Source: a virus
DNA: 41,448 nucleotides
Virus genome (UHGV): UHGV-0135480
Reading direction: 5' to 3' (one strand)
Part shown: in pieces, positions 1 to 41,448 of the stretch
Layout: each line of letters begins with the position of its first letter
How positions within the stretch are numbered: position 1 is the first letter of the stretch
Notes under the pieces: model-generated
Told to the model about the DNA's origin: nothing
What the model saw: the letters and a program-made list of their open reading frames with translations, nothing else
The model's database searches: none
Position numbers and translations under genes: made by a program

Positions 1-34
1 GTCTATACGGGTTCAAATCCCGTAGGTCACCCCA
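1..34 (+). tRNA. 3' portion of a tRNA truncated by the window edge (T-arm, acceptor 3' strand, encoded CCA)
   Basis: T-stem acggg(7-11)/cccgt(19-23) around T-loop TTCAAAT(12-18), then 7-nt acceptor strand, discriminator and CCA at 32-34. The 5' half is outside the window, so isotype is unknown. Confidence 0.45.
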
Positions 35-40
35 ATTTAT

Positions 41-116
41 AGTCCAAGTAGCTTATATGGTTAAAGCGCGTGTCTGAAAAACATGAGAAGAGGGTTCAAA
101 TCCCACTGGACTACCA
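41..116 (+). tRNA. tRNA, probable tRNA-Phe (anticodon GAA)
   Basis: Acceptor agtccag-like pairing 41-47 with 106-112, D-arm with GG, anticodon stem cgtgt(69-73)/acatg(81-85) with loop cTGAAaa (U33, GAA at 76-78), T-loop GGTTCAAATCC, encoded CCA 114-116. One acceptor and one T-stem mismatch lower confidence. Confidence 0.55.
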
Positions 117-132
117 ATTTCAAAGGTGCTTA

Positions 133-867
133 ATGAAAGAGATGACAGAACAAGGTAAGGAGATTTTTAATCTCTTAAAAACCGGTAAAGGGTTTTCTAA
201 CCCACTTATTACTGGTGCAGCAGTTCTCGGTGGAACCGTAGCTGCCTCTACATCACTTGTAAGCTCTATTAGCTCTGTATCAGACCCTACAGTAAAGGAT
301 AAGCTTGTTGCTGCTGGACTTACAACAGTTCTGCTTAACAGCTTTACCACGAGTCTGACAAGCACTACATCAACTACCAAAACACTAACAGATTACGGTC
401 AAAAGTCCATTGATGAGTTTTCATCACGTATGCAGGTAGCAAAAGGTTACTCTAATGTTATGGGTGCAGCAGGTGAACAAGTTGGCTGTACACCATTTAG
501 TGGTATTATGGGTGTTGCTACAGAGTATGGTCAAAAAGCTATTGATACGATTAACAGTGCACTAGATAGTGTTAATGGTGTGTTAAGTGGCTTACAAGAT
601 GCTATTGACAAAGGTCTTGATACTATTTCTGATTTAGCTGAGCAAGCTGTTAGTAAGATTAATGAAGGTATTTCAAAAATTACAGCTTATGCAGATGAAG
701 TTGTGCAGATGATTGAAGAAGAAGCTGCTCTTATTGCAGAGTACCTTAAAACGAATATCAATGGGTTCTTAGCAGGTATCTTACCAGACTGGTTTGATGA
801 TACTTGTAAAACTGGTGTAATTGACACTATTGCAACACCAGAAATGAAGAACGCATTACAGAAATAA
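133..867 (+). CDS. hypothetical Ser/Thr/Ala/Gly-rich protein embedded in the tRNA cluster
   Basis: ORF-track frame 70..867 begins with GTG inside the tRNA; first ATG at 133 is preceded by AGGTGCTTA, the same context as the terL start. No recognisable motif. Confidence 0.5.
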   Translation: MKEMTEQGKEIFNLLKTGKGFSNPLITGAAVLGGTVAASTSLVSSISSVSDPTVKDKLVAAGLTTVLLNSFTTSLTSTTSTTKTLTDYGQKSIDEFSSRMQVAKGYSNVMGAAGEQVGCTPFSGIMGVATEYGQKAIDTINSALDSVNGVLSGLQDAIDKGLDTISDLAEQAVSKINEGISKITAYADEVVQMIEEEAALIAEYLKTNINGFLAGILPDWFDDTCKTGVIDTIATPEMKNALQK

Positions 868-869
868 AT

Positions 870-962
870 GGAAGATTAACCCTAAAAGGTAAGGGAGCAG
901 TTTGCTAAACTGCCAGTAGCTGAGAAATCGGTGTACCAGTTCAAGTCTGGTATCTTCCTCCA
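870..962 (+). tRNA. tRNA-Ser (anticodon GCU), type II with long variable arm
   Basis: Perfect 7-bp acceptor ggaagat(870-876)/atcttcc(952-958), 3-bp D-stem, anticodon stem gcagt/actgc with loop ttGCTaa (GCU at 904-906), about 21-nt variable arm, T-stem accag/ctggt with loop TTCAAGT, CCA 960-962. Confidence 0.75.
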
Positions 963-966
963 ATTT

Positions 967-1042
967 GAATCCGTGACAGAAATGGCTATGTGCCTGTCTG
1001 CAAAACAGGTTTATAAGGGTTCGAGTCCCTTCGGATTCTCCA
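967..1042 (+). tRNA. tRNA-Cys (anticodon GCA)
   Basis: Perfect 7-bp acceptor gaatccg(967-973)/cggattc(1032-1038), anticodon stem cctgt/acagg with loop cTGCAaa (GCA 1000-1002), T-arm aaggg-TTCGAGT-ccctt, discriminator U then CCA 1040-1042. A U73 discriminator is typical of tRNA-Cys. Confidence 0.8.
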
Positions 1043-1204
1043 AGTTATTTTACTCTCTCTCAATTAAAATAATAATAATGCCCTGCTATAAGTATTCTTC
1101 CTTTCGCTACCGAAGAGTATTTTTAGACAGGGATTTTTTACAGAGTTATACTTTATAAGAAGCCTTATACAGTATGTCTCTGACGTACATTGTGGTTTCT
1201 CCTT

Positions 1205-1228
1205 GACGGTCTCTGTGCCGTCTTTTTT
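1205..1228 (+). terminator. candidate rho-independent terminator downstream of the tRNA cluster
   Basis: Stem gacgg(1205-1209)/ccgtc(1218-1222), 8-nt loop, followed by TTTTTT(1223-1228). Confidence 0.4.
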
Positions 1229-1264
1229 AAGGGGAAACATGGTTAATTATTTGGAGAAAACATA

Positions 1265-1465
1265 ATGAGTGAGACCGTTTATAAAGAACTTTATGAAGCT
1301 AACAAAAAGCTAGAATTTATGCAGAATACTATCATGGCAATTGCAGATAGATTATCTGTAGCAACAGGTATTGATATCAAAGAAGCCTCTATGGATGCAC
1401 TTCTTGATGCTGTTGATGCAAAGTTCGAAGTTAAGAAAGAAGAGACTGCTACAGACTCTGAATAA
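1265..1465 (+). CDS. hypothetical 66-aa protein immediately upstream of terL (small terminase subunit cannot be excluded)
   Basis: ATG at 1265 with GGAG upstream; position just 5' of the large terminase. Short for a small terminase subunit and no motif seen. Confidence 0.35.
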   Translation: MSETVYKELYEANKKLEFMQNTIMAIADRLSVATGIDIKEASMDALLDAVDAKFEVKKEETATDSE

Positions 1466-1486
1466 TTCTATTTGCGGAGGTGCTTA

Positions 1487-3088
1487 ATGGATTTAAATGC
1501 TGTTAAGCAGAAGCGAGTGGAAGATGTTAGGAAAGTCCTAGCTGGAGAGTTGGGGCTTTCTGATGAAGTAAAAGAAATTATCAAATCATTCGGTAAAGAC
1601 CCCTCTAAATTCCTTCCAACTCAAATTCTGACTTTATTAAGATACACACCAGACCAAGTTAGACTTATCTTCAAATTGATGACTGATAAGAATTATGTAG
1701 CCCCTCAGCCGGGTTCTCAAGAGGTCTTTTTAAATACTAATGCTGACTTGGTTCTCTATGGTGGTGCTGCTGGTGCTGGTAAGACTGCTGCATTGTTAAT
1801 GGACTCTTTAAGATTTATCGAAGACCCTAACTATAATGCTGTATATTTCCGTCGAAATACAACACAGCTACAAGGTGGTTTATGGCCTGCTGCAAAGAAA
1901 CTATTTGGTAAGTTTGGTGGGATTCCTCACGAGCAGAAAATGACTATCACATTCCCTTCTGGGGCGACTATCAAGTTTACCTATCTAGAACTTGAAAAGC
2001 ACGCTGAAGGCCATCAGGGTATTGAATACTCAGCTATTTACTTTGACGAAGGTACACACTTCTCTGCTTCACAGATTTCATACCTACAAACCCGTTTACG
2101 TTCTGGTGCTGAAGGTGATTCATACATGAAGATTTCTATGAACCCAGACAGAGACCACTTTATTTACGATTGGGTAGAGCCATTCTTAGATGAAGAAGGT
2201 TATCCAGACCCTGAAAAGTGTGGTCGTATTCGTTGGTATGTAATGAACGATGGTGTGATGGTTTCTGATTGGGAGAGAGACAAGATTCTTGAAATGTTCC
2301 CTCTTGAGATTCCTCAAACATACACCTTTATCTCTGGTACGATTGATGATAACCCAATCCTTGACTTCTTAGAGCCTAAGTACCGTGGTAAGTTGGAAAA
2401 CAACACCCCTGTAAACGTTGCAAGACTTCGTTTCGGTAACTGGAAGGCTCGTGCAGAAGGTTCAAACTATTGGCAAAGACAATGGTGTGAGATTGTTGAT
2501 TCACTCCCAGAAGATGTATTCGATGTTAGAGCATGGGACTTAGCAGCAACTTTACCATCTGAGATTAACCCTAATCCAGACTGGACAGCAGGTGTTAAGA
2601 TGGGTAAATCTAAAAAAGACGGTTGCTATTATATCATTGATGTAGTAAGATTTAGAGATAGACCCTCTGGAGTCGAAACACAAATTAATTTGACTGCTGA
2701 AAGTGACGGTAAGCGAACTGGTATTTTTATCCCTCAAGACCCAGGCGCTGCTGGTAAATCCTACGCAACATCCCTCATCAGGAAACTTGCCGAGAAAGGT
2801 TATCGAGCAAGAGCCAAACCAACAAATAAAGATAAAGTTACCCGCTTTGCGGGATTTTCTGCTGCTTCTGAAGCTGGACTTGTAAAAGTCTTGAGAGGTA
2901 GTTGGAATGAAGCTTACTTTCAAGAACTTGAAGGCTTTTGTGGTGACGGCAAAACTAAAGATGACCAAGTGGATGCTACCAGTGATGCTTTCAACAGTCT
3001 TAACGAAGTTAAATTATTCAAGCCACCATCAATGGGTGCTCACACAGATTTAGTGAGAGGAAACCCATATGAGGGGCTTAGACGTTGA
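1487..3088 (+). CDS. terL: terminase large subunit
   Basis: Walker A-like LYGGAAGAGKT near the N-terminus, size about 533 aa, position ahead of portal. ORF track starts at TTG 1472; ATG 1487 has GGAGG 6 nt upstream. Confidence 0.85.
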   Translation: MDLNAVKQKRVEDVRKVLAGELGLSDEVKEIIKSFGKDPSKFLPTQILTLLRYTPDQVRLIFKLMTDKNYVAPQPGSQEVFLNTNADLVLYGGAAGAGKTAALLMDSLRFIEDPNYNAVYFRRNTTQLQGGLWPAAKKLFGKFGGIPHEQKMTITFPSGATIKFTYLELEKHAEGHQGIEYSAIYFDEGTHFSASQISYLQTRLRSGAEGDSYMKISMNPDRDHFIYDWVEPFLDEEGYPDPEKCGRIRWYVMNDGVMVSDWERDKILEMFPLEIPQTYTFISGTIDDNPILDFLEPKYRGKLENNTPVNVARLRFGNWKARAEGSNYWQRQWCEIVDSLPEDVFDVRAWDLAATLPSEINPNPDWTAGVKMGKSKKDGCYYIIDVVRFRDRPSGVETQINLTAESDGKRTGIFIPQDPGAAGKSYATSLIRKLAEKGYRARAKPTNKDKVTRFAGFSAASEAGLVKVLRGSWNEAYFQELEGFCGDGKTKDDQVDATSDAFNSLNEVKLFKPPSMGAHTDLVRGNPYEGLRR

Positions 3089-3104
3089 TAGCTAGGTGAG
3101 AAGA

Positions 3105-4571
3105 ATGGCAGATATTACAGAAACACAAGAAAGCTTACCACCATTTAGAATGGGTGAAGTAGGTTCTTTGGGTCTGAAGGTTAAGAATGGAAGAATCTAT
3201 GAAGAACCTCGTCAGGCACTAAGGTTCCCTGAAAGTATTAAAACTTTCCAATTAATGATGCGTGACCCTGCTGTAGCAGCATCTGTAAATATTATTAAGA
3301 TGTTTGTCAGAAAAGTCAACTGGAGATTCGTACCTCCAAAGGGAAAAGAGCAAGACCCTAAAATGCTTGAAAGAGCAGACTTCTTTAATTCTTTAATGGA
3401 TGACATGGAGCATGATTGGGCAGATTTTATTAACTCTGTAATGTCATTCTGCACTTATGGGTTCTGTGTTAACGAAAAGGTTTATAAGAAACGTCAGGGT
3501 AAAAAAGGAAAGTATCAATCGAAATTTGATGACGGTTTAATTGGATGGGCTAAATTACCAATCAGAAACCAATCAACACTTGATAAGTGGTATTTTGACG
3601 AAGACTTTAGAAAAGTTACTGGTGTTAGACAGAATCTGAGAAATGTTTCACATATTGCTGGAGCAATTAATCTTGGAGAAAGACCATTAACAAGAAAACT
3701 TCCACGAGCTAAATTCATGCTGTTTAAGTATGACGATGAATATGGAAATCCAGAAGGTCGTTCACCATTACTTAATGCTTATGTACCGTGGAAGTATAAA
3801 GTACAGATTGAAGAGTATGAAGCAGTTGGTGTTTCAAGAGACTTGGTAGGTATGCCAAAGATTGGTTTACCACCAGATTATCTGGATGAAAATGCAGAAC
3901 CTGAAAAGAAAGCTTTCGTACAATACTGCAAGACTGTTGTTAATGATATGATTGCTAACGACAGAGCAGGTTTAATCTGGCCTAGATATATTGACCCAGA
4001 CACTAAAGAGGATATTTTTGAGTTCTCATTAGTTTCTAGACAGGGTGCTAAAGCATACGATACAGGTTCTATTATTGACAGATACTCTAAGCAGATTATG
4101 ATGGCATTTATGTCAGATGTTCTTGCTATGGGTCAGTCAAAATACGGTTCATTCTCTCTTGCAGATTCTAAGACAAGCTTATTAGCGATGTCAGTAGATA
4201 TTCTGCTGAAGCAAATTAAGAACGTAATTAACCGTGATTTAGTTGCACAGACTTATGCTCTTAATATGTGGGACGATGAAGAACATGTACAAATTACATA
4301 TGATGATATCGAAACCCCAGACCTTGAAGCAATTGGTTCTTATATTCAGAAGACTGTTGCAGTAGGTGCTTTGGAAGTTGACAAAGAGCTATCTAACAAG
4401 CTTAGAGAGCATATTGGTCTTCCTCCTGCTGATGAGTCTCAGCCAGTATCTGAAAAGCTTTCTCCAAATAGCCAAAGCCGCTCAGGAGATGGTTATAAGA
4501 CCGCTGGAGAAGGTACTGCAAAGACACCTTCAGCGAAAGACCCAAGCACAGCAAATAAGGCAAATAAATAA
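3105..4571 (+). CDS. portal protein
   Basis: About 490 aa ORF directly after terL and before the prohead protease. ORF-track start 3096 is GTG; in-frame ATG at 3105. Assignment by synteny and size. Confidence 0.6.
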   Translation: MADITETQESLPPFRMGEVGSLGLKVKNGRIYEEPRQALRFPESIKTFQLMMRDPAVAASVNIIKMFVRKVNWRFVPPKGKEQDPKMLERADFFNSLMDDMEHDWADFINSVMSFCTYGFCVNEKVYKKRQGKKGKYQSKFDDGLIGWAKLPIRNQSTLDKWYFDEDFRKVTGVRQNLRNVSHIAGAINLGERPLTRKLPRAKFMLFKYDDEYGNPEGRSPLLNAYVPWKYKVQIEEYEAVGVSRDLVGMPKIGLPPDYLDENAEPEKKAFVQYCKTVVNDMIANDRAGLIWPRYIDPDTKEDIFEFSLVSRQGAKAYDTGSIIDRYSKQIMMAFMSDVLAMGQSKYGSFSLADSKTSLLAMSVDILLKQIKNVINRDLVAQTYALNMWDDEEHVQITYDDIETPDLEAIGSYIQKTVAVGALEVDKELSNKLREHIGLPPADESQPVSEKLSPNSQSRSGDGYKTAGEGTAKTPSAKDPSTANKANK

Positions 4572-5071
4572 TGGCTGAAGTTATCTCTATTTCAAATGCT
4601 ACACGAGTGCATTCGTATAGGGGTGTCCTTATCATTACTGACAAGTTATCTGTAGAGGCTGGCTCAAGGGTCAGCCTTTCAGGTTATGTAAGTGATGGTG
4701 GAACCTCTGACGTTTTCACTATTTGCAGGTTACTTGATGCACCAATGAGTGGAAAACCGTTTATTTTAGGAAATTGTAGTGAAATTGTTAAAATTCCATT
4801 TGACAGTTCATGCCTTTTGGGTGTAAAGTTATATAACTGCGAGAATAAACGTATAAATGTTAATAGCATTGAAGCCGCTTTCATTACCCTCGATACTGCA
4901 TTTCAATCTCCAATGACAGTTAATAAAGAAACAAACAGACTTGAATACATTTTTTCACAAAATGATTACAAAGTACTTGTCAAAGGTAAAGTATATGATA
5001 TGATTGTAAATGTGGTAGATGAATCTGGTAACCATTCAACAGTCCTTAAACAAAAAGTAAGGTTTAATTAA
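4571..5071 (+). CDS. hypothetical protein (166 aa) between portal and protease
   Basis: ATG overlaps the portal stop (TAATG). No recognisable motif. Confidence 0.45.
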   Translation: MAEVISISNATRVHSYRGVLIITDKLSVEAGSRVSLSGYVSDGGTSDVFTICRLLDAPMSGKPFILGNCSEIVKIPFDSSCLLGVKLYNCENKRINVNSIEAAFITLDTAFQSPMTVNKETNRLEYIFSQNDYKVLVKGKVYDMIVNVVDESGNHSTVLKQKVRFN

Positions 5072-5403
5072 TGGGAACATTAACTATTGATGGTAAGAAT
5101 AAAATCCTCGCCACGCTAACCCCAACGACTATTATTTTACACAATGTAGACCCAACGGCAGACCCTACAGCAAATAAGGTTACTCAGCCAGTGGCTATTT
5201 ATTTTTCTGAACCGGATAATGGCTTGATTGCCTCAGAAGACACAGTTAACATTACTGTTCCAGCTTCTGCAATGGTCTCACACTATAGCTTGTGGGATGC
5301 TAACGATAAATGCGTGGCAACTGGTGCTCTTAGCAAACCTCAATTCTTTGCTGAAGAAGGTATCTATGTTATCTCTTCAGTCTCTGTAGATTTAAACAAA
5401 TAG
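5071..5403 (+). CDS. hypothetical protein (110 aa) between portal and protease
   Basis: ATG overlaps the preceding stop. No motif. Confidence 0.45.
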   Translation: MGTLTIDGKNKILATLTPTTIILHNVDPTADPTANKVTQPVAIYFSEPDNGLIASEDTVNITVPASAMVSHYSLWDANDKCVATGALSKPQFFAEEGIYVISSVSVDLNK

Positions 5404-5414
5404 GGTGAGTAAAA

Positions 5415-6761
5415 ATGAGTTCGAATATCTTCAGACTTGCTGATAGATTATTCAACCAACCTTTACTAGCCACTGAATCATTAGCTCACTCAGCAGCAAC
5501 TTATGTGAATAACAGATTGCTGGGTGATGTCCAAGCAGCAGTAAACTTTGATAAACCCAAAGGTGAAGCAAGAAGTCTTTTAAAAGTAAAAGATGACATT
5601 GCTATTATCCCTATTATGGGTGGTTTAACCCATCGTATGACATTCATTGATGCAATGTGTACAGGTGGATTAAGCTCTTATGAAGGTTTGCGTAGAGGCT
5701 TTGACGAAGCTTTAGCAGATGAGTCAATCAAGACTATTGTTCTGCACATCGATTCTGGTGGTGGTGAAGCTTCAGGTTGCTTTGAATTAGCACGTCACAT
5801 TATGGCTTCAAGAGGCCAAAAGAAAATTATTGCTTATGTAGATGAGTTCGCTTGTTCCGCTGCATACGCTCTTGCATCTTCTGCTGAAGAAATTATTGCA
5901 TCACCAGATGCAGATGTTGGTTCTATTGGTGTAATTATGGTTCATCAGGAATTAACTAAGGCATTTGAAAAGAATGGCGTAACAATTAACGTCATCAAAG
6001 CTGGTGAGTTTAAAGGTATGGGTTCACCATTCCAAGCACTTTCAGAAGAAAGCAAAGAAAGACTTCAAAAGAGAATTAATGATACGTACGCAACCTTTAC
6101 AGGTTTTGTAGCTGAATCTCGTAATCTCTCTGAAGAAGCTGTAAAGAATACTGAGGCGAATGTTTATTCTGCTCAGGAAGCTCTTGAACTTGGTTTAATT
6201 AACTCAATCATGTCTCAAGATGATTTCTTAAATTACTTACAAGGTTCTGAAGAGGCTCCTGTAAGTTTAAACGTTAACAATTCAGGTGAAGAAATGACTG
6301 AACAAGAAAAGCAAGAACTAGAAGCTTTGCGTCTTCAGGTTGCTCAAATGAAAGCTAAAGAACAGGAAGCTGCTTTGTCAGACTTGACTAATAAGATTTC
6401 TGCTTCTGCTGAAGCTTTTGGATTTGATGCAAAAGAAGCTGCAACGACTATTTTAGGTGCTGGTCTTGATAACCCTCTGAGTGTTCTGTTTATGAATGCT
6501 ATGGAAGGTGCTAACCAGAAACTTAATGAAACTATCGCGTCCCATGCTTCTGCAATGGAAGAAAAAGAATCAGAAATTACCAAGCTGAAAGAAACTGCTG
6601 GTGCTGTTCTTGAACATTCCAACGCTATGGAAGAAATGGGTAATGACGGCGAAGCTGATTTGGTTGAAGAAGAAAAAGAACCAGCTAAAAATGCTTCCGA
6701 AGACACCGCTGAACAACGCAAACTGGCTCTCCAGAATGCTCTAAAATCTCTTATCAAATAA
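5415..6761 (+). CDS. prohead protease (S49/ClpP-like) with C-terminal scaffold-like Ala/Glu-rich helical region
   Basis: N-terminal half has S49-like motifs (IDSGGGEASG, CSAAYALASSA). C-terminal about 170 aa is low-complexity E/A/K-rich, as in lambda C/Nu3-type protease-scaffold arrangements. Confidence 0.7.
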   Translation: MSSNIFRLADRLFNQPLLATESLAHSAATYVNNRLLGDVQAAVNFDKPKGEARSLLKVKDDIAIIPIMGGLTHRMTFIDAMCTGGLSSYEGLRRGFDEALADESIKTIVLHIDSGGGEASGCFELARHIMASRGQKKIIAYVDEFACSAAYALASSAEEIIASPDADVGSIGVIMVHQELTKAFEKNGVTINVIKAGEFKGMGSPFQALSEESKERLQKRINDTYATFTGFVAESRNLSEEAVKNTEANVYSAQEALELGLINSIMSQDDFLNYLQGSEEAPVSLNVNNSGEEMTEQEKQELEALRLQVAQMKAKEQEAALSDLTNKISASAEAFGFDAKEAATTILGAGLDNPLSVLFMNAMEGANQKLNETIASHASAMEEKESEITKLKETAGAVLEHSNAMEEMGNDGEADLVEEEKEPAKNASEDTAEQRKLALQNALKSLIK

Positions 6762-6772
6762 GGAACACAATA

Positions 6773-7150
6773 ATGGCATATCAAGGTTTTACTAAGTTAG
6801 GTAAAAGAGAACCTCTGAATGATATCATTCTTTGGGAACAGGTTACCCCAACAGGCCACTCTCGTAAAGAGTACACTCCAGTTGCTTCAACAGAATACCG
6901 TGTAGGTGAAGTTCTGAAAGCAGATGGTACTAAAGTTACAGCAGGGCAAGAAGCTCAGGCTGATTCAGTATGTATCGTTAACTTTTATGCAGACTCACAA
7001 CTGTCTTATCATGGTCAGTTGAAAGTGGTAGGCATCTACCGTGATGCAGAACTGAAAGACATGCTGACTCTTGAATCAAGCGTTGATGCTGATGAAGTCA
7101 AGAAAGCTCTGGCTGCTAAGGGTATTGATTTCGTACCAACTGGCCTGTAA
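6773..7150 (+). CDS. small head protein, possible capsid decoration protein
   Basis: 125-aa ORF between protease/scaffold and major capsid protein (lambda gpD position). Codon usage is E. coli-optimal (CGT, CTG), suggesting high expression. Confidence 0.35.
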   Translation: MAYQGFTKLGKREPLNDIILWEQVTPTGHSRKEYTPVASTEYRVGEVLKADGTKVTAGQEAQADSVCIVNFYADSQLSYHGQLKVVGIYRDAELKDMLTLESSVDADEVKKALAAKGIDFVPTGL

Positions 7151-7183
7151 TAACAATAATAAGACATTCTGGAGAATTTTACA

Positions 7184-8287
7184 ATGTTGACTAATTCTGA
7201 AAAAAGCAGATTTTTCCTTGCTGACCTGACTGGTGAAGTCCAGTCTATCCCAAATACTTATGGGTATATTTCCAACTTAGGTCTGTTCCGTTCAGCACCA
7301 ATCACCCAAACTACTTTCCTTATGGACTTGACTGATTGGGATGTTAGCTTACTGGATGCGGTAGACCGTGATAGCCGTAAAGCAGAGACTAGCGCACCTG
7401 AGCGTGTTCGTCAAATCAGCTTCCCAATGATGTACTTCAAAGAAGTTGAAAGCATTACTCCTGATGAGATTCAGGGTGTACGTCAGCCAGGCACTGCAAA
7501 TGAACTGACTACTGAAGCTGTAGTACGTGCTAAGAAGCTGATGAAGATTCGTACCAAGTTCGATATTACTCGTGAGTTCCTGTTTATGCAAGCTCTGAAG
7601 GGTAAAGTTGTTGATGCTCGTGGTACTCTGTATGCTGACCTGTACAAGCAGTTCGACGTTGAGAAGAAGACTGTTTACTTCGACCTTGACAATCCTAATG
7701 CTGACATCGACGCTTCTATTGAAGAACTGCGTATGCACATGGAAGACGAAGCTAAGACTGGCACTGTAATCAACGGTGAAGAAATTCACGTAGTTGTTGA
7801 CCGTGTGTTCTTCAGCAAACTGGTTAAGCATCCTAAGATTCGTGACGCTTATCTTGCACAGCAGACTCCACTGGCTTGGCAACAGATTACTGGTTCTCTG
7901 AGAACTGGTGGTTCTGACGGTGTTCAGGCTCACATGAATACTTTCTACTACGGTGGTGTTAAGTTTGTCCAGTACAACGGTAAGTTCAAAGACAAGCGTG
8001 GTAAGGTTCATACTCTGGTGAGTATTGACAGCGTAGCAGACACTGTTGGTGTTGGTCATGCTTTCCCTAACGTATCTATGCTGGGTGAAGCTAACAACAT
8101 CTTCGAAGTTGCATATGGCCCATGTCCTAAGATGGGTTATGCAAATACACTTGGTCAGGAACTGTACGTATTTGAATACGAAAAAGACCGTGACGAAGGT
8201 ATTGACTTTGAAGCTCACTCTTACATGCTGCCATACTGTACTCGTCCTCAGTTGCTGGTAGATGTTCGTGCTGACGCCAAAGACTAA
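7184..8287 (+). CDS. major capsid protein (lambda gpE-like)
   Basis: 367 aa, position after protease/scaffold, GGAG RBS, strongly host-optimal codon usage. Similarity to lambda E is recalled from memory (for example the C-terminal region), not searched. Confidence 0.7.
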   Translation: MLTNSEKSRFFLADLTGEVQSIPNTYGYISNLGLFRSAPITQTTFLMDLTDWDVSLLDAVDRDSRKAETSAPERVRQISFPMMYFKEVESITPDEIQGVRQPGTANELTTEAVVRAKKLMKIRTKFDITREFLFMQALKGKVVDARGTLYADLYKQFDVEKKTVYFDLDNPNADIDASIEELRMHMEDEAKTGTVINGEEIHVVVDRVFFSKLVKHPKIRDAYLAQQTPLAWQQITGSLRTGGSDGVQAHMNTFYYGGVKFVQYNGKFKDKRGKVHTLVSIDSVADTVGVGHAFPNVSMLGEANNIFEVAYGPCPKMGYANTLGQELYVFEYEKDRDEGIDFEAHSYMLPYCTRPQLLVDVRADAKD

Positions 8288-8308
8288 TATTCTTAAGGAG
8301 GGTTATGA

Positions 8309-8758
8309 ATGTGTTATACAGGCGACCCAGCCAATAACCCTCTTGATAGAGTAAGAATCCTCTGCACAGACACCAATAATGATGAAATTCTTATTGAGCA
8401 GTCTGTGCTAGAGTGGTTCTATCTAGAATCTGGAAAGGATGAAAAGAAAGCAGCCATCAAAGCTCTTAAATATTTACTCTTTCAAGTAGCCAAGATGGGA
8501 GATGAGAAGGTTGGTGGTGTTTATTTACGTAACTCTTCCAGATTCAAGTCTCTGAAAGCTGTTTATGACGACCTTGTTAAAAGCTCTGTTTCAGGACTAC
8601 CCTATGCAGGTGGTATTAATCAGTGTGATATTGACATGCGTCGTCAGAATCCTTGCTCTGTCAAGAAATACACAGAATATGGTGATGCTGCCAGATACGA
8701 AGGCAGAGATTACTGCAACCGTGTTAATGGCGTATTTATTATCGAGCGAGATGAATAA
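8309..8758 (+). CDS. hypothetical head completion or connector protein
   Basis: 149 aa, strong RBS AAGGAGG, located between capsid and tail genes. Confidence 0.4.
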   Translation: MCYTGDPANNPLDRVRILCTDTNNDEILIEQSVLEWFYLESGKDEKKAAIKALKYLLFQVAKMGDEKVGGVYLRNSSRFKSLKAVYDDLVKSSVSGLPYAGGINQCDIDMRRQNPCSVKKYTEYGDAARYEGRDYCNRVNGVFIIERDE

Positions 8759-9240
8759 TGGTTAAAAGGGTTATTCACCCCGCTAGAGCAAAATTAGTCG
8801 GGGCTATGAAGAACTTGCAAACGGCTAATGCTCAAGTTGGGTATTTTCAAGAACAAGGTCAACATAGCTCTGGTTTTTCTTATCCTGCTTTAATGTATTT
8901 ACAAGAAGTTATTGGGGTTCCTTCAGCTTCTGGTAAAGTATATCGTAGGTTGTTTGAAATCACTATGATGCTAAACAAACAGACCTTGTTAGAGCAGACT
9001 AAGAAGAATCTATATAAGCAACTTAGCAGTCTCAACACGGACCCTTCAAATACCTTAGAAGCATTTGCAAAGAATACTCAAAAGGCAATTAAAAGGGGTT
9101 TTGGTAATTCTGCTATCCTCCCTCCTAACGCACCTTCCACAGTCAAGAAAAAAGGCTTTAACGCACCTCTTGTTGAGACAGGTGACTTAAGGGATAACCT
9201 TGCTTATAAAATTTCTACTAAGAAGGGTATTAAGAAATGA
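8758..9240 (+). CDS. hypothetical head-tail connector protein
   Basis: 160 aa, ATG overlaps the upstream stop; synteny only. Confidence 0.4.
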   Translation: MVKRVIHPARAKLVGAMKNLQTANAQVGYFQEQGQHSSGFSYPALMYLQEVIGVPSASGKVYRRLFEITMMLNKQTLLEQTKKNLYKQLSSLNTDPSNTLEAFAKNTQKAIKRGFGNSAILPPNAPSTVKKKGFNAPLVETGDLRDNLAYKISTKKGIKK

Positions 9241-9638
9241 GACTCTTAAACAGGCACAGCTTTGTAGTAAAGCGTAAAGTCTCTGAAGATGGTTATTATA
9301 ATGATGATGGTGATTGGGTAGCTTCACAAGATATTGTAGAGGTTAACTGTAAAGGTAATATCCAGCCATATATCAAAGGTTCTGTAAAGAATGGTACACA
9401 GATTGCTTTACCGGAAGGTATTAGGCTTACCGATACAAGAATCCTGTATACCACATATAAACTTAGAACTTCAGATGATGTAGAGTGGAATGAGTCTGAC
9501 ATTGTTATGATTGATGGTCATGAGTATGAAGTATTTATGACTATGGATTGGTCACAGCAATTAGCCCATACGTCCCATTATGAATATATCATTATTAGAA
9601 GGGATAAAATGAATGCAGTTAGAAACAGCAGAACTTGA
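9237..9638 (+). CDS. hypothetical head-tail joining protein
   Basis: 133 aa, ATGA overlap with the upstream gene. Confidence 0.4.
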   Translation: MRLLNRHSFVVKRKVSEDGYYNDDGDWVASQDIVEVNCKGNIQPYIKGSVKNGTQIALPEGIRLTDTRILYTTYKLRTSDDVEWNESDIVMIDGHEYEVFMTMDWSQQLAHTSHYEYIIIRRDKMNAVRNSRT

Positions 9639-10212
9639 AAAAGGTCTAGTTAGAACCTTAGTGGATGTTATTGGTCACAGACTAGCTCGTGATAAGAATA
9701 ATAGACCAAATGTAATTAGAGCTTACCCTTCTGATAACTCAAATGACAAAGGTTTAAAACCTGACCAGCCATTTATTACCGTATATTGTCAAGATGCTGC
9801 AACACCTTATGGTTGGGTTCTTGATAAGTTTGTTGAGGATGATGTAGTTTGCTACAGAATTGCTTTTCAGATTCCTGTATTAATTACGGTGAATGGTAAA
9901 GGTGCTCACAGTATTATGCTTGAGCTTAAACAACGATTAGAGATGAGTTCAGTCAGAGATTTAATCCTTGAAGAAACAGGAGCTACAGTACTGGACACTG
10001 GAGCTATCCCGAATGACTATACTTATCTCAATACAGATTTCGAAAATTCTGCACCTCTTGTTGTAACTCTTGTAAAAAACTCAGTCCTGAAGGATGAACG
10101 TGGAAGTATTATTGAGCGTGTCATTGTTGATGGTGAGTTGGTTTATGAAGAAGGACAAGAGCCACCAGAATATACTATCCATCTAGATGTAGACTCCAAA
10201 GGGGTAAAATAA
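9613..10212 (+). CDS. hypothetical tail completion protein
   Basis: 199 aa, overlaps upstream ORF by 26 nt; synteny only. Confidence 0.4.
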   Translation: MQLETAELEKGLVRTLVDVIGHRLARDKNNRPNVIRAYPSDNSNDKGLKPDQPFITVYCQDAATPYGWVLDKFVEDDVVCYRIAFQIPVLITVNGKGAHSIMLELKQRLEMSSVRDLILEETGATVLDTGAIPNDYTYLNTDFENSAPLVVTLVKNSVLKDERGSIIERVIVDGELVYEEGQEPPEYTIHLDVDSKGVK

Positions 10213-11565
10213 ATGTGGAATCCAATTGTTAATGTAGATATTACATTGAACACCGCAGGAACTACAAGAGAAGGTTTTGGTTTGCCACTATTCTTAGCTT
10301 CAACAGATAACTTTGAAGAAAGAGTGCGTGGTTACACTTCCTTAACTGAAGTTGCTGAAGATTTCGATGAGAATACTGCTGCATATAAGGCTGCTAAACA
10401 ACTTTGGAGTCAGACTCCTAAAGTAACTCAGCTTTATATTGGTAGACGTGCTATGCAGTACACTGTATCAATTCCTGATGAGGTTACTGAGAGCACGGAC
10501 TACTCAATTACTGTAGCTGTCGGTGGAGGAATGTCACAACCATTCCAGTACACTTCTCAATCTGAAGATACTGCCGAGAAGGTATTACAACAGTTTAAAA
10601 CACAGATTGAAGCTGACCAATCAATTAAAGATAAAGTATCAGTCAATGTTACTGGTAGCAACGGTTCTGCCACAATGGTCATCTCCAAAGCTGGTGACAA
10701 TGATTTCGTGAAGGTAACCACTACAGCACAAACTGTATCTGTTGCAAGCACAACTGCTGATACAGCGTCAACTGCTCTGGCAGCTATTGAAGCTTATTCT
10801 ACCGACTGGTATTTCATTGCAGCAGAAGACAGAACTCAACAGTTTGTCTTAGCAATGGCTTCTGAGATTCAGGCTCGTAAGAAAATCTTCTTCACAGCCA
10901 ACTCTGATGTAGCAGCACTACAAGGTACAGAATTAAACAGTGCAAATGATGTTCCAGCGCAGCTTGCTAAGAGTATGTATACCCGCACAGTTTGCTTGTG
11001 GCATCACACAGCGGCAGAAGATTATCCAGAGATGGCATATATTGCTTATGGTGCTCCATACGATGCAGGGTCAATTGCTTGGGGTAATGCTCAGTTGACT
11101 GGTGTAGCTGCTTCTTTACAGCCAGCTAATAAGAGACCTCTGACAAGCATTCAGAAGTCAGCTTTAGATGCACGTCACTGTAACTTTATCGACCTTGATG
11201 GTGGTGTTCCAGTGGTTCGTAGAGGGATTACTTCTGGTGGGGAATGGATTGATATCGTCCGTGGTGTTGACTGGTTAGAATCAGACCTGAAAACTTCTCT
11301 GAGAGACTTGCTAATTAACCAGAAGGGTGGTAAGATTACTTATGATGATACTGGCATTACCCGTATTCGTCAAGTCATTGAAACCTCTCTGCAAAGAGCA
11401 GTCAACAGAAACTTCCTGTCATCTTACACAGTTAATGTTCCTAAAGCCTCTCAAGTTGCTTTGGCAGACAAGAAAGCTCGTATCCTGAAAGACGTTACCT
11501 TCGCAGGTATCTTAGCAGGGGCTATCTTGGATGTTGACTTGAAAGGTACAGTGGCTTACGAATAA
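10213..11565 (+). CDS. putative tail sheath protein
   Basis: 450 aa ORF followed by a 148-aa ORF and a strong terminator, matching a sheath-tube pair ahead of chaperones and tape measure. Synteny and size only. Confidence 0.45.
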   Translation: MWNPIVNVDITLNTAGTTREGFGLPLFLASTDNFEERVRGYTSLTEVAEDFDENTAAYKAAKQLWSQTPKVTQLYIGRRAMQYTVSIPDEVTESTDYSITVAVGGGMSQPFQYTSQSEDTAEKVLQQFKTQIEADQSIKDKVSVNVTGSNGSATMVISKAGDNDFVKVTTTAQTVSVASTTADTASTALAAIEAYSTDWYFIAAEDRTQQFVLAMASEIQARKKIFFTANSDVAALQGTELNSANDVPAQLAKSMYTRTVCLWHHTAAEDYPEMAYIAYGAPYDAGSIAWGNAQLTGVAASLQPANKRPLTSIQKSALDARHCNFIDLDGGVPVVRRGITSGGEWIDIVRGVDWLESDLKTSLRDLLINQKGGKITYDDTGITRIRQVIETSLQRAVNRNFLSSYTVNVPKASQVALADKKARILKDVTFAGILAGAILDVDLKGTVAYE

Positions 11566-11580
11566 TAGAGGTAAATTGGA

Positions 11581-12027
11581 ATGGCTATGTATCAGCAATA
11601 TTCCCCTAAAGACGTTGTATGTAGCTGGAATGGTATTGCCATTGAAGGCTTTGCCCCAGACTCATTTTTACGTCTACAGAGAACATCACCACTTATCACA
11701 CCAGTTGTAGGTGCAGGTGGTCAAGTTGCTCTGACAAGAAATGCAGACAAGACAGGTACTATTGAGATTGAGCTAATGCAGACTTCTCTCTCTAATCAGA
11801 TGCTTTCTGCAATTCAAGCTAAACAAGACAATATGGAACTTGAAGAAGATATCTCTTCTAACTTCGTAATCTACGACCCATCAGGCTCTGTTCTGGCAAC
11901 TGGTATTAATGCTTGGTTGCAGGAATTACCGCAGATTGAACTTGGTCGTGACCAGAACTCTAAAACTTGGATTTTTGGTTGTGAGAAGCTAGACTACACT
12001 TCAACAATTCCAGCGTCAAGTGTTTAA
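11581..12027 (+). CDS. putative tail tube protein
   Basis: 148 aa, immediately after the putative sheath and followed by a strong intrinsic terminator. Confidence 0.45.
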   Translation: MAMYQQYSPKDVVCSWNGIAIEGFAPDSFLRLQRTSPLITPVVGAGGQVALTRNADKTGTIEIELMQTSLSNQMLSAIQAKQDNMELEEDISSNFVIYDPSGSVLATGINAWLQELPQIELGRDQNSKTWIFGCEKLDYTSTIPASSV

Positions 12028-12039
12028 TAAATCCTATAA

Positions 12040-12071
12040 GGGGGGGACTTTAAAAGGTCTCCCCCTTTTTT
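12040..12071 (+). terminator. rho-independent terminator after the sheath/tube genes
   Basis: GC-rich stem gggggggac/gtctccccc with 8-nt loop, followed by TTTTTT(12066-12071). Confidence 0.65.
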
Positions 12072-12099
12072 GTTTCTTTTAAAGTATTAAGGAATCACA

Positions 12100-12498
12100 A
12101 TGAAAACAGAATCTAGAGTAATTAATGGTAAGAAAGTAAATATCGTTCTGCTTGGGGCAAGAGATGGTATTAAGATGTCTATGAAGTTGGGTAAAATTGT
12201 TGTTCCAACCTTTGCACAGATGCTATCAAGTCTGACTGATAAAGATAAGAAAGAGGCTCCAATGGTTCCATTTAAAGAACTTGTTGAAGCTTGTTTTGAC
12301 AGAATTGAAGAAATTAACCTTGAAGAAATGGCTACCCTATTATTTCAAGGGGCAACTGTTGATGACTTCCCACTTAATATTGATACATACTTCCAAGCAA
12401 ACTATGGTGAATTTATTGATTACTTAGCATTTGCGCTGGAGGCAAACTTCGGAAGTTTTTTCGAAGCAAGCATTTTCAAAAGCCTAACTTCTCAGTAA
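12100..12498 (+). CDS. tail assembly chaperone (upstream frame)
   Basis: 132 aa acidic ORF directly before the tape measure gene; overlaps a second open frame carrying a slippery heptamer. Confidence 0.5.
   Translation: MKTESRVINGKKVNIVLLGARDGIKMSMKLGKIVVPTFAQMLSSLTDKDKKEAPMVPFKELVEACFDRIEEINLEEMATLLFQGATVDDFPLNIDTYFQANYGEFIDYLAFALEANFGSFFEASIFKSLTSQ
12456..12462 (+). other. candidate -1 programmed ribosomal frameshift slippery heptamer T_TTT_TTC
   Basis: X_XXY_YYZ heptamer lies in the frame of ORF 12100..12498, inside the 70-nt overlap where the -1 frame is open (12429 to 12740). Confidence 0.45.
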
Positions 12499-12500
12499 AC

Positions 12501-12739
12501 ATGGGTAATACTCTACAGACACCACTGACTGATGCTGCTGTAGAGGCAACCTATGAAGAAGCAGACGAGATGAAATTTGTGCTTGCTATTTATGGTATGG
12601 AAGGGTGTAAAGAAACACTTGACCAACTCTTTGCTATGACATTCTCTGATTTATTATCATTGAGACAATTTCTTGAAATTCAGAGGTCGTATAAAGAGGA
12701 AATTGCTTACAACGAACTTAGAAGAGCAGGAAAAATGTA

Positions 12740-12740
<1 letters not shown>
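12501..12740 (+). CDS. tail assembly chaperone C-terminal extension (-1 frame; likely made as a frameshift fusion)
   Basis: Frame is open from 12429, overlapping the upstream chaperone ORF; ATG at 12501 could also allow independent translation. Confidence 0.4.
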
Positions 12741-20756
<8,016 letters not shown>

Positions 20757-20758
20757 TA

Positions 20759-21931
20759 ATGGCAGTAGGTGAAATTCAAATTAGTGCCTTGCCTCAAGCA
20801 GCTTTACCAATTGACCTTAGTGATATCTTCCATCTTAAGCAGGGTATTGAGGATAAGAGGTGTACTCTTGAGCAATTACTTGCTCCACACGCAAGCCTAA
20901 GAAATAACCCTCATGGTGTTACTAAAACACAAATTGGTTTAGATAATGTTATTAATGCTCTTCAGTTAGTCGCTGCAAATAACTTATCAGATATTGTTAA
21001 TGTAGCTGAGGCAAGAGCAAATCTACAGATTATGTCTTCAGAAGAGGTTAATAACCTTGTCCAGCAACATATCAAGGACAAGAGTAATCCACACAATACA
21101 ACTAAGGCACAGGTTGGTTTAAGTAATGTTCAGAACTGGACAACATCTAATCTGTATAACGAAGATGCAGATAAGTATGCTACAGCAAGAGCAGTAAATA
21201 ACTTGTACAAGGCTGTTCAGGCTTCTTATCCAGTAGGTACTATTCATCTTTCTATGAACTCTGCAAACCCTTCTACATACTTAATTTGTGGAGGTACTTG
21301 GGAGTTAGTTTCAAAAGGCAGGGCATTGGTTGGCTATGACTCTGATACAAGACCAGCAGGTTCTGTATTTGGTGCTTCAACTGTCACTTTGTCAGTTAAT
21401 AACATGCCTCAACACTCCCACTCTGTGTCACTTAGTGGTGGTGGTCACACTCATAATGCAACTGTGTCAATTTCAGCTTTTGATTATGGGACTAAGACTA
21501 CAAACTCTTTTGACTATGGGACAAAAGCTACTAACACAACTGGTAACCATACACACAGTGTGTCAGGTAACACAAGCACCAATGGTACTCACAACCATGA
21601 TGTGTATCCTAGAGAAAATGATGGTACTGGTAATGCTGTAGCTGACTCTGATGGTGGTGGTGCAAGAAGGACATCAAGGACTTCTAGTGACGGTGCGCAC
21701 TCACACAGCTTTAACGTCACATCTGGTGCATCAGGTGACCACAGCCACACGGTTGGTATTGGTGCTCACAGCCATACAGTTGGTATTGGTTCACATACGC
21801 ATAGTGGCACTGTAACAGTTTCTTCTTCTGAACATACACATAGTGGCAATACAAATAGTGTTGGTGGAGGTCAGGCAGTTAATATTGAACAGCCATCCTT
21901 CGTACTGTATGTATGGCAGAGAACAGCTTAA
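20759..21931 (+). CDS. tail fibre protein with C-terminal His-x-His repeat domain
   Basis: 390 aa; C-terminal 170 aa is Gly/Ser/Thr-rich with at least 9 HxH triplets (HSHSVS, HTHSVSG, AHSHTVGIG) and two FDYGTK repeats; ends VLYVWQRTA, paralogous to the end of the next gene. Confidence 0.6.
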   Translation: MAVGEIQISALPQAALPIDLSDIFHLKQGIEDKRCTLEQLLAPHASLRNNPHGVTKTQIGLDNVINALQLVAANNLSDIVNVAEARANLQIMSSEEVNNLVQQHIKDKSNPHNTTKAQVGLSNVQNWTTSNLYNEDADKYATARAVNNLYKAVQASYPVGTIHLSMNSANPSTYLICGGTWELVSKGRALVGYDSDTRPAGSVFGASTVTLSVNNMPQHSHSVSLSGGGHTHNATVSISAFDYGTKTTNSFDYGTKATNTTGNHTHSVSGNTSTNGTHNHDVYPRENDGTGNAVADSDGGGARRTSRTSSDGAHSHSFNVTSGASGDHSHTVGIGAHSHTVGIGSHTHSGTVTVSSSEHTHSGNTNSVGGGQAVNIEQPSFVLYVWQRTA

Positions 21932-21941
21932 TTTCTTTACA

Positions 21942-21961
21942 GGGGCTTTATAGCCCCTTTT
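21942..21961 (+). terminator. candidate rho-independent terminator between the two fibre genes
   Basis: Stem ggggct/agcccc with loop ttat, then TTTT. Confidence 0.45.
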
Positions 21962-21977
21962 AAGAGGAAAATTTATA

Positions 21978-24332
21978 ATGGCAGATTACAAATTGAGTGA
22001 ACTAAACTCAATCGACACAATCCGTTCAGATGACCTTCTTCATGTCAGAGTTAAAAAGAGACCTGAAATGCTGGGTGATGAAGACCGTCGAATGACCTAT
22101 CAAGACTTCTTAGCATCTTTTAAACTTGAAAGATTTGTTCAGATTGCTGGTAGCACTATGACGGGTGACTTAGGAATTGTTAAGCTACTTTACGGTGGCA
22201 AGGCTGTATTCGACCCTACAGGCTCTTCTGAGATTACTGTTGGGGATGTTTTAAAGACTTTTAAAATCAACGCAAACGGCCTTAAACTAACTATTGCAGA
22301 CGCTTCAAGGTCGGCAACTGTTTATCATACTTTGAATAAGCCAAGCCCTAATGAACTTGGGATGAGAACTAATGAAGAGAATGACGCAAGGTATGCAAGA
22401 CTAGCCGTGAATAATACCTTTAGAGGTACTCAAGCTATCCTCTCTGACAATGAAGCGCTCATTATTAAAAATATCACTCAAGGTGCTCCACTCTATCTTC
22501 GTGGTCAAGATGCAGATGGTACTAACAGATGGTATCTAGGTAATGATAATAGGGGTACAAATAATCTTGTATTGAAGAATGTAAAGTCTGACGTTTCAAT
22601 TGCTATTTTAGAGAATTTGGTGACAGTCAACAGAACTCTTCAAATTGCTGGCCAAGTTCAGCCTTCAAGTTTTGCTAACTTAGATGCTAGGTATTTTACC
22701 CAGACAGCAGCTAATCAGAGATTTGCGCAGTTAGCTGGTAATAACACTTTTACTGGTACTAACACTTTCTCTAATTTTGTTGCTAAGAAGAATGCTGAAG
22801 CCATCACTCTGCAAAATGTGGACACTGCTCCCTCTTTATATATCCGAGCAAGAAAGTCAGATGGGAATTATAAGTGGTACATTGGTAATGACGGTGATGA
22901 GAACATTTTAAAAATCTATAACTATCTAACAAAAACACAAGTCTCACTAGGTAACACTATTGCCATGAGCAAAACAGTTCAAATTGATGGTCAAGTACAA
23001 CCTTCTGATTGGACTAACATTGATTCTAGATATATTCCGGCAGCCACTTTGAGTAATCTCCCTAAACTTAATGTGTCTAATACTTTCACAAATGTGCAAA
23101 CTATTGTATCTAACAACGAGGGTTTGGTATTAAGGAACTTGACACAGGGGCAGCCACTATATATCCGTGGTGTTGATACTGAGAATGTTTCTAGATGGTG
23201 GTTAGGTGTAGGTGGTCCAAACTCTAATGTGGTAACACTTAACAACAACTATTCTGACACTAAAATCTCACTTGGTGGCTCATCAGTAATGACTAATAAG
23301 AGCTTAGCTATTACTGGTCAAGTACAACCTTCTGACTTCTCTAACTTAGATGCTAGATACTATACCCAAGCTGCCGCAAACGCAAGATATATGCTTGCAA
23401 GCATCACTGGTTCGGCTTCTGAAGCAGATGGTGGTGATGGTGTTGCATGGGATGCAAAAACAGGTCTTTATAAGGTCACTAACACCACTGGACAGTCTTC
23501 TTCACTTGTATATCACATGTTTTTAGGGACTAGTTCTACACCATCTGCACAATTAAAGTTTTCGTTTAAAAATGGTGGGATGTGGTATAGAGCATCAAGA
23601 GATGCCTATGGCTTCGAAGTTAATTGGTCTAAAGTTTACACGGAAGCACAAAAACCAACCCCTTCAGAGATTGGTGCATACACTAAAACTGAAACTGACC
23701 AGAAGATTGCACAGGCAGTAAGTGACTCTACAGACCTTAACAAAATCTATCCAGTTGGTATTGTAACATGGTTTAACAGTAATGTTAACCCTAATACAGC
23801 ACTGCCTGGTCTAACTTGGACGTACCTTAACAATGGTGTTGGTAGAACTATCAGAATTGCAGCAGCAAACGGTTCAGATGTTGCTACAACTGGTGGTTCA
23901 GACTCTGTGACATTATCAGTTGGTAACTTACCATCACACACTCATAGTTTCTCTGCTACCACTTCATCTTTTGATTATGGTACAAAGAACACTAACAACA
24001 CTGGTGCTCACACCCACTCTGTAAGTGGTACAGCTAACTCTGGTGGTGGACACGCACATAGAATCTCACAAGGTGATAACGCTAACGTACCATCTGGTCG
24101 TGTTGCTTCATCAAACTCTGCTCAAACGCACGTTGGTTGGACAGAAAGTGATGGTGTTCACACCCACTCTGTAAGTGGTTCTGCTGCATCTGCTGGGGGG
24201 CATGCTCACTCAGTAGGTATTGGTGCTCATAGCCACACAGTTAGTGGTAACACTGGTGGTACAGGCTCTGGTTCAGCATTCAGTGTAACCAACCAGTTCT
24301 ACAAATTAATGGCTTGGGTAAGAACTGCTTAA
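21978..24332 (+). CDS. long tail fibre protein with three about 110-aa tandem repeats and C-terminal His-x-His repeat domain
   Basis: 784 aa; three internal repeats each containing QG.PLY.RG, W.LG and GQVQPS...DARY; C-terminus has HTHSFS, AHTHSVSG, GGHAHSVGIGAHSHTVSG and ends KLMAWVRTA. Confidence 0.65.
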   Translation: MADYKLSELNSIDTIRSDDLLHVRVKKRPEMLGDEDRRMTYQDFLASFKLERFVQIAGSTMTGDLGIVKLLYGGKAVFDPTGSSEITVGDVLKTFKINANGLKLTIADASRSATVYHTLNKPSPNELGMRTNEENDARYARLAVNNTFRGTQAILSDNEALIIKNITQGAPLYLRGQDADGTNRWYLGNDNRGTNNLVLKNVKSDVSIAILENLVTVNRTLQIAGQVQPSSFANLDARYFTQTAANQRFAQLAGNNTFTGTNTFSNFVAKKNAEAITLQNVDTAPSLYIRARKSDGNYKWYIGNDGDENILKIYNYLTKTQVSLGNTIAMSKTVQIDGQVQPSDWTNIDSRYIPAATLSNLPKLNVSNTFTNVQTIVSNNEGLVLRNLTQGQPLYIRGVDTENVSRWWLGVGGPNSNVVTLNNNYSDTKISLGGSSVMTNKSLAITGQVQPSDFSNLDARYYTQAAANARYMLASITGSASEADGGDGVAWDAKTGLYKVTNTTGQSSSLVYHMFLGTSSTPSAQLKFSFKNGGMWYRASRDAYGFEVNWSKVYTEAQKPTPSEIGAYTKTETDQKIAQAVSDSTDLNKIYPVGIVTWFNSNVNPNTALPGLTWTYLNNGVGRTIRIAAANGSDVATTGGSDSVTLSVGNLPSHTHSFSATTSSFDYGTKNTNNTGAHTHSVSGTANSGGGHAHRISQGDNANVPSGRVASSNSAQTHVGWTESDGVHTHSVSGSAASAGGHAHSVGIGAHSHTVSGNTGGTGSGSAFSVTNQFYKLMAWVRTA

Positions 24333-24339
24333 TCCCTTG

Positions 24340-24368
24340 TTGACTGATTGTTAAGATGGTGTTAATAT
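24340..24368 (+). promoter_or_regulatory. candidate sigma70-like promoter (TTGACT-N17-TAATAT) upstream of the small membrane-protein genes
   Basis: -35 TTGACT 24340-24345, -10 TAATAT 24363-24368; the -10 sits inside the loop of a 9-bp inverted repeat (aagatggtg 24353-24361 / caccatctt 24385-24393). Confidence 0.3.
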
Positions 24369-24411
24369 TCTTTATGGGTATTCTCACCATCTTGGCTGAT
24401 GAGGTGATTAA

Positions 24412-24609
24412 ATGCCTACAATCCTAGCAATTCTTCTAAAAAATCTAGGTAGCTTCTTCTGGAAACTCATTTTATCCCTTCTAAGTGAATACATGATTGA
24501 GAAAGTGTTCTTTAAGCTTGCAAGATACCTTGCGAGTAAAACAGACACACCTATTGATGATGAGTTCGTAGATAACTTAGAAAAAGCTTTTAAGGGGGAG
24601 AATAAATGA
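24412..24609 (+). CDS. small hydrophobic protein, possible holin-like membrane protein
   Basis: 65 aa with an N-terminal hydrophobic segment (ILAILLKNLGSFFWKLILSLL) and charged C-terminus; follows the fibre genes. No endolysin is visible in the window. Confidence 0.3.
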   Translation: MPTILAILLKNLGSFFWKLILSLLSEYMIEKVFFKLARYLASKTDTPIDDEFVDNLEKAFKGENK

Positions 24610-24977
24610 AGTGGCTAGAGGAAGCTTTTAAAAATAATATTGGTGCAATTGTAGTTGGTATTTTTAGTGTTATTGGGATGTATACCACGATGCAAGTTTC
24701 AAGTGGTAAACAAGAAGTGTCTGTCACAACAAAGTTACAGCAGCTAGATAATTATTCCAAAAGTAACTATTCAGCTATTCGTGATTTACAGTCTGACATG
24801 AGACTGATTCAGCTAGGGATGGAGAACCAGAAAGTTCAGTTAGAGAATGTTAAGGGTGAAAACGCAAAACTTACCAAAACTCTTGATAAATTCTCTGACA
24901 GTGTGAATAATCTGGCTCAATCAGTATCAGCCCTCCAAGCTATTACTGAGAAGAACACAAAGAATACTGAAAAATAA
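24606..24977 (+). CDS. membrane-anchored coiled-coil protein, possible i-spanin-like or fibre-associated protein
   Basis: 123 aa, N-terminal TM-like segment (IGAIVVGIFSVIGMYTTMQV) followed by a helical Q/L/K-rich region; ATGA overlap with the upstream ORF. Confidence 0.3.
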   Translation: MKWLEEAFKNNIGAIVVGIFSVIGMYTTMQVSSGKQEVSVTTKLQQLDNYSKSNYSAIRDLQSDMRLIQLGMENQKVQLENVKGENAKLTKTLDKFSDSVNNLAQSVSALQAITEKNTKNTEK

Positions 24978-24985
24978 AATTTTAA

Positions 24986-25011
24986 GGCTCCTTTTGACGG
25001 GAGCCTTTTTT
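24986..25011. terminator. bidirectional intrinsic terminator between convergent late (+) and early (-) blocks
   Basis: Stem ggctcc(24986-24991)/ggagcc(25000-25005), then TTTTTT on the + strand; the A/T run upstream gives a U-tract for the - strand. Confidence 0.6.
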
Positions 25012-25015
25012 GTTT

Positions 25016-25915
25016 TTACTTACCTACTGACAAAGGTGCTTCAATCTTTCCTGCATGTTTGTAGTTGTTGATGCCACCAATAAAGTCACTTGCAGTAAGA
25101 TGTTTTAAGTCACTTAAGGTGTTAAGTTGTACACCAATCTCAAAAGTAGGTGCATGGAACTCTTCATTGTTCATCAGTTCATAAACCTGCTTCATATGGT
25201 TCTGGTAAATCTGAGTGTCTCCAAAGACACCTATCAAGTATCGTGGAGTGTATCCAGTCATCTTACAAAGAACTTCTAAGATGAAGCCATAAGACGCAAT
25301 ATTAAATGGAAGTCCTAAAAAGGTGTCTACAGAACGTTGATACCATTGTAAGTCAACTTCACCTTCGTTAGTAATATAAATCTGAAACAAAACATGGCAA
25401 GGTGCTAAAGCCATCGAGTTTGCTGCAATATCTGCTGCATTCCAAGCATTAACAAGCATGTAGCGGTCTGTGATATCACCCTTCATCTTTGCTACTAAGG
25501 TCTCTAACTGGTCTACAACACAACCATTATGACCCTCAAAGTTCCTCCACTGAACCCCATAGATTCTCCCACCTGCATCTTCTAACCAATCTTGTTCAGA
25601 AGAATAATTAGAACTTAACCAGCGTTTAAAATCATCTGACCAGATAGTCCAGCGTTCTCCGTCATTTTCACCCCATGTGCGGTAACGGAGTTCGCCAAGC
25701 TTATTCTCGCCATTCAGGAACCATAAAGCTTCCCCAATGACTTGCCGTGTAAACACCTGTTTAGATGTTAAGAGCGGGAAACCAGTTCGCATATCAAAAC
25801 GAAACTGAGGTGGAGCAAATGCAGAGGTAACATCTCCAGTTCGTGTAGTACGCAGTTCACCAACGGATAAAACATGGTTCAGGATATTTTTGTAACTTGA
25901 ATCTGCTTGTGACAT
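25016..25915 (-). CDS. thyA: thymidylate synthase
   Basis: 299 aa with ThyA-type N-terminal region (ELRTTRTGDVTSAFAPPQFRFDM) and overall ThyA-like length and composition; ATG start. Confidence 0.85.
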   Translation of the reverse strand: MSQADSSYKNILNHVLSVGELRTTRTGDVTSAFAPPQFRFDMRTGFPLLTSKQVFTRQVIGEALWFLNGENKLGELRYRTWGENDGERWTIWSDDFKRWLSSNYSSEQDWLEDAGGRIYGVQWRNFEGHNGCVVDQLETLVAKMKGDITDRYMLVNAWNAADIAANSMALAPCHVLFQIYITNEGEVDLQWYQRSVDTFLGLPFNIASYGFILEVLCKMTGYTPRYLIGVFGDTQIYQNHMKQVYELMNNEEFHAPTFEIGVQLNTLSDLKHLTASDFIGGINNYKHAGKIEAPLSVGK

Positions 25916-25916
25916 A

Positions 25917-26462
25917 TCAAAAGTGTCCTTTTACTTGTGGAACATAAATTTCAAAAGTTGCTTTACCATCCTCTGATGGTTTTGACTGTACCTTTGTAAA
26001 TACACGGTTATCATACAGCTTCTCAAAGAAGTTTTCAAAAGGTAAATGCACAGTGGCCTCTTGAGTAACTTTATGGAAGACTGTATGGAACACCACACCA
26101 GCATACGGTAAAGCATTGACAAGGACACCTGCACCACCAATTACAAAGACATCTTCATCAATAGAGCTATCAAGATACTTCAAAAATGCTCCAAATGACT
26201 CTTTACTGGCTTTAGCATACATTACATCATCTTTGCCAAAGTCTATGCCTAAGTATGGTACAGAATTTGTTAAGATTAGGTTTGCACGTTCTGGTAGAGG
26301 TTTACTACCCAGAGTCTTAAAAGTCTCATTACCCATGACTACTAAGTTGTTTTTAGTGAGTCTCTTAAACTCTTGCATATCCTGTTTATGTCGAGGCCAC
26401 GGCATACCAGTTGGAGTACCAAACTCTCCATTTTCACCACTTGCAAAGATTAATTTAATCAT
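25917..26462 (-). CDS. folA: dihydrofolate reductase
   Basis: 181 aa starting MIKLIFA..G.PW, resembling DHFR N-termini such as T4 frd; directly upstream of thyA. Confidence 0.8.
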   Translation of the reverse strand: MIKLIFASGENGEFGTPTGMPWPRHKQDMQEFKRLTKNNLVVMGNETFKTLGSKPLPERANLILTNSVPYLGIDFGKDDVMYAKASKESFGAFLKYLDSSIDEDVFVIGGAGVLVNALPYAGVVFHTVFHKVTQEATVHLPFENFFEKLYDNRVFTKVQSKPSEDGKATFEIYVPQVKGHF

Positions 26463-26719
26463 TTTGTAAATCCTTTCTTAATAAACCAGTTGATAACATT
26501 CTTCACAGCTTTACTACGATGGTAGATAAAATGTGGAGAGGGTTGGTATGAACCATAAGCCCAGAAAGCGATAATTTCATTACACCCTGTGCATCGGGTA
26601 CTTTCTTCAGCAATATGACCGTTGACTATTTCACTTACCTCACCTTGTAAGTCTGTACACCCGCAATGTGGACAACGGATAGGTGTTCCATCAGACTCAT
26701 AGCAGTGTTCAATTTTCAT
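26459..26719 (-). CDS. small Cys-rich (zinc-ribbon-like) protein
   Basis: 86 aa with CPHCGC and CTGC pairs; stop overlaps the DHFR start (ATGA-type overlap). Confidence 0.45.
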   Translation of the reverse strand: MKIEHCYESDGTPIRCPHCGCTDLQGEVSEIVNGHIAEESTRCTGCNEIIAFWAYGSYQPSPHFIYHRSKAVKNVINWFIKKGFTK

Positions 26720-27235
26720 CTATTTAACCTCAAAAACTGGTTCAAGAACCAATATAAAGTCTACACAGTCATCTTCTTCATCCAGAATACCATCAAAGTT
26801 CTTAGGTACAAAGTCGAAGAGGCTCATAGAATATCGGTCAGAAGTAACCCTGATAGTGTTCCCTATATTCTCTACAGTTAATATTGTACGGCTTTCTGTT
26901 ACCTCACTTAGAAGATTACTCACAAAGTCATCTAAGAAGTGTTTCATCAGTGACTTGAAGCCTTTAGGGTAATCTGTACCAGAGTATGTTTCAATCTGAG
27001 GAACAAGCTTAACATTTATACTAGTCTTTGTTAAGAACGTTTTAGAGAACATGCTATCAGGTAGCTTACAAACAGTCTTTCCAGTACCTTCATGTTCAAT
27101 CTCAACAAAACCAGCTTCGTCGCCACATGTAACTATTTTAAAAGATGCTTCATTCTCATACTGTGAAGCCATAAACTTTTTAAGCATCTCTTTAAGGAAA
27201 TCTGCATGAGCATCTTGTAAGTAGATATCAATCAT
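26720..27235 (-). CDS. hypothetical protein
   Basis: ORF-track start 27241 is TTG; ATG at 27235 has AGGTGA 6 nt upstream. No motif. Confidence 0.45.
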   Translation of the reverse strand: MIDIYLQDAHADFLKEMLKKFMASQYENEASFKIVTCGDEAGFVEIEHEGTGKTVCKLPDSMFSKTFLTKTSINVKLVPQIETYSGTDYPKGFKSLMKHFLDDFVSNLLSEVTESRTILTVENIGNTIRVTSDRYSMSLFDFVPKNFDGILDEEDDCVDFILVLEPVFEVK

Positions 27236-27248
27236 AATCAATCACCTA

Positions 27249-27608
27249 TTATGGGAACAGACACTTAATGTCGTCGTTTTTGAAAACGAAACTTGTGTAG
27301 TTGTGACCATCAACATCTAGCCAAACAGCCTGAACATCTACACCATCAAGGTTGTGGTAAAGCTCTTTGATGAAGTGGTCTTTTACAATCTGACTGCTAG
27401 TTGTTTCCAACTTAATGTTCGAGATTGCTGAACCTACAGCCATATAGCCCATGACACGTTTCTTCTCAGTATGCTTAATCTTACCATCTTTGTAAGCCAT
27501 AATGAGATTGGAAAGAATTTTTACACCATAATACTTTTCAAGGTGAGTAGGTACACCATAAAAGCCTAATGCGAAGTTTTCAGAGTGGATAATGTTTTCA
27601 CGTTTCAT
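27249..27608 (-). CDS. hypothetical protein
   Basis: 119 aa, ATG start at 27608; no motif. Confidence 0.45.
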   Translation of the reverse strand: MKRENIIHSENFALGFYGVPTHLEKYYGVKILSNLIMAYKDGKIKHTEKKRVMGYMAVGSAISNIKLETTSSQIVKDHFIKELYHNLDGVDVQAVWLDVDGHNYTSFVFKNDDIKCLFP

Positions 27609-27609
27609 A

Positions 27610-27909
27610 TTAATCTGCCAACCTTAAATTAAAATTAACACCAAATTTTTCACATACTTCCAACATATACTCAAGAGAGACATTCCCAGTGAGGTGGATT
27701 ATGTTGGATACACGAGCCTGAGAGATACCACAAATTTTAGCAACTTGCTCTTGAGAAAGACCTCTGGACTTAATCTCTCTCTTAAAACGATGTGCAACAA
27801 AGTCTCTCATTTCGTCTACATCCATTGGACAAATATAACTCTCCATTTCAGCCTCTCTATCAGCCTCCCAATCATCTTGTGGAGCATAAGGGTCAAAAAC
27901 CTCATTCAT
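27610..27909 (-). CDS. XRE-family helix-turn-helix transcriptional regulator
   Basis: C-terminal HTH LSQEQVAKICGISQARVSNI; ORF-track start 27939 is TTG, ATG at 27909. Confidence 0.6.
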   Translation of the reverse strand: MNEVFDPYAPQDDWEADREAEMESYICPMDVDEMRDFVAHRFKREIKSRGLSQEQVAKICGISQARVSNIIHLTGNVSLEYMLEVCEKFGVNFNLRLAD

Positions 27910-28114
27910 CTTTCTTCTTCCGTTTGCGTGAAGTGTCAATCAATGAATCTATGTTTGTAGCTCTAACCTTTTCACGTTCATCGTTAAGATAATCATCAAG
28001 AGCCTTTTCAATCTGTGAATTATCTTGACAGATAACTGTAAAGACTGTAAAGCCGTCTGTATCGTCAATTATCTTACCATAACCGCTTCTGGGATGTACT
28101 TTTTAAGAGCCATA

Positions 28115-28498
28115 TCAAATACCTGTGCAGCTTCTGTTTTCTAAGAAATACTCAACACCATACATAGCTTTTTGCATCAAATCTTCTTTAAACTGGATAC
28201 GGTGGTTGAGCATCGCCTGTACATCAATATCGTCATGGTGTTTCTCTTTAATGTTTGCAGATTGCAGGAAATACTCTGCAAGAACACGATACTGATAGTC
28301 AGTTACCTTATCAGTCATCTCTGTTAAAGACTCTTCAGAGATTGGTTTAAGTAACTCACCATTAGCTAGAGCAACACCTTTAACAATCTGGCAAGTGTCT
28401 TCTGGAACACCTGATAAGTCCACATTTGGAAGTTCTGTTGCATTGACTGGTAAATTCATTGCCATAACCATTGCAGCAGCTAATAAAATCTTTTTCAT
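28115..28498 (-). CDS. secreted/periplasmic protein with N-terminal signal peptide
   Basis: 127 aa; N-terminus MKKILLAAAMVMAMNLPVNA followed by TE is a classic Sec signal peptide. Function unknown. Confidence 0.5.
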   Translation of the reverse strand: MKKILLAAAMVMAMNLPVNATELPNVDLSGVPEDTCQIVKGVALANGELLKPISEESLTEMTDKVTDYQYRVLAEYFLQSANIKEKHHDDIDVQAMLNHRIQFKEDLMQKAMYGVEYFLENRSCTGI

Positions 28499-28542
28499 AA
28501 TGACCTCAAAGTTATATTAAATTTTGTATTACATTGAGTATA

Positions 28543-28571
28543 AAAATAAGCTATAACACCTGACTTGTCAA
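28543..28571 (-). promoter_or_regulatory. candidate sigma70-like promoter for the secreted-protein operon (TTGACA-N17-TATTTT on the - strand)
   Basis: Reverse-strand TTGACA at 28571..28566 and TATTTT at 28548..28543, about 45 nt upstream of the ATG at 28498. The -10 is weak. Confidence 0.35.
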
Positions 28572-28626
28572 CAGATTTTATAGCTTATTTGGCAGATTTT
28601 TTATAAGGCTACTGCCATCCTTCCAA

Positions 28627-28681
28627 ACTATACCAAACCTAACCCCACCTAACCCTACCACACCAGACCTAACCTAACCTT
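28627..28681. repeat. pentanucleotide-periodic tract A1, (ACCNN)x11 on + strand
   Basis: ACC at 28632, 28637 ... 28677 with exact 5-nt spacing (ACCAA ACCTA ACCCC ACCTA ACCCT ACCAC ACCAG ACCTA ACCTA ACCTT). Confidence 0.85.
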
Positions 28682-28682
28682 G

Positions 28683-28751
28683 TTAAAAGACCCTCTTAAA
28701 GACCTTTTAAAAAGGTAAGTCTCATTTTAATGTAGCTGAGACTAACTACCC
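28683..28751. repeat. conserved 69-bp module, copy 1: 33-bp box plus 7-bp-stem hairpin
   Basis: Box ttaaaagaccctcttaaagaccttttaaaaagg (28683-28715), hairpin agtctca-12 nt-tgagact (28718-28743), then aactaccc. Identical to 30094-30162. Confidence 0.85.
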
Positions 28752-28753
28752 AT

Positions 28754-28813
28754 ACCAGACCCTACCTTACCAAACCAGACCTCACCCTACCCCACCATAC
28801 CGTATACTACCTC
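28754..28813. repeat. pentanucleotide-periodic tract A2, (ACCNN)x12
   Basis: ACC at 28754 + 5k for k = 0-11, with one degenerate unit (ATA at 28804). Confidence 0.85.
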
Positions 28814-28814
28814 A

Positions 28815-28863
28815 TTAAAAGACCCTCTTAAAGACCTTTTAAAAAGGAGCCTCCGAAGAGGCT
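28815..28863 (-). terminator. 33-bp box copy 2 plus GC hairpin with UUCG-type loop: intrinsic terminator for the - strand gene ending at 28875
   Basis: On the - strand, hairpin agcctc-ttcg-gaggct (28863..28848) is followed by CC TTTTT from the box complement. Box 28815-28847 is identical to copies 1 and 3. Confidence 0.55.
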
Positions 28864-28874
28864 ACCTAGTCAAC

Positions 28875-29315
28875 TTAGAAAGGTTTTCTGCGTTGCTTGT
28901 TAATGTTAGCTTTCATAGCAGCTAAGTGGTTTTGCTGTTCAATTAGTCGTGAACGTTCTTGGTGGCTAAGTGCCATAGTGTTCACATTCTCAATTGCTTG
29001 AGTAGCTTGCTTTAAAGCACGACCAATTTTACCAGACATTTTACGTTTTGCAATAGTTGCTTGATGCTTAGGTTCAACCACACGATAACCAACACCCATT
29101 GAAGCAACCAGATAAATCTTCTCTTCTTTAAGAAGCTTCTCAATAAACTTCTCAAGTCGGTTTAGACGTGTAAGCGCATAAGCCTTCATTTCATCTTCGT
29201 ACTTAACAATGTCACCTTGATAAGTTGGCTTCACAATACCTAAGAAGGTGTCCATCTCAGAGTGTGATACAGTGTCACCGTAACTAAACTTTGCTGCTAA
29301 TGCTTTTGTATTCAT
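28875..29315 (-). CDS. hypothetical protein (146 aa), cassette gene 2
   Basis: ATG at 29315, stop at 28875 followed by the hairpin/U-tract; basic helical C-terminus. No motif recognised. Confidence 0.5.
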   Translation of the reverse strand: MNTKALAAKFSYGDTVSHSEMDTFLGIVKPTYQGDIVKYEDEMKAYALTRLNRLEKFIEKLLKEEKIYLVASMGVGYRVVEPKHQATIAKRKMSGKIGRALKQATQAIENVNTMALSHQERSRLIEQQNHLAAMKANINKQRRKPF

Positions 29316-29317
29316 AA

Positions 29318-29923
<606 letters not shown>

Positions 29924-30017
29924 TTAGTTGATTGTTAAGTTGTTTGTAAAGAACCCTCAACAGAAGACTCTTTAGAAACTTGGTAGATTTTTAACGTGGC
30001 TACTACCATCCACCCAT

Positions 30018-30092
30018 ACCATACCGAACCTTACCTTACCAAACCAGACCGCGCCTTACCAAACCAGACCAAACATTACTTTACCCTACCTT
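30018..30092. repeat. pentanucleotide-periodic tract B1, (ACCNN)x15
   Basis: ACC (occasionally GCC/ACA/ACT) at 30018 + 5k for k = 0-14; contains the 17-nt subrepeat ccttaccaaaccagacc also present in tract A2. Confidence 0.85.
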
Positions 30093-30093
30093 A

Positions 30094-30162
30094 TTAAAAG
30101 ACCCTCTTAAAGACCTTTTAAAAAGGTAAGTCTCATTTTAATGTAGCTGAGACTAACTACCC
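30094..30162. repeat. conserved 69-bp module, copy 2 (identical to 28683-28751)
   Basis: Box 30094-30126 and hairpin agtctca...tgagact 30129-30154 plus aactaccc; on the - strand the hairpin is followed by TACC TTTTT, so it may act as a terminator or attenuator. Confidence 0.85.
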
Positions 30163-30169
30163 GCACTTT

Positions 30170-30259
30170 ACCGCACCGGACCTTACCGGACCGCACATCA
30201 CCGCACTAAACCAGACATCACATTACCTGACCACACCAAACCAAACATCACATTACTTA
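30170..30259. repeat. pentanucleotide-periodic tract B2, (ACYNN/ACANN)x18
   Basis: AC at 30170 + 5k for k = 0-17 (ACCGC ACCGG ACCTT ACCGG ACCGC ACATC ACCGC ACTAA ACCAG ACATC ACATT ACCTG ACCAC ACCAA ACCAA ACATC ACATT ACTTA). Confidence 0.85.
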
Positions 30260-30289
30260 AAAACCCTCTTAGAAGACTCTTAAGTGATG

Positions 30290-30331
30290 TTGGTGAGTAC
30301 CCGTTGGTTTATGCTGCTCAGTATACTCACC
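30290..30331. other. long hairpin (about 10-bp stem, 22-nt loop) just downstream of the ligase gene, preceded by a degenerate box copy (30257-30284)
   Basis: ttggtgagta (30290-30299) pairs with tactcaccaa (30322-30331); the degenerate box ttaaaaaccctcttagaagactcttaag lies just 5'. Confidence 0.5.
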
Positions 30332-30347
30332 AAATTTTCTATGTCAA
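30320..30347 (-). promoter_or_regulatory. sigma70-like promoter on the - strand (TTGACA-N16-TATACT) reading into repeat region B
   Basis: Reverse-strand TTGACA at 30347..30342 and TATACT at 30325..30320; located between the ligase stop and the repeat region. Confidence 0.45.
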
Positions 30348-30353
30348 CAACTT

Positions 30354-31454
30354 TTATTCATAATCTCGAATAACTAACCCAACAGGGAACTGTAAAGAAC
30401 CCTTACGAGTCATCTTCTGGAACTGTACCGTTAAGGGCTTCCCGATAAACTCTTCAGGATGTTCAGCAAGATACTGTTTCTTCTCGTGTGTAGTTTTCCA
30501 TGAAACATCTACAAAGACGTTAGGAAGAGTCTCTACAACGAACTTGCCATGACCACGTTTGTCAGTCTTTACACCAGTCACTTTAAATTCTTCAGTGTGC
30601 ATCTTCTTGTGCTTAATCAAGAAGTATGAACGGTGACCACACTCATAGAAGGAGTCTTCAGAGATTGAACGGTACATTGCACCTTCAAACTTAGCTTCAA
30701 CCCACTTATCATGGGCTTCATCAAACTCTTCCCAAGAATTTACACGACGAGACTTAACAGGAACAACTTTACAGCCATCTCTAAAGTCATTCAATGGTGA
30801 AGTCTCAATAATATCTCTACGCTCAGGCCACGTCTTAGTGCTGTCACAGATATCGTACCAGTAGAACTGGAGTAGATGTCGGTCTGGATTGTCAGCATTC
30901 TTAATCATAGACACAATATCTTCTAAGTCCCAACCATGAGCATAAATCTCACCATCAAAGTCTTCTACTTGTGGATGCAATTTAAGCAACAAAAGCAAAT
31001 CTGGGGTTAGTTCTGCTGGGACGTTGTAAATAGTATTCTCACGAGAATAAGCCGTGAAGCTAACTAAATCAGCATCTCTTGAGATTCTACAACGGACACC
31101 ATCAAGTTTTGGTTGAGCATCAGCAGGGAACTTCAGATACTTTGCATGACTAACCTTTGCAGCATCATGAGCAAGCTGTACACCTACCTTCTCAGTATTC
31201 TGTGCAGACTCTTTTGTGTAAGCATAGCCTTTACGGTCAACTTGCTTTTTATACTTAGCAGCAACTTCAAAGAGAGCTTGCTGTTCAGCATTACGCTCAT
31301 TCTTTTTACCGATGTTTTTAGGTTCTGCTGTATACTCTTCAAACATCATCTTGCCATTTTCTTTACCGTAGGTTGTAATAACTTTGTCACCTACAGCAAC
31401 GCATGACCAGACGTTAAAAGAGCCATCTTTATTTTGTTTGTACAGAATTGTCAT
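30354..31454 (-). CDS. ATP-dependent DNA ligase
   Basis: Adenylation motif KLDGVRC (K-x-D-G), size about 366 aa; ATG at 31454 has AGAGG upstream (ORF-track start 31490 is another in-frame ATG). N-terminal region of about 95 aa precedes the catalytic motif. Confidence 0.75.
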   Translation of the reverse strand: MTILYKQNKDGSFNVWSCVAVGDKVITTYGKENGKMMFEEYTAEPKNIGKKNERNAEQQALFEVAAKYKKQVDRKGYAYTKESAQNTEKVGVQLAHDAAKVSHAKYLKFPADAQPKLDGVRCRISRDADLVSFTAYSRENTIYNVPAELTPDLLLLLKLHPQVEDFDGEIYAHGWDLEDIVSMIKNADNPDRHLLQFYWYDICDSTKTWPERRDIIETSPLNDFRDGCKVVPVKSRRVNSWEEFDEAHDKWVEAKFEGAMYRSISEDSFYECGHRSYFLIKHKKMHTEEFKVTGVKTDKRGHGKFVVETLPNVFVDVSWKTTHEKKQYLAEHPEEFIGKPLTVQFQKMTRKGSLQFPVGLVIRDYE

Positions 31455-31647
31455 TTTTAACCTCTGAGTGATACCAAGTGTAACAAGCATTACATGCGTA
31501 AAGCTCTAAGTCATTTTTATCTGGTTTATGGAAACAGTTTGACCCACAACGACACCGGAATAGTTTACCATCAACACGAAGAATGAATGTTTCAAGCTCA
31601 CCATCTTCTGTAAGAACTGCGTTCTTAAATTTATCTTCTACAGTCAT
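31429..31647 (-). CDS. small Cys-rich zinc-ribbon-like protein
   Basis: 72 aa with CRCGSNCFH and CNACYTWYH; 3' end overlaps the ligase start. Confidence 0.45.
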   Translation of the reverse strand: MTVEDKFKNAVLTEDGELETFILRVDGKLFRCRCGSNCFHKPDKNDLELYACNACYTWYHSEVKNDNSVQTK

Positions 31648-31850
31648 TTTCTCTTACCACCAATCTCTACGTCAATCACTTGAACATCACCAGCAACATC
31701 AAACTTATGAATGATGCTTTCCACAGTGTAAGTCCAACCCTCGATTCGAACCAACTCACCTTCTCGTGGGACGATTGGGTTACGTTGAGCTACGGTTGTA
31801 GTGGAGTGAACAACATCATAACAGTAGATATAGTTTACTAGGACTTCCAT
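31644..31850 (-). CDS. hypothetical small protein
   Basis: ORF track extends to a TTG at 31949; ATG at 31850 has GTGAGG upstream and avoids overlap with the lipoprotein gene. Confidence 0.4.
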   Translation of the reverse strand: MEVLVNYIYCYDVVHSTTTVAQRNPIVPREGELVRIEGWTYTVESIIHKFDVAGDVQVIDVEIGGKRK

Positions 31851-31860
31851 CTTGAAAACC

Positions 31861-32118
31861 TCACTCAATAACAGTAGTGTGAGATTGACCATTTTTGCCA
31901 TATCTATAAGATGTTGTTGTTTGAGAGTTGTGGCATCTGACAACAACAATATCCCTGCTTATAGCATCACCATTGAGTTTGTAGATTTTGCAGTCTTGCA
32001 TCTCTGGAGGGAGGCTGTAAGAGGCATCTTTGTTTTCATAAGATGGGTTACAGCCAGCCAGAAAAATTACTACAAGTGCAACCATTACTTTCACACAACT
32101 CTTAACCTTATTGTTCAC
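31861..32118 (-). CDS. small lipoprotein (lipobox LAGC), candidate superinfection-exclusion or envelope protein
   Basis: GTG start with GAGAGG RBS; N-terminus MNNKVKSCVKVMVALVVIFLAGC is a lipoprotein signal peptide; mature part about 63 aa with 2 Cys. Confidence 0.55.
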   Translation of the reverse strand: MNNKVKSCVKVMVALVVIFLAGCNPSYENKDASYSLPPEMQDCKIYKLNGDAISRDIVVVRCHNSQTTTSYRYGKNGQSHTTVIE

Positions 32119-32250
32119 GATAGTCTACCTCTCTGTATGTTTTTAAATAGTGAGTGATGAGTTCTGGTAATTCACTACGTTTAACGTTTGAACGAATAAG
32201 TGTCCAGTCAAAACCTTTACCAACCCTTCCCCAGAGACTGTACATTCTCT

Positions 32251-32469
32251 TCATAGCAACTCCAGAATATCAATACGCTCACCTTTGAGTACTCCAGTAC
32301 GGTCTTTTGCAATCTTACCTTCAACAATAAGAATGTGTGCAGACCTTAAAGTGTCGCTGTTAAAGGTTTTTACGAACCTACTAGGCATGACTACAATGCA
32401 CATCTCCTGAATCAGCTCTGGAGTATAGCAGTTATCATGAAGTTGCTGAATAACGTCTGCAAGTGTCAT
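32251..32469 (-). CDS. hypothetical small protein
   Basis: ATG at 32469 overlaps the upstream stop (ATGA); ORF-track start is TTG at 32484. Confidence 0.4.
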   Translation of the reverse strand: MTLADVIQQLHDNCYTPELIQEMCIVVMPSRFVKTFNSDTLRSAHILIVEGKIAKDRTGVLKGERIDILELL

Positions 32470-32675
32470 TTTTGATGTCTCCAATATTCAATATCTACAA
32501 GTTCTTGTGCAATGCTTTTAAGGTTACTTTTAAGGAAAACTTTCTCACCACCAGACAGGGAAGTATTATCAATGAGTCTGTTCATTCTCTCAAACAACTT
32601 CTGCTTACGATTCTTGATAGTCTCCTTTGAAGCACCTTTCATCATTGCTGCATGGGTTCTTCCACGGTGGCTCAT
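32466..32675 (-). CDS. hypothetical small basic protein
   Basis: 69 aa, ATG at 32675 with strong AGGAGG RBS. Confidence 0.45.
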   Translation of the reverse strand: MSHRGRTHAAMMKGASKETIKNRKQKLFERMNRLIDNTSLSGGEKVFLKSNLKSIAQELVDIEYWRHQK

Positions 32676-32726
32676 AAGTCCTCCTATATAAGATATTGTA
32701 TAAGGTACTCTTCCATGAGCACCTTG

Positions 32727-33251
32727 TCAACTTAGTTTTGCAAATTCTCCGTGGAGTTTAATAGCAGCTTCACAGTAAGCTTTATGGGCTTCTTCTGGTG
32801 TGTCAAACATACCAAGATGATAGTTTTTACCTTGTAAACGTATCATTGCTCGAAACCTTTTACTTATCTTCTGTACACCTTTTGGCAACCAAGATGGGGA
32901 CTTTCTTGACCGATTGCAAGAGTTTTGTGAAGCTGTACAAACCCTTAAATTCAAGTACCTATTGTCCCAACCGTCCCCATTCTTATGGTCAACCTGTAAG
33001 GTTTTATCAGGTAGGTAACCATCCACATATAGTATTGCTAGACGGTTAGCTTGGTAGCCTTTACCATCAAGCAATAACTGAACAGACTTGTGACCATCTG
33101 TGTTTACCCTATAATTTCCTGCCTTTTTACCTCCAAAACGAGAGTTGAAGTTCTTATTGCCTCGTGATACCGGCTCTCTAAACTTCCAAGTAAAGACCCC
33201 TGTTTCGGGGTCGTAGTCCAATAGCTCCTTAAGACGAATTTCTGTAATCAT
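32727..33251 (-). CDS. HNH homing endonuclease with C-terminal AP2-like DNA-binding domain
   Basis: N-terminal LKELLDYDPETGVFTW motif, HNH core VDHKNGDGWDNRYLNLRVCTASQN, C-terminal AP2-like segment; ATG at 33251 (ORF-track TTG at 33290 would overlap the polymerase). Confidence 0.8.
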   Translation of the reverse strand: MITEIRLKELLDYDPETGVFTWKFREPVSRGNKNFNSRFGGKKAGNYRVNTDGHKSVQLLLDGKGYQANRLAILYVDGYLPDKTLQVDHKNGDGWDNRYLNLRVCTASQNSCNRSRKSPSWLPKGVQKISKRFRAMIRLQGKNYHLGMFDTPEEAHKAYCEAAIKLHGEFAKLS

Positions 33252-33261
33252 TTCAACACCA

Positions 33262-35961
33262 TCAATGTACTTCCAACCAGCTCTTACCAACCTTACCTGT
33301 GCCAGTTACAAGCGTCTCACTCTTCAAACCTAAATTCTTAGATGCCTGACCATACATCCAGTCAGTTATGGCTTTCACTTCTTGAGTCATACTTTCTGGA
33401 CATTCCCAACTGTTTTCATCGTGGTATGCCAGCAAAAGCCTCGCACCGATTGCTGGTTTTCGTCCATTTAATTTTGTCAAACCTTCTTCACACGCTCTTC
33501 TGCAAGCAAGGTTAATTGCCTCATTTTGAATCTGAGCCTCTGAACCCATGAGCAAATAATTCAACAACTTATGTGGAGATTTACACCACAACCAAGCTCC
33601 AGCAACCTTTACAAAACCACCTTTAGAGATTGCAGCAGTCTTACCAAATACCTCTTCAAGTGCCTTTTTAGTTGCTTTGTAGTCAGCTTCCAAATCATCC
33701 AGCAACTTCTTAATTTTAGGCAAACGGATAAAGTAAGTCTGCTTAGTCAGTGCACCTTCCTGAGTAGTTGCAGCTTTAATCGTCTTAGCAAACTTCTCAT
33801 CACCTGCACCAAACAAAAGTGCATAGATACCATTCTTAGCTTTCTTACGACCCTTGCTAATCTCATGGAGAAGGTTCTCATCCTGAGTAGCTCGACAAGT
33901 CAAGATATCCTGCTCATCATTCAAGCTAAAGTAAATACTGTTCAGTGTGTGTGCATCAGTCCCTGAATAGACAACGTACAGGTCATTCTCAGAGTCATAG
34001 CGAAGGTACTTATCAATCTCTGGGTTGAGGTACTCATCAAAGTGTTTGCAGTAATAGCGTCCATCTTCTTGACGAATAAACTCAATCTCTTCTTTACCTT
34101 GCGTTACCGCTTTGGTGAAGTCTTTATCACCCATAAAGTTACAAAGGAGAACTAGCTGGGCTGAGTTCATGTCTACAGAGACAACGTTAGTACCTTCTTC
34201 ACAAATCCACACTGCCCTCATTGGTTCCCCATAGACAGCAGCACCAGACGGTACGTTTACAATACCATATTGTGTCATACGTCCAGTTGAAGTACCAAAC
34301 ACCATTGCACCAGCACTAAGGCGACCATCAGGACGAATCTGGTTCAACCAACCTTTTTCATCATCCTTTGAGTTCTCAATAGTTCTGCGTCGGTGCATCA
34401 AAGTATAGTACTTAGCAATCTTCTGTCCAAGTTCACCTTCAATCGTATCATAAGATGACTCAGTAAGCTTTGGTGAAGTACGGATTAAGCAAGGCTCAAG
34501 CAAATCTGTGTATTTTTTCACAGACCAGTTATGCTCAATGTACTGGACACCTTCATGTTCAACATAGCTCAAACCACACCGCTCAACCATTTCCTGCCAC
34601 TTAGGATGTTTTGTAATCATCTTTTTATTGTCTTTGAAACGACAAACTTTAACAGGGCGACCATCTGAGTCTTTCTTGTAGTTCCAGTCATCTGGTATCC
34701 AACCAACTGATTTCAAGTAGTCTTTAACAACTGCTACCTGAGTCATACGAGAAACTTCAAACTCAATTGGTGTATACGGTGCATCAATCAATCCTGTGTA
34801 TCGACTTGACTCAAGTTCAAAGTGGTTAACAACGTGGCTGTTATAGTACTTCACAGTTTTGACTGTTTTTACTGACTTCCAGTCTTTGCATTTCTTACCA
34901 ATCTTTGCGTTCAACTCATTGCAAATTGCACGAGCATCCTTCATTGCTACAAAGCCTTCCTTGTACTCTTCACCAGTTACAGAGTTGGTTGGTGTATAGC
35001 AATTTCTCTTTTCAATGTTAAAAATCTTTGTAGTTGGCTTACCAAATGGTTTGATTTCATAAGTCTGCATCTCACCATTACGTACCTGCTGACGATACTT
35101 CGTCTTAGGGTACTTGGTAATTCTTTTCAGTCCATCTGCATGACCAAATGCTTCAACATACTCATTCCAAGCCTTTGCAAACTCTTCTCCAGTGACTTTA
35201 CCTTTGGTCTTAATAGTTGGAGGTAGATGTGGTTCAACCTCTGAAGCAAGCTCATTAGTCAACTTGTCAAGTTCCTTTACATGGAACTCCATAAGCTCTT
35301 TATCAGCTTTCCAGCCATTGATAGCTTGTTGACTCATCCAGAAAGATGTTTCTTTAGCTCGCATGTAGGTTTCATAAGTGTCTATGCCACACTTCTTAAG
35401 CTTGAGATATTCATTATCAAGTGCCCGTTTAGTTTTGGCGTTAATACGGATATCTTCTACAACACGAGTGAAGATTTCTGCATTCCACACACCCCAGTGT
35501 TCAATCTCTGGTTTACGAACACCAACACGAGCACCCCATGCAGCCAAACCATGAGCACCTTTATAACCCTTTGGAGTTGGTCTATCCATCCACTGAACAC
35601 GAGACTGGATAAGAGAATCCTGAAAGAAATTACTCCACGGTTTACACTTTGGATTATCAAAGTTCCATAAATCAGGTGCAATGTGATTGAAAACCCACCA
35701 GTCATAACCGAGACCATTATGGATGCAAAGACGTTTTGCCTTTAACGCAAACTCAATACCTTCACGTAAGCCACCCTTGATGTACTTGGTGTACTTGTGA
35801 CCGAGAATAGGTTCATCTGTAAAGACCCATACAGGTGGCTCTTCATCGTCAGATTTATAGTCTGCGAAAGCCATTACGTGCACTTTAGTGAACTCAAGGA
35901 GTAAACCATCAGTTTCTGTATCACCAACTAAATGTAAGTTTTTAAAATCTACGTTTTCCAT
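33262..35961 (-). CDS. DNA polymerase, family A, with N-terminal 3'-5' exonuclease domain
   Basis: About 899 aa; Exo I motif LVGDTETDGL near the N-terminus, polymerase-domain length and C-terminal His typical of Pol I/T7 gp5-type enzymes; ATG at 35961 has GAGGGA upstream (ORF-track ATG 35991 also possible). Confidence 0.9.
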   Translation of the reverse strand: MENVDFKNLHLVGDTETDGLLLEFTKVHVMAFADYKSDDEEPPVWVFTDEPILGHKYTKYIKGGLREGIEFALKAKRLCIHNGLGYDWWVFNHIAPDLWNFDNPKCKPWSNFFQDSLIQSRVQWMDRPTPKGYKGAHGLAAWGARVGVRKPEIEHWGVWNAEIFTRVVEDIRINAKTKRALDNEYLKLKKCGIDTYETYMRAKETSFWMSQQAINGWKADKELMEFHVKELDKLTNELASEVEPHLPPTIKTKGKVTGEEFAKAWNEYVEAFGHADGLKRITKYPKTKYRQQVRNGEMQTYEIKPFGKPTTKIFNIEKRNCYTPTNSVTGEEYKEGFVAMKDARAICNELNAKIGKKCKDWKSVKTVKTVKYYNSHVVNHFELESSRYTGLIDAPYTPIEFEVSRMTQVAVVKDYLKSVGWIPDDWNYKKDSDGRPVKVCRFKDNKKMITKHPKWQEMVERCGLSYVEHEGVQYIEHNWSVKKYTDLLEPCLIRTSPKLTESSYDTIEGELGQKIAKYYTLMHRRRTIENSKDDEKGWLNQIRPDGRLSAGAMVFGTSTGRMTQYGIVNVPSGAAVYGEPMRAVWICEEGTNVVSVDMNSAQLVLLCNFMGDKDFTKAVTQGKEEIEFIRQEDGRYYCKHFDEYLNPEIDKYLRYDSENDLYVVYSGTDAHTLNSIYFSLNDEQDILTCRATQDENLLHEISKGRKKAKNGIYALLFGAGDEKFAKTIKAATTQEGALTKQTYFIRLPKIKKLLDDLEADYKATKKALEEVFGKTAAISKGGFVKVAGAWLWCKSPHKLLNYLLMGSEAQIQNEAINLACRRACEEGLTKLNGRKPAIGARLLLAYHDENSWECPESMTQEVKAITDWMYGQASKNLGLKSETLVTGTGKVGKSWLEVH

Positions 35962-35991
35962 TTTTACTCCCTCTAAAATCATTAACCTCAT

Positions 35992-36219
35992 ACATTACTG
36001 CAAAAAATTATAAAAAGCAAGTTGACAATGCACTTGACAAGGTGTTAATCTTTGCGAAGTGGGTTTTTACTTAAAAGGTTACTTAACAGTTTAACTATAC
36101 AGATACTTTAAAACTCTTAAAAGATTATTTAATAGCTTTTTAAAAAGCTTTAAAGTATAACGTATAGAATACGTTAAGATAAAAGATTAAAACTTAATAG
36201 TTACTTAAAAGAGGCTTAC
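35992..36219. promoter_or_regulatory. AT-rich divergent intergenic region with tandem TTGACA hexamers and two palindromes
   Basis: TTGACA at 36022-36027 and 36034-36039; 16-bp perfect palindrome agctttttaaaaagct (36134-36149); 8-bp inverted repeat taacgtat-aga-atacgtta (36158-36176) overlapping TATAGAAT. Confidence 0.4.
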
Positions 36220-36642
36220 ATGCAGAAAATGTTTGTTCACCCAGACATAGCTGACTTTGTTAGAGCTTTGCAGAAGTTGGAAGAACTTGACATTGCTGCT
36301 CAACGGGAATATGCTCACCATCACAGGAGAATGGTTGATATACAACATGAAATAGAGTTGTCTGAAAACTATGAAGATGACTTAAAATGCTCTGTATTTG
36401 AGCATATGAAAGATGTTGCTACAGCGAGACGTAAAGCTAAAGACACAGTTGCTTTACTAGATTCTCTTAAAAAGAGGTTGCAAAGTGGTACAGACCTGTG
36501 TAATCTAGCGTCACTGATTAACGATGTTGAAACTTCTTGGGATAGGCACTATTATCCACGTTCTGAAAAGACACTTGACTTTTCTTCATCCGAAAACTTA
36601 AAATGTTCTAGAAAGAAACTTAACCAACTGAGAGAGAAATAA
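36220..36642 (+). CDS. hypothetical protein (140 aa)
   Basis: ATG with AAAAGAGG RBS; first gene of the + strand block divergent from the polymerase. No motif. Confidence 0.5.
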   Translation: MQKMFVHPDIADFVRALQKLEELDIAAQREYAHHHRRMVDIQHEIELSENYEDDLKCSVFEHMKDVATARRKAKDTVALLDSLKKRLQSGTDLCNLASLINDVETSWDRHYYPRSEKTLDFSSSENLKCSRKKLNQLREK

Positions 36643-36643
36643 T

Positions 36644-37444
36644 ATGAATATCGATGTAGAAAAGATGCTTGAAGAGAAAGGTGTTGATGAAGCATTCTTA
36701 ATCAATGCCGTAGAAAGCATGGCTATGATTCTTCGTGGTAATAACTACACAGAACAGTTTATGCCTGCAAGCTATAACTTGCCTGAAGACAAGTCTGATA
36801 ACGGTGCTTTTGCAGAACAGGTTAATATGATGTTGACAGACACTACACTTGCTCTGGCATCTATTGCGGTTGGTGTTGATGCACTTGCTGAGTTCATTTT
36901 TTATGAAATGCAAAAGAATGACTATATCAGGATGTCAGACGAAGATAAGGAACTGTTGCTGACTAAGGACACTGATTTCATTATTGATACGCTTATCTCA
37001 TCAACGAGTGCTGTTATGGCTGTTCTTGAGAAGCGTATGGAAGAGAAACTTTCACGATATGAAAAACTTGATTGGGGCGTAGAAGAATTAAACCCACGAA
37101 TCAAAGAGATTATCCAGCAAACTAAAGAGTCTTTGGAAGAAGCTGTTGAAAATGACTCTGTAGCTGATATAGAACCTCTTCAGGTGAAAGTTGCACTGAT
37201 GATTCCAGCTATCTCTACGATGATGAATATCGTTGCACTAATCCAACTGTCACAGATGATGGGTGTGAGTATTGAGTTCATTGAGGAAATGACTGGTGGC
37301 GTCAGTATGCAAGCAATCAATGATGTTTTGGTGAATATTGGTGCTTCAATCATTGAAGAGAAGCTACGCATTAACTTCGGTGATGATTTTGTGAAGCAAA
37401 TCTCAGCTATGGCTGAAAAAGAGTATGCTGAGCAACTGCACTAA
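36644..37444 (+). CDS. hypothetical strongly acidic protein (266 aa)
   Basis: High Asp/Glu content throughout; followed by a hairpin terminator. No motif. Confidence 0.5.
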   Translation: MNIDVEKMLEEKGVDEAFLINAVESMAMILRGNNYTEQFMPASYNLPEDKSDNGAFAEQVNMMLTDTTLALASIAVGVDALAEFIFYEMQKNDYIRMSDEDKELLLTKDTDFIIDTLISSTSAVMAVLEKRMEEKLSRYEKLDWGVEELNPRIKEIIQQTKESLEEAVENDSVADIEPLQVKVALMIPAISTMMNIVALIQLSQMMGVSIEFIEEMTGGVSMQAINDVLVNIGASIIEEKLRINFGDDFVKQISAMAEKEYAEQLH

Positions 37445-37462
37445 GTCTTTATAAATCTTACA

Positions 37463-37486
37463 AGCCTCCTTAGTTGGGGGCTTTTT
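37463..37486 (+). terminator. candidate rho-independent terminator
   Basis: 8-bp stem aagcctcc/gggggctt (one G-U pair), 5-nt loop, CTTTTT run. Confidence 0.45.
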
Positions 37487-37505
37487 AGTAATTAAGGGAG
37501 ATAAA

Positions 37506-38249
37506 ATGAGTAATATTATCGCATTTACTGGAAAGGCACGTTCTGGAAAAGACACCTCATGTTCTATTGTGAAGAACATCTTAGAGGATGAGTATGGCTA
37601 CAATGTTGCTGTAATGGCCTTTGCAGACAACCTTAAACTGTCTGCATCAAAGATATTTGACCTGACTTGGAATGACCTGTATGGTGAAACTAAAGAGACT
37701 CCACAGGTATTTGACTTATCATATCCTGAACTGATGTTTAAAGTTACGGAAGCTATGGAGTTCACCTTCAGAGATGAACGTTACCATATGGACTTCAAGC
37801 TTATGTCAGAGTTAACCGGACGATTAATCATGGAGCTTAAGAAGGTTGCTAAACCGACTCTATTGACACGTCTGGGGTTTAGTAAAAAGTATAAATTCTC
37901 ATCAAGACAAATTCAACAGGTTTGGGGTACTGAAGTTGTCCGTAAAGTAATGGGCGACAAGTTCTGGTCTAAAGACCTTGAAAAAAGAATGGTTAGATTC
38001 CATGAAATGTGCTCACTTAGAAATCAATATGGTTTTGTCTTAATCAGTGATTTAAGATTTGACTCTGAAGCTGAATGGCTGAGTAGATTTGCACACCAAA
38101 CTATTGAAGTAAAAAGAGACAATGTGGACAAAGTTTCATCACATGTTTCAGAAAATGGGATTTCTACAAAATATGAGCGTGACATTATTCATAATAATGG
38201 TACTCTTGCAGACCTTGAGAACAAGCTAAGAGCCATCATTAAAGTTTAA
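37506..38249 (+). CDS. deoxynucleoside monophosphate kinase (T4 gp1-like)
   Basis: N-terminal P-loop IIAFTGKARSGKDT closely resembles the T4 dNMP kinase N-terminus (recalled, not searched); 247 aa, AAGGGAG RBS. Confidence 0.6.
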   Translation: MSNIIAFTGKARSGKDTSCSIVKNILEDEYGYNVAVMAFADNLKLSASKIFDLTWNDLYGETKETPQVFDLSYPELMFKVTEAMEFTFRDERYHMDFKLMSELTGRLIMELKKVAKPTLLTRLGFSKKYKFSSRQIQQVWGTEVVRKVMGDKFWSKDLEKRMVRFHEMCSLRNQYGFVLISDLRFDSEAEWLSRFAHQTIEVKRDNVDKVSSHVSENGISTKYERDIIHNNGTLADLENKLRAIIKV

Positions 38250-38257
38250 AAGAGAGA

Positions 38258-38458
38258 ATGAAGATGAGAGTAAAAGACAATTTTAAAGTTATTGACCACC
38301 GTTTAGTGGAACTCTCATCTCTTTCCAATGAGGTAATGATTGAACGTCTTAAGAGAGTTGAATCACGAAGGAAAGAGATTGCAGATGAAATTCATGAACT
38401 GGACAAGATTGAAAATGGATTGAAGGCAGAACTACAACGAAGAGGTGCTAATGTCTAA
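38258..38458 (+). CDS. hypothetical small protein (66 aa)
   Basis: ATG at 38258; helical charged protein overlapping the primase-helicase start. Confidence 0.4.
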   Translation: MKMRVKDNFKVIDHRLVELSSLSNEVMIERLKRVESRRKEIADEIHELDKIENGLKAELQRRGANV

Positions 38459-40436
38459 AGGTCGTAAATTGAAAGAGGCTGGTCAGTTTATTGGTCATTG
38501 TGCATGTCCACGTTGTGGTTCATCAGATGCTGGTTCAATCTATCATCATGACGATGATTCTTATTCGATGACTTGCTTTAGTTGTAACAAAGGTTTCCCA
38601 GAGTGGGATTTTGATAAAGGACAAATCGTGAGCACTTATTCTACTGGTTCAGACAATAAAAACCGTACTTTCCGTGGAATGGATTTAGACGATGTAAAAG
38701 AAAACCTTGAAGCAATGGACTTGAAAGACAGGAAGATTCCTGCAAAAGTTCTTGAGCGTTTGGGTATTAAGGTTGACATTGACAGTGATGGTGAAATTGA
38801 CGCGCATTTCTACCCAACTTACAAACGCAATGAAGATGGCAAGCTAGAGCATGTTGGCTACCGTGTTCGTCACCGTTACCCAGAAGACCATCCAAAAGAG
38901 CACCTACGAGGTAAGTTAAAAGACTTTTCTGGTGGTGTTGGAGACATTAAAGGTGAACTGGCAATGTTCGGTTCATGGATTGCTCCAGAAGGTGGTAACC
39001 GTCTATTCATCTGGGAAGGTGAGATGGAATGTGCGACAGCAATCTATATGACTTCTCTTGCGATTAAGGACAAATCTCGTCGTAAGAATTACTGTCATGT
39101 GTCTGTTCCGTCAGGTGCAAACATCAAGTCTATCAAAGATAACTATCAGTACATCACATCATTTGATGAAATTTACTTGTGCTTTGATAACGATGAAGCA
39201 GGTGCTAAAGCTACCAAAGAGGCTGCTGGTATCTTACCTATTGAGAAGGTTCGTTTATTCCAGTATCCAGAAGGTGTAAAAGACCTTAACGAATGGTGGA
39301 CAAAGTTCTATAAAGAGAAAGACACAGTTCTGGAAGGATTTAAGCAGCGTATCTACAACGCACCTCGTTATTGCCCTGCTGGTATCAAGAACTTTGCAGA
39401 TGGTTTTGAGGCAATGAAGAATCGTGGTCAGATTCCATTGATTCCTTTCCCAGAATCTTTCGGGGATTTGAACAGACTGACTTACGGTGGTTATGGTTTG
39501 GGTGAGATTACAACTATTGCAGCACCATCTTCAGTAGGTAAGTCAGCTTACACTCGTGAGATGATTTACTCATCTTGGAAAGAAACTGATTATAATATCG
39601 GTGTAATTCCTGTAGAAGATACCTATGAAGAGTTGATGGAGATGCTCTGTGCAATCCACCTGAGCAAGCAGATTTCTGAGATTCCTTATGATGAACGGGA
39701 TTGGGATGAATTAAAAGGAGCACACGCAGAACTATCTAAAGGCCGTCGTATCCATATCGTTGACCATCAAGGGGCAATTGACCAAGATAACCTGCTAGAG
39801 TTTGTTGACTATCTTGTTAACAGTTTAGACTGTAAGATTATCATTCTTGACCCTATCACGTTAGCCCTGTCACGTTCTGATACGGATGAAGAAGAAGTTT
39901 TGTCTGAGCTATTGCGTCGTTGCAAACGCTACCAGTATGCGCAGGTAAACGTATGTCACGTTCGTAAGAGTGCAGGTGGTCAGAAAGCTAACTCTGAAGG
40001 TGGAGATATCTCTGAAGAGGATATCAAAGGTTCTGGTGCGTATTTTCAGATTTCTATGAATAACATTCTGTTAATGCGTAACAAGGTTGACCCAGACCCA
40101 GTTAAGAAAAACTTGACAAAAATCAAGTTAACTAAGTGTCGTCGTCACGGTAAGTCAACGGGTATTGCTGGTCATACTTGGTACAATCCAGATACAGGGC
40201 GTCTCATTAAAGCATCTGGTTGTGGAGTTGACATTGATGGTGCAGCAGAAAATATCCGTCAACAGTTTGGTATTGGTGAGGCTGAAGACCATTACGATGA
40301 CTCTTTGCCACATTATGAGGATGAAGTGTTTGACCGTGAGACTGGTGAAGTCTATACTGATGAGCAGCGTCAAAGCTCAACGATTCCACCTGTATTAAGT
40401 GAGGATGCAGATGACTGCCCGTTCGAAACTGAGTGA
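38451..40436 (+). CDS. bifunctional DNA primase-helicase (T7 gp4-like)
   Basis: N-terminal Cys4 zinc ribbon (CACPRCGSS ... CFSCNKG), central TOPRIM-like region, C-terminal Walker A (AAPSSVGKSAYT); ATG at 38451 preceded by AGGTGCTA (ORF-track GTG 38445). Confidence 0.85.
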   Translation: MSKGRKLKEAGQFIGHCACPRCGSSDAGSIYHHDDDSYSMTCFSCNKGFPEWDFDKGQIVSTYSTGSDNKNRTFRGMDLDDVKENLEAMDLKDRKIPAKVLERLGIKVDIDSDGEIDAHFYPTYKRNEDGKLEHVGYRVRHRYPEDHPKEHLRGKLKDFSGGVGDIKGELAMFGSWIAPEGGNRLFIWEGEMECATAIYMTSLAIKDKSRRKNYCHVSVPSGANIKSIKDNYQYITSFDEIYLCFDNDEAGAKATKEAAGILPIEKVRLFQYPEGVKDLNEWWTKFYKEKDTVLEGFKQRIYNAPRYCPAGIKNFADGFEAMKNRGQIPLIPFPESFGDLNRLTYGGYGLGEITTIAAPSSVGKSAYTREMIYSSWKETDYNIGVIPVEDTYEELMEMLCAIHLSKQISEIPYDERDWDELKGAHAELSKGRRIHIVDHQGAIDQDNLLEFVDYLVNSLDCKIIILDPITLALSRSDTDEEEVLSELLRRCKRYQYAQVNVCHVRKSAGGQKANSEGGDISEEDIKGSGAYFQISMNNILLMRNKVDPDPVKKNLTKIKLTKCRRHGKSTGIAGHTWYNPDTGRLIKASGCGVDIDGAAENIRQQFGIGEAEDHYDDSLPHYEDEVFDRETGEVYTDEQRQSSTIPPVLSEDADDCPFETE

Positions 40437-40446
40437 TAGCTATAAA

Positions 40447-40470
40447 AGAGAGGGGTTCATACCCTTCTTT
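40447..40470 (+). terminator. candidate terminator hairpin after the primase-helicase gene
   Basis: Imperfect 8-9 bp stem agagggg/accccttct with T-run partly inside the 3' arm; weaker than the others. Confidence 0.3.
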
Positions 40471-40505
40471 GAAGAAAAAGTTTAAATAAATTTCAGGAAG
40501 AGTGT

Positions 40506-40534
40506 TTGACAAAGGTTGATAGGTTCTATAGAAT
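40506..40534 (+). promoter_or_regulatory. sigma70 consensus-like promoter TTGACA-N17-TAGAAT
   Basis: -35 TTGACA 40506-40511, 17-bp spacer, -10 TAGAAT 40529-40534. Confidence 0.55.
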
Positions 40535-40687
40535 GCTCTACATGAAATGTGATGGTGGTGTTGAAGTAGAGAAAAAGTCCTATCACAATACTGTCACAGT
40601 CATCATCACTATACCTGAACATAATATTGGTTGGCTGTTTGTAATAAAAGAAAATGTGTTTGAATATCAAGTATATCGGAGAATATC

Positions 40688-40837
40688 ATGAAACACTCTA
40701 AAGCATTTGAAAAAGTTTTTGGGGATTCCTTAAAAGCCACTGCTGGAAAACCAGCAAAATACTATGAAGAGAAGCGTGTAAGAACTGGAAAAACTGCACG
40801 TAAAGCAGCTTCTAAAGATAAGCACAACTTCCAGTAA
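40688..40837 (+). CDS. hypothetical small basic protein (49 aa)
   Basis: ATG at 40688 with GGAG about 8 nt upstream; Lys/Arg-rich; overlaps (ATGA) the stop of a possible 49-aa upstream ORF starting at 40542. Below the ORF-track length cutoff. Confidence 0.3.
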   Translation: MKHSKAFEKVFGDSLKATAGKPAKYYEEKRVRTGKTARKAASKDKHNFQ

Positions 40838-40844
40838 TTAATGT

Positions 40845-40873
40845 TTGACAATAGAGTATCAACAAATTAGAAT
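40845..40873 (+). promoter_or_regulatory. sigma70 consensus-like promoter TTGACA-N17-TAGAAT upstream of the last gene
   Basis: -35 TTGACA 40845-40850, 17-bp spacer, -10 TAGAAT 40868-40873; ATG at 40910 follows with GAGG RBS. Confidence 0.55.
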
Positions 40874-40909
40874 TGGTACTCTTCATAAATTGAGATAGAG
40901 GTTTAAATA

Positions 40910-41448
40910 ATGTCTAAAGTTGTTAAAATGAAAGCTCCGGTAGAGAAGTACAACGGTACTGAACGTCAAACTCTGCGTTACCTTCTGAAAGATGTCTGGT
41001 TTTATTACCTGAACACTTCACCACGTCCGGGAAAAGGCAAGTCCATTGATAAGAAATTCCCAGGCAAAGACTGTAACTACAGCGTTTCAATTCTGGCAGA
41101 AGATGGTAACAAGCTGTTTAAAGAGTTTACTAAGTCTAAGAAAAACCCAGAAGGTTGGGATAAAGTTACCACTGAAGCAGTTGATGCAGATGACTTCGAA
41201 GAGAAGTTTGGTTGCAAACCACCATTTGAAGCAGACACTTACTACATCTTGAAAGTAAGTCGTGCAGCAGCTTATAAAGATGGTGCTGTATGGACAGCTA
41301 AACAGTCATTCCCTGTAATGCTGATTGAAGAAGTAAATGGTAAGCGTGTAGCTGTTAAGCAGCCGATGAAGAAAATCAAAGCTCAAGCATCTGACAAACA
41401 TGAAGATGATAAGAACTATGATGTAATTCATCCAGATATTGCAGTTGG
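40910..41448 (+). CDS. hypothetical protein, 3'-truncated by the window end (possible replication-associated protein)
   Basis: Open from ATG 40910 to the window edge (about 179 codons, no stop); preceded by a consensus promoter and RBS. Not in the ORF track because it has no stop. Function not recognisable. Confidence 0.5.
   Translation, partial: MSKVVKMKAPVEKYNGTERQTLRYLLKDVWFYYLNTSPRPGKGKSIDKKFPGKDCNYSVSILAEDGNKLFKEFTKSKKNPEGWDKVTTEAVDADDFEEKFGCKPPFEADTYYILKVSRAAAYKDGAVWTAKQSFPVMLIEEVNGKRVAVKQPMKKIKAQASDKHEDDKNYDVIHPDIAV

What the first reader, a model, noticed from the sequence alone, without database searches (positions are those of the whole stretch)
1..1042. tRNA cluster interrupted by a protein-coding gene
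At least four tRNA genes (one cut by the window edge) lie just upstream of the packaging genes, with a 245-aa Ser/Thr-rich ORF wedged between the second and third tRNA. All complete tRNAs encode their CCA ends. A protein gene inside a tRNA array is unusual and its product is unannotatable from sequence.
Basis: seen in the sequence. Interest (0 to 1): 0.4.

Follow-up and report, generated by a model that had tools for sequence, protein, structure and literature searches.

The report
End of a phage tRNA array
This is the last stretch of the well-known cluster of about 26 tRNA genes of Felix O1-like coliphages, with a conserved protein gene of unknown function (DUF7217) packed between two of the tRNAs; it is real, but it is ordinary and already annotated in hundreds of phage genomes.

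Summary
ARAGORN and Rfam find tRNA-Phe(GAA) 41-116, tRNA-Ser(GCT) 870-962 and tRNA-Cys(GCA) 967-1042. Bases 1-34 are the 3' end of tRNA-His(GTG). All four end in an encoded CCA. A 244-aa ORF (133-867) lies between Phe and Ser, and TerL starts at 1487.

The window is a Felixounavirus, 98.9% identical to phage wV8. These four tRNAs close a roughly 5.6-kb array of 26 tRNAs that covers all 20 amino acids. That array also carries HNH endonuclease genes and other ORFs, so a protein gene inside it is not unusual. The Felix O1 genome paper (2010) already describes the layout.

The ORF is Felix O1 ORF49, Pfam DUF7217 (E 8e-88). It is under purifying selection (dN/dS about 0.1) and is confidently predicted as an acidic all-helical bundle. 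Its function remains unknown.

Modestly new points:
- The tRNA-CDS-tRNA packing is conserved across five Ounavirinae lineages, with 16-17 nt upstream (125 nt to the annotated start in Wc4) and 1-8 nt downstream.
- The orthologous tRNA-Ser lies on the other side of the CDS in Kolesnikvirus.

The spacing implies co-transcription, with tRNA processing also excising the mRNA. Codon usage does not explain these four tRNAs.

Verdict: already known, low interest.

The parts
1..34 (+). 3' end of tRNA-His(GTG), cut by the window edge. It carries discriminator C and an encoded CCA (32-34).
   Evidence: Identical to wV8 L001 8001-8034, the end of the ARAGORN tRNA-His at 7959-8034. Sequence read.
41..116 (+). 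tRNA-Phe(GAA) with anticodon loop CTGAAAA and an encoded CCA.
   Evidence: ARAGORN. Rfam RF00005 scores it 45 bits, E 1.6e-6. Sequence.
117..132 (+). 16-nt spacer ATTTCAAAGGTGCTTA, which holds the Shine-Dalgarno sequence (AAGGTG, 123-128) of the ORF. It is too short to hold a promoter.
   Evidence: The same spacer is 16-17 nt in Felix O1, Sf14 and SUSP1.
133..867 (+). Protein gene of 244 aa (25.5 kDa, pI 4.5). It is Felix O1 ORF49 and wV8 gp54, a member of Pfam DUF7217 and PHROG 2114, predicted as an all-alpha bundle.
   Evidence: Pfam E 7.9e-88, 294.6 bits against a cut-off of 29. PHROG 2114 E 2e-110. dN/dS 0.10-0.13. AlphaFold2 pLDDT 95.9. Felix O1 Supplementary Table 1.
870..962 (+). tRNA-Ser(GCT) with a long variable arm and an encoded CCA. 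It starts 2 nt after the ORF's stop codon.
   Evidence: ARAGORN. Rfam 46.2 bits. Orthologs are aligned. It is not annotated in the wV8 and Felix O1 records.
967..1042 (+). tRNA-Cys(GCA) with discriminator T and an encoded CCA. It is the last tRNA of the array.
   Evidence: ARAGORN. Rfam 56.4 bits, E 1.1e-9.
1081..1139 (+). Long imperfect hairpin (1081-1132) followed by a T-run (1134-1139). This is the first terminator-like element after the array.
   Evidence: RNA fold of 1043-1264: -65.7 kcal/mol, z = -5.5. Helix coordinates. One compensated U-A to C-G change between the window and Sf14.
1205..1228 (+). GC-rich hairpin GACGG...CCGTC followed by TTTTTT. This is an intrinsic-terminator-like site and the likely end of the tRNA/ORF transcription unit.
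   Evidence: Terminator scan. Conserved in Felix O1, Sf14 and SUSP1.

Best explanation
The region is the 3' end of the tRNA array that all Felix O1-like phages (Ounavirinae) carry between their early genes and their packaging/head genes. In the close relative wV8 the array has 26 tRNA genes, at least one for each of the 20 amino acids. His, Phe, Ser(AGY) and Cys are the last four.

A conserved 244-aa gene (Felix O1 ORF49, Pfam DUF7217) sits between tRNA-Phe and tRNA-Ser, with a 16-nt spacer upstream and a 2-nt spacer downstream.

Inferred mechanism:
- The tRNAs and the embedded ORFs are transcribed together by host RNA polymerase from sigma-70-like promoters further upstream. Transcription ends at the hairpin/terminator cluster at 1081-1228.
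- Host RNase P cuts the tRNA 5' ends. Host RNase E and 3' exonucleases trim to the encoded CCA.
- The same cuts release the ORF mRNA with a 16-nt leader that carries its Shine-Dalgarno sequence and a 3' end about 2 nt past the stop codon.
- The tRNAs act as a near-complete private decoding set for a low-GC virulent phage. They do not look like targeted fixes for rare codons.

The ORF product is a compact, acidic helical bundle with two near-invariant cysteines. Its function is not established. My best guess is a low-copy accessory protein that may associate with particles or membranes, not a tRNA-related factor.

Shown: identity of the tRNAs, the ORF family, purifying selection, conserved spacing and synteny. 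Inferred: co-transcription, processing and the role of the protein.
For: Identity of the region:
- 98.9% identity to wV8 over 3.1 kb. 295 phage records match, and 219 of them cover at least 80% of the query.
- wV8 carries 26 tRNAs covering all 20 amino acids.
- The tRNAs are confirmed by two methods.
- The ORF matches DUF7217 and PHROG 2114 and equals Felix O1 ORF49. dN/dS is 0.10-0.13.

Conserved packing between tRNAs:
- Upstream, 16-17 nt separate the preceding tRNA from the ATG in the window, Felix O1, Sf14, SUSP1 and Panisse. Downstream, the stop codon is followed by a tRNA after 2, 2, 1, 2, 8 and 1 nt in the window, Felix O1, Sf14, SUSP1, Wc4 and Panisse.
- Other embedded CDSs in Felix O1 are packed the same way. 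HNH ORF47 has spacers of 14 nt and 1 nt; ORF48 has 18 nt and 8 nt.
- A 16-nt spacer cannot hold a promoter.

Transcription signals and timing:
- Near-consensus TTGACA promoters lie upstream of tRNA-Pro and after tRNA-Ile. The first terminator-like site on the + strand downstream of the last tRNA gene follows tRNA-Cys.
- Felix O1 RT-PCR puts the array-embedded ORFs 45, 46, 48 and 49 together in the '5 min' class. TerL (ORF52) is in the 25-min class (PMC3185647 Table 3).

Why the protein is not tRNA-linked:
- Homologs in Ackermannviridae, phage IME392 and an Acinetobacter phage are not next to tRNAs.

Role of the tRNAs:
- Phe, His, Cys and Ser-AGY are two-codon boxes, each read by a single G34 tRNA.
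- Phage use of them (38.5, 17.2, 9.3 and 18.3 per 1000 codons) is not consistently above the host's (31-32, 19.5-26, 5.6-10.3 and 11.5-28.6).
- The Felix O1 paper does not list these four among the tRNAs expected to affect translation.
Against: - No transcript-level data were found for any Felixounavirus.
- The promoter-like matches are no more frequent than in shuffled sequence: 22 found against 19.5 expected.
- The RT-PCR classes are crude. The major capsid gene ORF58 is also in the '5 min' class.
- An mRNA that ends 2 nt after its stop codon with no protective hairpin might be unstable.

The protein's role is unresolved.
- The Felix O1 paper names 'Gp49' as a 51-kDa virion band. That mass fits the 450-aa ORF63 or a dimer, not a 25.5-kDa monomer.
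- LIMEstone1 ORF129, taken as the homolog from its 25.03-kDa mass and its position two ORFs from gp3 (as in JA15), was found in virions with only 2 peptides. The same list contains evident non-structural contaminants.
- The Sf14 cryo-EM gene table does not list the homolog.
- No PDB chain matches the family.
Confidence: 0.7

Rival explanations
1. The ORF is the first gene of the late packaging/head module and encodes a virion (internal or minor structural) protein. On this reading the tRNA-Ser and tRNA-Cys genes were merely transposed downstream of it, so 'array interrupted by a gene' is an accident of tRNA shuffling.
For: - The gene lies directly upstream of the 66-aa gene, TerL and portal in all Ounavirinae examined.
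- The orthologous tRNA-Ser(GCT) is upstream of the CDS in Kolesnikvirus and downstream elsewhere, so tRNAs have moved around it.
- LIMEstone1 ORF129, 25.03 kDa and taken as the homolog from its mass and position, was detected in CsCl-purified virions with 2 peptides and 18% coverage. The JA15 homolog is annotated 'unknown structural protein'.
- The Felix O1 paper lists Gp49 among structural proteins.
- There are weak partial matches to tape-measure PHROGs.
Against: - A tRNA directly follows the CDS in every Ounavirinae lineage checked, Kolesnikvirus included (Rfam tRNA at L004 5731-5804). The embedding is therefore ancient, not accidental.
- The terminator-like cluster separates the ORF from the 66-aa gene and TerL.
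- Felix O1 RT-PCR groups it with the array ORFs, not with TerL.
- The 51-kDa mass given for 'Gp49' does not fit a 25.5-kDa protein.
- The Sf14 structural and MS table omits it, and no solved virion chain matches it.
- In IME392 and Ab1-TPeters the homolog lies among early-type genes, next to a DNA ligase, a Pol X and a Lon-inhibitor homolog in IME392.
Confidence: 0.2
2. The ORF product acts on the neighbouring tRNAs or on translation, for example as a maturation, protection or charging factor. That would explain why it stays inside the array.
For: The gene sits next to tRNA-Ser(GCT) in five Ounavirinae lineages.
Against: - The protein is acidic (pI 4.5) and all-helical. It matches no nucleic-acid-binding or enzymatic Pfam family.
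- Structure searches return only generic helical bundles.
- Homologs in Ackermannviridae and in roughly 110-kb myoviruses are not next to tRNA genes.
Confidence: 0.05
3. The ORF is a selfish or mobile insertion, like the homing-endonuclease genes in the same array, that has recently split the tRNA cluster.
For: HNH endonuclease genes do sit between tRNAs in this array, and their presence varies between strains.
Against: - The gene is present at the same site in Felixounavirus, Mooglevirus, Suspvirus, Kolesnikvirus and a Wc4-like phage.
- It has no nuclease domain.
- It is under strong purifying selection.
- It belongs to a small family of full-length proteins: 56 representatives among 1.84 billion, without patchy mobile-element-like copies.
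Confidence: 0.03
4. The tRNA-like sequences are decayed pseudogenes or chance cloverleaves with no function.
For: - tRNAscan-SE labelled the His tRNA 'pseudo' in Felix O1 and wV8.
- That tRNA lacks an encoded G at position -1.
- tRNA-Ser(GCT) was missed in older annotations.
Against: - Phe, Ser and Cys all score above the Rfam gathering threshold.
- tRNA-Ser keeps its fold between genera through three fully compensated anticodon-stem pairs.
- The set is conserved across genera.
Confidence: 0.02

Closest known systems
tRNA gene cluster of Salmonella phage Felix O1 and E. coli phage wV8 (Felixounavirus)
   Same: The locus is the same. It is 98.9% identical to wV8 and has the same order: His-Phe-ORF49-Ser-Cys-66-aa gene-TerL. 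The Felix O1 paper describes the layout and ORF49 (PMC3185647).
   Different: There is no material difference. The published annotations miss tRNA-Ser(GCT) and instead call a spurious CDS (wV8 gp55, Felix O1 ORF50) over the Ser/Cys tRNAs.
tRNA set of Shigella phage Sf14 (Mooglevirus), analysed computationally in PMC12482277
   Same: It is an orthologous array of 26 tRNAs. Its Phe, Ser(GCT) and Cys anticodon loops (CTGAAAA, TTGCTAA, CTGCAAA) match this window exactly. The CDS lies between Phe and Ser in the same way.
   Different: It belongs to a different genus. The DUF7217 protein is 82% identical. That paper does not discuss the embedded gene or transcript processing.
tRNA regions of phages T4 and T5, which hold interspersed ORFs and homing endonucleases (own knowledge, not tested here)
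   Same: These are clusters of phage tRNA genes transcribed as precursors and matured by host RNase P and RNase E, with protein genes between tRNA subclusters.
   Different: The phage lineages are unrelated and the ORFs differ. I did not compare the sequences.
tRNA-mRNA co-transcripts: the E. coli thrU-tyrU-glyT-thrT-tufB operon and the mitochondrial 'tRNA punctuation' model (own knowledge)
   Same: In both, an mRNA is flanked by tRNAs so that tRNA processing defines the mRNA ends. That is the proposed working analogy for the 16-nt and 2-nt spacers here.
   Different: For this phage it is only an inference from spacing, and no transcript mapping exists. In mitochondria the punctuation is genome-wide, whereas here it concerns a few ORFs.
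Pfam DUF7217 / PHROG 2114, including LIMEstone1 ORF129 'unknown structural protein'
   Same: The match is full-length, covering 236 of 238 profile positions at 294.6 bits. The family shares NPL, AAGLT and ATPE(L/M)K motifs and two near-invariant cysteines.
   Different: The family has no assigned function. The Ackermannviridae members share only 27-29% identity and sit in a different genomic context.

Membership tests
Bacterial-type tRNA genes (Rfam RF00005) | Cloverleaf sequence and structure scoring above the curated gathering score | tested here: met
   The three tRNAs score 45.0, 46.2 and 56.4 bits against a gathering score of 29. ARAGORN calls the same three, with anticodons GAA, GCT and GCA.
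Bacterial-type tRNA genes (Rfam RF00005) | 3' CCA encoded in the gene, as in E. coli tRNA genes | tested here: met
   CCA is present at 32-34, 114-116, 960-962 and 1040-1042.
Bacterial-type tRNA genes (Rfam RF00005) | Expression, processing and aminoacylation in infected cells | not testable with these tools
   No transcriptome or tRNA-seq data for a Felixounavirus were found.
Bacterial tRNA-His | Extra G at position -1 pairing with C73. This is the main HisRS identity element in E. coli (own knowledge). | tested here: not met
   C73 is present, but position -1 is T in wV8, Felix O1, Sf14, SUSP1 and Wc4. Only the 3' end of this tRNA lies in the window.
Felixounavirus / Ounavirinae tRNA array | Nucleotide identity and gene order shared with the reference genomes | tested here: met
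   The window is 98.9% identical to wV8 over 3.1 kb. Felix O1, Sf14 and SUSP1 have the same order, His-Phe-CDS-Ser-Cys-66-aa gene, followed by TerL in wV8, Felix O1 and Sf14 (the SUSP1 locus ends at the 66-aa gene).
Pfam DUF7217 (PF23854) | Whole-protein score above the Pfam gathering score, with full-length coverage | tested here: met
   The score is 294.6 bits against 29, covering residues 8-243 on profile positions 2-238 of 238.
Homing endonuclease (HNH or GIY-YIG), the usual ORF type inside phage tRNA arrays | A nuclease domain detectable by profile search | tested here: not met
   Neither Pfam nor PHROGs reports a nuclease family for the ORF.
Tail tape measure protein | A long protein encoded after the tail-chaperone genes, with a strong full-length family match | tested here: not met
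   Only partial, weak PHROG matches were found, the best at E 2e-5. The protein is 244 aa and is encoded upstream of TerL. The window's 742-aa ORF at 12740-14968 corresponds by size to Felix O1 ORF67, which the Felix O1 paper suggests may be the tape measure.
i-spanin (Rz-like) | An N-terminal transmembrane anchor plus an adjacent or embedded o-spanin lipoprotein gene | tested here: not met
   - The best 19-residue hydropathy value is 1.62, which is borderline.
- That helix is part of a confidently predicted all-helical fold (pLDDT 95.9; helix 25-47).
- The gene is flanked by tRNAs, and the only 36-aa + strand ORF listed inside it (455-565) has no Cys.
- Spanins of Felix O1-like phages are reported elsewhere in the genome (PMC4319497).
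Virion structural protein | Reproducible detection in purified particles, or placement in a virion structure | tested here: inconclusive
   - The likely homolog, LIMEstone1 ORF129, was found with 2 peptides.
- The Felix O1 text names Gp49, but with a mass of 51 kDa that does not fit.
- The Sf14 structural table does not list it.
- No PDB chain matches the family profile; the best E-value is 0.011.

The most novel reading that the evidence does not exclude
The most novel reading is that the packing is functional. Across Ounavirinae a tRNA starts 1-8 nt after the stop codon of the DUF7217 gene, and the gene's ATG lies 16-17 nt after the preceding tRNA in all but Wc4 (125 nt to the annotated start there). 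These phages may therefore use tRNA processing as mitochondria-like 'punctuation' to create the protein's mRNA. They may also use it to tune the mRNA's stability or translation, so that expression of the protein is coupled to tRNA maturation.
Probability: 0.3. Interest if true: 0.4.

Novelty: already known. Interest (0 to 1): 0.15.

Why it matters
The finding matters little beyond housekeeping. It does show that many reference annotations of Felix O1-like phages miss tRNA-Ser(GCT) and carry a spurious CDS in its place. One Kolesnikvirus record also misses a tRNA-Cys.

If the tRNA-punctuation reading were confirmed, these phages would be a simple bacterial system for studying how tRNA processing shapes a neighbouring mRNA. 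These phages are under study for Salmonella and E. coli biocontrol (PMC8300805, PMC2674420). DUF7217 is conserved, under purifying selection and confidently modelled, yet it has no known function in these phages or in the Ackermannviridae. That makes it a reasonable knockout target.

Tried and rejected
1. Codon-usage compensation for the four tRNAs. I compared codon counts of 44 window ORFs with 47 E. coli K-12 genes. Phe, His, Cys and Ser-AGY are not consistently used more by the phage, and each box needs only one G34 tRNA, so this is not a convincing reason for these four.

2. Function of the ORF from sequence. Pfam, PHROGs and the PDB sequence search gave only DUF7217/PHROG 2114 and sub-threshold coiled-coil noise: apolipoprotein, MCP signalling domain, tape measure, viral fusion heptad repeats.

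3. Function of the ORF from structure.
   - The first AlphaFold model, from 16 close sequences, was poor (pLDDT 64), and its Foldseek search of the PDB was empty.
   - A deeper 33-sequence alignment gave pLDDT 95.9.
   - BFVD returned only family members.
   - None of this assigns a function.

4. Membrane protein or i-spanin. Rejected, as set out in the membership table.

5. Literature on virion content. Neither the wV8, UAB_Phi87, phiD3 or Bas63 papers nor the held text of the VpaE1 paper (its protein list is in an unheld figure) gave usable evidence for this protein.

6. The name 'Red protein' attached to a 150-aa Felix O1 entry (UniProt O80222). I could not trace it in the literature.

7. 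Known RNA families in the structured spacer 1043-1264. Rfam found nothing near threshold.

8. Published Felixounavirus transcriptomes. None were found.
Full report
**Observation.** ARAGORN finds three complete tRNA genes on the + strand: Phe(GAA) 41-116, Ser(GCT) 870-962 and Cys(GCA) 967-1042. Rfam's tRNA covariance model confirms each above its gathering score, at 45.0, 46.2 and 56.4 bits against 29, with E-values from 1.6e-6 to 1.1e-9. Nothing else in the 41-kb window reaches any Rfam threshold. Bases 1-34 are identical to the last 34 nt of the tRNA-His(GTG) gene of phage wV8. All four genes end in an encoded CCA. Between Phe and Ser lies an ORF from ATG 133 to the stop codon ending at 867. 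It is 244 aa, 25.5 kDa, pI 4.5 and 20% Ser+Thr. It is preceded by AAGGTG, in the same AGGTGCTTAATG context as the terminase start. TerL (Terminase_6N/6C) is at 1487-3088.

**What the window is.** The first 3.1 kb is 98.9% identical to E. coli O157 phage wV8. It matches 295 phage records, and 219 of these cover at least 80% of the query. Almost all are Felixounavirus or other Ounavirinae. In wV8, ARAGORN finds 26 tRNA genes in about 5.6 kb, covering all 20 amino acids, and the four seen here are the last four. The same array carries an HNH endonuclease gene, a 185-aa conserved ORF and several small ORFs in wV8. Felix O1 has further endonuclease genes in it: two HNH ORFs and a putative endonuclease VII, the latter called HNH in RefSeq. 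The Felix O1 genome paper describes the tRNAs as three groups 'followed by a single tRNA 851 nt downstream'. It lists ORF49 (29271-30005, 244 aa, pI 4.3), with a homolog in the Vi1-like phage phiSboM-AG3 (PMC3185647). A protein gene inside this array is therefore neither unusual nor new.

**The ORF is a real gene of a defined family.**
- It matches Pfam DUF7217 end to end (E 7.9e-88) and PHROG 2114 (E 2e-110).
- Pairwise dN/dS among the window, Felix O1, Sf14 and SUSP1 orthologs is 0.10-0.13, with dS up to 1.4.
- The family is small. A profile search of 1.84 billion representative proteins finds 56 at E <= 1e-3, nearly all 220-290 aa.
- tblastn finds the gene in 582 phage records, almost all of them from two groups. 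Ounavirinae share 45-99% identity. Ackermannviridae share 26-29%. One Acinetobacter phage and E. coli phage IME392 also carry it.
- The family shares NPL, AAGLT and ATPE(L/M)K motifs and two near-invariant cysteines, C119 and C225.
- With a 33-sequence alignment AlphaFold2 gives a very confident all-helical model, pLDDT 95.9 and pTM 0.86. The mildly hydrophobic helix 25-47 (Kyte-Doolittle 1.62, borderline for a membrane span) is one of the confidently modelled helices.

**Is it a virion protein?** The evidence conflicts.
- For:
  - LIMEstone1 ORF129, 25.03 kDa and two ORFs from gp3 as in JA15, was detected in purified virions. That rests on only 2 peptides, in a list that also holds rIIB, DNA ligase and PhoH.
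  - The Felix O1 paper lists 'Gp49' as structural. It calls it a 51-kDa band and a candidate sheath protein, which fits the 450-aa ORF63 or a dimer, not a 25.5-kDa monomer.
- Against:
  - The Sf14 cryo-EM and MS table does not list the homolog.
  - Felix O1 RT-PCR puts ORF49 with the other array ORFs (45, 46, 48) in the 5-min class, while TerL is in the 25-min class. The assay is crude, since the capsid gene is also in the 5-min class.
  - In IME392 and the Acinetobacter phage the homolog lies among early-type genes. In IME392 these include a DNA ligase, a Pol X and a Lon-inhibitor homolog.
  - In Ackermannviridae it lies between the capsid gene and gp3/uvsY, a mixed region.

**Comparative anatomy, the one modestly new result.** The CDS is flanked by tRNAs in every Ounavirinae lineage checked.

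| Lineage | Gene order | Source |
|---|---|---|
| Felixounavirus, Mooglevirus (Sf14), Suspvirus (SUSP1) | His-Phe-CDS-Ser(GCT)-Cys | |
| Pectobacterium phage Wc4 | His-Lys-CDS-Ser(GCT) | |
| Kolesnikvirus (Erwinia phage Panisse) | His-Ser(GCT)-CDS, then an unannotated tRNA with anticodon GCA | |

- ARAGORN misses the Panisse tRNA after the CDS, but Rfam scores it at 41.8 bits (L004 5731-5804).
- The Kolesnikvirus Ser(GCT) is orthologous to the Felix-type one. It is 84 of 93 nt identical, with three fully compensated anticodon-stem pairs. The same tRNA gene therefore lies on opposite sides of the CDS in different genera.
- Spacing is tight and conserved. There are 16-17 nt from the preceding tRNA's CCA to the ATG (125 nt to the annotated start in Wc4), and 1-8 nt from the stop codon to the next tRNA.
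- The other embedded CDSs of Felix O1 show the same pattern: HNH ORF47 has 14 nt and 1 nt, and ORF48 has 18 nt and 8 nt.

**Mechanism (inferred).** A 16-nt spacer that already contains the Shine-Dalgarno sequence cannot hold a promoter, so the ORF must be transcribed through the upstream tRNA genes. Near-consensus TTGACA promoters lie ahead of tRNA-Pro and after tRNA-Ile in wV8. After the last tRNA gene, the first terminator-like site on the + strand follows tRNA-Cys. The promoter matches are not enriched over shuffles, so this is only suggestive. The 222-nt spacer after tRNA-Cys folds far better than shuffles, with z = -5.5. It forms a long hairpin plus T-run (1081-1139), a second hairpin (1141-1182) and a GC hairpin plus TTTTTT (1205-1228). 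It is conserved across three genera, with one compensated change.

From established E. coli RNA biology, RNase P would cut at +1 of each tRNA. RNase E and 3' exonucleases would trim to the encoded CCA. The same cuts would release the ORF mRNA with a 16-nt leader and almost no 3' UTR. This resembles the tufB operon or mitochondrial tRNA punctuation. No transcript data exist to test it.

**Why these tRNAs?** Codon counts of 44 window ORFs against 47 E. coli K-12 genes show no consistent excess.

| Codon box | Phage, per 1000 codons | Host, per 1000 codons |
|---|---|---|
| Phe | 38.5 | 31-32 |
| His | 17.2 | 19.5-26 |
| Cys | 9.3 | 5.6-10.3 |
| Ser-AGY | 18.3 | 11.5-28.6 |

Each of these boxes is read by one G34 tRNA whichever synonymous codon is preferred. 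The Felix O1 paper likewise does not list them among the seven tRNAs expected to help translation. They are better seen as completing a full 20-amino-acid set. A computational study of the orthologous Sf14 set favours general codon-bias and efficiency effects and finds nuclease evasion unlikely (PMC12482277). The anticodon loops here are identical to those of Sf14.

**Verdict.** The feature is the already described end of the Felixounavirus tRNA array with its conserved DUF7217 gene, so interest is low. The residual novelty has two parts: the conserved tRNA-punctuated packing, with the Ser tRNA changing sides, and the still unknown function of a well-folded, conserved protein.

Noticed in passing
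window 28627-28679, 28749-28801, 30013-30075, 30165-30202, 30220-30247 (minus strand): - Five arrays of 6-13 consecutive pentamers GGTNN lie in two intergenic regions of the leftward early-gene block. The pattern GGTNNGGTNNGGTNNGGT gives 34 matches against 0.04 expected.
- For four of the arrays the conserved motif TTAAAAGGTCTTTAAGAGGGTCTTTTAA (or a variant of it) lies upstream on the minus strand, giving a roughly 79-nt repeat unit.
- The wV8 record labels part of it only 'DR_4'.
- On the plus strand the arrays read (NNACC)n, which is C-rich and G-poor.
- Possible roles are a Rho-loading site against antisense read-through, a multi-site protein-binding platform, or iterons. None was tested.
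   Followed up: partly
window 1-34; L001 7959-8034 and orthologs: The tRNA-His(GTG) cut by the window edge has discriminator C73 but a T at position -1 in wV8, Felix O1, Sf14, SUSP1 and Wc4. It therefore lacks the encoded G-1:C73 pair, which is the main HisRS identity element in E. coli (own knowledge). tRNAscan-SE flags it as 'pseudo' in the Felix O1 and wV8 annotations. Whether it is charged is unknown.
   Followed up: partly
window 1043-1264: The spacer between tRNA-Cys and the 66-aa gene is strongly structured (-65.7 kcal/mol, z = -5.5). It has two terminator-like hairpins and a third hairpin between them. A promoter-like TAGACA-17-TATACT (1124-1152) overlaps the first hairpin. The spacer is conserved in Felix O1, Sf14 and SUSP1 and matches no Rfam family. 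It could be tandem terminators, a regulatory leader for the packaging operon, or a small RNA.
   Followed up: partly
L004 5731-5804 (Erwinia phage Panisse, OQ818703.1): There is an unannotated tRNA with anticodon GCA 1 nt after the DUF7217 CDS. Rfam scores it 41.8 bits against a gathering score of 29. It has an atypical T-loop and D-arm, and ARAGORN misses it.
   Followed up: yes
window 870-1158; wV8 L001 8910-9158; Felix O1 ORF50: The reference annotations of wV8 and Felix O1 lack tRNA-Ser(GCT). They carry instead a 75-82-aa 'hypothetical protein' CDS laid over the Ser and Cys tRNA genes. It is almost certainly spurious.
   Followed up: yes
window 133-867 (protein): BFVD holds UniProt O80222, 'Red protein [Salmonella phage FelixO1]', 150 aa. 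It is 95% identical over 148 aligned columns to part of this protein. The origin and meaning of the name could not be traced. It may be an old partial or frameshifted Felix O1 submission.
   Followed up: partly
Felix O1 paper PMC3185647 (relates to window 133-867): The text assigns a 51-kDa virion band to 'Gp49' and speculates that it is the tail sheath. Supplementary Table 1 gives ORF49 as 244 aa and ORF63 (450 aa) as the 'major structural protein'. This is either a numbering slip or an SDS-stable dimer. Two conserved cysteines exist.
   Followed up: partly
window 1265-1465: A conserved 66-aa acidic protein (PHROG 4397, E 6e-41, function unknown) lies directly upstream of TerL. The Felix O1 paper notes that no small terminase subunit has been identified in this group. 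By position this protein is a candidate. This was not tested.
   Followed up: no
window 21734-21803: A 27-nt tandem repeat (2.1-2.4 copies) lies inside the 390-aa ORF 20759-21931. Its unit, GGTGACCACAGCCACACAGTTGGTATT, encodes GDHSHTVGI, which contains a His-x-His motif. This resembles the metal-binding HxH repeats of T4 gp37-type fibre tips (own knowledge). The VpaE1 paper reports gp37 homology for the fibre genes.
   Followed up: no

What the first reader, a model, noticed from the sequence alone, without database searches (positions are those of the whole stretch)
12429..12498. Candidate -1 programmed frameshift between the two tail assembly chaperone frames
The ORF upstream of the tape measure gene overlaps a second open frame by about 70 nt, and inside the overlap sits the slippery heptamer T_TTT_TTC (12456-12462) in the correct X_XXY_YYZ register for a -1 shift. 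This matches the conserved G/GT-type frameshift of tailed phages.
Basis: partly seen in the sequence, partly recalled or inferred. Interest (0 to 1): 0.45.

Follow-up and report, generated by a model that had tools for sequence, protein, structure and literature searches.

The report
Known phage tail-chaperone ribosomal frameshift site
This is the usual "slip back one base" signal that lets a Felix O1-type phage make a short and a long version of its tail assembly chaperone from one stretch of DNA; it is real and strongly conserved, but already predicted and annotated in close relatives, so it is ordinary.

Summary
ORF1 (12100-12498, 132 aa, Pfam Phage_TAC_15) lies between the tail tube gene and the tape measure gene. 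ORF2 (12501-12740) is in its -1 frame. T_TTT_TTC sits at 12456-12462 in the X_XXY_YYZ register. One correction: the -1 frame opens at 12420, so the overlap is 79 nt, not about 70.

The window is a Felixounavirus (about 98% identical to many records). A -1 slip here gives a 213-aa fusion. GenBank already carries this product for phage Meda (same genus) and for Moogle, Michonne, Mordin and Maleficent, and three genome announcements state the frameshift.

All 51 related loci, in about 13 lineages down to 27% protein identity, carry the T run at this position. Fifty have TTTTTTC in register; the CL1 record has one extra T. Nucleotide conservation peaks on AAGTTTTTTCGA.

The ORF2 ATG has no Shine-Dalgarno sequence, is ATA in one relative and is absent in several genera. 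Independent initiation therefore cannot be the general route.

I found no conserved downstream stem-loop. A GGAGG 13 nt upstream is a possible, non-universal stimulator. There is no direct experimental proof for this phage.

The parts
11581..12027 (+). Tail tube gene (148 aa) immediately upstream. It gives the context 'tube - chaperone - tape measure'.
   Evidence: phrog_280 and Pfam KPP10_Orf10. The Sf14 homologue gp40 is the tail tube (PMC11821841).
12038..12077 (+). Intrinsic-terminator-like hairpin plus T-tract between the tube gene and the chaperone gene.
   Evidence: 13-bp stem with 7 GC pairs, followed by TTTTGTTTCT. The same position is annotated 'terminator' in the Meda record.
12100..12498 (+). 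ORF1, the short tail assembly chaperone (132 aa, 'G-like' product of standard decoding).
   Evidence: PF21822 Phage_TAC_15 at 71.5 bits (cut-off 22); phrog_1613 at E=8e-49.
12438..12442 (+). GGAGG, a Shine-Dalgarno-like element 13 nt upstream of the heptamer. It is a candidate, non-universal frameshift stimulator (inferred).
   Evidence: Present at 11-14 nt spacing in 8 of 13 lineages. Absent in Hafnia, Kolesnikvirus, CR8, W70 and the GC-rich contigs.
12420..12498 (+). Overlap of the zero frame and the open -1 frame (79 nt).
   Evidence: The last -1 frame stop is TGA at 12417-12419.
12456..12462 (+). Slippery heptamer T_TTT_TTC, where tandem tRNA-Phe slippage moves the ribosome to the -1 frame.
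   Evidence: Register verified. In register in 50 of 51 related loci. It is the centre of the longest invariant nucleotide run, AAGTTTTTTCGA 12453-12464.
12462..12740 (+). -1 frame segment decoded after the slip (92 aa, 'T-like' extension). The fusion is join(12100..12462,12462..12740), 213 aa.
   Evidence: Translation. Fusion proteins of 6 lineages align colinearly across the junction. The 79-aa part matches phrog_4963 at E=3e-55.
12501..12740 (+). ORF2 as conventionally annotated (79 aa from ATG 12501). It is most likely only the C-terminal part of the fusion.
   Evidence: No SD: duplex dG +0.7 against a median of -6.05 kcal/mol for 34 genes. The ATG is not conserved.
12740..14968 (+). Tape measure protein gene (742 aa), the presumed client of the chaperone.
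   Evidence: phrog_4036 (1532 bits); PF20155 TMP_3.

Best explanation
This is a programmed -1 ribosomal frameshift in the tail assembly chaperone gene of a Felix O1-like myophage (genus Felixounavirus).

Most ribosomes read ORF1 to its stop at 12496-12498 and make the 132-aa chaperone.

A minority slip. With tRNA-Phe on UUU (12457-12459, P site) and tRNA-Phe on UUC (12460-12462, A site), both tRNAs move back one base onto UUU_UUU (12456-12461). The ribosome then reads CGA (12462-12464) and continues in the -1 frame to the stop at 12738-12740. The result is a 213-aa fusion: 121 N-terminal residues shared with the short form plus a 92-residue extension.

By analogy with lambda gpG/gpGT and P2 gpE/gpE+E', the shared part would coat the tape measure protein, and the extension would recruit the tail tube protein. 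The low slip frequency would set the ratio of the two forms. This functional step is inferred, not shown here.

The signal is essentially the heptamer itself. No conserved downstream RNA structure exists. A GGAGG 13 nt upstream may enhance slipping in this and several other lineages.
For: Shown by sequence:
- Frames, register and product.
- Identity of the genes: chaperone PF21822, tape measure PF20155, and the order sheath/tube/chaperone/tape measure.

Shown by comparison:
- The window is a Felixounavirus.
- The slip-derived protein equals the deposited Meda frameshift CDS AXY86324.1 and the 212-aa CDS of Michonne, Mordin and Maleficent; Moogle carries a deposited 212-aa fusion in the same 90% cluster.
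- TTTTTTC is in register in Felixounavirus, Suspvirus, Mooglevirus, Hafnia phage, Kolesnikvirus, Pectobacterium phage Wc4-1, three Vequintavirinae and three unclassified IMG/VR lineages, including GC-rich contigs. Protein identity falls to 27%.
- The codon before the two Phe codons varies (AGT, TCT, TGT) but always ends in T.
- The longest nucleotide run invariant in 6 lineages is AAGTTTTTTCGA, centred on the site.
- Fusion proteins align without a break through the junction and through the region upstream of the ORF2 ATG.
- ORF2 cannot generally start on its own. It has no SD, the ATG is ATA in L023, and the first in-frame start lies 160-240 nt downstream in Hafnia, Kolesnikvirus and L044.

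Literature:
- U_UU.U_UU.C belongs to the efficient heptamer class in E. coli (H_HH.U_UU.Y) and shifts at more than 0.1% without stimulators (PMC4066793).
- The frameshift is stated for the Felix O1-like phages Moogle, Michonne and Mijalis (PMC4319497, PMC4591319, PMC5543628).
- Peptides of the ORF2 homologue gp42 were detected by mass spectrometry in Sf14 particles (PMC11821841).
Against: - There is no direct experimental demonstration for this phage or, as far as I could find, for any member of this chaperone family. The GenBank joins and the papers are predictions by analogy.
- No significant or conserved stimulatory structure lies downstream. The 48 nt after the site fold at -3.2 kcal/mol (z=+0.83), and the consensus fold of 8 lineages has 0 pairs. 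Efficiency may therefore be low.
- In Felixounavirus, Suspvirus and Mooglevirus an ATG lies 2-10 nt after the ORF1 stop, at non-homologous positions. This could mean that termination-reinitiation also contributes there.
- The Sf14 mass spectrometry found gp42 but not gp41, which a fusion alone does not predict.
- A T6 run is also a possible, though short, site for RNA polymerase slippage. Comparative data cannot separate the two mechanisms.
Confidence: 0.85

Rival explanations
1. Two separate proteins. ORF2 is translated only from its own ATG at 12501, by termination-reinitiation after the ORF1 stop (TAA-AC-ATG). The T-run is merely the coding sequence for Ser-Phe-Phe.
For: - An ATG sits 2 nt after the ORF1 stop.
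- Suspvirus and Mooglevirus also have an ATG within 10 nt of the stop, at non-homologous positions.
- Most GenBank records annotate two separate CDS.
- Sf14 virion mass spectrometry detected gp42 but not gp41.
Against: - The ATG has no SD: dG +0.7 kcal/mol, the weakest of the genes compared and weaker than the median random ATG.
- The ATG is ATA in Felixounavirus contig L023.
- In Hafnia, Kolesnikvirus, Wc4-1, L044 and Vequintavirinae the conserved start of the ORF2 homologue has no start codon, so it must be reached from ORF1.
- Codon choice keeps TTTTTTC in register in every lineage, including GC-rich ones.
- Amino-acid homology in the -1 frame continues upstream of the ATG.
Confidence: 0.06
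2. Transcriptional slippage. RNA polymerase adds one extra U on the T6 template run, and a fraction of mRNAs carry U7. These encode the same 213-aa fusion by standard decoding.
For: - The shift site is a homopolymer.
- The resulting protein would be identical, as the CL1 record with T7 illustrates.
- A weak hairpin (12436-12452) directly precedes the T-run, giving a terminator-like pattern.
- Comparative data cannot tell the two mechanisms apart.
Against: - From general knowledge of bacterial RNA polymerase slippage (reviewed in PMC5009743), productive slippage needs longer runs, typically 8-9 or more A or T. Here the run is exactly 6 in all lineages and never longer.
- The upstream hairpin is not conserved in Hafnia or Kolesnikvirus, and terminator-like hits are at the chance level (2 found against 1.1 expected).
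- T_TTT_TTC is an experimentally efficient ribosomal -1 heptamer in E. coli.
Confidence: 0.05
3. The shift occurs at the weaker downstream tetramer T_TTC (12474-12477, zero-frame ATT TTC) by single A-site tRNA-Phe slippage, rather than at the heptamer or in addition to it. The junction would then read ...FFEASIFQKPNF.
For: - U_UU.Y is the second most shift-prone tetramer in E. coli (PMC4066793).
- The tetramer lies in the overlap.
- It is invariant from Felixounavirus to Kolesnikvirus, within GCAAGCATTTTCAAAA.
Against: - Tetramers reach about 10-fold lower levels than the best heptamer.
- The tetramer is absent in Wc4-1, L044, L046, L047 and Vequintavirinae, which all keep the heptamer.
- Its conservation is explained by dual coding.
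Confidence: 0.03

Closest known systems
Annotated tape measure chaperone frameshift of Felix O1-like phages (Salmonella phage Meda Meda_064/AXY86324.1; Citrobacter phages Moogle, Michonne, Mordin, Maleficent, Mijalis)
   Same: The gene, position and heptamer are the same. The Meda product is what a slip at the homologous T_TTT_TTC gives, and the Meda region is 97.8% identical to the window. [quoted passage not shown]
   Different: Nothing of substance. The window's own 213-aa fusion differs from Meda's by a few residues and is not itself in the protein collection. Most Felixounavirus records, including Felix O1 AF320576 and RefSeq entries, still list two separate CDS.
Bacteriophage lambda gpG / gpGT (Levin, Hendrix & Casjens 1993; Xu, Hendrix & Duda 2004, 2013, 2014)
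   Same: There are two overlapping ORFs just upstream of the tape measure gene. A -1 shift near the end of the first gives a C-terminally extended minor product, and no strong RNA stimulator is needed. The presumed roles are that the shared part binds the tape measure and the extension binds the tube protein (summary in PMC5009743).
   Different: - The slippery sequence differs: lambda uses G_GGA_AAG (my own knowledge), and here it is T_TTT_TTC.
- There is no detectable sequence similarity, and the Pfam family is different.
- This is a myophage with a sheath.
- The extension is shorter, 92 aa.
- Lambda's 30:1 ratio was measured, whereas here the ratio is unknown.
Phage P2 gpE / gpE+E' (Christie et al. 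2002)
   Same: It is also a contractile-tail phage with a chaperone pair upstream of the tape measure gene. It also uses a -1 shift on a T-rich heptamer, T_TTT_TTG in P2 (my own knowledge).
   Different: No sequence similarity was found. P2-like efficiency is reported to be 2-3 fold higher than lambda's (PMC5009743), whereas here it has not been measured.
E. coli dnaX and IS-element -1 frameshift signals
   Same: They share an X_XXY_YYZ heptamer. U_UU.U_UU.C is used by some IS elements. In this window a possible upstream SD-like stimulator lies at 13 nt, within the 6-17 nt range used by Sharma et al..
   Different: dnaX and IS3 also have strong downstream hairpins or pseudoknots, and none is conserved here. 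The SD-like element is not universal in this family.

Membership tests
G/GT-type conserved tail assembly chaperone frameshift (Xu, Hendrix & Duda 2004) | Two ORFs located between the major tail (tube) gene and the tape measure gene | tested here: met
   Tube 11581-12027, ORF1 12100-12498, ORF2 12501-12740, tape measure 12740-14968.
G/GT-type conserved tail assembly chaperone frameshift (Xu, Hendrix & Duda 2004) | The second ORF overlaps the 3' end of the first in a shifted (-1) frame | tested here: met
   The -1 frame is open from 12420, giving a 79-nt overlap.
G/GT-type conserved tail assembly chaperone frameshift (Xu, Hendrix & Duda 2004) | A slippery sequence in the correct register inside the overlap | tested here: met
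   T_TTT_TTC at 12456-12462. It is an efficient motif in E. coli.
G/GT-type conserved tail assembly chaperone frameshift (Xu, Hendrix & Duda 2004) | The second ORF lacks its own translation initiation signals | tested here: inconclusive
   There is no SD, and the ATG is missing in L023 and in several genera. However, this phage does have an ATG 2 nt after the ORF1 stop, so reinitiation cannot be excluded.
G/GT-type conserved tail assembly chaperone frameshift (Xu, Hendrix & Duda 2004) | The arrangement is conserved among diverged relatives | tested here: met
   51 loci in about 13 lineages down to 27% identity. Conservation peaks at the site.
G/GT-type conserved tail assembly chaperone frameshift (Xu, Hendrix & Duda 2004) | A frameshift fusion protein is made at a low, fixed ratio and is required for tail assembly | not testable with these tools
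   The only indirect evidence is that Sf14 gp42-frame peptides were seen by mass spectrometry.
Pfam PF21822 Phage_TAC_15 | Score above the curated gathering threshold | tested here: met
   71.5 bits against a cut-off of 22, covering residues 9-124.
Stimulated -1 PRF signal (heptamer plus downstream hairpin or pseudoknot 5-9 nt away) | A stable, conserved downstream RNA structure | tested here: not met
   dG is -3.2 kcal/mol with z=+0.83 for the 48 nt downstream. RNAalifold gives 0 pairs for 8 lineages. Per-lineage z-scores range from -2.0 to +1.8 with no shared structure.
Transcriptional slippage site | A long homopolymer run (typically 8-9 or more A or T) on which RNA polymerase slips | tested here: not met
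   The run is T6 in 50 of 51 loci. The only T7 is an Ion Torrent assembly.

The most novel reading that the evidence does not exclude
Three products rather than two may come from this locus: the short chaperone, the frameshift fusion, and a free 79-aa 'T' protein made by reinitiation at ATG 12501.

The free T protein might end up in the virion. In Sf14, particle mass spectrometry detected gp42 but not gp41.

The slip frequency might also be tuned by the phage's own tRNA-Phe(GAA) at 41-116 rather than by any mRNA structure.

None of this is tested. It rests on the recurrent but non-homologous ATGs just after the ORF1 stop in three genera, on the Sf14 mass spectrometry table, and on the co-occurrence of the tRNA gene.
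Probability: 0.08. Interest if true: 0.4.

Novelty: already known. Interest (0 to 1): 0.1.

Why it matters
Its main value is for annotation. Most Felixounavirus records, including Felix O1 itself and several RefSeq entries, list two separate 'hypothetical' or 'chaperone' CDS. They should instead carry a join(12100..12462,12462..12740)-type ribosomal_slippage feature.

There is also a small general point. In this chaperone family (PF21822) the same heptamer, T_TTT_TTC followed by C or G, is fixed inside the conserved N-[FY]-[GS]-[SC]-F-F motif. It spans two phage subfamilies and unclassified GC-rich phages, and it has no conserved RNA stimulator. This makes the family a clean natural example of a heptamer-only, low-level frameshift.

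Felix O1-like phages are used for Salmonella typing and biocontrol, so correct gene models have practical use.

Tried and rejected
- **Downstream stimulatory structure.** I folded 12463-12510 and 12456-12560, ran RNAalifold on 8 lineages and folded each lineage separately with shuffles. Nothing sits at 5-9 nt. The only decent hairpin in the window (about 12500-12555, 44 nt downstream) is not conserved. Rejected as a stimulator.
- **Weak hairpin 12436-12452 before the T-run.** The terminator scan flagged it. It is at chance level and not conserved. Rejected.
- **NCBIfam scan** of ORF1, ORF2 and the fusion: no hits.
- **PDB sequence search** with the fusion: nothing meaningful, best E=0.62.
- **Exact look-up of the window's own fusion and of the Kolesnikvirus fusion:** neither is in the collection. 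The Meda, CL1 and Mooglevirus fusions are.
- **Supplementary files of the Sf14 structure paper,** searched for gp41/gp42 peptides: nothing held.
- **Paper PMC6669636:** its 'frameshift' mentions concern host LPS genes and are irrelevant.
- **CL1's fused single ORF (T7) as a natural in-frame variant.** Rejected as evidence. The genome was sequenced on Ion Torrent, and the record shows another homopolymer-length difference in a coding region.
- **A_AAG_GGG at 15750 as a second frameshift site.** Rejected; it is the SD of the next gene.
- **Not run:** structure prediction and the large protein-database searches, because they could not change the verdict.

Full report
**What is in the sequence**

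ORF1 runs from 12100 to 12498 (132 aa) and ORF2 from 12501 to 12740 (79 aa). The 742-aa ORF at 12740-14968 follows directly. ORF2 lies in the -1 frame of ORF1.

The last stop in that frame is TGA at 12417-12419. The -1 frame is therefore open from 12420 and overlaps ORF1 by 79 nt.

The zero-frame codons are AGT(12454) TTT(12457) TTC(12460). TTTTTTC at 12456-12462 is thus an X_XXY_YYZ heptamer in the correct register.

A -1 slip there gives a 213-aa protein. It has 121 residues of ORF1, then RSKHFQKPNFSVN, then the whole of ORF2.

**What the genes are**

- ORF1 matches Pfam PF21822 (Phage_TAC_15) at 71.5 bits against a cut-off of 22, and phrog_1613 'tail assembly chaperone'.
- ORF2 matches phrog_4963.
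- The downstream gene is a tape measure protein (phrog_4036, PF20155).
- The two genes upstream are the tail sheath and tail tube.

The region is about 98% identical to many phages of the genus Felixounavirus, the Felix O1-like myophages.

**Is it more than chance?**

From the window alone the evidence is only modest. In-register heptamers occur at 0.36% per codon in the + strand ORFs, so about 0.09 are expected in a 26-codon overlap.

The site is nonetheless exceptional among them:
- It is the only T_TTT_TTC in register in those ORFs.
- It is one of only two heptamers that open a long -1 frame.
- The other, at 15750, is the ribosome binding site of the next gene.

**Comparative evidence**

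I examined 15 GenBank loci and 36 IMG/VR loci. They cover Felixounavirus, Suspvirus, Mooglevirus, a Hafnia phage, Kolesnikvirus, Pectobacterium phage Wc4-1, three Vequintavirinae (CR8, Av-05, W70) and three unclassified lineages. One of the unclassified lineages is GC-rich, and protein identity falls to 27%.

Fifty of the 51 loci have TTTTTTC in the same register, inside the conserved motif N-[FY]-[GS]-[SC]-F-F, and a long open -1 frame leading to the tape measure gene. The remaining record, CL1, has an extra T at the run (T7).

The IMG/VR scan used that peptide motif as its probe, so the two Phe residues were given. The codon choice was not. The preceding codon is AGT, TCT or TGT but always ends in T. 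The first Phe codon is always TTT and the second always TTC. The Vequintavirinae loci came from an unbiased tblastn search and show the same pattern.

In a six-lineage nucleotide alignment of the whole locus, 24% of columns are invariant overall. Conservation peaks at the site at 63%, and the longest invariant run is AAGTTTTTTCGA at 12453-12464.

Fusion proteins built by slipping at the heptamer align colinearly across the junction. They also align across the segment upstream of the ORF2 ATG.

**Can ORF2 be made on its own?**

The ATG at 12501 has no Shine-Dalgarno sequence. Pairing to the anti-SD gives +0.7 kcal/mol, against a median of -6.05 for 34 genes of the window. It is weaker even than the median of all ATG triplets.

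The ATG is ATA in Felixounavirus contig L023. In the protein alignment the Met corresponds to Leu, Val, Glu or a gap in other genera. In the Hafnia phage contig L041, in Kolesnikvirus and in L044, the first ATG, GTG or TTG in the -1 frame lies 160-240 nt into the frame. This is far beyond the conserved start of the domain.

Independent initiation therefore cannot be the ancestral or general route. It cannot be excluded as an additional route in this phage. Felixounavirus, Suspvirus and Mooglevirus each have an ATG within 10 nt of the ORF1 stop.

**Stimulatory elements**

- The 48 nt after the heptamer fold at -3.2 kcal/mol (z=+0.83).
- The consensus fold of eight lineages has no pairs.
- Per-lineage folds share nothing.

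A GGAGG at 12438-12442 lies 13 nt upstream of the heptamer. This is within the 6-17 nt range in which SD-like stimulators of -1 frameshifting were searched by Sharma et al. (PMC4066793). It or a close variant occurs at 11-14 nt in 8 of 13 lineages. The Hafnia phage encodes the same Leu-Glu-Ala with codons that destroy it, and Kolesnikvirus, CR8, W70 and the GC-rich contigs lack it. I treat it as a possible lineage-specific enhancer.

The heptamer itself belongs to the efficient class in E. coli (H_HH.U_UU.Y). It shifts at more than 0.1% without stimulators, and IS elements use it (PMC4066793).

**Comparison with what is known**

The GenBank record of Salmonella phage Meda is in the same genus, and its region is 97.8% identical to the window. 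It annotates a two-piece CDS, 'Tape measure chaperone frameshift product'. Citrobacter phage Maleficent does likewise.

An exact-sequence look-up shows that the proteins I derived by slipping at T_TTT_TTC are identical to deposited products. These are Meda AXY86324.1 and the 212-aa products of Michonne, Mordin and Maleficent (AKU44019.1, ALA06885.1, AYR00813.1, YP_009177317.1). Moogle carries its own deposited 212-aa fusion (AIW03804.1, YP_009145710.1) in the same 90% cluster.

The general biology comes from lambda G/GT: a 30:1 ratio, G binding the tape measure protein and T binding the tube protein. It is summarised in PMC5009743.

The finding is therefore already known as a prediction. I found no experimental demonstration for this family. 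The nearest is particle mass spectrometry of Mooglevirus Sf14, which detected gp42 (the ORF2 homologue) but not gp41 (PMC11821841).

**Rival explanations**

- *Independent initiation only:* about 0.06, for the reasons given above.
- *Transcriptional slippage on T6:* about 0.05. It would give the same protein and cannot be separated by comparison. However, the run is short, is never longer in any lineage, and the motif is a proven ribosomal shifter.
- *A shift at the weaker tetramer T_TTC at 12474-12477:* about 0.03. It is possible, but that motif is missing in the more distant lineages that retain the heptamer.

**Side observations**

- Phage CL1 has T7 instead of T6, and its record therefore carries a single fused 213-aa CDS. 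CL1 was sequenced on Ion Torrent (PMC9156722) and has another homopolymer difference in a coding region. This is most likely a sequencing error.
- The window encodes its own tRNA-Phe(GAA) at 41-116, the tRNA that reads both codons of the heptamer.

**Verdict**

The feature is already known, and interest is low.

Noticed in passing
window 41-116 (+); also 870-962 and 967-1042: The phage encodes tRNA-Phe(GAA), the tRNA that decodes both codons (UUU, UUC) of the slippery heptamer. It also encodes tRNA-Ser(GCT) and tRNA-Cys(GCA). Whether the phage tRNA-Phe affects the slip frequency is unknown.
   Followed up: no
L004/L050 (Escherichia phage CL1, OK040806.1), homologous to window 12456-12462: The CL1 record has T7 instead of T6 at the heptamer, so it carries a single fused 213-aa 'tape measure chaperone' CDS (UCJ01344.1). 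The genome was sequenced on Ion Torrent, and it also differs by A5 to A4 at window 8181 inside a coding region. The T7 is most likely a homopolymer sequencing error.
   Followed up: yes
L023 (IMGVR_UViG_3300045988_004167), homologous to window 12501-12503: An 87-kb Felixounavirus contig has ATA instead of the ORF2 start ATG, while the heptamer and both frames are intact.
   Followed up: partly
window 12038-12077 (+): A strong intrinsic-terminator-like hairpin (13-bp stem plus T-tract) lies between the tail tube gene and the chaperone gene. It is annotated as a terminator in the Meda record. It would lower expression of the chaperone and tape measure genes relative to sheath and tube.
   Followed up: partly
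window 15750-15756 (+): A_AAG_GGG is in register near the end of ORF 14968-15765, and its -1 frame runs into the next gene (15765-16106). The simplest reading is that it is the Shine-Dalgarno sequence (AAGGGG) 8 nt before ATG 15765, not a second frameshift site.
   Followed up: partly
window 12474-12477 (+): A second, weaker shift-prone tetramer T_TTC (zero-frame ATT TTC) lies inside the overlap. It sits within the 16-nt block GCAAGCATTTTCAAAA, which is invariant from Felixounavirus to Kolesnikvirus but not beyond.
   Followed up: partly
L006 (Citrobacter phage BSwM KMM4, OP902293.1) 601-1237: The chaperone gene is broken into extra pieces in this record: an 89-aa CDS, with the match split into 3 tblastn pieces. 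The heptamer is intact. This is probably an additional indel or sequencing error in the record.
   Followed up: no
L013 (Shigella phage Sf14) 1011-1238; PMC11821841 Table 1: Virion mass spectrometry of Sf14 lists gp42 (the ORF2 homologue) as detected and gp41 (the ORF1 homologue) as not detected. This is unexpected for assembly chaperones, which are normally absent from particles, and the data were not searched for a fusion.
   Followed up: partly

What the first reader, a model, noticed from the sequence alone, without database searches (positions are those of the whole stretch)
20759..24332. Two adjacent tail-fibre genes share a His-x-His-rich C-terminal tip domain
Both fibre proteins end in a Gly/Ser/Thr-rich segment packed with HxH triplets, FDYGTK repeats, and nearly identical blocks (GIGAHSHTV, HTHSVSG) with a conserved W.RTA terminus. 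HxH arrays coordinate metal ions in the receptor-binding needle of T4 long tail fibre gp37. The shared tip on two fibres of different length suggests duplication with divergence of the shaft, or a recombination hot spot for host-range switching.
Basis: partly seen in the sequence, partly recalled or inferred. Interest (0 to 1): 0.5.

Follow-up and report, generated by a model that had tools for sequence, protein, structure and literature searches.

The report
Felix-O1-type fibres with gp37-like tips
The two neighbouring genes encode the short and long tail fibres of a Felix O1-like E. coli phage, and both end in the same histidine-rich, probably metal-stapled "needle" that phage T4 uses to touch its host; this is real but was already described for this phage group.

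Summary
ORF1 (20759-21931, 390 aa) and ORF2 (21978-24332, 784 aa) share a C-terminal module with 9 and 6 HxH motifs, FDYGTK units, GIGAHSHTV and HTHSVSG blocks, and a W-x-R-T-A end. The similarity is far beyond composition (BLASTP 1e-27; shuffle z = 24).

The window is a Felixounavirus (96.7% nt identity to ULIM8). The upstream ORFs are orthologues of Bas63 gp24 and gp25 (PDB 9NDY), so the two ORFs correspond to Bas63 gp26 (short fibre) and gp27 (long fibre).

ORF1 residues 146-362 align to the T4 gp37 tip crystal structure (2XGF) at E = 3e-29, and ORF2 residues 648-763 at 3e-13. All seven T4 iron-site HxH motifs have counterparts in ORF1 and six in ORF2.

The two tips are as distant from each other (43%) as from T4 (39-41%), with only short DNA similarity. 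This is an old shared module, not a recent duplication.

Relatives show a recurrent swap of about 200 nt covering the head domain, bounded by the conserved motif blocks. That supports the host-range recombination idea.

All of this is published (Felix O1 genome 2010, VpaE1 2015, Bas63 cryo-EM 2025). Verdict: confirmed, already known, low interest.

The parts
20454..20756 (+). Long-tail-fibre platform protein (100 aa), orthologue of Bas63 gp25. It is the anchor for the long fibre and lies directly upstream of the two fibre genes.
   Evidence: phmmer vs PDB: 9ndy_S 'LTF platform protein (gp025)', E = 3e-64, full length 1-100. phrog_4141. The preceding ORF 19591-20454 matches Bas63 wedge protein 1 gp024, E = 1e-181.
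20759..21931 (+). Short tail fibre gene (390 aa). By synteny it corresponds to Bas63 gp26 / Felix O1 gp76 / VpaE1 gp74. The N-terminal half is baseplate attachment plus shaft, with two NPHxxTKxQ[IV]G repeats at residues 50 and 110. The C-terminal 237 aa form the gp37-type tip.
   Evidence: ORF list. phrog_2097 tail fiber, E = 4e-138. 100% identical tip in phage VpaE1_ev035. Synteny with the annotated fibre genes of VpaE1, wV8 and AYO145A.
21218..21409 (+). Short fibre collar domain (aa ~154-217). It corresponds to T4 gp37 D10 residues 811-881.
21410..21598 (+). Short fibre needle, descending strand (aa 218-280). HxH at 219, 230, 264, 278; two FDYGTK units; HTHSVSG.
   Evidence: Motif positions. 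HxH 219/264/278 align with T4 H883/H915/H929 motifs. HxH 230 lies in a 13-aa insertion relative to T4.
21599..21691 (+). Short fibre head (distal tip) domain (aa ~281-311). It is the turn of the hairpin and the predicted receptor contact.
   Evidence: Aligns with the T4 gp37 932-965 tip subdomain, whose residues are critical for LPS/OmpC binding. It is the least conserved part of the protein: 0.13-0.33 identity over 74 homologues. Lowest pLDDT in the model.
21692..21847 (+). Short fibre needle, ascending strand (aa 312-363). HxH at 314, 328, 337, 346, 359; GIGAHSHTV and GIGSHTH.
   Evidence: Motif positions. HxH 314/328/337/346 align with T4 966/980/989/998. HxH 359 is extra.
21848..21931 (+). 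Short fibre C-terminal return to the collar (aa 364-390, ends ...FVLYVWQRTA) plus stop codon.
   Evidence: Aligns with T4 gp37 1010-1026 (...FNYIVRLA), which is part of the collar domain D10. The W[QKR]R[TV][AS] end is conserved in all 74 homologues.
21547..21746 (+). Exchangeable short-fibre head cassette (aa 263-330), as seen in relatives.
   Evidence: Identity is 52-53% nt to ASO1B and LF82P9 here, against 91-97% in the flanks. Both phages show the same borders. In the protein view the borders fall on GNHTHSVSG and HTVGIGAHSH.
21943..21966 (+). Terminator-like hairpin between the two fibre genes (GGGGCT-ttat-AGCCCC followed by TTTTAAG).
   Evidence: Sequence read directly. A rho-independent terminator is annotated at the homologous place in wV8 and AYO145A. 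It was not listed by the simple scan, because only 4 T follow the stem.
21978..24332 (+). Long tail fibre gene (784 aa). By synteny it corresponds to Bas63 gp27 / Felix O1 gp77 / VpaE1 gp75. It has a conserved N-terminus, three gp37_trimer repeat units, a Mu-S-like domain, and then the gp37-type tip.
   Evidence: ORF list. phrog_4277, E = 0 over the full length. Pfam gp37_trimer x3, gp37_C, Phage_fiber and Gp10_C. A 100% identical protein, P0121, was seen on 29 contigs.
23415..23708 (+). Long fibre internal domain (aa 480-577) related to phage Mu tail fibre S. It is the second variable zone of the fibre.
   Evidence: PDB 8ju3 (Mu tail fibre S), E = 4e-20. Pfam gp37_C, E = 7e-19. Conservation is 0.45-0.6 over 120 homologues. 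Identity is 46-47% nt in VpaE1 and LF82P9.
23739..23933 (+). Long fibre collar domain (aa ~588-652).
23934..24059 (+). Long fibre needle, descending strand (aa 653-694). HxH at 654, 678, 692; one FDYGTK; HTHSVSG.
   Evidence: Motif positions. The HxH motifs align with T4 883/915/929. One D(L/Y)GTK unit is missing relative to T4.
24060..24152 (+). Long fibre head (distal tip) domain (aa ~695-725), the predicted receptor contact.
   Evidence: Aligns with the T4 tip subdomain. Conservation minimum of the tip, 0.51-0.66. pLDDT 40-49.
24153..24242 (+). Long fibre needle, ascending strand (aa 726-755). HxH at 728, 742, 751; HTHSVSG; GIGAHSHTV.
   Evidence: Motif positions. The HxH motifs align with T4 966/980/989. 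There is no equivalent of T4 H998.
24243..24332 (+). Long fibre C-terminal return (aa 756-784, ...FYKLMAWVRTA) plus stop codon.
   Evidence: 0.99-1.00 conserved; all 120 homologues end in WVRTA.
23984..24236 (+). Exchangeable long-fibre head cassette (aa ~669/682 to 746/753), as seen in relatives.
   Evidence: Identity is 54-56% nt to VpaE1, ASO1B and LF82P9, against 93-98% in the flanks. TH10 keeps this cassette at 96-99% while its shaft differs (47-55%). VpaE1 and AYO145A carry a T4-gp37-type head here.

Best explanation
What the genes are:
- They encode the short (390 aa) and long (784 aa) receptor-binding tail fibres of a Felixounavirus (Felix O1-like myophage of E. coli).
- Each fibre is a homotrimer attached to the baseplate by its N-terminus. 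This is inferred from the Bas63 cryo-EM work.

Tip architecture (T4 gp37-type):
- A collar domain comes first.
- The chain then runs down a long needle, forms a small head at the far end, and runs back up. The three chains therefore build a six-stranded beta needle, and the C-terminus (W-x-R-T-A) packs back into the collar.
- Each HxH motif, contributed by three chains, is predicted to form an octahedral His6 site for a metal ion (iron in T4). That gives 9 predicted sites in the short fibre and 6 in the long fibre, stapling the needle together.
- The head is the receptor-contacting, specificity-determining part. The likely receptor is LPS core sugars, as for relatives.

Evolution:
- The conserved motif-coding DNA on both sides of the head (FDYGTK...GxHTHSVSG upstream, GIGAHSHTV downstream) serves as homology arms.
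- Recombination between phages, including other genera, replaces the ~70-aa head cassette there. This changes host range without disturbing the scaffold.

Shown versus inferred:
- Shown here: homology, motif correspondence, the conservation profile and the mosaic borders.
- Inferred: trimer state, metal binding, which receptor is bound, and the recombination mechanism.
For: Identity of the phage and genes:
- 96.7% nt identity to Felixounavirus genomes.
- The upstream ORFs match Bas63 gp24 and gp25 in PDB 9NDY.
- The fibre genes are syntenic in VpaE1, wV8 and AYO145A.

Homology to the gp37 tip:
- ORF1 146-362 vs 2XGF at E = 3e-29, covering collar, needle and head. ORF2 648-763 vs 2XGF at E = 3e-13.
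- Pfam Gp10_C and Phage_fiber hits.
- In the three-way alignment, T4 HxH 883/915/929/966/980/989/998 match ORF1 219/264/278/314/328/337/346 and ORF2 654/678/692/728/742/751.
- T4's seven HxH bind seven Fe, and the tip subdomain 929-958 is functionally critical (PMC6957217).

Hairpin topology:
- AF2 monomer models show a confident collar. They then show two long strand segments separated by a low-confidence loop exactly where the head aligns.

Head as the variable determinant:
- Conservation minima are at ORF1 281-320 (0.13-0.33) and ORF2 681-740 (0.51-0.66). These lie within otherwise conserved tips.

Cassette exchange:
- ASO1B is 96-100% identical across most of both genes but 45-64% in both heads.
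- VpaE1 and AYO145A share the short-fibre head with the window but carry a different long-fibre head.
- TH10 shares both heads with the window but has a different shaft.
- The borders recur at the same motif blocks.
- The VpaE1 long-fibre tip is 72% identical to T4's, against 43% for this window.

Published statements of the same architecture:
- PMC12609058, PMC4690856 and PMC3185647.
Against: - No trimer could be modelled. The monomer models are mediocre (pLDDT 71 and 65, pTM 0.33-0.35).
- Metal binding and the identity of the metal are untested.
- The fibres themselves are not in the PDB.
- The Sf14 paper reads the short fibre's gp37/C24-like domain as lying mid-fibre rather than at the tip. 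The placement of the receptor site is therefore not unanimous.
- T4 gp37 needs gp38 and gp57A to fold. No gp38 homologue is present in this window.
- Which fibre binds which receptor is unknown.
Confidence: 0.9

Rival explanations
1. The shared tip results from a recent duplication, or ongoing gene conversion, between the two adjacent genes within this genome.
For: The genes are adjacent, on the same strand, and share blocks such as GIGAHSHTV and HTHSVSG. There is a 39-nt stretch at 85% identity over the GIGAHSH coding block.
Against: - The tips are only 43% identical to each other, no closer than each is to T4 gp37 (41% and 39%).
- blastn finds only three short patches (39, 60 and 39 nt at 73-85%) and no long identical tract.
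- The short-fibre and long-fibre heads assort independently among relatives. VpaE1 and AYO145A have the same short-fibre head as the window but a different long-fibre head.
Confidence: 0.04
2. The resemblance is a by-product of low-complexity Gly/Ser/Thr/His composition and does not reflect a common fold.
For: The segments are compositionally biased (S+T+G+H is about 55%).
Against: - Composition-adjusted BLASTP gives E = 1e-27.
- Shuffle z-scores are 18-24. The non-His-rich collar alone gives z = 8.3.
- Both tips hit the same curated Pfam domain, Gp10_C, and the same crystal structure, 2XGF.
- The HxH count is not reached in 0 and 3 of 20000 shuffles.
Confidence: 0.01
3. The short fibre works like the T4 short tail fibre gp12: a collar plus a single Zn site with a knitted head that binds LPS irreversibly. 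On this reading it is not a gp37-type long needle.
For: - It is the shorter of two fibres, and it has a collar of the gp10/gp11/gp12 fold.
- Relatives use LPS as receptor.
Against: - phmmer against the PDB finds gp37 (3e-29) and gp10, but no gp12 chain at E <= 1.
- Nine HxH spread over ~150 residues on two antiparallel segments match the gp37 pattern site by site.
- The Bas63 paper assigns a gp37-like tip to the short fibre.
Confidence: 0.03
4. The tip fold is as described, but the head is not the main specificity determinant. Host range would instead be set by the long fibre's variable shaft repeats or its Mu-S-like domain (aa 138-340, 405-563), or by lateral needle surfaces.
For: - The long-fibre shaft segments are as mosaic as the head (47-55% nt in VpaE1 and TH10).
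- The Bas63 authors also noted unexpected variability in the beta-helix repeats.
- The Sf14 authors suggest receptor contacts proximal to the tip.
Against: - In T4 the receptor-critical residues map to the tip subdomain that aligns with the window's heads.
- In the short fibre the head is by far the least conserved segment, and the shaft is conserved.
- ASO1B differs from the window almost only in the two heads.
Confidence: 0.15

Closest known systems
Bas63 (Escherichia phage JohannRWettstein) short tail fibre gp26 and long tail fibre gp27, cryo-EM 2025 (PMC12609058; baseplate PDB 9NDY)
   Same: - Same genus and same gene order: wedge 1, LTF platform, short fibre, long fibre. The window's upstream ORFs match 9NDY chains at E = 1e-181 and 3e-64.
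- The paper describes both fibres as ending in a T4-gp37-like collar, an HxH needle and a head. [quoted passage not shown]
   Different: - The window's short fibre has 9 HxH, the commonest count in the family (53 of 74 homologues). Bas63's short fibre is reported to have 7.
- The long fibre has 6 HxH in both. The window has GGHAH at 690-694, while Bas63 is reported to have HHxH at 692-695.
- The head sequences differ.
- I did not align the Bas63 fibre proteins directly.
T4 long tail fibre distal subunit gp37, receptor-binding tip (PDB 2XGF)
   Same: - Collar, a six-stranded needle with HxH metal sites, a head at the hairpin turn, and a C-terminus returning to the collar.
- 39-41% identity over ~200-220 residues, with site-by-site HxH correspondence.
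- Shared D(L/Y)GTK, GxHxH and GIGAH blocks.
   Different: - The window proteins are much shorter single-protein fibres (390 and 784 aa, against 1026 aa for gp37, which also works with gp34-36).
- HxH counts are 9 and 6 rather than 7.
- The collars score as Pfam Gp10_C, whereas T4's scores as Pfam Collar.
- The head sequences are unrelated.
- No gp38 homologue is present in the window.
Felix O1 gp76/gp77 and VpaE1 gp74/gp75 (PMC3185647, PMC4690856)
   Same: - They are orthologous gene pairs.
- Both papers report C-terminal homology of both proteins to T4 gp37. For VpaE1 gp74 the region is aa 146-362, identical to the range found here.
   Different: The window's long-fibre head differs from VpaE1's, which is a near-copy of T4's head (tip 72% vs 43% identity to T4). 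The short-fibre head is the same type as in VpaE1.
Pfam PF03335 'Phage tail fibre repeat' proteins (lambda Stf, P2-like gpH-type fibres and prophage fibres)
   Same: They share the GxHxH repeat unit. tblastn with the ORF1 tip finds lambda and lambdoid side tail fibres at 47-51% identity over query residues 96/103-204.
   Different: Those fibres share only the repeat-bearing segment, not the whole collar-to-C-terminus module. They generally come with a separate tail fibre assembly protein (from general knowledge, not tested here).
T4 short tail fibre gp12 and baseplate proteins gp10 and gp11 (collar fold)
   Different: gp10 and gp11 have no HxH needle. gp12 has a single metal site (general knowledge; reference cited).

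Membership tests
T4 gp37-type receptor-binding tip (collar + HxH needle + head; PDB 2XGF) | Significant sequence homology to the solved tip across collar, needle and head | tested here: met
   ORF1 146-362 vs 2xgf_A 18-228 at E = 3.2e-29. ORF2 648-763 vs 2xgf_A 101-218 at E = 3.3e-13.
T4 gp37-type receptor-binding tip (collar + HxH needle + head; PDB 2XGF) | HxH motifs arranged in two sets, descending and ascending, that align with the seven Fe-coordinating motifs of T4 | tested here: met
   The three-way alignment gives 7 of 7 T4 sites matched in ORF1 (plus 2 extra) and 6 of 7 in ORF2. The HxH excess over shuffles is 0/20000 and 3/20000.
T4 gp37-type receptor-binding tip (collar + HxH needle + head; PDB 2XGF) | Collar domain of the gp10/gp11/gp12 fold preceding the needle | tested here: met
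T4 gp37-type receptor-binding tip (collar + HxH needle + head; PDB 2XGF) | Chain folds back at a distal head so that the needle is a six-stranded trimeric beta structure | tested here: inconclusive
T4 gp37-type receptor-binding tip (collar + HxH needle + head; PDB 2XGF) | Metal ions (Fe in T4) bound by His6 sites on the three-fold axis | not testable with these tools
   This needs metal analysis or a trimer structure. It is inferred only from conservation of the HxH motifs: nearly invariant H columns in alignments A1 and A2.
T4 gp37-type receptor-binding tip (collar + HxH needle + head; PDB 2XGF) | Dependence on the gp38 and gp57A chaperones for folding | tested here: not met
   tblastn of T4 gp38 against the window gives no hit at E <= 10. 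The two ORFs downstream of the long fibre are small membrane/coiled-coil proteins with no chaperone family match. gp57A was not searched, and only 41 kb of an ~88 kb genome is visible. This is an accessory requirement in T4, not a feature of the fold.
Felixounavirus short/long tail fibre pair (Bas63 gp26/gp27) | Position directly downstream of wedge 1 and the LTF platform in a Felixounavirus structural module | tested here: met
   The window ORFs 19591-20454 and 20454-20756 match 9NDY gp024 and gp025. Identity to Felixounavirus genomes is 96.7% nt.
Felixounavirus short/long tail fibre pair (Bas63 gp26/gp27) | Full-length membership of the family profiles for the two fibres | tested here: met
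   phrog_2097 at E = 4e-138 for ORF1 and phrog_4277 at E = 0 (1-784 of 780) for ORF2. There are 74 and 120 full-length homologues.
Felixounavirus short/long tail fibre pair (Bas63 gp26/gp27) | Presence in the virion as baseplate-attached trimers | not testable with these tools
   Taken from the literature. Bas63 cryo-EM shows both fibres. The long fibre was detected by MS in Felix O1 and VpaE1, and the short fibre at low coverage in Felix O1.

The most novel reading that the evidence does not exclude
These phages may fold two gp37-type, metal-stapled needles without any dedicated gp38/Tfa-type chaperone.
- The window has no gp38 homologue, and no fibre-assembly gene flanks the fibres.
- The Sf14 authors likewise found no Mu-type fibre chaperones in that genome.

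The needle may also be a length-tunable scaffold.
- Here it has 9 HxH layers in the short fibre and 6 in the long fibre. The range is 6-11 across short-fibre homologues.
- Its head cassettes assort independently between the two fibres and even cross genus boundaries, as shown by the T4-type head in the VpaE1 and AYO145A long fibres.

If this is true, Felixounavirus tips would be a simpler chassis than T4 gp37 for engineering receptor specificity.
Probability: 0.3. Interest if true: 0.35.

Novelty: already known. Interest (0 to 1): 0.12.

Why it matters
The tip heads of these two fibres most likely decide which E. coli, Shigella or Salmonella strains a Felix O1-like phage can attach to.

The exact cassette borders are window 21547-21746 in the short fibre and about 23984-24236 in the long fibre. 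Both are flanked by conserved motif blocks, which gives ready-made junctions for swapping heads when designing diagnostic or therapeutic phages.

Scientifically this adds nothing new in kind. The gp37-like tips on both fibres, their HxH motifs and their variability are all already published for this genus.

Tried and rejected
Structure prediction and fold search:
- One chain taken from an intertwined trimer is not a fair test. I treat the structural route as inconclusive and rely on sequence homology.

Paired gain and loss of HxH units:
- The three-way alignment with T4 fits the idea. ORF1 is longer on both strands and ORF2 shorter on both.
- Splitting 74 short-fibre homologues at the head gave heterogeneous combinations such as (4,2), (3,6) and (5,4).
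- The alignment in the head region is unreliable, so I make no family-wide claim.

Recent duplication or gene conversion between the two genes:
- Rejected on DNA evidence.

Chaperone search:
- tblastn of T4 gp38 against the window found nothing.
- PHROGs and Pfam scans of the two downstream ORFs gave only unknown-function families and weak coiled-coil or Rz-like hits.
- gp57A and the rest of the genome were not searched.

Technical failures:
- The original T4 tip paper (PMC2996694) is not held in the library. Domain boundaries were taken from PMC6957217 instead.
- A first MAFFT run timed out and was repeated with faster settings.
- A literature search for 'His box' recombination found no open paper using that term.
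- The older T-even work on recombination at conserved gp37/gp38 motifs is cited from memory only.

Full report
**What is there.**
The finding's coordinates hold two complete, same-strand ORFs: 20759-21931 (390 aa) and 21978-24332 (784 aa). A 46-nt spacer between them contains a terminator-like hairpin.

- There are nine HxH in ORF1 (219, 230, 264, 278 | 314, 328, 337, 346, 359) and six in ORF2 (654, 678, 692 | 728, 742, 751).
- FDYGTK occurs twice in ORF1 and once in ORF2.
- GIGAHSHTV occurs in both.
- HTHSVSG occurs once in ORF1 and twice in ORF2.
- The ends are WQRTA and WVRTA.

Essentially every His of the C-terminal segments is part of an HxH. Shuffles of the same segments reach the observed count in 0 and 3 of 20000 trials.

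The similarity between the two tails is not a composition effect:
- Composition-adjusted BLASTP gives E = 1e-27 over ORF1 157-341 and ORF2 591-755.
- Smith-Waterman scores exceed shuffles by z = 24 for the whole tips and z = 18 for the His-rich part.
- The preceding collar, which is not His-rich, gives z = 8.

It begins at a YPVG-containing collar domain, at ORF1 ~154 and ORF2 ~588.

**Where it comes from.**
The region is 96.7% identical in DNA to Escherichia phages vB_EcoM_ULIM8 and ULIM3, and 96.4-96.5% to VpaE1_ev035 and ev108. In all, 240 phage records match, nearly all Felixounavirus from Escherichia, Salmonella, Citrobacter or Shigella.

The two ORFs immediately upstream are orthologues of Bas63 wedge protein 1 (gp024, E = 1e-181) and the LTF platform protein (gp025, E = 3e-64). 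Both are in the cryo-EM baseplate model 9NDY. By synteny ORF1 is therefore the short tail fibre (Bas63 gp26, Felix O1 gp76, VpaE1 gp74). ORF2 is the long tail fibre (Bas63 gp27, Felix O1 gp77, VpaE1 gp75).

Downstream lie two small membrane/coiled-coil ORFs. After a bidirectional terminator come thymidylate synthase and dihydrofolate reductase on the opposite strand.

**What the shared domain is.**
A phmmer search of the PDB with ORF1 hits the T4 gp37 receptor-binding tip (2XGF) at E = 3.2e-29 over residues 146-362. That range covers the collar, both needle strands and the head. T4 gp10 is hit at ~1e-5 over the collar only. ORF2 hits 2XGF at 3.3e-13 over residues 648-763. Pfam places a Gp10_C domain at the start of each tip and a 'Phage tail fibre repeat' in ORF2.

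I aligned both tips with T4 gp37 785-1026:
- T4's seven HxH are 883, 915, 929 on the way down and 966, 980, 989, 998 on the way back. They coordinate the seven iron ions of the needle (PMC6957217; PMC12609058).
- They align with ORF1 219, 264, 278 | 314, 328, 337, 346.
- They align with ORF2 654, 678, 692 | 728, 742, 751.
- ORF1 has one extra HxH on each strand: 230, inside a 13-aa insertion with an extra FDYGTK-type unit, and 359.
- ORF2 lacks the last T4 site and one D(L/Y)GTK unit.
- The C-terminal ...VWQRTA and ...AWVRTA align with T4's ...IVRLA. In T4 that segment belongs to the collar domain (residues 1010-1026).

From this alignment the approximate domain map is:

| Domain | ORF1 (short fibre) | ORF2 (long fibre) |
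|---|---|---|
| Collar | 154-217 | 588-652 |
| Descending needle | 218-280 | 653-694 |
| Head | 281-311 | 695-725 |
| Ascending needle | 312-363 | 726-755 |
| Return to collar | 364-390 | 756-784 |

**Structure prediction.**
Only monomers could be modelled. The ORF1 tip gave pLDDT 71 and the ORF2 tip 65, with pTM ~0.33-0.35. In both models the collar is confident, two long strand segments follow, and the loop between them has the lowest confidence exactly where the head aligns.

- Foldseek finds only the collar.

This is coherent but weak. I regard the needle topology as supported by homology, not by these models.

**Duplication or recombination?**
The two tips are 43% identical to each other, and 41% and 39% identical to T4. 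At DNA level the genes share only three patches of 39-60 nt at 73-85%. This is an old, widely distributed module. It is not a recent duplication or gene conversion inside this genome.

Comparison with relatives shows clear cassette exchange. Over 74 short-fibre and 120 long-fibre homologues, conservation is lowest in the heads: ORF1 281-300 at 0.13 and 301-320 at 0.33, and ORF2 681-740 at 0.51-0.66. The flanking motif blocks and the C-termini are conserved.

In 100-nt bins against eight genomes:
- ASO1B is 96-100% identical across most of both genes. It falls to 45-64% at 21600-21700 and 24000-24200, which are the two heads.
- VpaE1 and AYO145A keep the window's short-fibre head but carry a different long-fibre head.
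- TH10 keeps both heads but has a different long-fibre shaft.

Finer mapping puts the recurrent borders at window 21547-21746 (short fibre, aa 263-330) and ~23984/24021-24214/24236 (long fibre, aa ~669/682-746/753). These fall on GNHTHSVSG / HTVGIGAHSH and on FDYGTK..GAHTHS / VGIGAHSH.

The long-fibre head of VpaE1 and AYO145A is a near-copy of T4 gp37's own head. Their tip is 72% identical to T4, against 43% for this window. The cassette therefore moves between genera.

The long fibre has two further mosaic zones. One is in the shaft (aa 138-340). The other is at aa 405-563, which includes a domain related to phage Mu tail fibre S (8ju3, E = 4e-20).

**Mechanism proposed.**
- Both proteins are trimeric fibres attached to the baseplate by their N-termini (from Bas63 cryo-EM).
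- In each tip, three chains run down and back to form a six-stranded needle. Each HxH triplet from the three chains forms a His6 metal site, giving 9 predicted sites in the short fibre and 6 in the long.
- The head at the turn contacts the receptor. For relatives the receptor is the LPS core.
- Specificity changes by homologous recombination within the conserved motif-coding DNA that brackets the head.
- The homology, the motif map, the conservation profile and the mosaic borders are shown here.
- Trimer state, metal binding, receptor identity and the recombination mechanism are inferred.

**Is it new?**
No.
- The Felix O1 genome paper (2010) reported that gp76 and gp77 both resemble T4 gp37 at their C-termini.
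- The VpaE1 paper (2015) gave the same residue range, gp74 aa 146-362, and noted variable C-termini.
- The Bas63 cryo-EM paper (2025) states that both fibres end in a gp37-like collar, an HxH needle and a head. It counts the di-histidine motifs and maps high variability to the receptor-binding tips.

This analysis adds only detail: the site-by-site HxH correspondence, the 9-site short-fibre needle as the commonest family state (53 of 74), the exact cassette borders, and the independent assortment of the two heads.

One point remains open. T4 gp37 needs gp38 and gp57A to fold, but this window has no gp38 homologue. The Sf14 authors likewise found no Mu-type fibre chaperones in that ounavirus. 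Only half the genome is visible here, so this is a lead and not a result.

**Verdict.**
The feature is an already described property of Felixounavirus tail fibres. Interest is low (0.12).

Noticed in passing
window 21943-21966: A GC-rich hairpin (GGGGCT ttat AGCCCC) followed by TTTTAAG sits between the short-fibre stop and the long-fibre start. wV8 and AYO145A annotate a rho-independent terminator at the same place. It could set the relative expression of the two fibres.
   Followed up: partly
window 24984-25007: A bidirectional terminator-like hairpin (9-bp stem with T-runs on both strands) lies where the + strand late block meets the - strand block. The - strand block starts with thymidylate synthase (25016-25915, Pfam E = 1e-73) and dihydrofolate reductase (25917-26462, E = 2e-21).
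   Followed up: partly
window 23415-23708 (long fibre aa 480-577): This internal domain of the long fibre is homologous to phage Mu tail fibre protein S (PDB 8ju3, E = 4e-20; Pfam gp37_C). It lies in the second most variable zone of the fibre. It could be a second, lateral receptor-binding module.
   Followed up: partly
L002 (VpaE1) 1879-4233 and L005 (AYO145A) 1879-4242: The long-fibre head cassette of VpaE1 and AYO145A is almost identical to the T4 gp37 head ([20 protein letters not shown]...NAAGNHSHTFSFGTS). Their tip is 72% identical to T4, against 43% for this window. This indicates exchange between Tequatrovirus and Felixounavirus.
   Followed up: partly
window 24412-24609 and 24606-24977: Two small overlapping ORFs follow the long fibre. 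The first (65 aa, phrog_402) looks hydrophobic, probably membrane-spanning, from reading its sequence. The second (123 aa, phrog_4038) has an N-terminal hydrophobic segment (also read from the sequence) and weak coiled-coil-type Pfam hits, with a weak Rz-like spanin hit at E = 0.009; its orthologue is annotated 'holin' in phage VSe11. The layout recalls T4, where holin t follows g37-g38. Neither ORF resembles a fibre chaperone.
   Followed up: partly
window 20906-20938 and 21086-21118 (short fibre aa 50-60 and 110-120): The short fibre's N-terminal half carries two copies of an NPHxxTKxQ[IV]G motif 60 residues apart. They probably mark repeated shaft units of the 'triple helix and turn' kind described for Bas63.
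   Followed up: no
window 22398-23400 (long fibre aa ~141-474): Pfam finds three copies of the gp37_trimer unit (~95 aa each). These shaft repeats are themselves mosaic between relatives: 47-55% nt in VpaE1 and TH10, against 96-100% in ASO1B.
   Followed up: partly
window 41-116, 870-962, 967-1042: Three tRNA genes (Phe-GAA, Ser-GCT, Cys-GCA) lie at the start of the window. They are probably part of the tRNA set known from Felix O1-like phages, which has 22 tRNAs in Felix O1.
   Followed up: no
whole window: Cumulative GC skew rises to ~25 kb, falls to ~36 kb and rises again. This matches the switches between + strand and - strand gene blocks at ~25.0 kb and ~36.1 kb.
   Followed up: no

What the first reader, a model, noticed from the sequence alone, without database searches (positions are those of the whole stretch)
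22370..23400. Three tandem repeats of about 110 aa in the long fibre shaft
Fibre 2 contains three consecutive units sharing QG.PLY(L/I)RG, W(Y/W)LG and GQVQPS(D/S)(F/W).N(L/I)D(A/S)RY. DNA identity between units is low, so the repeats are old and maintained at protein level. Repeat number could set fibre length.
Basis: seen in the sequence. Interest (0 to 1): 0.4.

Follow-up and report, generated by a model that had tools for sequence, protein, structure and literature searches.

The report
Three pyramid-domain repeats in phage fibre
The long tail fibre of this Felix O1-like phage does contain three tandem copies of a 110-residue domain, but the domain is a known family (the T7 tail-fibre "pyramid" domain) in a fibre already described by cryo-EM, so the finding is correct but ordinary.

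Summary
ORF 21978-24332 (+, 784 aa) is the long tail fibre (LTF) of a Felixounavirus, 95% nt identical to phages ULIM3 and VpaE1.

- **The repeats.** Residues 131-460 form three tandem units of 100-113 aa. They are 34-47% identical in protein and 49-54% in DNA, with alignment z-scores of 24-36 against shuffles.
- **Prior description.** The Bas63 and Sf14 cryo-EM papers already describe this shaft. They count five beta domains; only three are homologous by sequence here.
- **Copy number.** It is three in 23 of 23 Felixounavirus LTFs, with 752 matches across 253 phage records. Two syntenic metagenomic relatives carry four and five units, so length variation by copy number does occur.
- **Extra observations.** Unit cores are hypervariable cassettes between conserved junction motifs and assort independently. 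One cassette core is 94% nt identical between position 1 in one phage and position 3 in another.

Verdict: real, already known, low interest.

The parts
21978..24332 (+). Long tail fibre (LTF) gene, 784 aa; orthologue of Bas63 gp27 and Sf14 gp53
   Evidence: ORF. PHROG 4277 'tail fiber protein' matched full length, E=0. 95% nt identity to the annotated tail fibre genes of Escherichia phages ULIM3, ULIM8 and VpaE1. Syntenic position after the short fibre and before the small 65-aa/123-aa genes, ThyA and DHFR.
21978..22367 (+). Conserved N-terminal region (aa 1-130): baseplate-binding part plus a first beta-rich domain. Not homologous to the repeat units by sequence.
   Evidence: Mean pairwise identity of 92% among 21 full-length LTFs. 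No alignment to the units above chance. hhalign probability 1%. Role inferred from Bas63 gp27 (PMC12609058).
22368..22691 (+). Repeat unit 1 (aa 131-238): PF20744 pyramid-type domain with its linker
   Evidence: HMM domain aa 131-238, E 4e-54. One of three PF20744 stretches. SW z = 31-36 against U2 and U3.
22692..23030 (+). Repeat unit 2 (aa 239-351): PF20744 pyramid-type domain with its linker; the most divergent copy
   Evidence: HMM domain aa 240-351, E 2e-53. SW z = 24-31. Carries a 5-residue insertion and degenerate QG.PLY and WYLG motifs.
23031..23357 (+). Repeat unit 3 (aa 352-460): PF20744 pyramid-type domain with its linker
22650..22694 (+). Junction motif 1, GQVQPSSFANLDARY (aa 225-239)
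   Evidence: Conserved among the units and among phages (10-residue blocks aa 221-260 score 0.77-0.89 column identity). Part of the only DNA-level repeat family that spans all three units (D1).
22989..23033 (+). Junction motif 2, GQVQPSDWTNIDSRY (aa 338-352)
23316..23360 (+). Junction motif 3, GQVQPSDFSNLDARY (aa 447-461)
   Evidence: This motif type is also the 3' end-point of the cassette exchanged between positions in L006 and L019.
23433..23732 (+). PF12604 'gp37_C' domain (aa 486-585), homologous to the T7 gp17 tip domain and to part of Mu tail fibre S. Variable and replaced by unrelated domains in other Felixounavirus LTFs.
   Evidence: Pfam E 6.6e-19. PDB 8ju3 Mu fibre S, E 4e-20 over aa 480-577. 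T7 gp17 residues 466-542 hit the same Pfam family, E 1e-15. Nine allele types among 21 phages. Alternative domains are visible in P0001, P0002, P0016 and P0020.
23739..24071 (+). Collar region (Gp10_C / tail-collar type, aa 588-698), conserved
   Evidence: Pfam PF21939, E 6e-06, 27.6 bits against a curated cut-off of 27. Mean pairwise identity of 89% for aa 561-680 among phages.
23919..24266 (+). His-x-His needle and receptor-binding tip, T4 gp37-type (aa 648-763)
   Evidence: PDB 2xgf (T4 gp37 tip), E 3e-13. Pfam Phage_fiber repeats. Tip segment aa 681-745 is variable, with 10 allele types.
20759..21931 (+). Short tail fibre (390 aa). Same collar and HxH needle but no PF20744 units; serves as the internal comparison for what the units add.
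   Evidence: Pfam Gp10_C, E 3e-17, and no PF20744 hit. PHROG 2097. In Bas63 the short fibre is 430 A and the long fibre 630 A (PMC12609058).

Best explanation
The three units are tandem copies of the T7 gp17 'pyramid' trimerisation domain (Pfam PF20744). They lie in the shaft of the homotrimeric long tail fibre of a Felixounavirus.

**Proposed structure.** In the assembled trimer, each unit's roughly six beta-strands interdigitate with those of the other two chains to form one rigid beta bead. The conserved junction (GQVQPSD.xN.DxRY plus the following short helices ending in NTF) forms the 'triple helix and turn' connector to the next bead. Together with a non-homologous N-terminal beta domain and a T7-tip-like domain (PF12604), they build the beaded rod. 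The rod holds the T4 gp37-like collar, HxH needle and tip about 20 nm further out than the short fibre does.

**Proposed function.** The units act as length-setting, self-trimerising spacer modules. Because the junctions are conserved and the cores are not, each core behaves as an exchangeable cassette. Recombination at the junctions reshuffles cassettes between phages and between repeat positions. In rare lineages it adds copies.

**Shown here:** repeat reality, family membership, fold similarity, invariant copy number in cultured relatives, 4- and 5-copy relatives, the cassette pattern, and purifying selection within allele types.

**Inferred:** the interdigitated trimer geometry (from T7 gp17 and the published Bas63 model), the per-unit length contribution, and the recombination mechanism.
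For: **Repeat reality.** z = 24-36 against shuffles. Three PF20744 stretches, E 2e-60, 201 bits against a cut-off of 21.7.

**Identity of the family.**
- A 15-sequence unit profile hits T7 gp17 chains 4a0t, 4a0u and 7boz at residues 368-435, E 5e-7.
- T7 gp17 residues 371-464 hit PF20744 at E 1.6e-40, and residues 466-542 hit PF12604.
- Foldseek with the 600-aa model hits Mu fibre 8ju3, T4 gp34 (4uxg, 5nxf) and T7 4a0t.

**Published structures.** Bas63 LTF gp27 is 630 A long, with beta-rich repeat domains separated by triple-helix-and-turn motifs. Its short fibre is 430 A and lacks them (PMC12609058). Sf14 gp53 has T7 gp17 pyramid-like and Mu gp49-like domains (PMC11821841).

**Copy number.**
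- Three in 23 of 23 Felixounavirus LTFs.
- 752 tblastn places in 253 phage records.
- Five units in L027 (1015 aa) and four in L028 (about 932 aa), both in fully syntenic loci.
- The extra units are flanked by junction-2-type linkers (sequences).

**Cassette behaviour.**
- Mean pairwise identity is 0.40-0.47 in cores and 0.77-0.83 in junctions.
- The identity distribution is bimodal, with 8-13 allele types per position.
- 18 distinct combinations occur in 21 phages.
- L006 unit 1 is 94.2% nt identical over 277 nt to L019 unit 3.

**Selection.** dN/dS is 0.11-0.26 in cores and 0.08-0.10 in the conserved parts.
Against: - Copy number is invariant in all cultured relatives, so 'length setting by copy number' is not a tuning knob in active use there.
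- The 5-unit gene is known from a single Logan metagenome contig. A chimeric assembly at the conserved junctions cannot be excluded. The 4-unit gene is on 3 contigs from two sources.
- The strong diversity of the cores is more than a pure spacer needs. It hints at an additional function that was not tested.
Confidence: 0.85

Rival explanations
1. The units are not only spacers. Each hypervariable pyramid cassette is an auxiliary host-surface binding module, for example for O-antigen or LPS glycan, displayed laterally along the shaft. Host range would then be coded combinatorially by the three cassettes, the T7-tip-like domain and the needle tip. This is compatible with the best explanation and adds a function to it.
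For: - Cores are as variable as the known receptor-binding tip: mean pairwise identity 0.40-0.47 against 0.38 for the tip.
- Each allele type is under purifying selection (dN/dS 0.11-0.26). They are conserved functional variants rather than drifting sequence.
- Cassettes assort independently (18 combinations in 21 phages) and are exchanged recently (94% nt identity).
- The adjacent PF12604 domain is homologous to the T7 gp17 tip, which binds LPS (PMC11821841).
- The Bas63 authors list variable host recognition as one of three possible explanations.
- Ounavirinae are known to target LPS or O-antigen (PMC8594841).
Against: - No binding data and no recognisable carbohydrate-binding motif.
- No binding role for the T7 pyramid domain was found in what was read here; the Sf14 paper assigns LPS interaction to the tip domain only.
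- The galectin hits of the unit profile are insignificant (E 0.17-0.2).
- Mosaicism alone is typical of phage fibre genes and can reflect hitch-hiking with neighbouring specificity determinants.
Confidence: 0.25
2. The core variability is neutral. The pyramid fold tolerates almost any surface substitution, so the units are inert spacers that have simply drifted. The apparent cassettes would reflect ancient divergence without selection.
For: - Only about 12 of roughly 109 columns are invariant across a 15-sequence unit alignment (12 with U3 listed first; 12 with U1 first). They are mostly motif positions around the beta core.
- The Bas63 authors list mutational tolerance as a possibility.
- dN/dS in the cores is somewhat higher than in the conserved parts.
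Against: - dN/dS of 0.11-0.26 within allele types shows clear purifying selection.
- The pairwise identity distribution is bimodal, with few intermediates. A 94% nt identical cassette sits at different positions in two phages. Both point to recombinational exchange of maintained alleles rather than gradual drift.
Confidence: 0.1
3. The reader under-counted. The shaft holds five homologous repeats, as counted structurally in Bas63, and the N-terminal domain (aa ~60-130) and the PF12604 domain (aa 486-585) are very divergent copies of the same unit.
For: - PMC12609058 describes five beta-helix repeat domains separated by helix-and-turn motifs.
- My 600-aa model shows beta-rich segments at aa 70-116 and 476-553 flanked by short helices.
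- The linkers after the N-domain and after PF12604 share a motif, VY..KP[ST]P.E[LI]G..T..E.D (hhalign E 3e-4 over 25 columns).
- The unit profile hits Mu fibre S (5yvq) residues 354-439 weakly, E 0.23.
Against: - There is no sequence signal: SW z -0.9 to 2.8, and hhalign probability 0.4-1.1% between the unit profile and either domain.
- PF12604 is a separate Pfam family. It corresponds to the T7 tip domain, a different domain from the pyramid in T7 gp17.
Confidence: 0.12
4. The apparent repeats are a chance or compositional effect of a Gly/Asn/Thr-rich fibre sequence.
For: - The self-BLASTP returned only the identity alignment.
- Compositionally biased proteins did produce false multi-stretch hits to the first unit profile (P0033 and P0052).
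Against: - z = 24-36, with 0 of 500 shuffles reaching the score.
- A curated Pfam family matches three times at E 2e-60.
- The same three units are found in every orthologue.
Confidence: 0.01

Closest known systems
Bas63 (Escherichia phage JohannRWettstein) long tail fibre gp27, cryo-EM plus AlphaFold 3 model (PMC12609058)
   Same: Same genus, same gene position and about the same length (its HHxH is at H692-H695; the window has H692/H694). [quoted passage not shown] The paper reports high variability of repeat regions 2-5 and constant repeat number in the genus. Both are reproduced here.
   Different: The paper counts five structural beta domains. Sequence analysis here shows that only the middle three are homologous (PF20744), while the fifth is a T7-tip-like PF12604 domain. 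The paper does not report exchange of cassettes between repeat positions or the 4- and 5-unit relatives. The Bas63 sequence itself was not retrieved here.
Shigella phage Sf14 longer tail fibre gp53 (PMC11821841)
   Same: An Ounavirinae (Mooglevirus) orthologue, also 630 A long. It has three tblastn matches to unit 3. It is described as containing T7 gp17 C-terminus-like and Mu gp49-like domains.
   Different: Only 37% identity to window unit 3. The paper does not describe the tandem triplication as such.
T7 tail fibre gp17 C-terminal region, pyramid plus tip domains (PDB 4A0T/4A0U)
   Different: T7 has one pyramid domain, and its tip domain is the distal end of the fibre. Here there are three pyramids in tandem, and the tip-like domain is internal, followed by a T4-type collar and needle.
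T4 proximal long tail fibre gp34 rod region (PDB 4UXG/5NXF/5NXH; PMC5537660)
   Same: A beaded trimeric rod of beta-prism or beta-helix domains joined by short helical connectors. Foldseek E 4e-5 over about 425 columns. It works in the same way, as a rigid spacer.
Phage Mu tail fibre S / gp49 (PDB 8JU3, 5YVQ)
   Same: Residues 330-426 of 8ju3 align to window aa 480-577 at E 4e-20. It is the top Foldseek hit.
   Different: The similarity concerns the PF12604 domain after the repeats, not the repeat units (unit profile E 0.23). Per the Sf14 paper (PMC11821841), Mu's fibre needs chaperones (gp50, gp51) that have no homologue in the Sf14 genome; the window itself was not searched for them.

Membership tests
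Pfam PF20744 'gp37_trimer' (T7 gp17 pyramid-domain family) | Score above the curated gathering threshold of the family HMM | tested here: met
   201.3 bits against a cut-off of 21.7, E 2e-60, three stretches.
Pfam PF20744 'gp37_trimer' (T7 gp17 pyramid-domain family) | Sequence homology to the structurally defined pyramid domain of T7 gp17 (residues ~371-447) | tested here: met
   The unit profile hits 4a0t, 4a0u and 7boz at residues 368-435, E 5e-7. T7 gp17 residues 371-464 hit PF20744 at E 1.6e-40.
Pfam PF20744 'gp37_trimer' (T7 gp17 pyramid-domain family) | Same fold at the chain level | tested here: met
Pfam PF20744 'gp37_trimer' (T7 gp17 pyramid-domain family) | Interdigitated homotrimeric assembly | not testable with these tools
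   Only monomer prediction is available. Supported indirectly by the published Bas63 trimer model and density (PMC12609058).
Ounavirinae long tail fibre (Bas63 gp27 / Sf14 gp53 orthologue group) | Full-length homology and a conserved N-terminal baseplate-binding region | tested here: met
   PHROG 4277 matched 1-784 of 780 profile positions, E=0. 95% nt identity to annotated Felixounavirus tail fibre genes. N-terminal aa 1-140 has 92% mean identity.
Ounavirinae long tail fibre (Bas63 gp27 / Sf14 gp53 orthologue group) | Gene order: wedge, 100-aa protein, short fibre, long fibre, two small genes, ThyA, DHFR | tested here: met
   Window ORFs. The same order is found in L027 and L028.
Ounavirinae long tail fibre (Bas63 gp27 / Sf14 gp53 orthologue group) | C-terminal collar plus HxH needle of T4 gp37 type | tested here: met
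   PDB 2xgf, E 3e-13 over aa 648-763. Pfam Gp10_C and Phage_fiber.
T4 gp34 rod-domain families (PF21446 Gp34_trimer, PF21560 Gp34_2nd) | HMM match to the gp34 domain families | tested here: not met
T4 gp37 distal fibre (suggested by the Pfam name 'gp37_trimer') | The repeat unit being homologous to a T4 gp37 shaft segment | tested here: not met
   T4 gp37 hits Collar, Phage_fiber and (weakly) Gp34_trimer, but not PF20744 or PF12604. Only the needle and tip (aa 648-763) are T4 gp37-like.

The most novel reading that the evidence does not exclude
The three pyramid cassettes, together with the T7-tip-like domain, would be independently exchangeable host-glycan reading modules arrayed along the fibre shaft. 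Conserved junction motifs would let recombination swap them between phages, move them between repeat positions, and expand the array to four or five units in uncultured Ounavirinae. Host range of Felix O1-like phages would then be coded combinatorially by the whole shaft and not only by the distal tip.

The exchange and expansion parts are essentially shown here. The binding function is untested.
Probability: 0.2. Interest if true: 0.5.

Novelty: already known. Interest (0 to 1): 0.15.

Why it matters
The finding itself adds little. The domain is in Pfam. The fibre architecture has been published for two Ounavirinae phages. Constancy of repeat number in the genus has already been reported.

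Three side results have modest practical value.

1. They clarify that Pfam's 'gp37_trimer' and 'gp37_C' are the T7 gp17 pyramid and tip domains, not parts of T4 gp37. This helps annotation of these widely used typing and biocontrol phages.
2. They bear on one of the three explanations offered by the Bas63 authors for shaft variability. The cores are recombining cassettes under purifying selection, not freely drifting sequence.
3. Natural 4- and 5-unit fibres, and a cassette that works at either position 1 or position 3, suggest the units are interchangeable building blocks. These could be used to engineer fibre length or, if they bind glycans, host range.

Tried and rejected
- **Self-BLASTP of the fibre.** It returned only the identity alignment. 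I replaced it with Smith-Waterman plus shuffles.
- **The search for homologous proteins with the three-unit region.** It returned only 27 proteins, all of 210-542 aa and many labelled partial by their sources. These were useful for profiles but not for counting units. Full-length orthologues came from IMG/VR loci instead.
- **Proteins with 14 and 12 'stretches' in the representative search (P0033, P0052).** They looked like extreme copy numbers. They are large proteins with about 20-residue Leu/Asn/Asp/Val-rich repeats, and they are not hit by the richer unit HMM. Rejected as compositional false positives.
- **The N-terminal domain and the PF12604 domain as divergent copies of the unit.** No support from SW or hhalign.
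- **The idea that the unit is a T4 gp37 or gp34 repeat, suggested by the Pfam name and the Bas63 comparison.** T4 gp34, gp36 and gp37 do not match PF20744.
- **Retrieving the Bas63 genome.** My guessed accession (MZ501111) turned out to be Bas51, a Vequintavirus, and I did not pursue it.
- **Literature searches for cassette recombination in Felixounavirus fibres.** They found only general statements about fibre variability.
- **Long exact DNA repeats that could drive unequal crossing-over within the gene.** None were found. The best is the 71-nt junction segment at 61-75% identity.
Full report
**1. What is at the coordinates**

The finding (22370-23400) lies inside ORF 21978-24332 (+), 784 aa. 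It corresponds to aa 131-475.

The window is a Felix O1-like myovirus.
- The gene is 95% nt identical over its full length to the annotated tail fibre genes of Escherichia phages ULIM3, ULIM8 and VpaE1.
- 235 phage records match it, almost all Felixounavirus from Escherichia or Salmonella.
- PHROG 4277 'tail fiber protein' matches end to end.
- The neighbours are a wedge protein, a 100-aa protein, a 390-aa short fibre, then two small genes, ThyA and DHFR.

**2. Check of the observation**

Cutting the protein after each ..D.RY motif gives three units:

| Unit | Residues | Nucleotides |
|---|---|---|
| U1 | aa 139-238 (131-238 with its linker) | 22368-22691 |
| U2 | aa 239-351 | 22692-23030 |
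| U3 | aa 352-460 | 23031-23357 |

- Pairwise Smith-Waterman scores are 158-247, against about 30 +/- 5 for shuffled sequences. That gives z = 24-36, with 0 of 500 shuffles reaching the score.
- Protein identity is 34-47%. Codon-aligned DNA identity is 49-54%.
- At the DNA level, only the 71-nt junction segment is recognisable in all three copies, at 61-75% identity.
- The GQVQPS..N.D.RY motif is in all three units. QG.PLY[LI]RG and W[YW]LG are exact in U1 and U3 and degenerate in U2.
- The segments before (aa 29-138) and after (aa 461-570) do not align with the units. hhalign gives <=1% probability.

**3. What the unit is**

- Pfam finds three stretches of PF20744 'gp37_trimer' (E 2e-60). These are followed by PF12604 'gp37_C' (aa 486-585), a Gp10_C/collar region and Phage_fiber His-x-His repeats.
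- The Pfam names mislead. T4 gp34, gp36 and gp37 do not hit PF20744 or PF12604. T7 gp17 hits PF20744 at residues 371-464 (E 1.6e-40) and PF12604 at 466-542. These are the crystallographic pyramid and tip domains of PDB 4A0T.
- A 15-sequence profile of the unit finds the T7 gp17 chains in PDB sequences at E 5e-7, residues 368-435.
- A 600-aa monomer model is poor globally (pTM 0.27). It shows six to seven strands per unit followed by short helices in each junction. Its Foldseek hits are Mu fibre 8ju3, T4 gp34 and T7 gp17.
- The C-terminal third is T4 gp37-like (2xgf, E 3e-13), and aa 480-577 match Mu fibre S (8ju3, E 4e-20).

The fibre layout is therefore: N-terminal attachment region, three T7-type pyramid domains, one T7-tip-like domain, T4-type collar, HxH needle and tip.

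**4. What is already published**

- The Bas63 cryo-EM paper (PMC12609058) describes the orthologous LTF gp27. [quoted passage not shown] The short fibre is 430 A and lacks those domains.
- The same paper reports unexpectedly high variability of repeat regions 2-5. It also reports that repeat number does not vary among ICTV Felixounavirus species.
- The Sf14 paper (PMC11821841) notes T7 gp17 pyramid-like and Mu gp49-like domains in gp53.
- The feature is thus known. My sequence analysis refines the count: regions 2-4 are the three homologous units, region 5 is the PF12604 domain, and region 1 is an unrelated conserved N-terminal domain. This matches the conservation profile.

**5. Repeat number among relatives**

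- All 22 IMG/VR Felixounavirus LTFs, plus the window, have exactly three units at the same positions.
- tblastn of U3 against 50,697 phage records gives 752 places in 253 records. All but three of the 60 listed rows show three places; those three show one or two. The set includes Mooglevirus (Sf13, Sf14, Maleficent) and Suspvirus (phiSUSP1).
- A profile search of 1.84 billion representative proteins finds 246 proteins at E<=1e-3.
- Recounting with a richer HMM gives: one unit in 110 proteins, two in 24, three in 6, four in one (P0029) and five in one (P0028).
- P0028 (L027) and P0029 (L028) sit in 77-87 kb phage contigs with the same gene order as the window. Their wedge proteins are about 69% identical to the window's. 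They are orthologous fibres from more distant Ounavirinae-like phages.
- Pfam confirms five and four PF20744 stretches.
- The proteins are longer by about one unit per extra copy: 1015 aa, and about 932 aa after correcting the L028 start.
- The extra units are flanked by junction-2-type linkers (..RY[IL].A.....LAK....N.F; sequences). L027 units 3 and 5 are 64% identical to each other and 54-60% identical to window U1.

Copy-number change does occur, but it is rare. The 5-unit form rests on one contig.

**6. Cassette behaviour**

- Across 21 full-length LTFs, the N-terminus, collar and C-terminal end are 89-94% identical. The junctions are 77-83% identical. The unit cores are 40-47%, the PF12604 slot 30% and the needle tip 38%.
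- Pairwise identities in the cores are bimodal, either below 50% or above 70%. There are 8-13 allele types per position and 18 distinct combinations among 21 phages.
- Some units are closer to a unit at another position in another phage. The L006 unit 1 core is 94.2% nt identical over 277 nt to the L019 unit 3 core. The end-points lie at the conserved NTF and GQV.PSD..N.D.RY motifs.
- Within allele types, dN/dS is 0.11-0.26, against 0.08-0.10 in the conserved parts. This indicates purifying selection.
- The cores are therefore maintained, exchangeable cassettes. They are not freely drifting spacer sequence.

**7. Mechanism**

The best-supported reading has three parts.

1. Each unit is a self-trimerising pyramid-type bead. 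The conserved junction forms the helical connector. Together the beads extend the receptor-binding needle beyond the reach of the short fibre.
2. Copy number sets shaft length in steps of one bead. This is an inference, supported by the 3-, 4- and 5-unit series and by the Bas63 fibre lengths.
3. The conserved junctions serve as recombination end-points.

It is open whether the variable bead surfaces also bind host glycans. The pattern of diversity is compatible with that, and Ounavirinae are LPS/O-antigen binders.

**8. Verdict**

The feature is a catalogued domain in a published architecture, so novelty is 'already known' and interest is low.

The modest additions are:
- the identification of the Pfam families with the T7 pyramid and tip domains;
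- the three-versus-five count;
- the rare 4- and 5-unit relatives;
- the cross-position cassette exchange.

Noticed in passing
L006:~1890-2210 (LTF unit 1) versus L019 LTF unit 3 (CDS nt 1101-1377): A repeat-unit core is 94.2% nt identical over 277 nt between position 1 of one Felixounavirus LTF and position 3 of another, while the flanks stay position-specific. L005 and L023 unit 1 similarly resemble L014 unit 3 (71% and 66% aa identity). This indicates cassette exchange between repeat positions, with end-points at the NTF and GQV.PSD..N.D.RY motifs.
   Followed up: partly
L027:8001-11048 and L028:7911-10706: Orthologous long fibres with five and four PF20744 units occur in metagenomic Ounavirinae-like phages (Logan SRR22802239; ENA ERZ28599557). 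The gene call for L028 starts about 90 nt too late; the true N-terminus is MAEYNLSQL...
   Followed up: yes
window 23433-23732 (aa 486-585): The domain slot after unit 3 (PF12604, T7-tip-like and Mu S-like here) is replaced by unrelated domains in other Felixounavirus LTFs. Nine types occur among 21 phages, one of them with a PF21558 hit in P0008. An internal T7 'tip' domain upstream of a T4-type needle is an odd arrangement whose role is unknown.
   Followed up: partly
Pfam PF20744 / PF12604: The Pfam names 'gp37_trimer' and 'gp37_C' suggest T4 gp37, but T4 gp37 does not match either family. T7 gp17 residues 371-464 and 466-542 do. Annotation transferred from the names would mislead.
   Followed up: yes
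window 20759-21931 and 24002-24249: The short fibre (390 aa) shares the collar and HxH needle with the long fibre. Within the LTF needle the HxH segments form DNA-level repeats (24002-24058 versus 24152-24208, 81% identical), which is higher than between the 110-aa units.
   Followed up: no
window 41-116, 870-962, 967-1042: Three tRNA genes (Phe-GAA, Ser-GCT, Cys-GCA) lie at the left end of the window. They are presumably part of the Felix O1-type tRNA cluster.
   Followed up: no
window ~25000 and ~36000: GC skew changes sign near 25 kb and again near 36 kb. The first switch coincides with the change from plus-strand structural genes to the minus-strand ThyA and DHFR genes; ORFs around 36 kb were not examined.
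   Followed up: no
P0018; phage records MG065668.1 and others: Felixounavirus LTF sequences appear under non-enterobacterial labels: a 'Staphylococcus hyicus' hypothetical protein on a 47.6-kb contig, two 'Campylobacter phage' records and one 'Staphylococcus' record. These are most likely contamination or mislabelling in the source records.
   Followed up: no
P0033 (2080 aa) and P0052 (1711 aa): These are large proteins with dozens of ~20-residue repeats (..SDTSLNSRLFVGGDVSLN.RL..). They gave 14 and 12 spurious 'stretches' against the first unit profile. They are unrelated to the fibre domain, and their origin is unknown.
   Followed up: partly
window aa 113-137 versus aa 551-575 (nt 22314-22388 and 23628-23702): A second linker type, VY..KP[ST]P.E[LI]G..T..E.D, follows both the N-terminal domain and the PF12604 domain (hhalign E 3e-4 over 25 columns). 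It is distinct from the GQVQPS junction that follows the three units.
   Followed up: partly

What the first reader, a model, noticed from the sequence alone, without database searches (positions are those of the whole stretch)
28815..28863. Module hairpins plus box form tandem intrinsic terminators on the - strand, with a promoter upstream of region B
Read on the - strand, each hairpin is followed by CC TTTTT or TACC TTTTT supplied by the box complement; the 28863..28848 hairpin has a GC stem and UUCG-type loop directly after the stop of the gene ending at 28875. Region A carries two such terminators in series. In region B a TTGACA-N16-TATACT promoter (30347..30320) sits upstream of the same elements, so transcripts from it must pass a terminator-like hairpin and two G/U-rich tracts before reaching the gene at 29905. 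That is the architecture of a long regulated leader or attenuator rather than a simple promoter.
Basis: partly seen in the sequence, partly recalled or inferred. Interest (0 to 1): 0.6.

Follow-up and report, generated by a model that had tools for sequence, protein, structure and literature searches.

The report
VIPR guide-RNA arrays, not attenuator
The hairpins, "box" and G/U-rich tracts belong to guide-RNA arrays of a phage VIPR system, an RNA-guided gene-silencing system first described in 2026 preprints, so the attenuator reading is replaced and the finding is already explained.

Summary
The sequence features are real, but tandem terminators or an attenuator is not the best reading. The window is a Felix O1-like coliphage.

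- **Genes.** The two genes between regions A and B are vipr (29318-29905, 190/195 identical to SUSP1 Vipr, PDB 36pp) and vap1 (28875-29315, 145/146 identical).
- **G/U-rich tracts.** The four tracts are strict (GGY-NN)n pentamer repeats, which is the vrRNA guide format of VIPR (bioRxiv 10.64898/2026.04.26.720920).
- **Module hairpin.** GTCTCA/TGAGAC is stem B of the vrRNA 3' pseudoknot tail.
- **T-run.** The box T-run is the 5' arm of a conserved 12-16 bp stem-loop in front of every guide. In a second box class it is replaced by ATCACTT, with compensatory changes in the 3' arm. Selection therefore acts on pairing, not on a U-tract.
- **Targets.** Under the published 1-nt-skip rule, guides B1 and A1 match an E. 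coli satellite element (18/18 and 21/22 NN positions; 0 of 300 shuffles reach this).
The hairpin at 28866-28836 has the form of an intrinsic terminator. The TTGACA-N16-TATACT promoter is conserved in 18 of 19 relatives.

Novelty: already known. The box stem-loop and a two-target 19-unit guide do not appear in the preprint text I searched.

The parts
30320..30347 (-). Sigma-70-type promoter TTGACA-N16-TATACT, the likely promoter of the VIPR operon
   Evidence: 11/12 match, the best in 24900-36300. Identical or nearly identical in 18 of 19 related loci, always upstream of the first vrRNA; distance to the vipr ATG varies from 264 to 553 nt.
30250..30291 (-). Class-b box stem-loop (ATCACTTAAGAG ... 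TTTTTAAGTAATG), the leader of vrRNA B1
   Evidence: RNAfold -13.1 kcal/mol. Covaries with class-a boxes.
30163..30257 (-). vrRNA B1 repeat tract, 19 pentamer units (several with G1 degenerate)
   Evidence: Units 10-18 match satellite tape-measure genes at 18/18 NN positions. Units 1-9 match a roughly 235-aa satellite gene at 18/18. 0 of 300 shuffles reach this.
30129..30162 (-). vrRNA B1 3' tail: H-type pseudoknot (GGTAG/CTAC and GTCTCA/TGAGAC).
   Evidence: The SUSP1 tail is identical, and its pseudoknot was resolved by cryo-EM.
30089..30126 (-). Class-a box stem-loop (CCTTTTTAAAAG ... CTTTTAATAAGG). Its 5' arm is the T-run read as a terminator tail.
   Evidence: -10.8 kcal/mol. 93.7% of cells paired, 5 pairs with double-sided changes.
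30016..30090 (-). vrRNA B2 repeat tract, 15 units
   Evidence: 19/22 NN match recurs about 170-200 nt upstream of the same satellite gene in several satellites, but is not above shuffles in 9-unit windows.
29982..30015 (-). vrRNA B2 3' tail, variant T2a (GTGGAT/AGCCAC and GGTAG/CTACC). No T-run follows it.
   Evidence: Compensatory differences from T2b.
29318..29905 (-). vipr gene (195 aa, RAMP-like protein that binds GGY repeats)
   Evidence: PDB 36pp_D 'SUSP1 Vipr protein', E = 2.6e-127. 190/195 identical to SUSP1. 9 of 10 published contact residues present.
28875..29315 (-). vap1 accessory gene (146 aa)
   Evidence: 145/146 identical to SUSP1 agp038, in the same position next to vipr. Role taken from the preprint.
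28836..28866 (-). Hairpin GG-U-AGCCUC-UUCG-GAGGCU-CC followed by U5: intrinsic-terminator form after the vap stop codon
   Evidence: -12.7 kcal/mol. Invariant wherever the upstream flank was displayed (window and four relatives, including SUSP1), so there is no covariation evidence.
28810..28847 (-). Class-a box stem-loop, the leader of vrRNA A1 (most of the finding's coordinates)
   Evidence: -11.1 kcal/mol.
28752..28811 (-). vrRNA A1 repeat tract, 12 units
   Evidence: 21/22 NN match in satellite L054 5219-5250 and 19/20 in L061. 0 of 300 shuffles reach this.
28718..28751 (-). vrRNA A1 3' pseudoknot tail (T1a), the second module hairpin
28678..28715 (-). Class-a box stem-loop, the leader of vrRNA A2
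   Evidence: -10.4 kcal/mol.
28625..28679 (-). vrRNA A2 repeat tract, 11 units
   Evidence: 16/18 NN match in the satellite baseplate gene; 5 of 300 shuffles reach this.
28591..28624 (-). vrRNA A2 3' tail, variant T2b (AAGGAT/AGCCTT and GGCAG/CTGCC)
28540..28592 (-). AT-rich 19-bp hairpin followed by a T-run, the likely end of the VIPR transcription unit. It overlaps the promoter TTGACA-N17-TATTTT of the next gene.
   Evidence: I1; -17.8 kcal/mol. The overlapping promoter segment, which spans the hairpin loop and 3' arm, is conserved in all 19 loci.

Best explanation
Regions A and B are the two guide-RNA arrays of a type II VIPR (Viral Interference Programmable Repeat) locus in a Felix O1-like coliphage.

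Inferred transcription order on the - strand:
1. The conserved promoter at 30347-30320 starts the transcript.
2. It runs through a box stem-loop, vrRNA B1, a second box stem-loop and vrRNA B2.
3. It continues through vipr and vap1.
4. It passes a terminator-like hairpin, then a box and vrRNA A1, then a box and vrRNA A2.
5. It probably ends at the AT-rich hairpin at 28592-28540.

Shown for the near-identical SUSP1 system in the preprints:
- Each vrRNA is a run of GGY-NN pentamers capped by a roughly 34-nt 3' pseudoknot.
- Vipr protomers polymerise one per repeat and hold the GGY bases, leaving the NN dinucleotides free.
- The NN dinucleotides pair with double-stranded DNA, skipping every third base, and this silences transcription.

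Shown here by sequence matching: the targets of this phage's guides are genes and intergenic regions of a 10-12 kb satellite element integrated in E. coli chromosomes.

Consequences for the finding:
- The box is a separate conserved RNA stem-loop directly 5' of each guide. Its T-run is a stem arm.
- My inference, untested, is that the box marks the guide boundary or is a processing site.
- The hairpin after vap1 may terminate some transcripts, but it must allow read-through for the downstream guides to be made.
For: Identity of the proteins:
- Vipr matches PDB 36pp_D at E = 2.6e-127.
- Vipr is 190/195 and Vap1 145/146 identical to SUSP1, with the same synteny.
- H17, K33, E71, M72, R138, C173, D177, W178 and R179 are present.

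Repeat tracts:
- Across 59 unique tracts from 19 loci, G1 is 85%, G2 98% and Y3 100%. N4 and N5 are close to uniform.
- Only these four tracts exist in the 89-kb TH10 genome.
- Vipr homologues at 37-40% identity in metagenomic phages also have such tracts, without box or hairpin.

RNA structures:
- The tail stems show compensatory changes: GTCTCA/TGAGAC to ATCGGA/TYCGAT, GGTAG/CTACC to GGCAG/CTGCC, and GTGG/CCAC to AAGG/CCTT.
- In the box stem, 93.7% of cells pair, against 39-64% when the partner is slid. Five pairs change on both sides, and G-U pairs point to RNA.

Targets:
- B1 matches at 18/18 twice and A1 at 21/22; 0 of 300 shuffles reach this.
- Of 58 guides from relatives, 38 reach at least 17/18 at skip 1. 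None does so when shuffled or at skip 0, 2 or 3.
- There is no self-target at 80% or more.

Mechanism: taken from the preprints.
Against: - No RNA data exist for this phage. Expression, processing and RNP formation are extrapolated from SUSP1.
- Guides B2 and A2 have no match clearly above shuffled controls in the 13 satellites sampled.
- B1 has 19 units, outside the published 9-16 range, and many of its 5' units have A or T at G1.
- The function of the box stem-loop is not established anywhere.
- Its covariation rests essentially on two sequence classes, which means few independent events.
- The source papers are preprints.
Confidence: 0.92

Rival explanations
1. One reading: the hairpins plus the box T-runs are tandem intrinsic terminators. 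Region B is then a long regulated leader or attenuator controlling the 29905 gene.
For: - The 28866-28836 hairpin plus U5 passes the terminator scan and has -12.7 kcal/mol.
- T1a tails are followed by UUACCUUUUU.
- GenBank annotators of phage ASO1B predicted rho-independent terminators in both regions.
- The promoter upstream is conserved.
- Termination at class-a T-runs could help form vrRNA 3' ends.
Against: - The T-run is missing after 12 of 29 unique tails. It is replaced by ATCACTT, with compensatory changes in its pairing partner.
- The module hairpins fail the scan criteria, having a 12-nt loop and a 4-5 nt spacer before the U-run.
- The hairpin is part of a pseudoknot seen by cryo-EM.
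- SUSP1 expresses all three guides downstream of the same elements.
- The plasmid construct described in the preprint comprises vrRNA1 followed by the vipr CDS. If vipr is expressed from the vector promoter, transcription must read through vrRNA1.
- No alternative-pairing or sensing logic was found.
- Terminator-like sites are not enriched.
Confidence: 0.1
2. The tracts and boxes act as double-stranded DNA sites: iterons, a partition centromere or a replication origin. The KhF3 GenBank record suggests this with its note 'possible binding site of StbAB'.
For: - Arrays of short direct repeats near replication genes.
- A repeat annotation in KhF3.
- The box contains palindromic sequence.
Against: - All tracts lie on one strand, the sense strand of vipr, in every locus, including distant ones.
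- G-U pairs in the box stem would be A-C mismatches on the other strand.
- The NN positions encode matches to satellite DNA.
- The RNAs co-purify with Vipr in SUSP1.
- The genome termini lie about 28 kb away.
Confidence: 0.02
3. The G-rich sense-strand tracts act through nucleic-acid physics: R-loop or G-quadruplex formation. Alternatively, their C-rich complement acts as Rho-loading sites that block antisense transcription.
For: - Extreme GC skew.
- GG runs every 5 nt could form two-tetrad quadruplexes.
- The + strand is C-rich and G-poor, like rut sites.
Against: - These models do not predict an invariant pyrimidine at position 3 or free variation at positions 4-5.
- They do not predict the 1-nt-skip matches to satellites, which are absent at other skips.
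- They do not predict linkage to Vipr homologues across 37% identity.
Confidence: 0.02

Closest known systems
Type II VIPR system of Escherichia phage SUSP1 (bioRxiv 10.64898/2026.04.26.720920 and 10.64898/2026.04.26.720927; PDB 36pp)
   Same: - Vipr is 97% and Vap1 99% identical.
- Same position between the DNA ligase gene and the agp037 homologue.
- Same GGY-NN repeats, the same tail variants and boxes, and the same promoter.
- Guides hit the same kind of satellite element under the 1-nt-skip rule.
   Different: - The host phage is a Felixounavirus (98% identical to TH10), not the Suspvirus SUSP1.
- The array layout is 2 guides upstream and 2 downstream, against 1 and 3.
- The guide NN sequences differ.
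- B1 has 19 units with two separate targets, against the published 9-16 units.
Class 1 CRISPR-Cas crRNA with Cas7 (RAMP) backbone filaments
   Same: - RAMP-fold protomers polymerise along a guide RNA, and a thumb flips out bases periodically.
- Arrays of variable guide segments are separated by conserved structured elements.
- The box stem-loop found here resembles a repeat hairpin in position.
   Different: - The guide is not contiguous: only 2 of every 5 nt pair, and the target skips 1 in 3.
- There is no adaptation module or cas gene set.
- The system is phage-encoded and silences transcription.
- Whether the box is a processing signal is untested.
TRAP (trp RNA-binding attenuation protein) with its 11 (G/U)AG-NN repeats in Bacillus
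   Same: An oligomeric protein reads a trinucleotide repeated with a 5-nt period in a leader RNA upstream of genes. This is the nearest true attenuator with such periodicity (own knowledge).
   Different: - TRAP is a closed ring that wraps the RNA to favour a terminator, and its spacers carry no information.
- Here the spacers carry target information.
- The protein is a RAMP-like helical filament.
- No anti-terminator/terminator alternative was found.
Rho-independent (intrinsic) terminators
   Same: The 28866-28836 element has a GC-rich 8-bp stem, a UUCG loop and an immediately following U5.
   Different: - The other hairpin plus T-run pairs have long loops and spacers.
- The T-run is a conserved stem arm of the next structure and is dispensable in class-b modules.

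Membership tests
VIPR system (type II, SUSP1 clade) | A Vipr protein: a minimal RAMP-fold, GGY-binding protein | tested here: met
   PDB 36pp_D at E = 2.6e-127 over residues 1-195. 190/195 identical to SUSP1 agp039. 9 of 10 named contact residues present; position 175 is V in both phages.
VIPR system (type II, SUSP1 clade) | An adjacent vap accessory gene (vap1) | tested here: met
   The 146-aa ORF directly downstream is 145/146 identical to SUSP1 agp038.
VIPR system (type II, SUSP1 clade) | Flanking intergenic tracts of tandem GGY-NN pentamers (9-16 units) on the sense strand | tested here: met
   Four tracts of 19, 15, 12 and 11 units, all on the - strand. B1 exceeds the published range.
VIPR system (type II, SUSP1 clade) | GGY conserved and NN hypervariable among related loci | tested here: met
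   59 unique tracts from 19 loci: G 85%, G 98%, Y 100%, N4 and N5 close to uniform. Vipr is 96-100% identical across these loci.
VIPR system (type II, SUSP1 clade) | An invariable 3' tail of about 40 nt that folds into a hairpin plus pseudoknot | tested here: met
   The tails are identical to those of SUSP1 (L022). Four variants share an A-B-A'-(A-rich loop)-B' layout, with compensatory changes in both stems.
VIPR system (type II, SUSP1 clade) | NN dinucleotides match natural DNA targets under the 1-nt-skip rule | tested here: met
   B1 at 18/18 twice and A1 at 21/22 in E. coli satellites, with 0 of 300 shuffles reaching this. A2 is suggestive and B2 is not significant. Of 58 clade guides, 38 reach at least 17/18 at skip 1 only.
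VIPR system (type II, SUSP1 clade) | vrRNAs expressed as roughly 100-nt RNAs that form an RNP with Vipr and silence targets | not testable with these tools
   Shown for SUSP1 by sRNA-seq, pull-down, cryo-EM and GFP or phage assays. Not measured for this phage.
Intrinsic (Rho-independent) terminator | A stable GC-rich hairpin with a short loop, immediately followed by a U-tract | tested here: inconclusive
   Met in form by 28866-28836. Not met by the two module hairpins: 12-nt loop, -7.3 kcal/mol, 4-5 nt before U5, and not reported by the scan. Activity was not measured.
Intrinsic (Rho-independent) terminator | The U-tract is conserved as such in homologous elements | tested here: not met
   12 of 29 unique tails are followed by a class-b box with no T-run. 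The T-run columns covary with the 3' arm of the box stem.
Transcription attenuator or regulated leader | Mutually exclusive terminator and anti-terminator structures coupled to a sensed signal | tested here: not met
   No such alternative was found. The MFE folds show independent box hairpins and tails, and there is no Rfam leader or riboswitch hit. The tail directly before vipr (T2a) has no U-tract.

The most novel reading that the evidence does not exclude
The box stem-loop may be a dedicated boundary or processing element of type II VIPR arrays. It would be a functional counterpart of the CRISPR repeat hairpin, setting the 5' end of each guide or stopping 3'-to-5' Vipr polymerisation.

Separately, tracts such as B1 would show that two guides can fuse into one functional dual-specificity vrRNA after loss of the tail and box between them.

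Neither point appears in the text of the two preprints that I searched.
Probability: 0.4. Interest if true: 0.45.

Novelty: already known. Interest (0 to 1): 0.35.

Why it matters
The element is biologically remarkable. It is a phage-encoded, RNA-guided DNA-silencing system with a gapped recognition code, proposed to be older than CRISPR. However, it was described in 2026 preprints using a phage whose Vipr and Vap1 are 97-99% identical to those here, so this window adds another member rather than a discovery.

- **Correction to annotations.** Public annotations of Felix O1-like phages label these elements as terminators, plain repeats or an "StbAB binding site". They are guide arrays.
- **Independent replication.** From sequence alone, the 1-nt-skip rule and satellite targeting are reproduced with 58 guides from 19 loci.
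- **Testable additions.** Two small details are new relative to the preprint text I searched: a covarying stem-loop in front of every guide, and a 19-unit guide with two separate targets.

Tried and rejected
- **Genome-end repeats (like the T7 SRL/SRR arrays).** Rejected. The 608-bp terminal repeat of UAB_Phi87 maps next to the tRNA cluster, about 28 kb away.
- **R-loop origin, G-quadruplex, Rho rut site or a TRAP-like attenuator.** I considered these before the protein was identified. The position-specific conservation and the target matches rule them out.
- **Rfam at gathering threshold.** Only three tRNAs were found.
- **Pfam and PHROGs.** No function was assigned to either protein.
- **Exact 10-11-unit target patterns.**
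  - IMG/VR gave no hits for four patterns.
  - GTDB genomes gave 14 scattered hits, none in Enterobacteriaceae, which is consistent with chance.
  - JGI metagenomes gave one uninformative hit.
  - These scans failed because the natural matches cover only part of each tract.
- **blastn against E. coli genomes.** No match for the terminase/portal, capsid or head-tail regions, nor for region A. The satellite was found only after a supplementary figure legend (Fig. S14) named its tape-measure and baseplate homologues.
- **Contexts of 45-50% identical Vipr homologues (P0022, P0030).** These are other phages or prophages, not the satellite.
- **Supplementary file of the preprint.** It holds no satellite accession numbers.

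Full report
**Observation**

The window is a Felix O1-like myovirus. Region 28400-30450 is 98% identical to Escherichia virus TH10 and matches 278 phage records, mostly Felixounavirus.

- The hairpin AGCCTC-TTCG-GAGGCT (28863..28848) follows the stop of the 28875 gene and is followed by CCTTTTT.
- Two copies of GTCTCA-N12-TGAGAC are each followed by TTACCTTTTT.
- A 30-nt box occurs three times exactly, against 0 expected by chance.
- TTGACA-N16-TATACT lies at 30347..30320 and is the best promoter match in 11 kb.

The generic scans are not enriched. There are 26 promoter-like sites against 25.7 expected and 5 terminator-like sites against 6.4. Only the 28863 hairpin in regions A and B passes the terminator criteria.

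Laid out on the - strand, they have an exact 5-nt period, GGT-NN, with 11 to 19 units per tract. Only these four tracts exist in the whole 89-kb genome of the near-identical phage TH10.

**Identification**

Regions A and B flank two genes that have no Pfam match.
- The 195-aa protein (29318-29905) matches PDB entry 36pp, "SUSP1 Vipr protein", at E = 2.6e-127.
- It is 190/195 identical to SUSP1 agp039.
- The 146-aa protein is 145/146 identical to SUSP1 agp038, in the same position between the DNA ligase gene and the next early gene.

Two 2026 preprints describe this system as VIPR, Viral Interference Programmable Repeat.
- Vipr is a minimal RAMP-fold protein.
- vrRNAs are roughly 100-nt RNAs made of 9-16 GGY-NN repeats plus an invariable 3' tail with a pseudoknot.
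- One Vipr protomer binds each repeat and sequesters the GGY bases.
- The NN dinucleotides pair with double-stranded DNA while every third target base is skipped, and binding represses transcription.
- In SUSP1, one vrRNA lies upstream and three lie downstream of vipr-vap1.

Its tracts show the same 1 + 3 layout.

**Tests of VIPR membership on this sequence**

- Repeat composition: in 59 unique tracts from the window and 18 close relatives, position 1 is G in 85%, position 2 is G in 98% and position 3 is T or C in 100%. Positions 4 and 5 are close to uniform.
- Protein residues: the contact residues named in the structural preprint (H17, K33, E71, M72, R138, C173, D177, W178, R179) are present.
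- Distant relatives: Vipr homologues of only 37-40% identity in metagenomic phages carry GGY-NN tracts next to the gene. In L030 they fill every intergenic gap around the gene pair. These loci lack the box and the hairpins, so the tract is the conserved core.

**What the hairpins and the box are**

Each tract is followed by one of four tail variants.
- T1a: GGTAG-TTA-GTCTCA-G-CTAC-ATTAAAA-TGAGAC.
- T1b: the same, with ATCGGA / T(T/C)CGAT.
- T2a: GTGGAT-GGTAG-T-AGCCAC-GTTAAAAAT-CTACC.
- T2b: AAGGAT-GGCAG-T-AGCCTT-ATAAAAAAT-CTGCC.

All four have the interleaved order A-B-A'-(A-rich loop)-B' of an H-type pseudoknot. The variants differ by compensatory changes in both stems.

The box is a separate stem-loop directly 5' of every tract.
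- Class a pairs CCTTTTTAAAAG with CTTTTAAYRAGG.
- Class b pairs ATCACTTAAGAG with TTTTTAAGTGAT.
- On an alignment of 41 distinct leaders, 93.7% of cells pair, against 39-64% when the partner is slid. Five of 12 pairs change on both sides, and G-U pairs are frequent, which points to RNA rather than DNA.
- Predicted energies are -10 to -13 kcal/mol.

It is absent after 12 of 29 unique T1 tails, where ATCACTT replaces it with compensation in the 3' arm. Selection therefore acts on pairing, not on a U-tract.

The searchable text of the two preprints does not mention this stem-loop or how type II arrays are processed.

**Terminators and promoter**

The hairpin after vap1 extends to GG-U-AGCCUC-UUCG-GAGGCU-CC and is directly followed by U5, at -12.7 kcal/mol. 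Its form is that of an intrinsic terminator. It shows no variation among the loci where it was displayed, so comparison says nothing for or against it.

It cannot be fully efficient. The same element precedes three guides that are expressed in SUSP1 infection, and I found no sigma-70-type promoter between vap1 and the array.

The tail in front of vipr (T2a) has no U-tract. The promoter at 30347-30320 is conserved in 18 of 19 loci and always lies upstream of the first guide, while its distance to the vipr ATG varies from 264 to 553 nt with guide number. This fits one operon transcript that carries the guides and the genes together.

An AT-rich 19-bp hairpin with a T-run (28592-28540, -17.8 kcal/mol) follows the last guide and overlaps the next gene's promoter. 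It is the more likely end of the unit. I found no mutually exclusive structures or sensing element that would make region B an attenuator.

**Targets**

Exact pattern scans of public collections gave nothing informative. A figure legend in the preprint named satellite homologues of the SUSP1 tape-measure and baseplate proteins.

The window's baseplate gene (14968-15765) then hit chromosomal elements in 472 of 5,426 complete E. coli genomes, at up to about 94% nucleotide identity. I fetched 13 of them. They are elements of roughly 10-12 kb with a serine recombinase, a tape-measure gene and a baseplate gene, inserted at several chromosomal sites.

Results under the 1-nt-skip rule:

| Guide | Best match | Location in the satellite | Shuffles reaching it (of 300, best 9-unit window) |
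|---|---|---|---|
| B1, units 10-18 | 18/18 NN positions, in five satellites | tape-measure gene | 0 |
| B1, units 1-9 | 18/18 (L061 8160-8185) | roughly 235-aa gene | 0 |
| A1 | 21/22 (L054 5219-5250) and 19/20 (L061) | intergenic | 0 |
| A2 | 16/18 | baseplate gene | 5 |
| B2 | 19/22, at the same upstream position in several satellites | upstream of the 235-aa gene | 69 (9-unit window scores 16/18) |

As an independent check of the rule, I scanned 58 unique guides from the 19 loci against the first eight satellites.
- At skip 1, 18 guides have a perfect 18/18 nine-unit window, 38 reach at least 17 and 52 reach at least 16.
- With shuffled unit order the counts are 0, 0 and 2.
- At skips 0, 2 and 3 no guide reaches 17.

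No guide matches the phage's own genome at 80% or more.

**Mechanism and verdict**

The finding's coordinates cover the vap1-proximal hairpin and the leader stem-loop of guide A1 in a type II VIPR locus.
- Shown here: protein identity, the repeat grammar, tail and box structures supported by compensation, promoter conservation, and satellite targets for two of four guides.
- Taken from the preprints for the near-identical SUSP1 system: expression as small RNAs, Vipr filament assembly, gapped pairing and silencing.
- Inferred: a single operon transcript, partial read-through of the vap1 hairpin, and a boundary or processing role for the box.

The attenuator reading is not supported. The terminator reading survives only for the vap1 hairpin, and possibly as a contributor to 3'-end formation at class-a modules.

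The system is already known, so interest is moderate to low despite its intrinsic appeal. The box stem-loop and the two-target 19-unit tract B1 are small additions that can be tested.

Noticed in passing
window 30163-30257 (-): Guide B1 has 19 units, outside the published 9-16 range. Its two halves each match a different satellite gene perfectly: units 1-9 match a roughly 235-aa gene and units 10-18 match the tape-measure gene. It looks like two guides fused by loss of the tail and box between them. Many units in the 5' half have A or T at G1.
   Followed up: partly
window 30250-30263 (-): The 3' arm of the class-b box overlaps the first two pseudo-units (AGTAA, TGTGA). The window has AAGTAATG where relatives have AAGTGATG. 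The change breaks a stem pair but makes unit 1 (AA) match the satellite target. This may be chance.
   Followed up: no
window 28540-28592 (-): A 19-bp AT-rich inverted repeat (-17.8 kcal/mol) followed by a T-run sits right after the last guide. The -35 TTGACA of the next gene's promoter lies in its loop. The overlapping promoter segment is conserved in all 19 related loci. It may be a combined terminator and promoter.
   Followed up: partly
window 14968-15765 (+); loci L049-L061: The first two thirds of the phage baseplate gene are up to about 94% identical in DNA to a gene in 10-12 kb serine-recombinase elements. These elements occur in 472 of 5,426 complete E. coli genomes, inserted at yecE (DUF72), ymdF-wrbA, mdtG-lpxL and yciI-tonB. 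Several copies are disrupted by IS elements.
   Followed up: partly
L060 3885-3947 (-), L061 3916-3978 (-): Two of the satellites carry their own 11-unit GGY-NN tract although no vipr gene is annotated there. This fits the preprint's remark that some satellites encode vrRNAs.
   Followed up: no
L030 2385-3818; L025-L029: Metagenomic phages with Vipr at 37-40% identity carry GGY-NN tracts next to the gene. L030 has tracts of 13-19 units in every gap around a 199-aa plus 148-aa gene pair, each ending in GGTTTTT(A/T)A, with no box or SUSP1-type tail.
   Followed up: partly
L001 (KhF3) 1993-2003; L002 (ASO1B) 1780-1824 and 3263-3296; L003 (fjerdesal) 1763-1795: Public records annotate parts of these arrays as 'possible binding site of StbAB', 'rho-independent terminator' or a plain repeat_region. 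None annotates guide RNAs.
   Followed up: yes
L011 (phage HY02): This relative keeps the conserved promoter but has only one detectable tract in all (none upstream of vipr), suggesting array loss or decay.
   Followed up: no
window 24984-25007: A GC-rich palindromic hairpin with T-runs on both strands lies between the convergent late (+) and early (-) gene blocks. It looks like a bidirectional terminator.
   Followed up: no
window 42-112, 870-959, 967-1039 (+): Three tRNA genes lie at the window start, next to the region where the 608-bp direct terminal repeat of the related phage UAB_Phi87 maps.
   Followed up: partly

What the first reader, a model, noticed from the sequence alone, without database searches (positions are those of the whole stretch)
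31861..32118. Small lipoprotein encoded in the early region: candidate receptor-blocking or superinfection-exclusion factor
A GTG-initiated 85-aa ORF with a textbook lipoprotein signal (lipobox LAGC) and a short two-Cys mature domain. Small outer-membrane lipoproteins expressed early by lytic phages, such as T5 Llp or Cor-type proteins, block the phage's own receptor. The assignment is by analogy only.
Basis: inference. Interest (0 to 1): 0.5.

Follow-up and report, generated by a model that had tools for sequence, protein, structure and literature searches.

The report
Accessory periplasmic lipoprotein of Felix O1-like phage
The ORF is a real, strongly conserved gene for a small membrane-anchored periplasmic protein from a very large phage-only family of unknown function (DUF4884 / PHROG 902); it is unrelated to the known receptor-blocking lipoproteins, and its role in blocking superinfection is plausible but untested.

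Summary
On the minus strand, 32118..31861, a GTG-initiated 85-codon ORF encodes a PROSITE-type lipoprotein signal (lipobox LAGC, Cys23) and a 62-residue mature domain with two further cysteines. It is the only credible lipoprotein signal in the window and is under purifying selection (dN/dS 0.06-0.13).

The window is a Felix O1-like myophage, and the ORF is Felix O1 ORF213. It belongs to PHROG 902, and its homologues carry the label Pfam DUF4884. The family has about 1,200 clusters at 50% identity. It occurs in Felix O1-, rV5-, T4- and T5-like phages, jumbo phages, and Acinetobacter, Vibrio and Aeromonas phages. All members keep the lipobox, the motifs LPxxLxDC and VVRCPNSxT, and an even number of cysteines.

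The gene is not an o-spanin: relatives carry a separate i-/o-spanin pair elsewhere. Neither sequence nor predicted fold links it to Llp, Cor or Rtp45. Felixounaviruses use LPS as receptor, the gene is not next to tail-fibre genes, and the family spans phages with unrelated receptors. An Llp-like block of the phage's own receptor is therefore unlikely.

The gene lies in a 391-bp cassette that some Felixounaviruses lack. In two distant phages a homologue lies beside a Spackle-like or Imm-like exclusion gene. My best guess is a periplasmic exclusion or envelope-protection factor with a conserved target. Its function is unproven.

The parts
31861..32118 (-). Complete CDS: 85 codons plus TGA stop, GTG start. 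Pre-lipoprotein of the DUF4884 / PHROG 902 family; equals Felix O1 ORF213 and CPT_Moogle40.
   Evidence: dN/dS 0.06-0.13
32128..32134 (-). Shine-Dalgarno-like AGAGAGG, 9 nt upstream of the GTG start.
   Evidence: read directly from the sequence
32053..32118 (-). Signal peptide, residues 1-22. The n-region holds K4, K6 and K10; the h-region is VMVALVVIFLAG. An alternative in-frame GTG start lies at 32094 (codon 9).
   Evidence: relatives start MWK.../MKK... about 7 residues later
32050..32061 (-). Lipobox L20-A21-G22-C23. Cys23 is the predicted lipid-modified first residue of the mature protein. Asn24 at +2 predicts Lol export to the outer membrane.
   Evidence: PROSITE-type rule; a lipobox is present in essentially all 253 family members read. 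Sorting is inferred from the E. coli +2 rule.
31864..32052 (-). Mature domain, 63 residues including the lipid-modified Cys. Predicted to be a small five-stranded beta domain after a linker of about 12 residues.
   Evidence: AlphaFold2 on a 96-sequence alignment, mean pLDDT 71
31990..32013 (-). Conserved motif L36-P-P-E-M-Q-D-C43 (family consensus LPxGLxDC). Cys43 is the first of the conserved cysteine pair.
   Evidence: alignments A1 and A2: P37, D42 and C43 are invariant or nearly so
31918..31944 (-). Family signature V59-V-R-C62-H63-N-S-Q-T67 (consensus VVRCPNSxT). Cys62 is the second conserved cysteine. This copy has His where at least 90% of the family has Pro.
   Evidence: the exact variant is seen on 33 contigs
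31854..32244 (.). 391-bp insertion/deletion cassette holding the lipoprotein gene and almost all of the upstream 48-codon ORF. It is cleanly absent from Felixounavirus phiWec172 and Salmonella phage D1-2.
   Evidence: the family HMM finds nothing in those loci, while the Felix O1 control scores 2e-32
32108..32254 (-). Upstream 48-codon ORF (PHROG 2381, unknown function, no hydrophobic segment). Its stop overlaps the lipoprotein start, and it shares the cassette with the lipoprotein gene.

Best explanation
Shown: the ORF is a genuine, purifying-selected gene of a Felix O1-like myophage. It lies in the tightly packed leftward DNA polymerase-to-ligase gene block, with overlapping or closely abutting reading frames; co-transcription with these genes is inferred from that packing, as I examined no transcript data. 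It encodes a pre-lipoprotein. The mature 62-63-residue domain belongs to a very large family, PHROG 902, labelled Pfam DUF4884 on its homologues. The family is found almost only in phages of Gram-negative bacteria. The gene is accessory: some Felixounaviruses lack it cleanly.

Inferred: after Sec export, lipidation at Cys23 and cleavage by signal peptidase II, the protein is tethered by a linker of about 12 residues to a periplasm-facing membrane leaflet. Asn at +2 predicts the outer membrane in enterobacteria. It folds into a small beta domain clamped by a Cys43-Cys62 disulfide. A conserved polar patch (D42, R61, N64, S65, T67, K75) is probably the binding surface.

Proposed function, the least certain step: it acts in the periplasm of the infected cell on a target that is conserved across hosts or across incoming phages. 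Candidates are the cell-wall or envelope machinery, or the tail-tip, lysozyme or DNA-conduit step of a superinfecting phage. It would then be a post-adsorption superinfection-exclusion or envelope-protection factor, like T4 Spackle and Imm, rather than an Llp/Cor-style mask of this phage's own receptor.
For: Gene and lipoprotein signal. Purifying selection.

Family: PHROG 902 at E 1.9e-17. There are 270 homologues, nearly all labelled PF16225, which is named DUF4884. The family has 1,213 representatives at 50% identity with E <= 1e-3, and all of the best 150 listed are 72-154 aa.

Extracytoplasmic location: the lipobox is kept in essentially all members, and the number of mature-domain cysteines is even in 200 of 209.

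Phage-restricted and widespread: the family occurs in Ounavirinae, Vequintavirinae, Stephanstirmvirinae, Asteriusvirus, Straboviridae, Demerecviridae, Saclayvirus, Obolenskvirus and many Vibrio and Aeromonas phages. The narrow VVRCPNSST pattern found one relative in 185,579 bacterial species genomes.

Stand-alone unit: no neighbouring gene is conserved across 25 non-redundant loci.

Accessory: the 391-bp cassette is absent from phiWec172 and D1-2.

Association with exclusion genes: in the T4-like phage Acj61 the next gene, 27 nt downstream, is a Spackle homologue (phrog_1586, E 9e-17), in the region upstream of 61.1 and gene 61, where from memory T4 sp (61.3) lies. In Acinetobacter phage QH4 an Imm_superinfect gene (E 8e-14) lies about 410 nt downstream, with two small genes in between.

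Against receptor masking: the receptor is LPS, and the +2 residue varies across the family, with Asp (the inner-membrane retention signal) in 41 of 209. This argues that the anchoring membrane is not critical.
Against: No experiment or characterised homologue supports any function. The association with sp and imm appears in only 2 of about 25 loci and could be chance; roughly 0.5-1 such event would be expected if every genome carried one such gene. Elsewhere the neighbours are replication, anti-defence (Acb1, ArdC-like) or unknown genes. The structure model has only moderate confidence (pLDDT 71) and gives no informative fold match. The window copy carries His in place of the nearly invariant Pro of the signature motif, so this allele might be altered in activity.
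Confidence: 0.4

Rival explanations
1. It is an Llp/Cor/Rtp45-type receptor blocker. The outer-membrane-anchored lipoprotein would bind the periplasmic face of an outer-membrane protein. Candidates are a secondary receptor, or the LptDE translocon that delivers the LPS receptor. Binding would allosterically prevent adsorption of this phage and its relatives, and spare progeny from cell debris.
For: It is a small lipoprotein with a disulfide pair and Asn at +2 (outer-membrane sorting), encoded in an early-type module. There is precedent for periplasmic lipoproteins that remodel FhuA (Llp) and LptDE (Rtp45) (PMC12685063, PMC9586334). Its accessory, dispensable nature fits an exclusion gene.
Against: The mature domain has no sequence or predicted-fold similarity to Llp, Cor or Rtp45. 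The gene is not adjacent to tail-fibre or receptor-binding genes, unlike T1 cor, which lies at the end of the tail-gene block, and, from memory, T5 llp next to oad. The Felixounavirus receptor is LPS. The same strongly conserved motif occurs in myophages, siphophages and jumbo phages of Escherichia, Vibrio, Acinetobacter and Aeromonas, which cannot share one receptor. About a fifth of members carry Asp at +2, predicted to retain them in the inner membrane.
Confidence: 0.17
2. It is a counter-defence or host-takeover factor. The periplasmic lipoprotein would neutralise a conserved host envelope component that harms infection, such as an envelope-sensing defence system, a periplasmic protease or nuclease, or an envelope stress sensor. 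It would not act against other phages.
For: In several phages the gene sits in accessory early regions beside anti-defence genes: Acb1 two genes upstream (about 130 nt, across a 46-codon ORF) in L015, and an ArdC-N-like gene, kinase and ASCH genes nearby. It is a stand-alone, mobile, dispensable cassette. Conservation across many host genera fits a conserved host target.
Against: No known anti-defence family matches it in Pfam or PHROGs; I did not scan PADLOC. No defence system is known to be inhibited from the periplasm by a lipoprotein. The neighbourhood signal is as weak as the one for exclusion genes.
Confidence: 0.15
3. It is the outer-membrane subunit of a spanin (Rz1-like o-spanin), or another lysis protein that fuses or disrupts the outer membrane at the end of infection.
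For: It is a small outer-membrane lipoprotein. There are weak PHROG hits to 'Rz-like spanin' families: phrog_456 at E 0.058, and 8 of 96 members hit it at E <= 0.01. In phage 4MG the homologue follows an 81-aa N-terminally anchored protein annotated 'Rz-like spanin'.
Against: Neither flanking ORF in the window has a transmembrane segment. Moogle carries a canonical overlapped i-/o-spanin pair near rIIB, and homologues of that i-spanin occur in 261 Ounavirinae records. No partner gene is conserved next to family members. The domain is a folded, disulfide-clamped beta domain rather than a short proline-rich peptide. The weak spanin hits map to the signal peptide region. The gene is missing from viable Felixounaviruses. 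The periplasmic part of 4MG gp112 is only about 40 residues, too short for an i-spanin.
Confidence: 0.03
4. It is a chance ORF, or a decaying gene with no function.
For: It has a GTG start and overlaps the upstream ORF. The nearly invariant Pro of the signature motif is replaced by His in this copy.
Against: dN/dS is 0.06-0.13. About 197 orthologues above 60% identity occur in Ounavirinae records. The family has about 1,200 clusters with invariant cysteines. A Shine-Dalgarno sequence is present. The identical protein occurs on 33 contigs.
Confidence: 0.02

Closest known systems
Pfam DUF4884 (PF16225) / PHROG 902: uncharacterised small phage lipoproteins, e.g. Felix O1 ORF213, CPT_Moogle40, Acj61p058, Vibrio phage JSF12 gp028
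   Same: Direct homology, with PHROG 902 at E 1.9e-17. The architecture is the same: signal peptide, lipobox, linker of about 12 residues, LPxxLxDC, VVRCPNSxT and GK. The size is the same (72-154 aa among the members read) and members are stand-alone genes in early or accessory regions.
   Different: This copy has a GTG start with a longer n-region than most relatives, and His instead of the nearly invariant Pro after the second conserved Cys. No family member has a known function.
T5 Llp (lytic conversion lipoprotein; PDB 8a60)
   Same: A small lipoprotein of a virulent phage, made before lysis and predicted to face the periplasm. [quoted passage not shown]
   Different: There is no detectable sequence similarity beyond the signal peptide, and Llp is not among the fold matches. 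From memory, llp sits next to the receptor-binding protein gene; this gene sits between DNA polymerase and ligase. Llp targets the protein receptor FhuA, whereas Felixounaviruses use LPS.
Cor exclusion lipoprotein (T1, phi80, N15; PHROG 1119)
   Same: A lipoprotein of about 75 aa with two cysteines in the mature part. Full-length family members often hit the Cor PHROG weakly (42 of 96).
   Different: The hits disappear when signal peptides are removed (0 of 9). Profile-profile comparison of the mature domains gives probability 0.2%. T1 cor lies at the end of the tail-gene block.
Rtp45 and related exclusion lipoproteins of small siphophages that bind LptDE (PMC12685063)
   Same: A periplasmic lipoprotein of about 6 kDa. 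It shows that a periplasmic lipoprotein can affect an LPS-related outer-membrane machine.
   Different: Neither the profile search nor the fold search of the PDB returned an LptDE/Rtp45 entry (9RPS, named). I did not confirm that this entry is in those copies. Those phages use LptD itself as receptor, and their gene is linked to the RBP module.
T4 Spackle (Sp, gene 61.3) and Imm
   Same: Proposed functional analogy: proteins exported to the envelope from early genes of virulent phages that act after adsorption. A DUF4884 gene lies immediately upstream of the Spackle homologue in Acj61, and near an Imm homologue in QH4.
   Different: There is no homology. From memory, not tested here: Spackle is a soluble all-helical periplasmic protein with a signal-peptidase-I signal. 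The QH4 Imm homologue is visibly a hydrophobic membrane protein. The target here is a lipid-anchored beta domain.
Rz1-type o-spanins
   Same: A small outer-membrane lipoprotein encoded by a phage.
   Different: It has no cognate i-spanin gene, it is a folded domain with an intramolecular cysteine pair, and a separate bona fide spanin pair exists in relatives.

Membership tests
Bacterial/phage lipoprotein precursor (PROSITE PS51257-type signal) | A K/R in the first 7 residues, an uncharged h-region, a lipobox [LVI][ASTVI][GAS]C, and the Cys at position 15-35 | tested here: met
   K4 and K6; h-region V13-I18; LAGC with Cys23. Also met from the alternative GTG start (Cys15). It is the only credible match in the window.
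Bacterial/phage lipoprotein precursor (PROSITE PS51257-type signal) | Actual diacylglyceryl modification and cleavage by signal peptidase II | not testable with these tools
   Requires globomycin or palmitate-labelling experiments.
PHROG 902 / Pfam DUF4884 | Significant profile match over the mature domain | tested here: met
   phrog_902 at E 1.9e-17 for the full-length protein and 1.6e-10 for the mature domain alone.
PHROG 902 / Pfam DUF4884 | Match to Pfam model PF16225 | tested here: inconclusive
   Precomputed tables label nearly all homologues PF16225:DUF4884.
PHROG 902 / Pfam DUF4884 | Conserved motifs LPxxLxDC, VVRCPNSxT and GK, with two conserved cysteines | tested here: met
   All are present, except that the Pro after the second Cys is His in this copy.
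T5 Llp family | Sequence or fold homology of the mature domain to Llp | tested here: not met
T5 Llp family | Gene adjacent to the receptor-binding protein gene, with an outer-membrane protein as receptor | tested here: not met
   The gene lies between DNA polymerase (33262..35991) and ligase (30354..31490). The Felixounavirus receptor is LPS according to the literature.
Cor (PHROG 1119) | Profile match that extends over the mature domain | tested here: not met
   Of 96 full-length members, 42 hit at E <= 0.01. None of 9 mature-only domains hit at E <= 0.1. hhalign of the mature domains gave probability 0.2% and E 0.29.
Two-component spanin, o-spanin subunit | A cognate i-spanin gene (N-terminal TMD, long periplasmic domain) that embeds, overlaps or adjoins it | tested here: not met
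   The flanking ORFs (48 aa and 68 aa) have no hydrophobic segment. The spanin pair lies elsewhere in Moogle, and its i-spanin is found in 261 Ounavirinae records.
Unimolecular spanin (T1 gp11 type) | An N-terminal lipoprotein signal plus a C-terminal transmembrane domain | tested here: not met
   The C-terminal half is polar (…TTTSYRYGKNGQSHTTVIE) with no hydrophobic stretch.
T4 Spackle (PF25676 / phrog_1586) | Profile match to the Spackle family | tested here: not met
   The target has no hit. Only its neighbour in Acj61 matches.

The most novel reading that the evidence does not exclude
DUF4884 proteins may be a pan-phage, receptor-independent periplasmic effector. In this reading, a lipid-anchored, disulfide-clamped mini-domain uses its invariant D/R-C-P-N-S-x-T/K patch to bind one deeply conserved envelope component of Gram-negative cells, or a conserved feature of penetrating phage tails. 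It would give broad, heterotypic exclusion or envelope protection. That would explain why Felix O1-, T4-, T5- and rV5-like phages and jumbo phages all carry it as a mobile single-gene cassette.
Probability: 0.25. Interest if true: 0.65.

Novelty: new variant of a known kind. Interest (0 to 1): 0.4.

Why it matters
Small lipoproteins made by virulent phages are the best-understood route to superinfection exclusion at the outer membrane (Llp, Cor, Rtp45). Each known example is tied to one receptor. This family is different. It is among the most widespread small envelope-targeted phage proteins, with about 1,200 clusters at 50% identity across at least eight phage lineages, including Felix O1-like phages, which the literature proposes for Salmonella biocontrol in food production. 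Its signature motif is nearly invariant, and it has never been studied.

If it targets a conserved envelope component, it could reveal a general vulnerability or checkpoint in phage entry. It could also affect how phages in cocktails interfere with one another. If it turns out to be an ordinary accessory protein, the practical gain is better annotation: 'DUF4884 periplasmic lipoprotein, not a spanin and not Cor'.

Tried and rejected
Pfam-A hmmscan of the target and 14 relatives gave nothing useful, only sub-threshold chance hits such as MIB_HERC2 and Zn_ribbon_InsA. It did not reproduce the precomputed DUF4884 label.

The first word-indexed protein search found only close relatives. An alignment seeded with tblastn hits was needed to reach the rest of the family.

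The search for related loci failed with the broad alignment. A narrower alignment gave 15 viral loci and one bacterial locus.

Neighbourhood clustering over 25 loci found no conserved partner. Pfam and PHROG scans of 144 neighbours found no recurrent family.

The apparent link to Cor (PHROG 1119) was rejected as a signal-peptide artefact. The o-spanin idea was rejected.

Literature searches for Felixounavirus plus lipoprotein, DUF4884, PF16225, lipobox plus superinfection exclusion, and phage-encoded lipoprotein found no study of this family. The only mention was an annotation line in phage Henu8.

The listing of cluster members put the protein in the cluster of the neighbouring 68-aa ORF. I treat this as a clustering artefact.

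Full report
**What the window is.** The 6 kb around the finding is 90-94% identical at nucleotide level to more than 250 Felix O1-like myophages (Ounavirinae; Escherichia, Salmonella, Shigella and Citrobacter phages). The local gene order on the minus strand is:
- DNA polymerase (33262..35991)
- an HNH homing endonuclease (32727..33290)
- four small ORFs, of which the target is the last (32466..32675, 32251..32484, 32108..32254, then 31861..32118)
- two more small ORFs
- DNA ligase (30354..31490)

The target corresponds to Felix O1 ORF213 ('unknown') and CPT_Moogle40 ('hypothetical protein').

**Checking the observation.** The ORF is on the minus strand, 32118 to 31861, with a GTG start. An AGAGAGG Shine-Dalgarno-like element lies 9 nt upstream. 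The start overlaps the TAA stop of the upstream 48-codon ORF by 11 nt. Ten nucleotides after its TGA stop comes the ATG (31850) of the next gene.

The product is MNNKVKSCVKVMVALVVIFLAGC|NPSYENKDASYSLPPEMQDCKIYKLNGDAISRDIVVVRCHNSQTTTSYRYGKNGQSHTTVIE. It satisfies a PROSITE PS51257-type lipoprotein rule. In a scan of all 994 start-specific ORF candidates in the window, only this ORF matched, from GTG-1 or the in-frame GTG-9, apart from a 36-aa out-of-frame ORF at 8151..8261 that overlaps the 367-codon ORF at 7184..8287. Close relatives begin MWK.../MLK... about seven residues later. The exact start is therefore uncertain, but it does not change the mature protein.

Nei-Gojobori dN/dS of the mature region is 0.058 against Felix O1, 0.131 against Bas63 and 0.063 for Felix O1 against Bas63. 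Synonymous sites are saturated against Moogle. The identical 85-aa protein is on record from 33 other contigs.

**The family.**
- PHROG 902 (unknown function) matches at E 1.9e-17.
- tblastn finds relatives in 576 phage records. Beyond the Ounavirinae these include Seunavirus 4MG, a Stephanstirmvirinae Klebsiella phage, the jumbo Asteriusvirus phages PBECO4 and 121Q, Acinetobacter Obolenskvirus and Saclayvirus, T4-like Acj61, Aeh1 and PX29, the T5-like Vibrio phage JSF12, and about 300 Vibrio phages.
- A profile search gave 270 homologues, nearly all labelled PF16225 in the precomputed table. That accession is named DUF4884 in the context tables.
- An exhaustive HMMER search of 1.84 billion representatives gave 1,213 clusters at E <= 1e-3 and 659 at E <= 1e-10. 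The best 150 listed are all 72-154 aa.
- All 253 sequences I read keep a signal peptide and lipobox, a linker of about 12 residues, LPxxLxDC, the signature VVRCPNSxT, and GK.
- Apart from the lipid-modified Cys, the mature domain holds 2, 4 or 6 cysteines in 200 of 209 members. This is the pattern expected for disulfide-bonded, exported proteins.
- With the narrow pattern VVRCPNSST, only one of 185,579 bacterial species genomes (Hylemonella gracilis) encodes a relative. The family is thus essentially phage-borne.
- The session's own hmmscan against Pfam-A did not reproduce the DUF4884 hit. I leave this discrepancy unexplained.

**Testing the named analogies.**

*Spanin.* Neither neighbour in the window has a hydrophobic segment. 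Moogle, annotated by the Texas A&M group, has an overlapped i-/o-spanin pair near rIIB while its homologue of the target is 'hypothetical'. That i-spanin has homologues in 261 Ounavirinae records. In 4MG the homologue follows an 81-aa protein labelled 'Rz-like spanin' (phrog_6073). The periplasmic part of that protein is only about 40 residues, and the arrangement is not seen elsewhere.

*Cor.* Of 96 full-length members, 42 hit the Cor PHROG 1119 at E <= 0.01. None of nine mature-only domains does so at E <= 0.1. T1 Cor hits PHROG 902 only over residues 1-36. hhalign of mature-domain profiles gives probability 0.2%. The signal peptide produces the apparent link.

*Llp.* There is no homology. 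The gene is not next to receptor-binding genes. Felixounaviruses adsorb to LPS (PMC8300805).

**Context and dispensability.** In 25 non-redundant loci no neighbouring gene family recurs, and Pfam and PHROG scans of 144 neighbours show no recurrent family. The gene therefore behaves as a stand-alone cassette inside early, replication or accessory regions. Examples are Vibrio phage D386, where it lies between the origin-binding protein and a helicase, and locus L015, where it lies two genes downstream of Acb1.

Two associations stand out. In Acj61 the gene lies 27 nt upstream of a Spackle homologue (phrog_1586 at E 9e-17; PF25676 at E 2e-4, below the gathering score), in the region upstream of 61.1 and gene 61 where, from memory, T4 sp (61.3) lies. 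In Acinetobacter phage QH4 an Imm_superinfect gene (E 8e-14) lies about 410 nt downstream, with two small genes in between. With 25 loci this is suggestive but not statistically compelling.

Within the genus, the block 31854..32244 (lipoprotein gene plus the 48-codon ORF) is precisely absent from phiWec172 and Salmonella phage D1-2, and the family HMM finds nothing there. About 197 of roughly 260 Ounavirinae records carry an orthologue above 60% identity. The gene is therefore accessory.

**How it most likely works.**
- Shown: it is an exported, lipobox-bearing, cysteine-paired small domain; it is phage-restricted, widespread and dispensable.
- Inferred from the E. coli +2 rule: Asn24 directs this copy to the outer membrane.
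- Across the family the +2 residue is Glu in 44 members, Asp in 41, Asn in 29, Ser in 24 and Thr in 22. The anchoring membrane is therefore probably not critical. This fits a target that is soluble, spans the periplasm, or arrives from outside better than it fits a specific outer-membrane receptor.
- The near-invariance of the signature across phages of many host genera points to a conserved target.

My best estimate is a post-adsorption exclusion or envelope-protection factor, working like T4 Spackle or Imm. I give this whole explanation a confidence of 0.4. The rivals are an Llp/Rtp45-like blocker of an outer-membrane machine (0.17), a periplasmic counter-defence or host-takeover factor (0.15), a spanin or lysis protein (0.03) and a non-functional ORF (0.02). 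These figures do not sum to 1; the remainder covers functions I have not thought of.

**Novelty and verdict.** The gene is catalogued (Felix O1 ORF213, DUF4884, PHROG 902), but I found no functional study of the family. It resembles the known kind 'small phage lipoprotein acting on the envelope', yet it is unrelated to every characterised member and is not tied to a receptor. I therefore rate it a new variant of a known kind. Interest is moderate: the family is large and strikingly conserved, but nothing here reveals a mechanism.

Noticed in passing
window 31930-31932 (codon 63, minus strand): This copy has His (CAC) where at least 90% of the family, including Felix O1, Bas63 and Moogle, has Pro in the signature RCPNS. 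The exact protein is nevertheless seen on 33 contigs, so it is a circulating allele and not a sequencing error.
   Followed up: partly
window 31854-32244: The lipoprotein gene and the upstream 48-codon ORF (PHROG 2381) form a 391-bp block. It is cleanly missing from Felixounavirus phiWec172 and Salmonella phage D1-2. In some metagenomic relatives (P0008) the first 9-10 codons of the 48-codon ORF are fused in frame to the lipoprotein.
   Followed up: partly
window 31644-31949 (minus strand): The mechanical 101-codon TTG ORF overlaps the target by 89 nt. PHROG 4427 matches only residues 34-101, so the real gene probably starts at ATG 31850 (68 aa), 10 nt after the target's stop codon.
   Followed up: partly
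window 32727-33290 (minus strand): A 187-codon ORF lies between DNA polymerase and the small-ORF block, and its start overlaps the end of the polymerase gene. Relatives annotate it as an HNH homing endonuclease. Coverage gaps among relatives suggest its presence is variable.
   Followed up: no
homologues P0001-P0120; window protein: Precomputed tables label nearly all homologues PF16225 (DUF4884).
   Followed up: partly
(cluster look-up of the window protein): The 90% cluster that holds the window protein has the neighbouring 68-aa ORF product (MEVLVNYIY...) as its representative and most of its members. This looks like a clustering artefact in the collection.
   Followed up: no
L019 (Acinetobacter phage Acj61) 3956-4543: The DUF4884 lipoprotein gene (Acj61p058) lies directly upstream of an unannotated Spackle homologue (Acj61p057; phrog_1586, E 9e-17), in the region upstream of 61.1 and gene 61.
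   Followed up: yes
L002 (phage 4MG) 2238-3399: The family member gp113 is flanked by two membrane proteins. One is gp112 (81 aa, N-terminal TMD), labelled 'Rz-like spanin' (phrog_6073) but too short to span the periplasm. The other is gp114 (215 aa, two TMDs). The spanin label looks like a propagated mis-annotation.
   Followed up: partly
L021 3977-4596 (IMG/VR contig of 193 kb): Two family members lie in tandem with overlapping stop and start codons. The second is highly divergent (E 7.5e-8). This shows local duplication and divergence of the cassette.
   Followed up: no
GenBank GU169904.1 (Staphylococcus phage SA1), MG065668.1 (Campylobacter phage A126): Records named for Gram-positive or Campylobacter hosts contain Felix O1-like sequence, including this gene. 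They are probably chimeric or contaminated records.
   Followed up: no
window 8151-8261 (+ strand): The only other ORF that passes the lipobox rule is a 36-codon out-of-frame ORF that overlaps the 367-codon ORF at 7184..8287 (probably the major capsid gene, by synteny with Bas63). I take it to be a chance match.
   Followed up: yes
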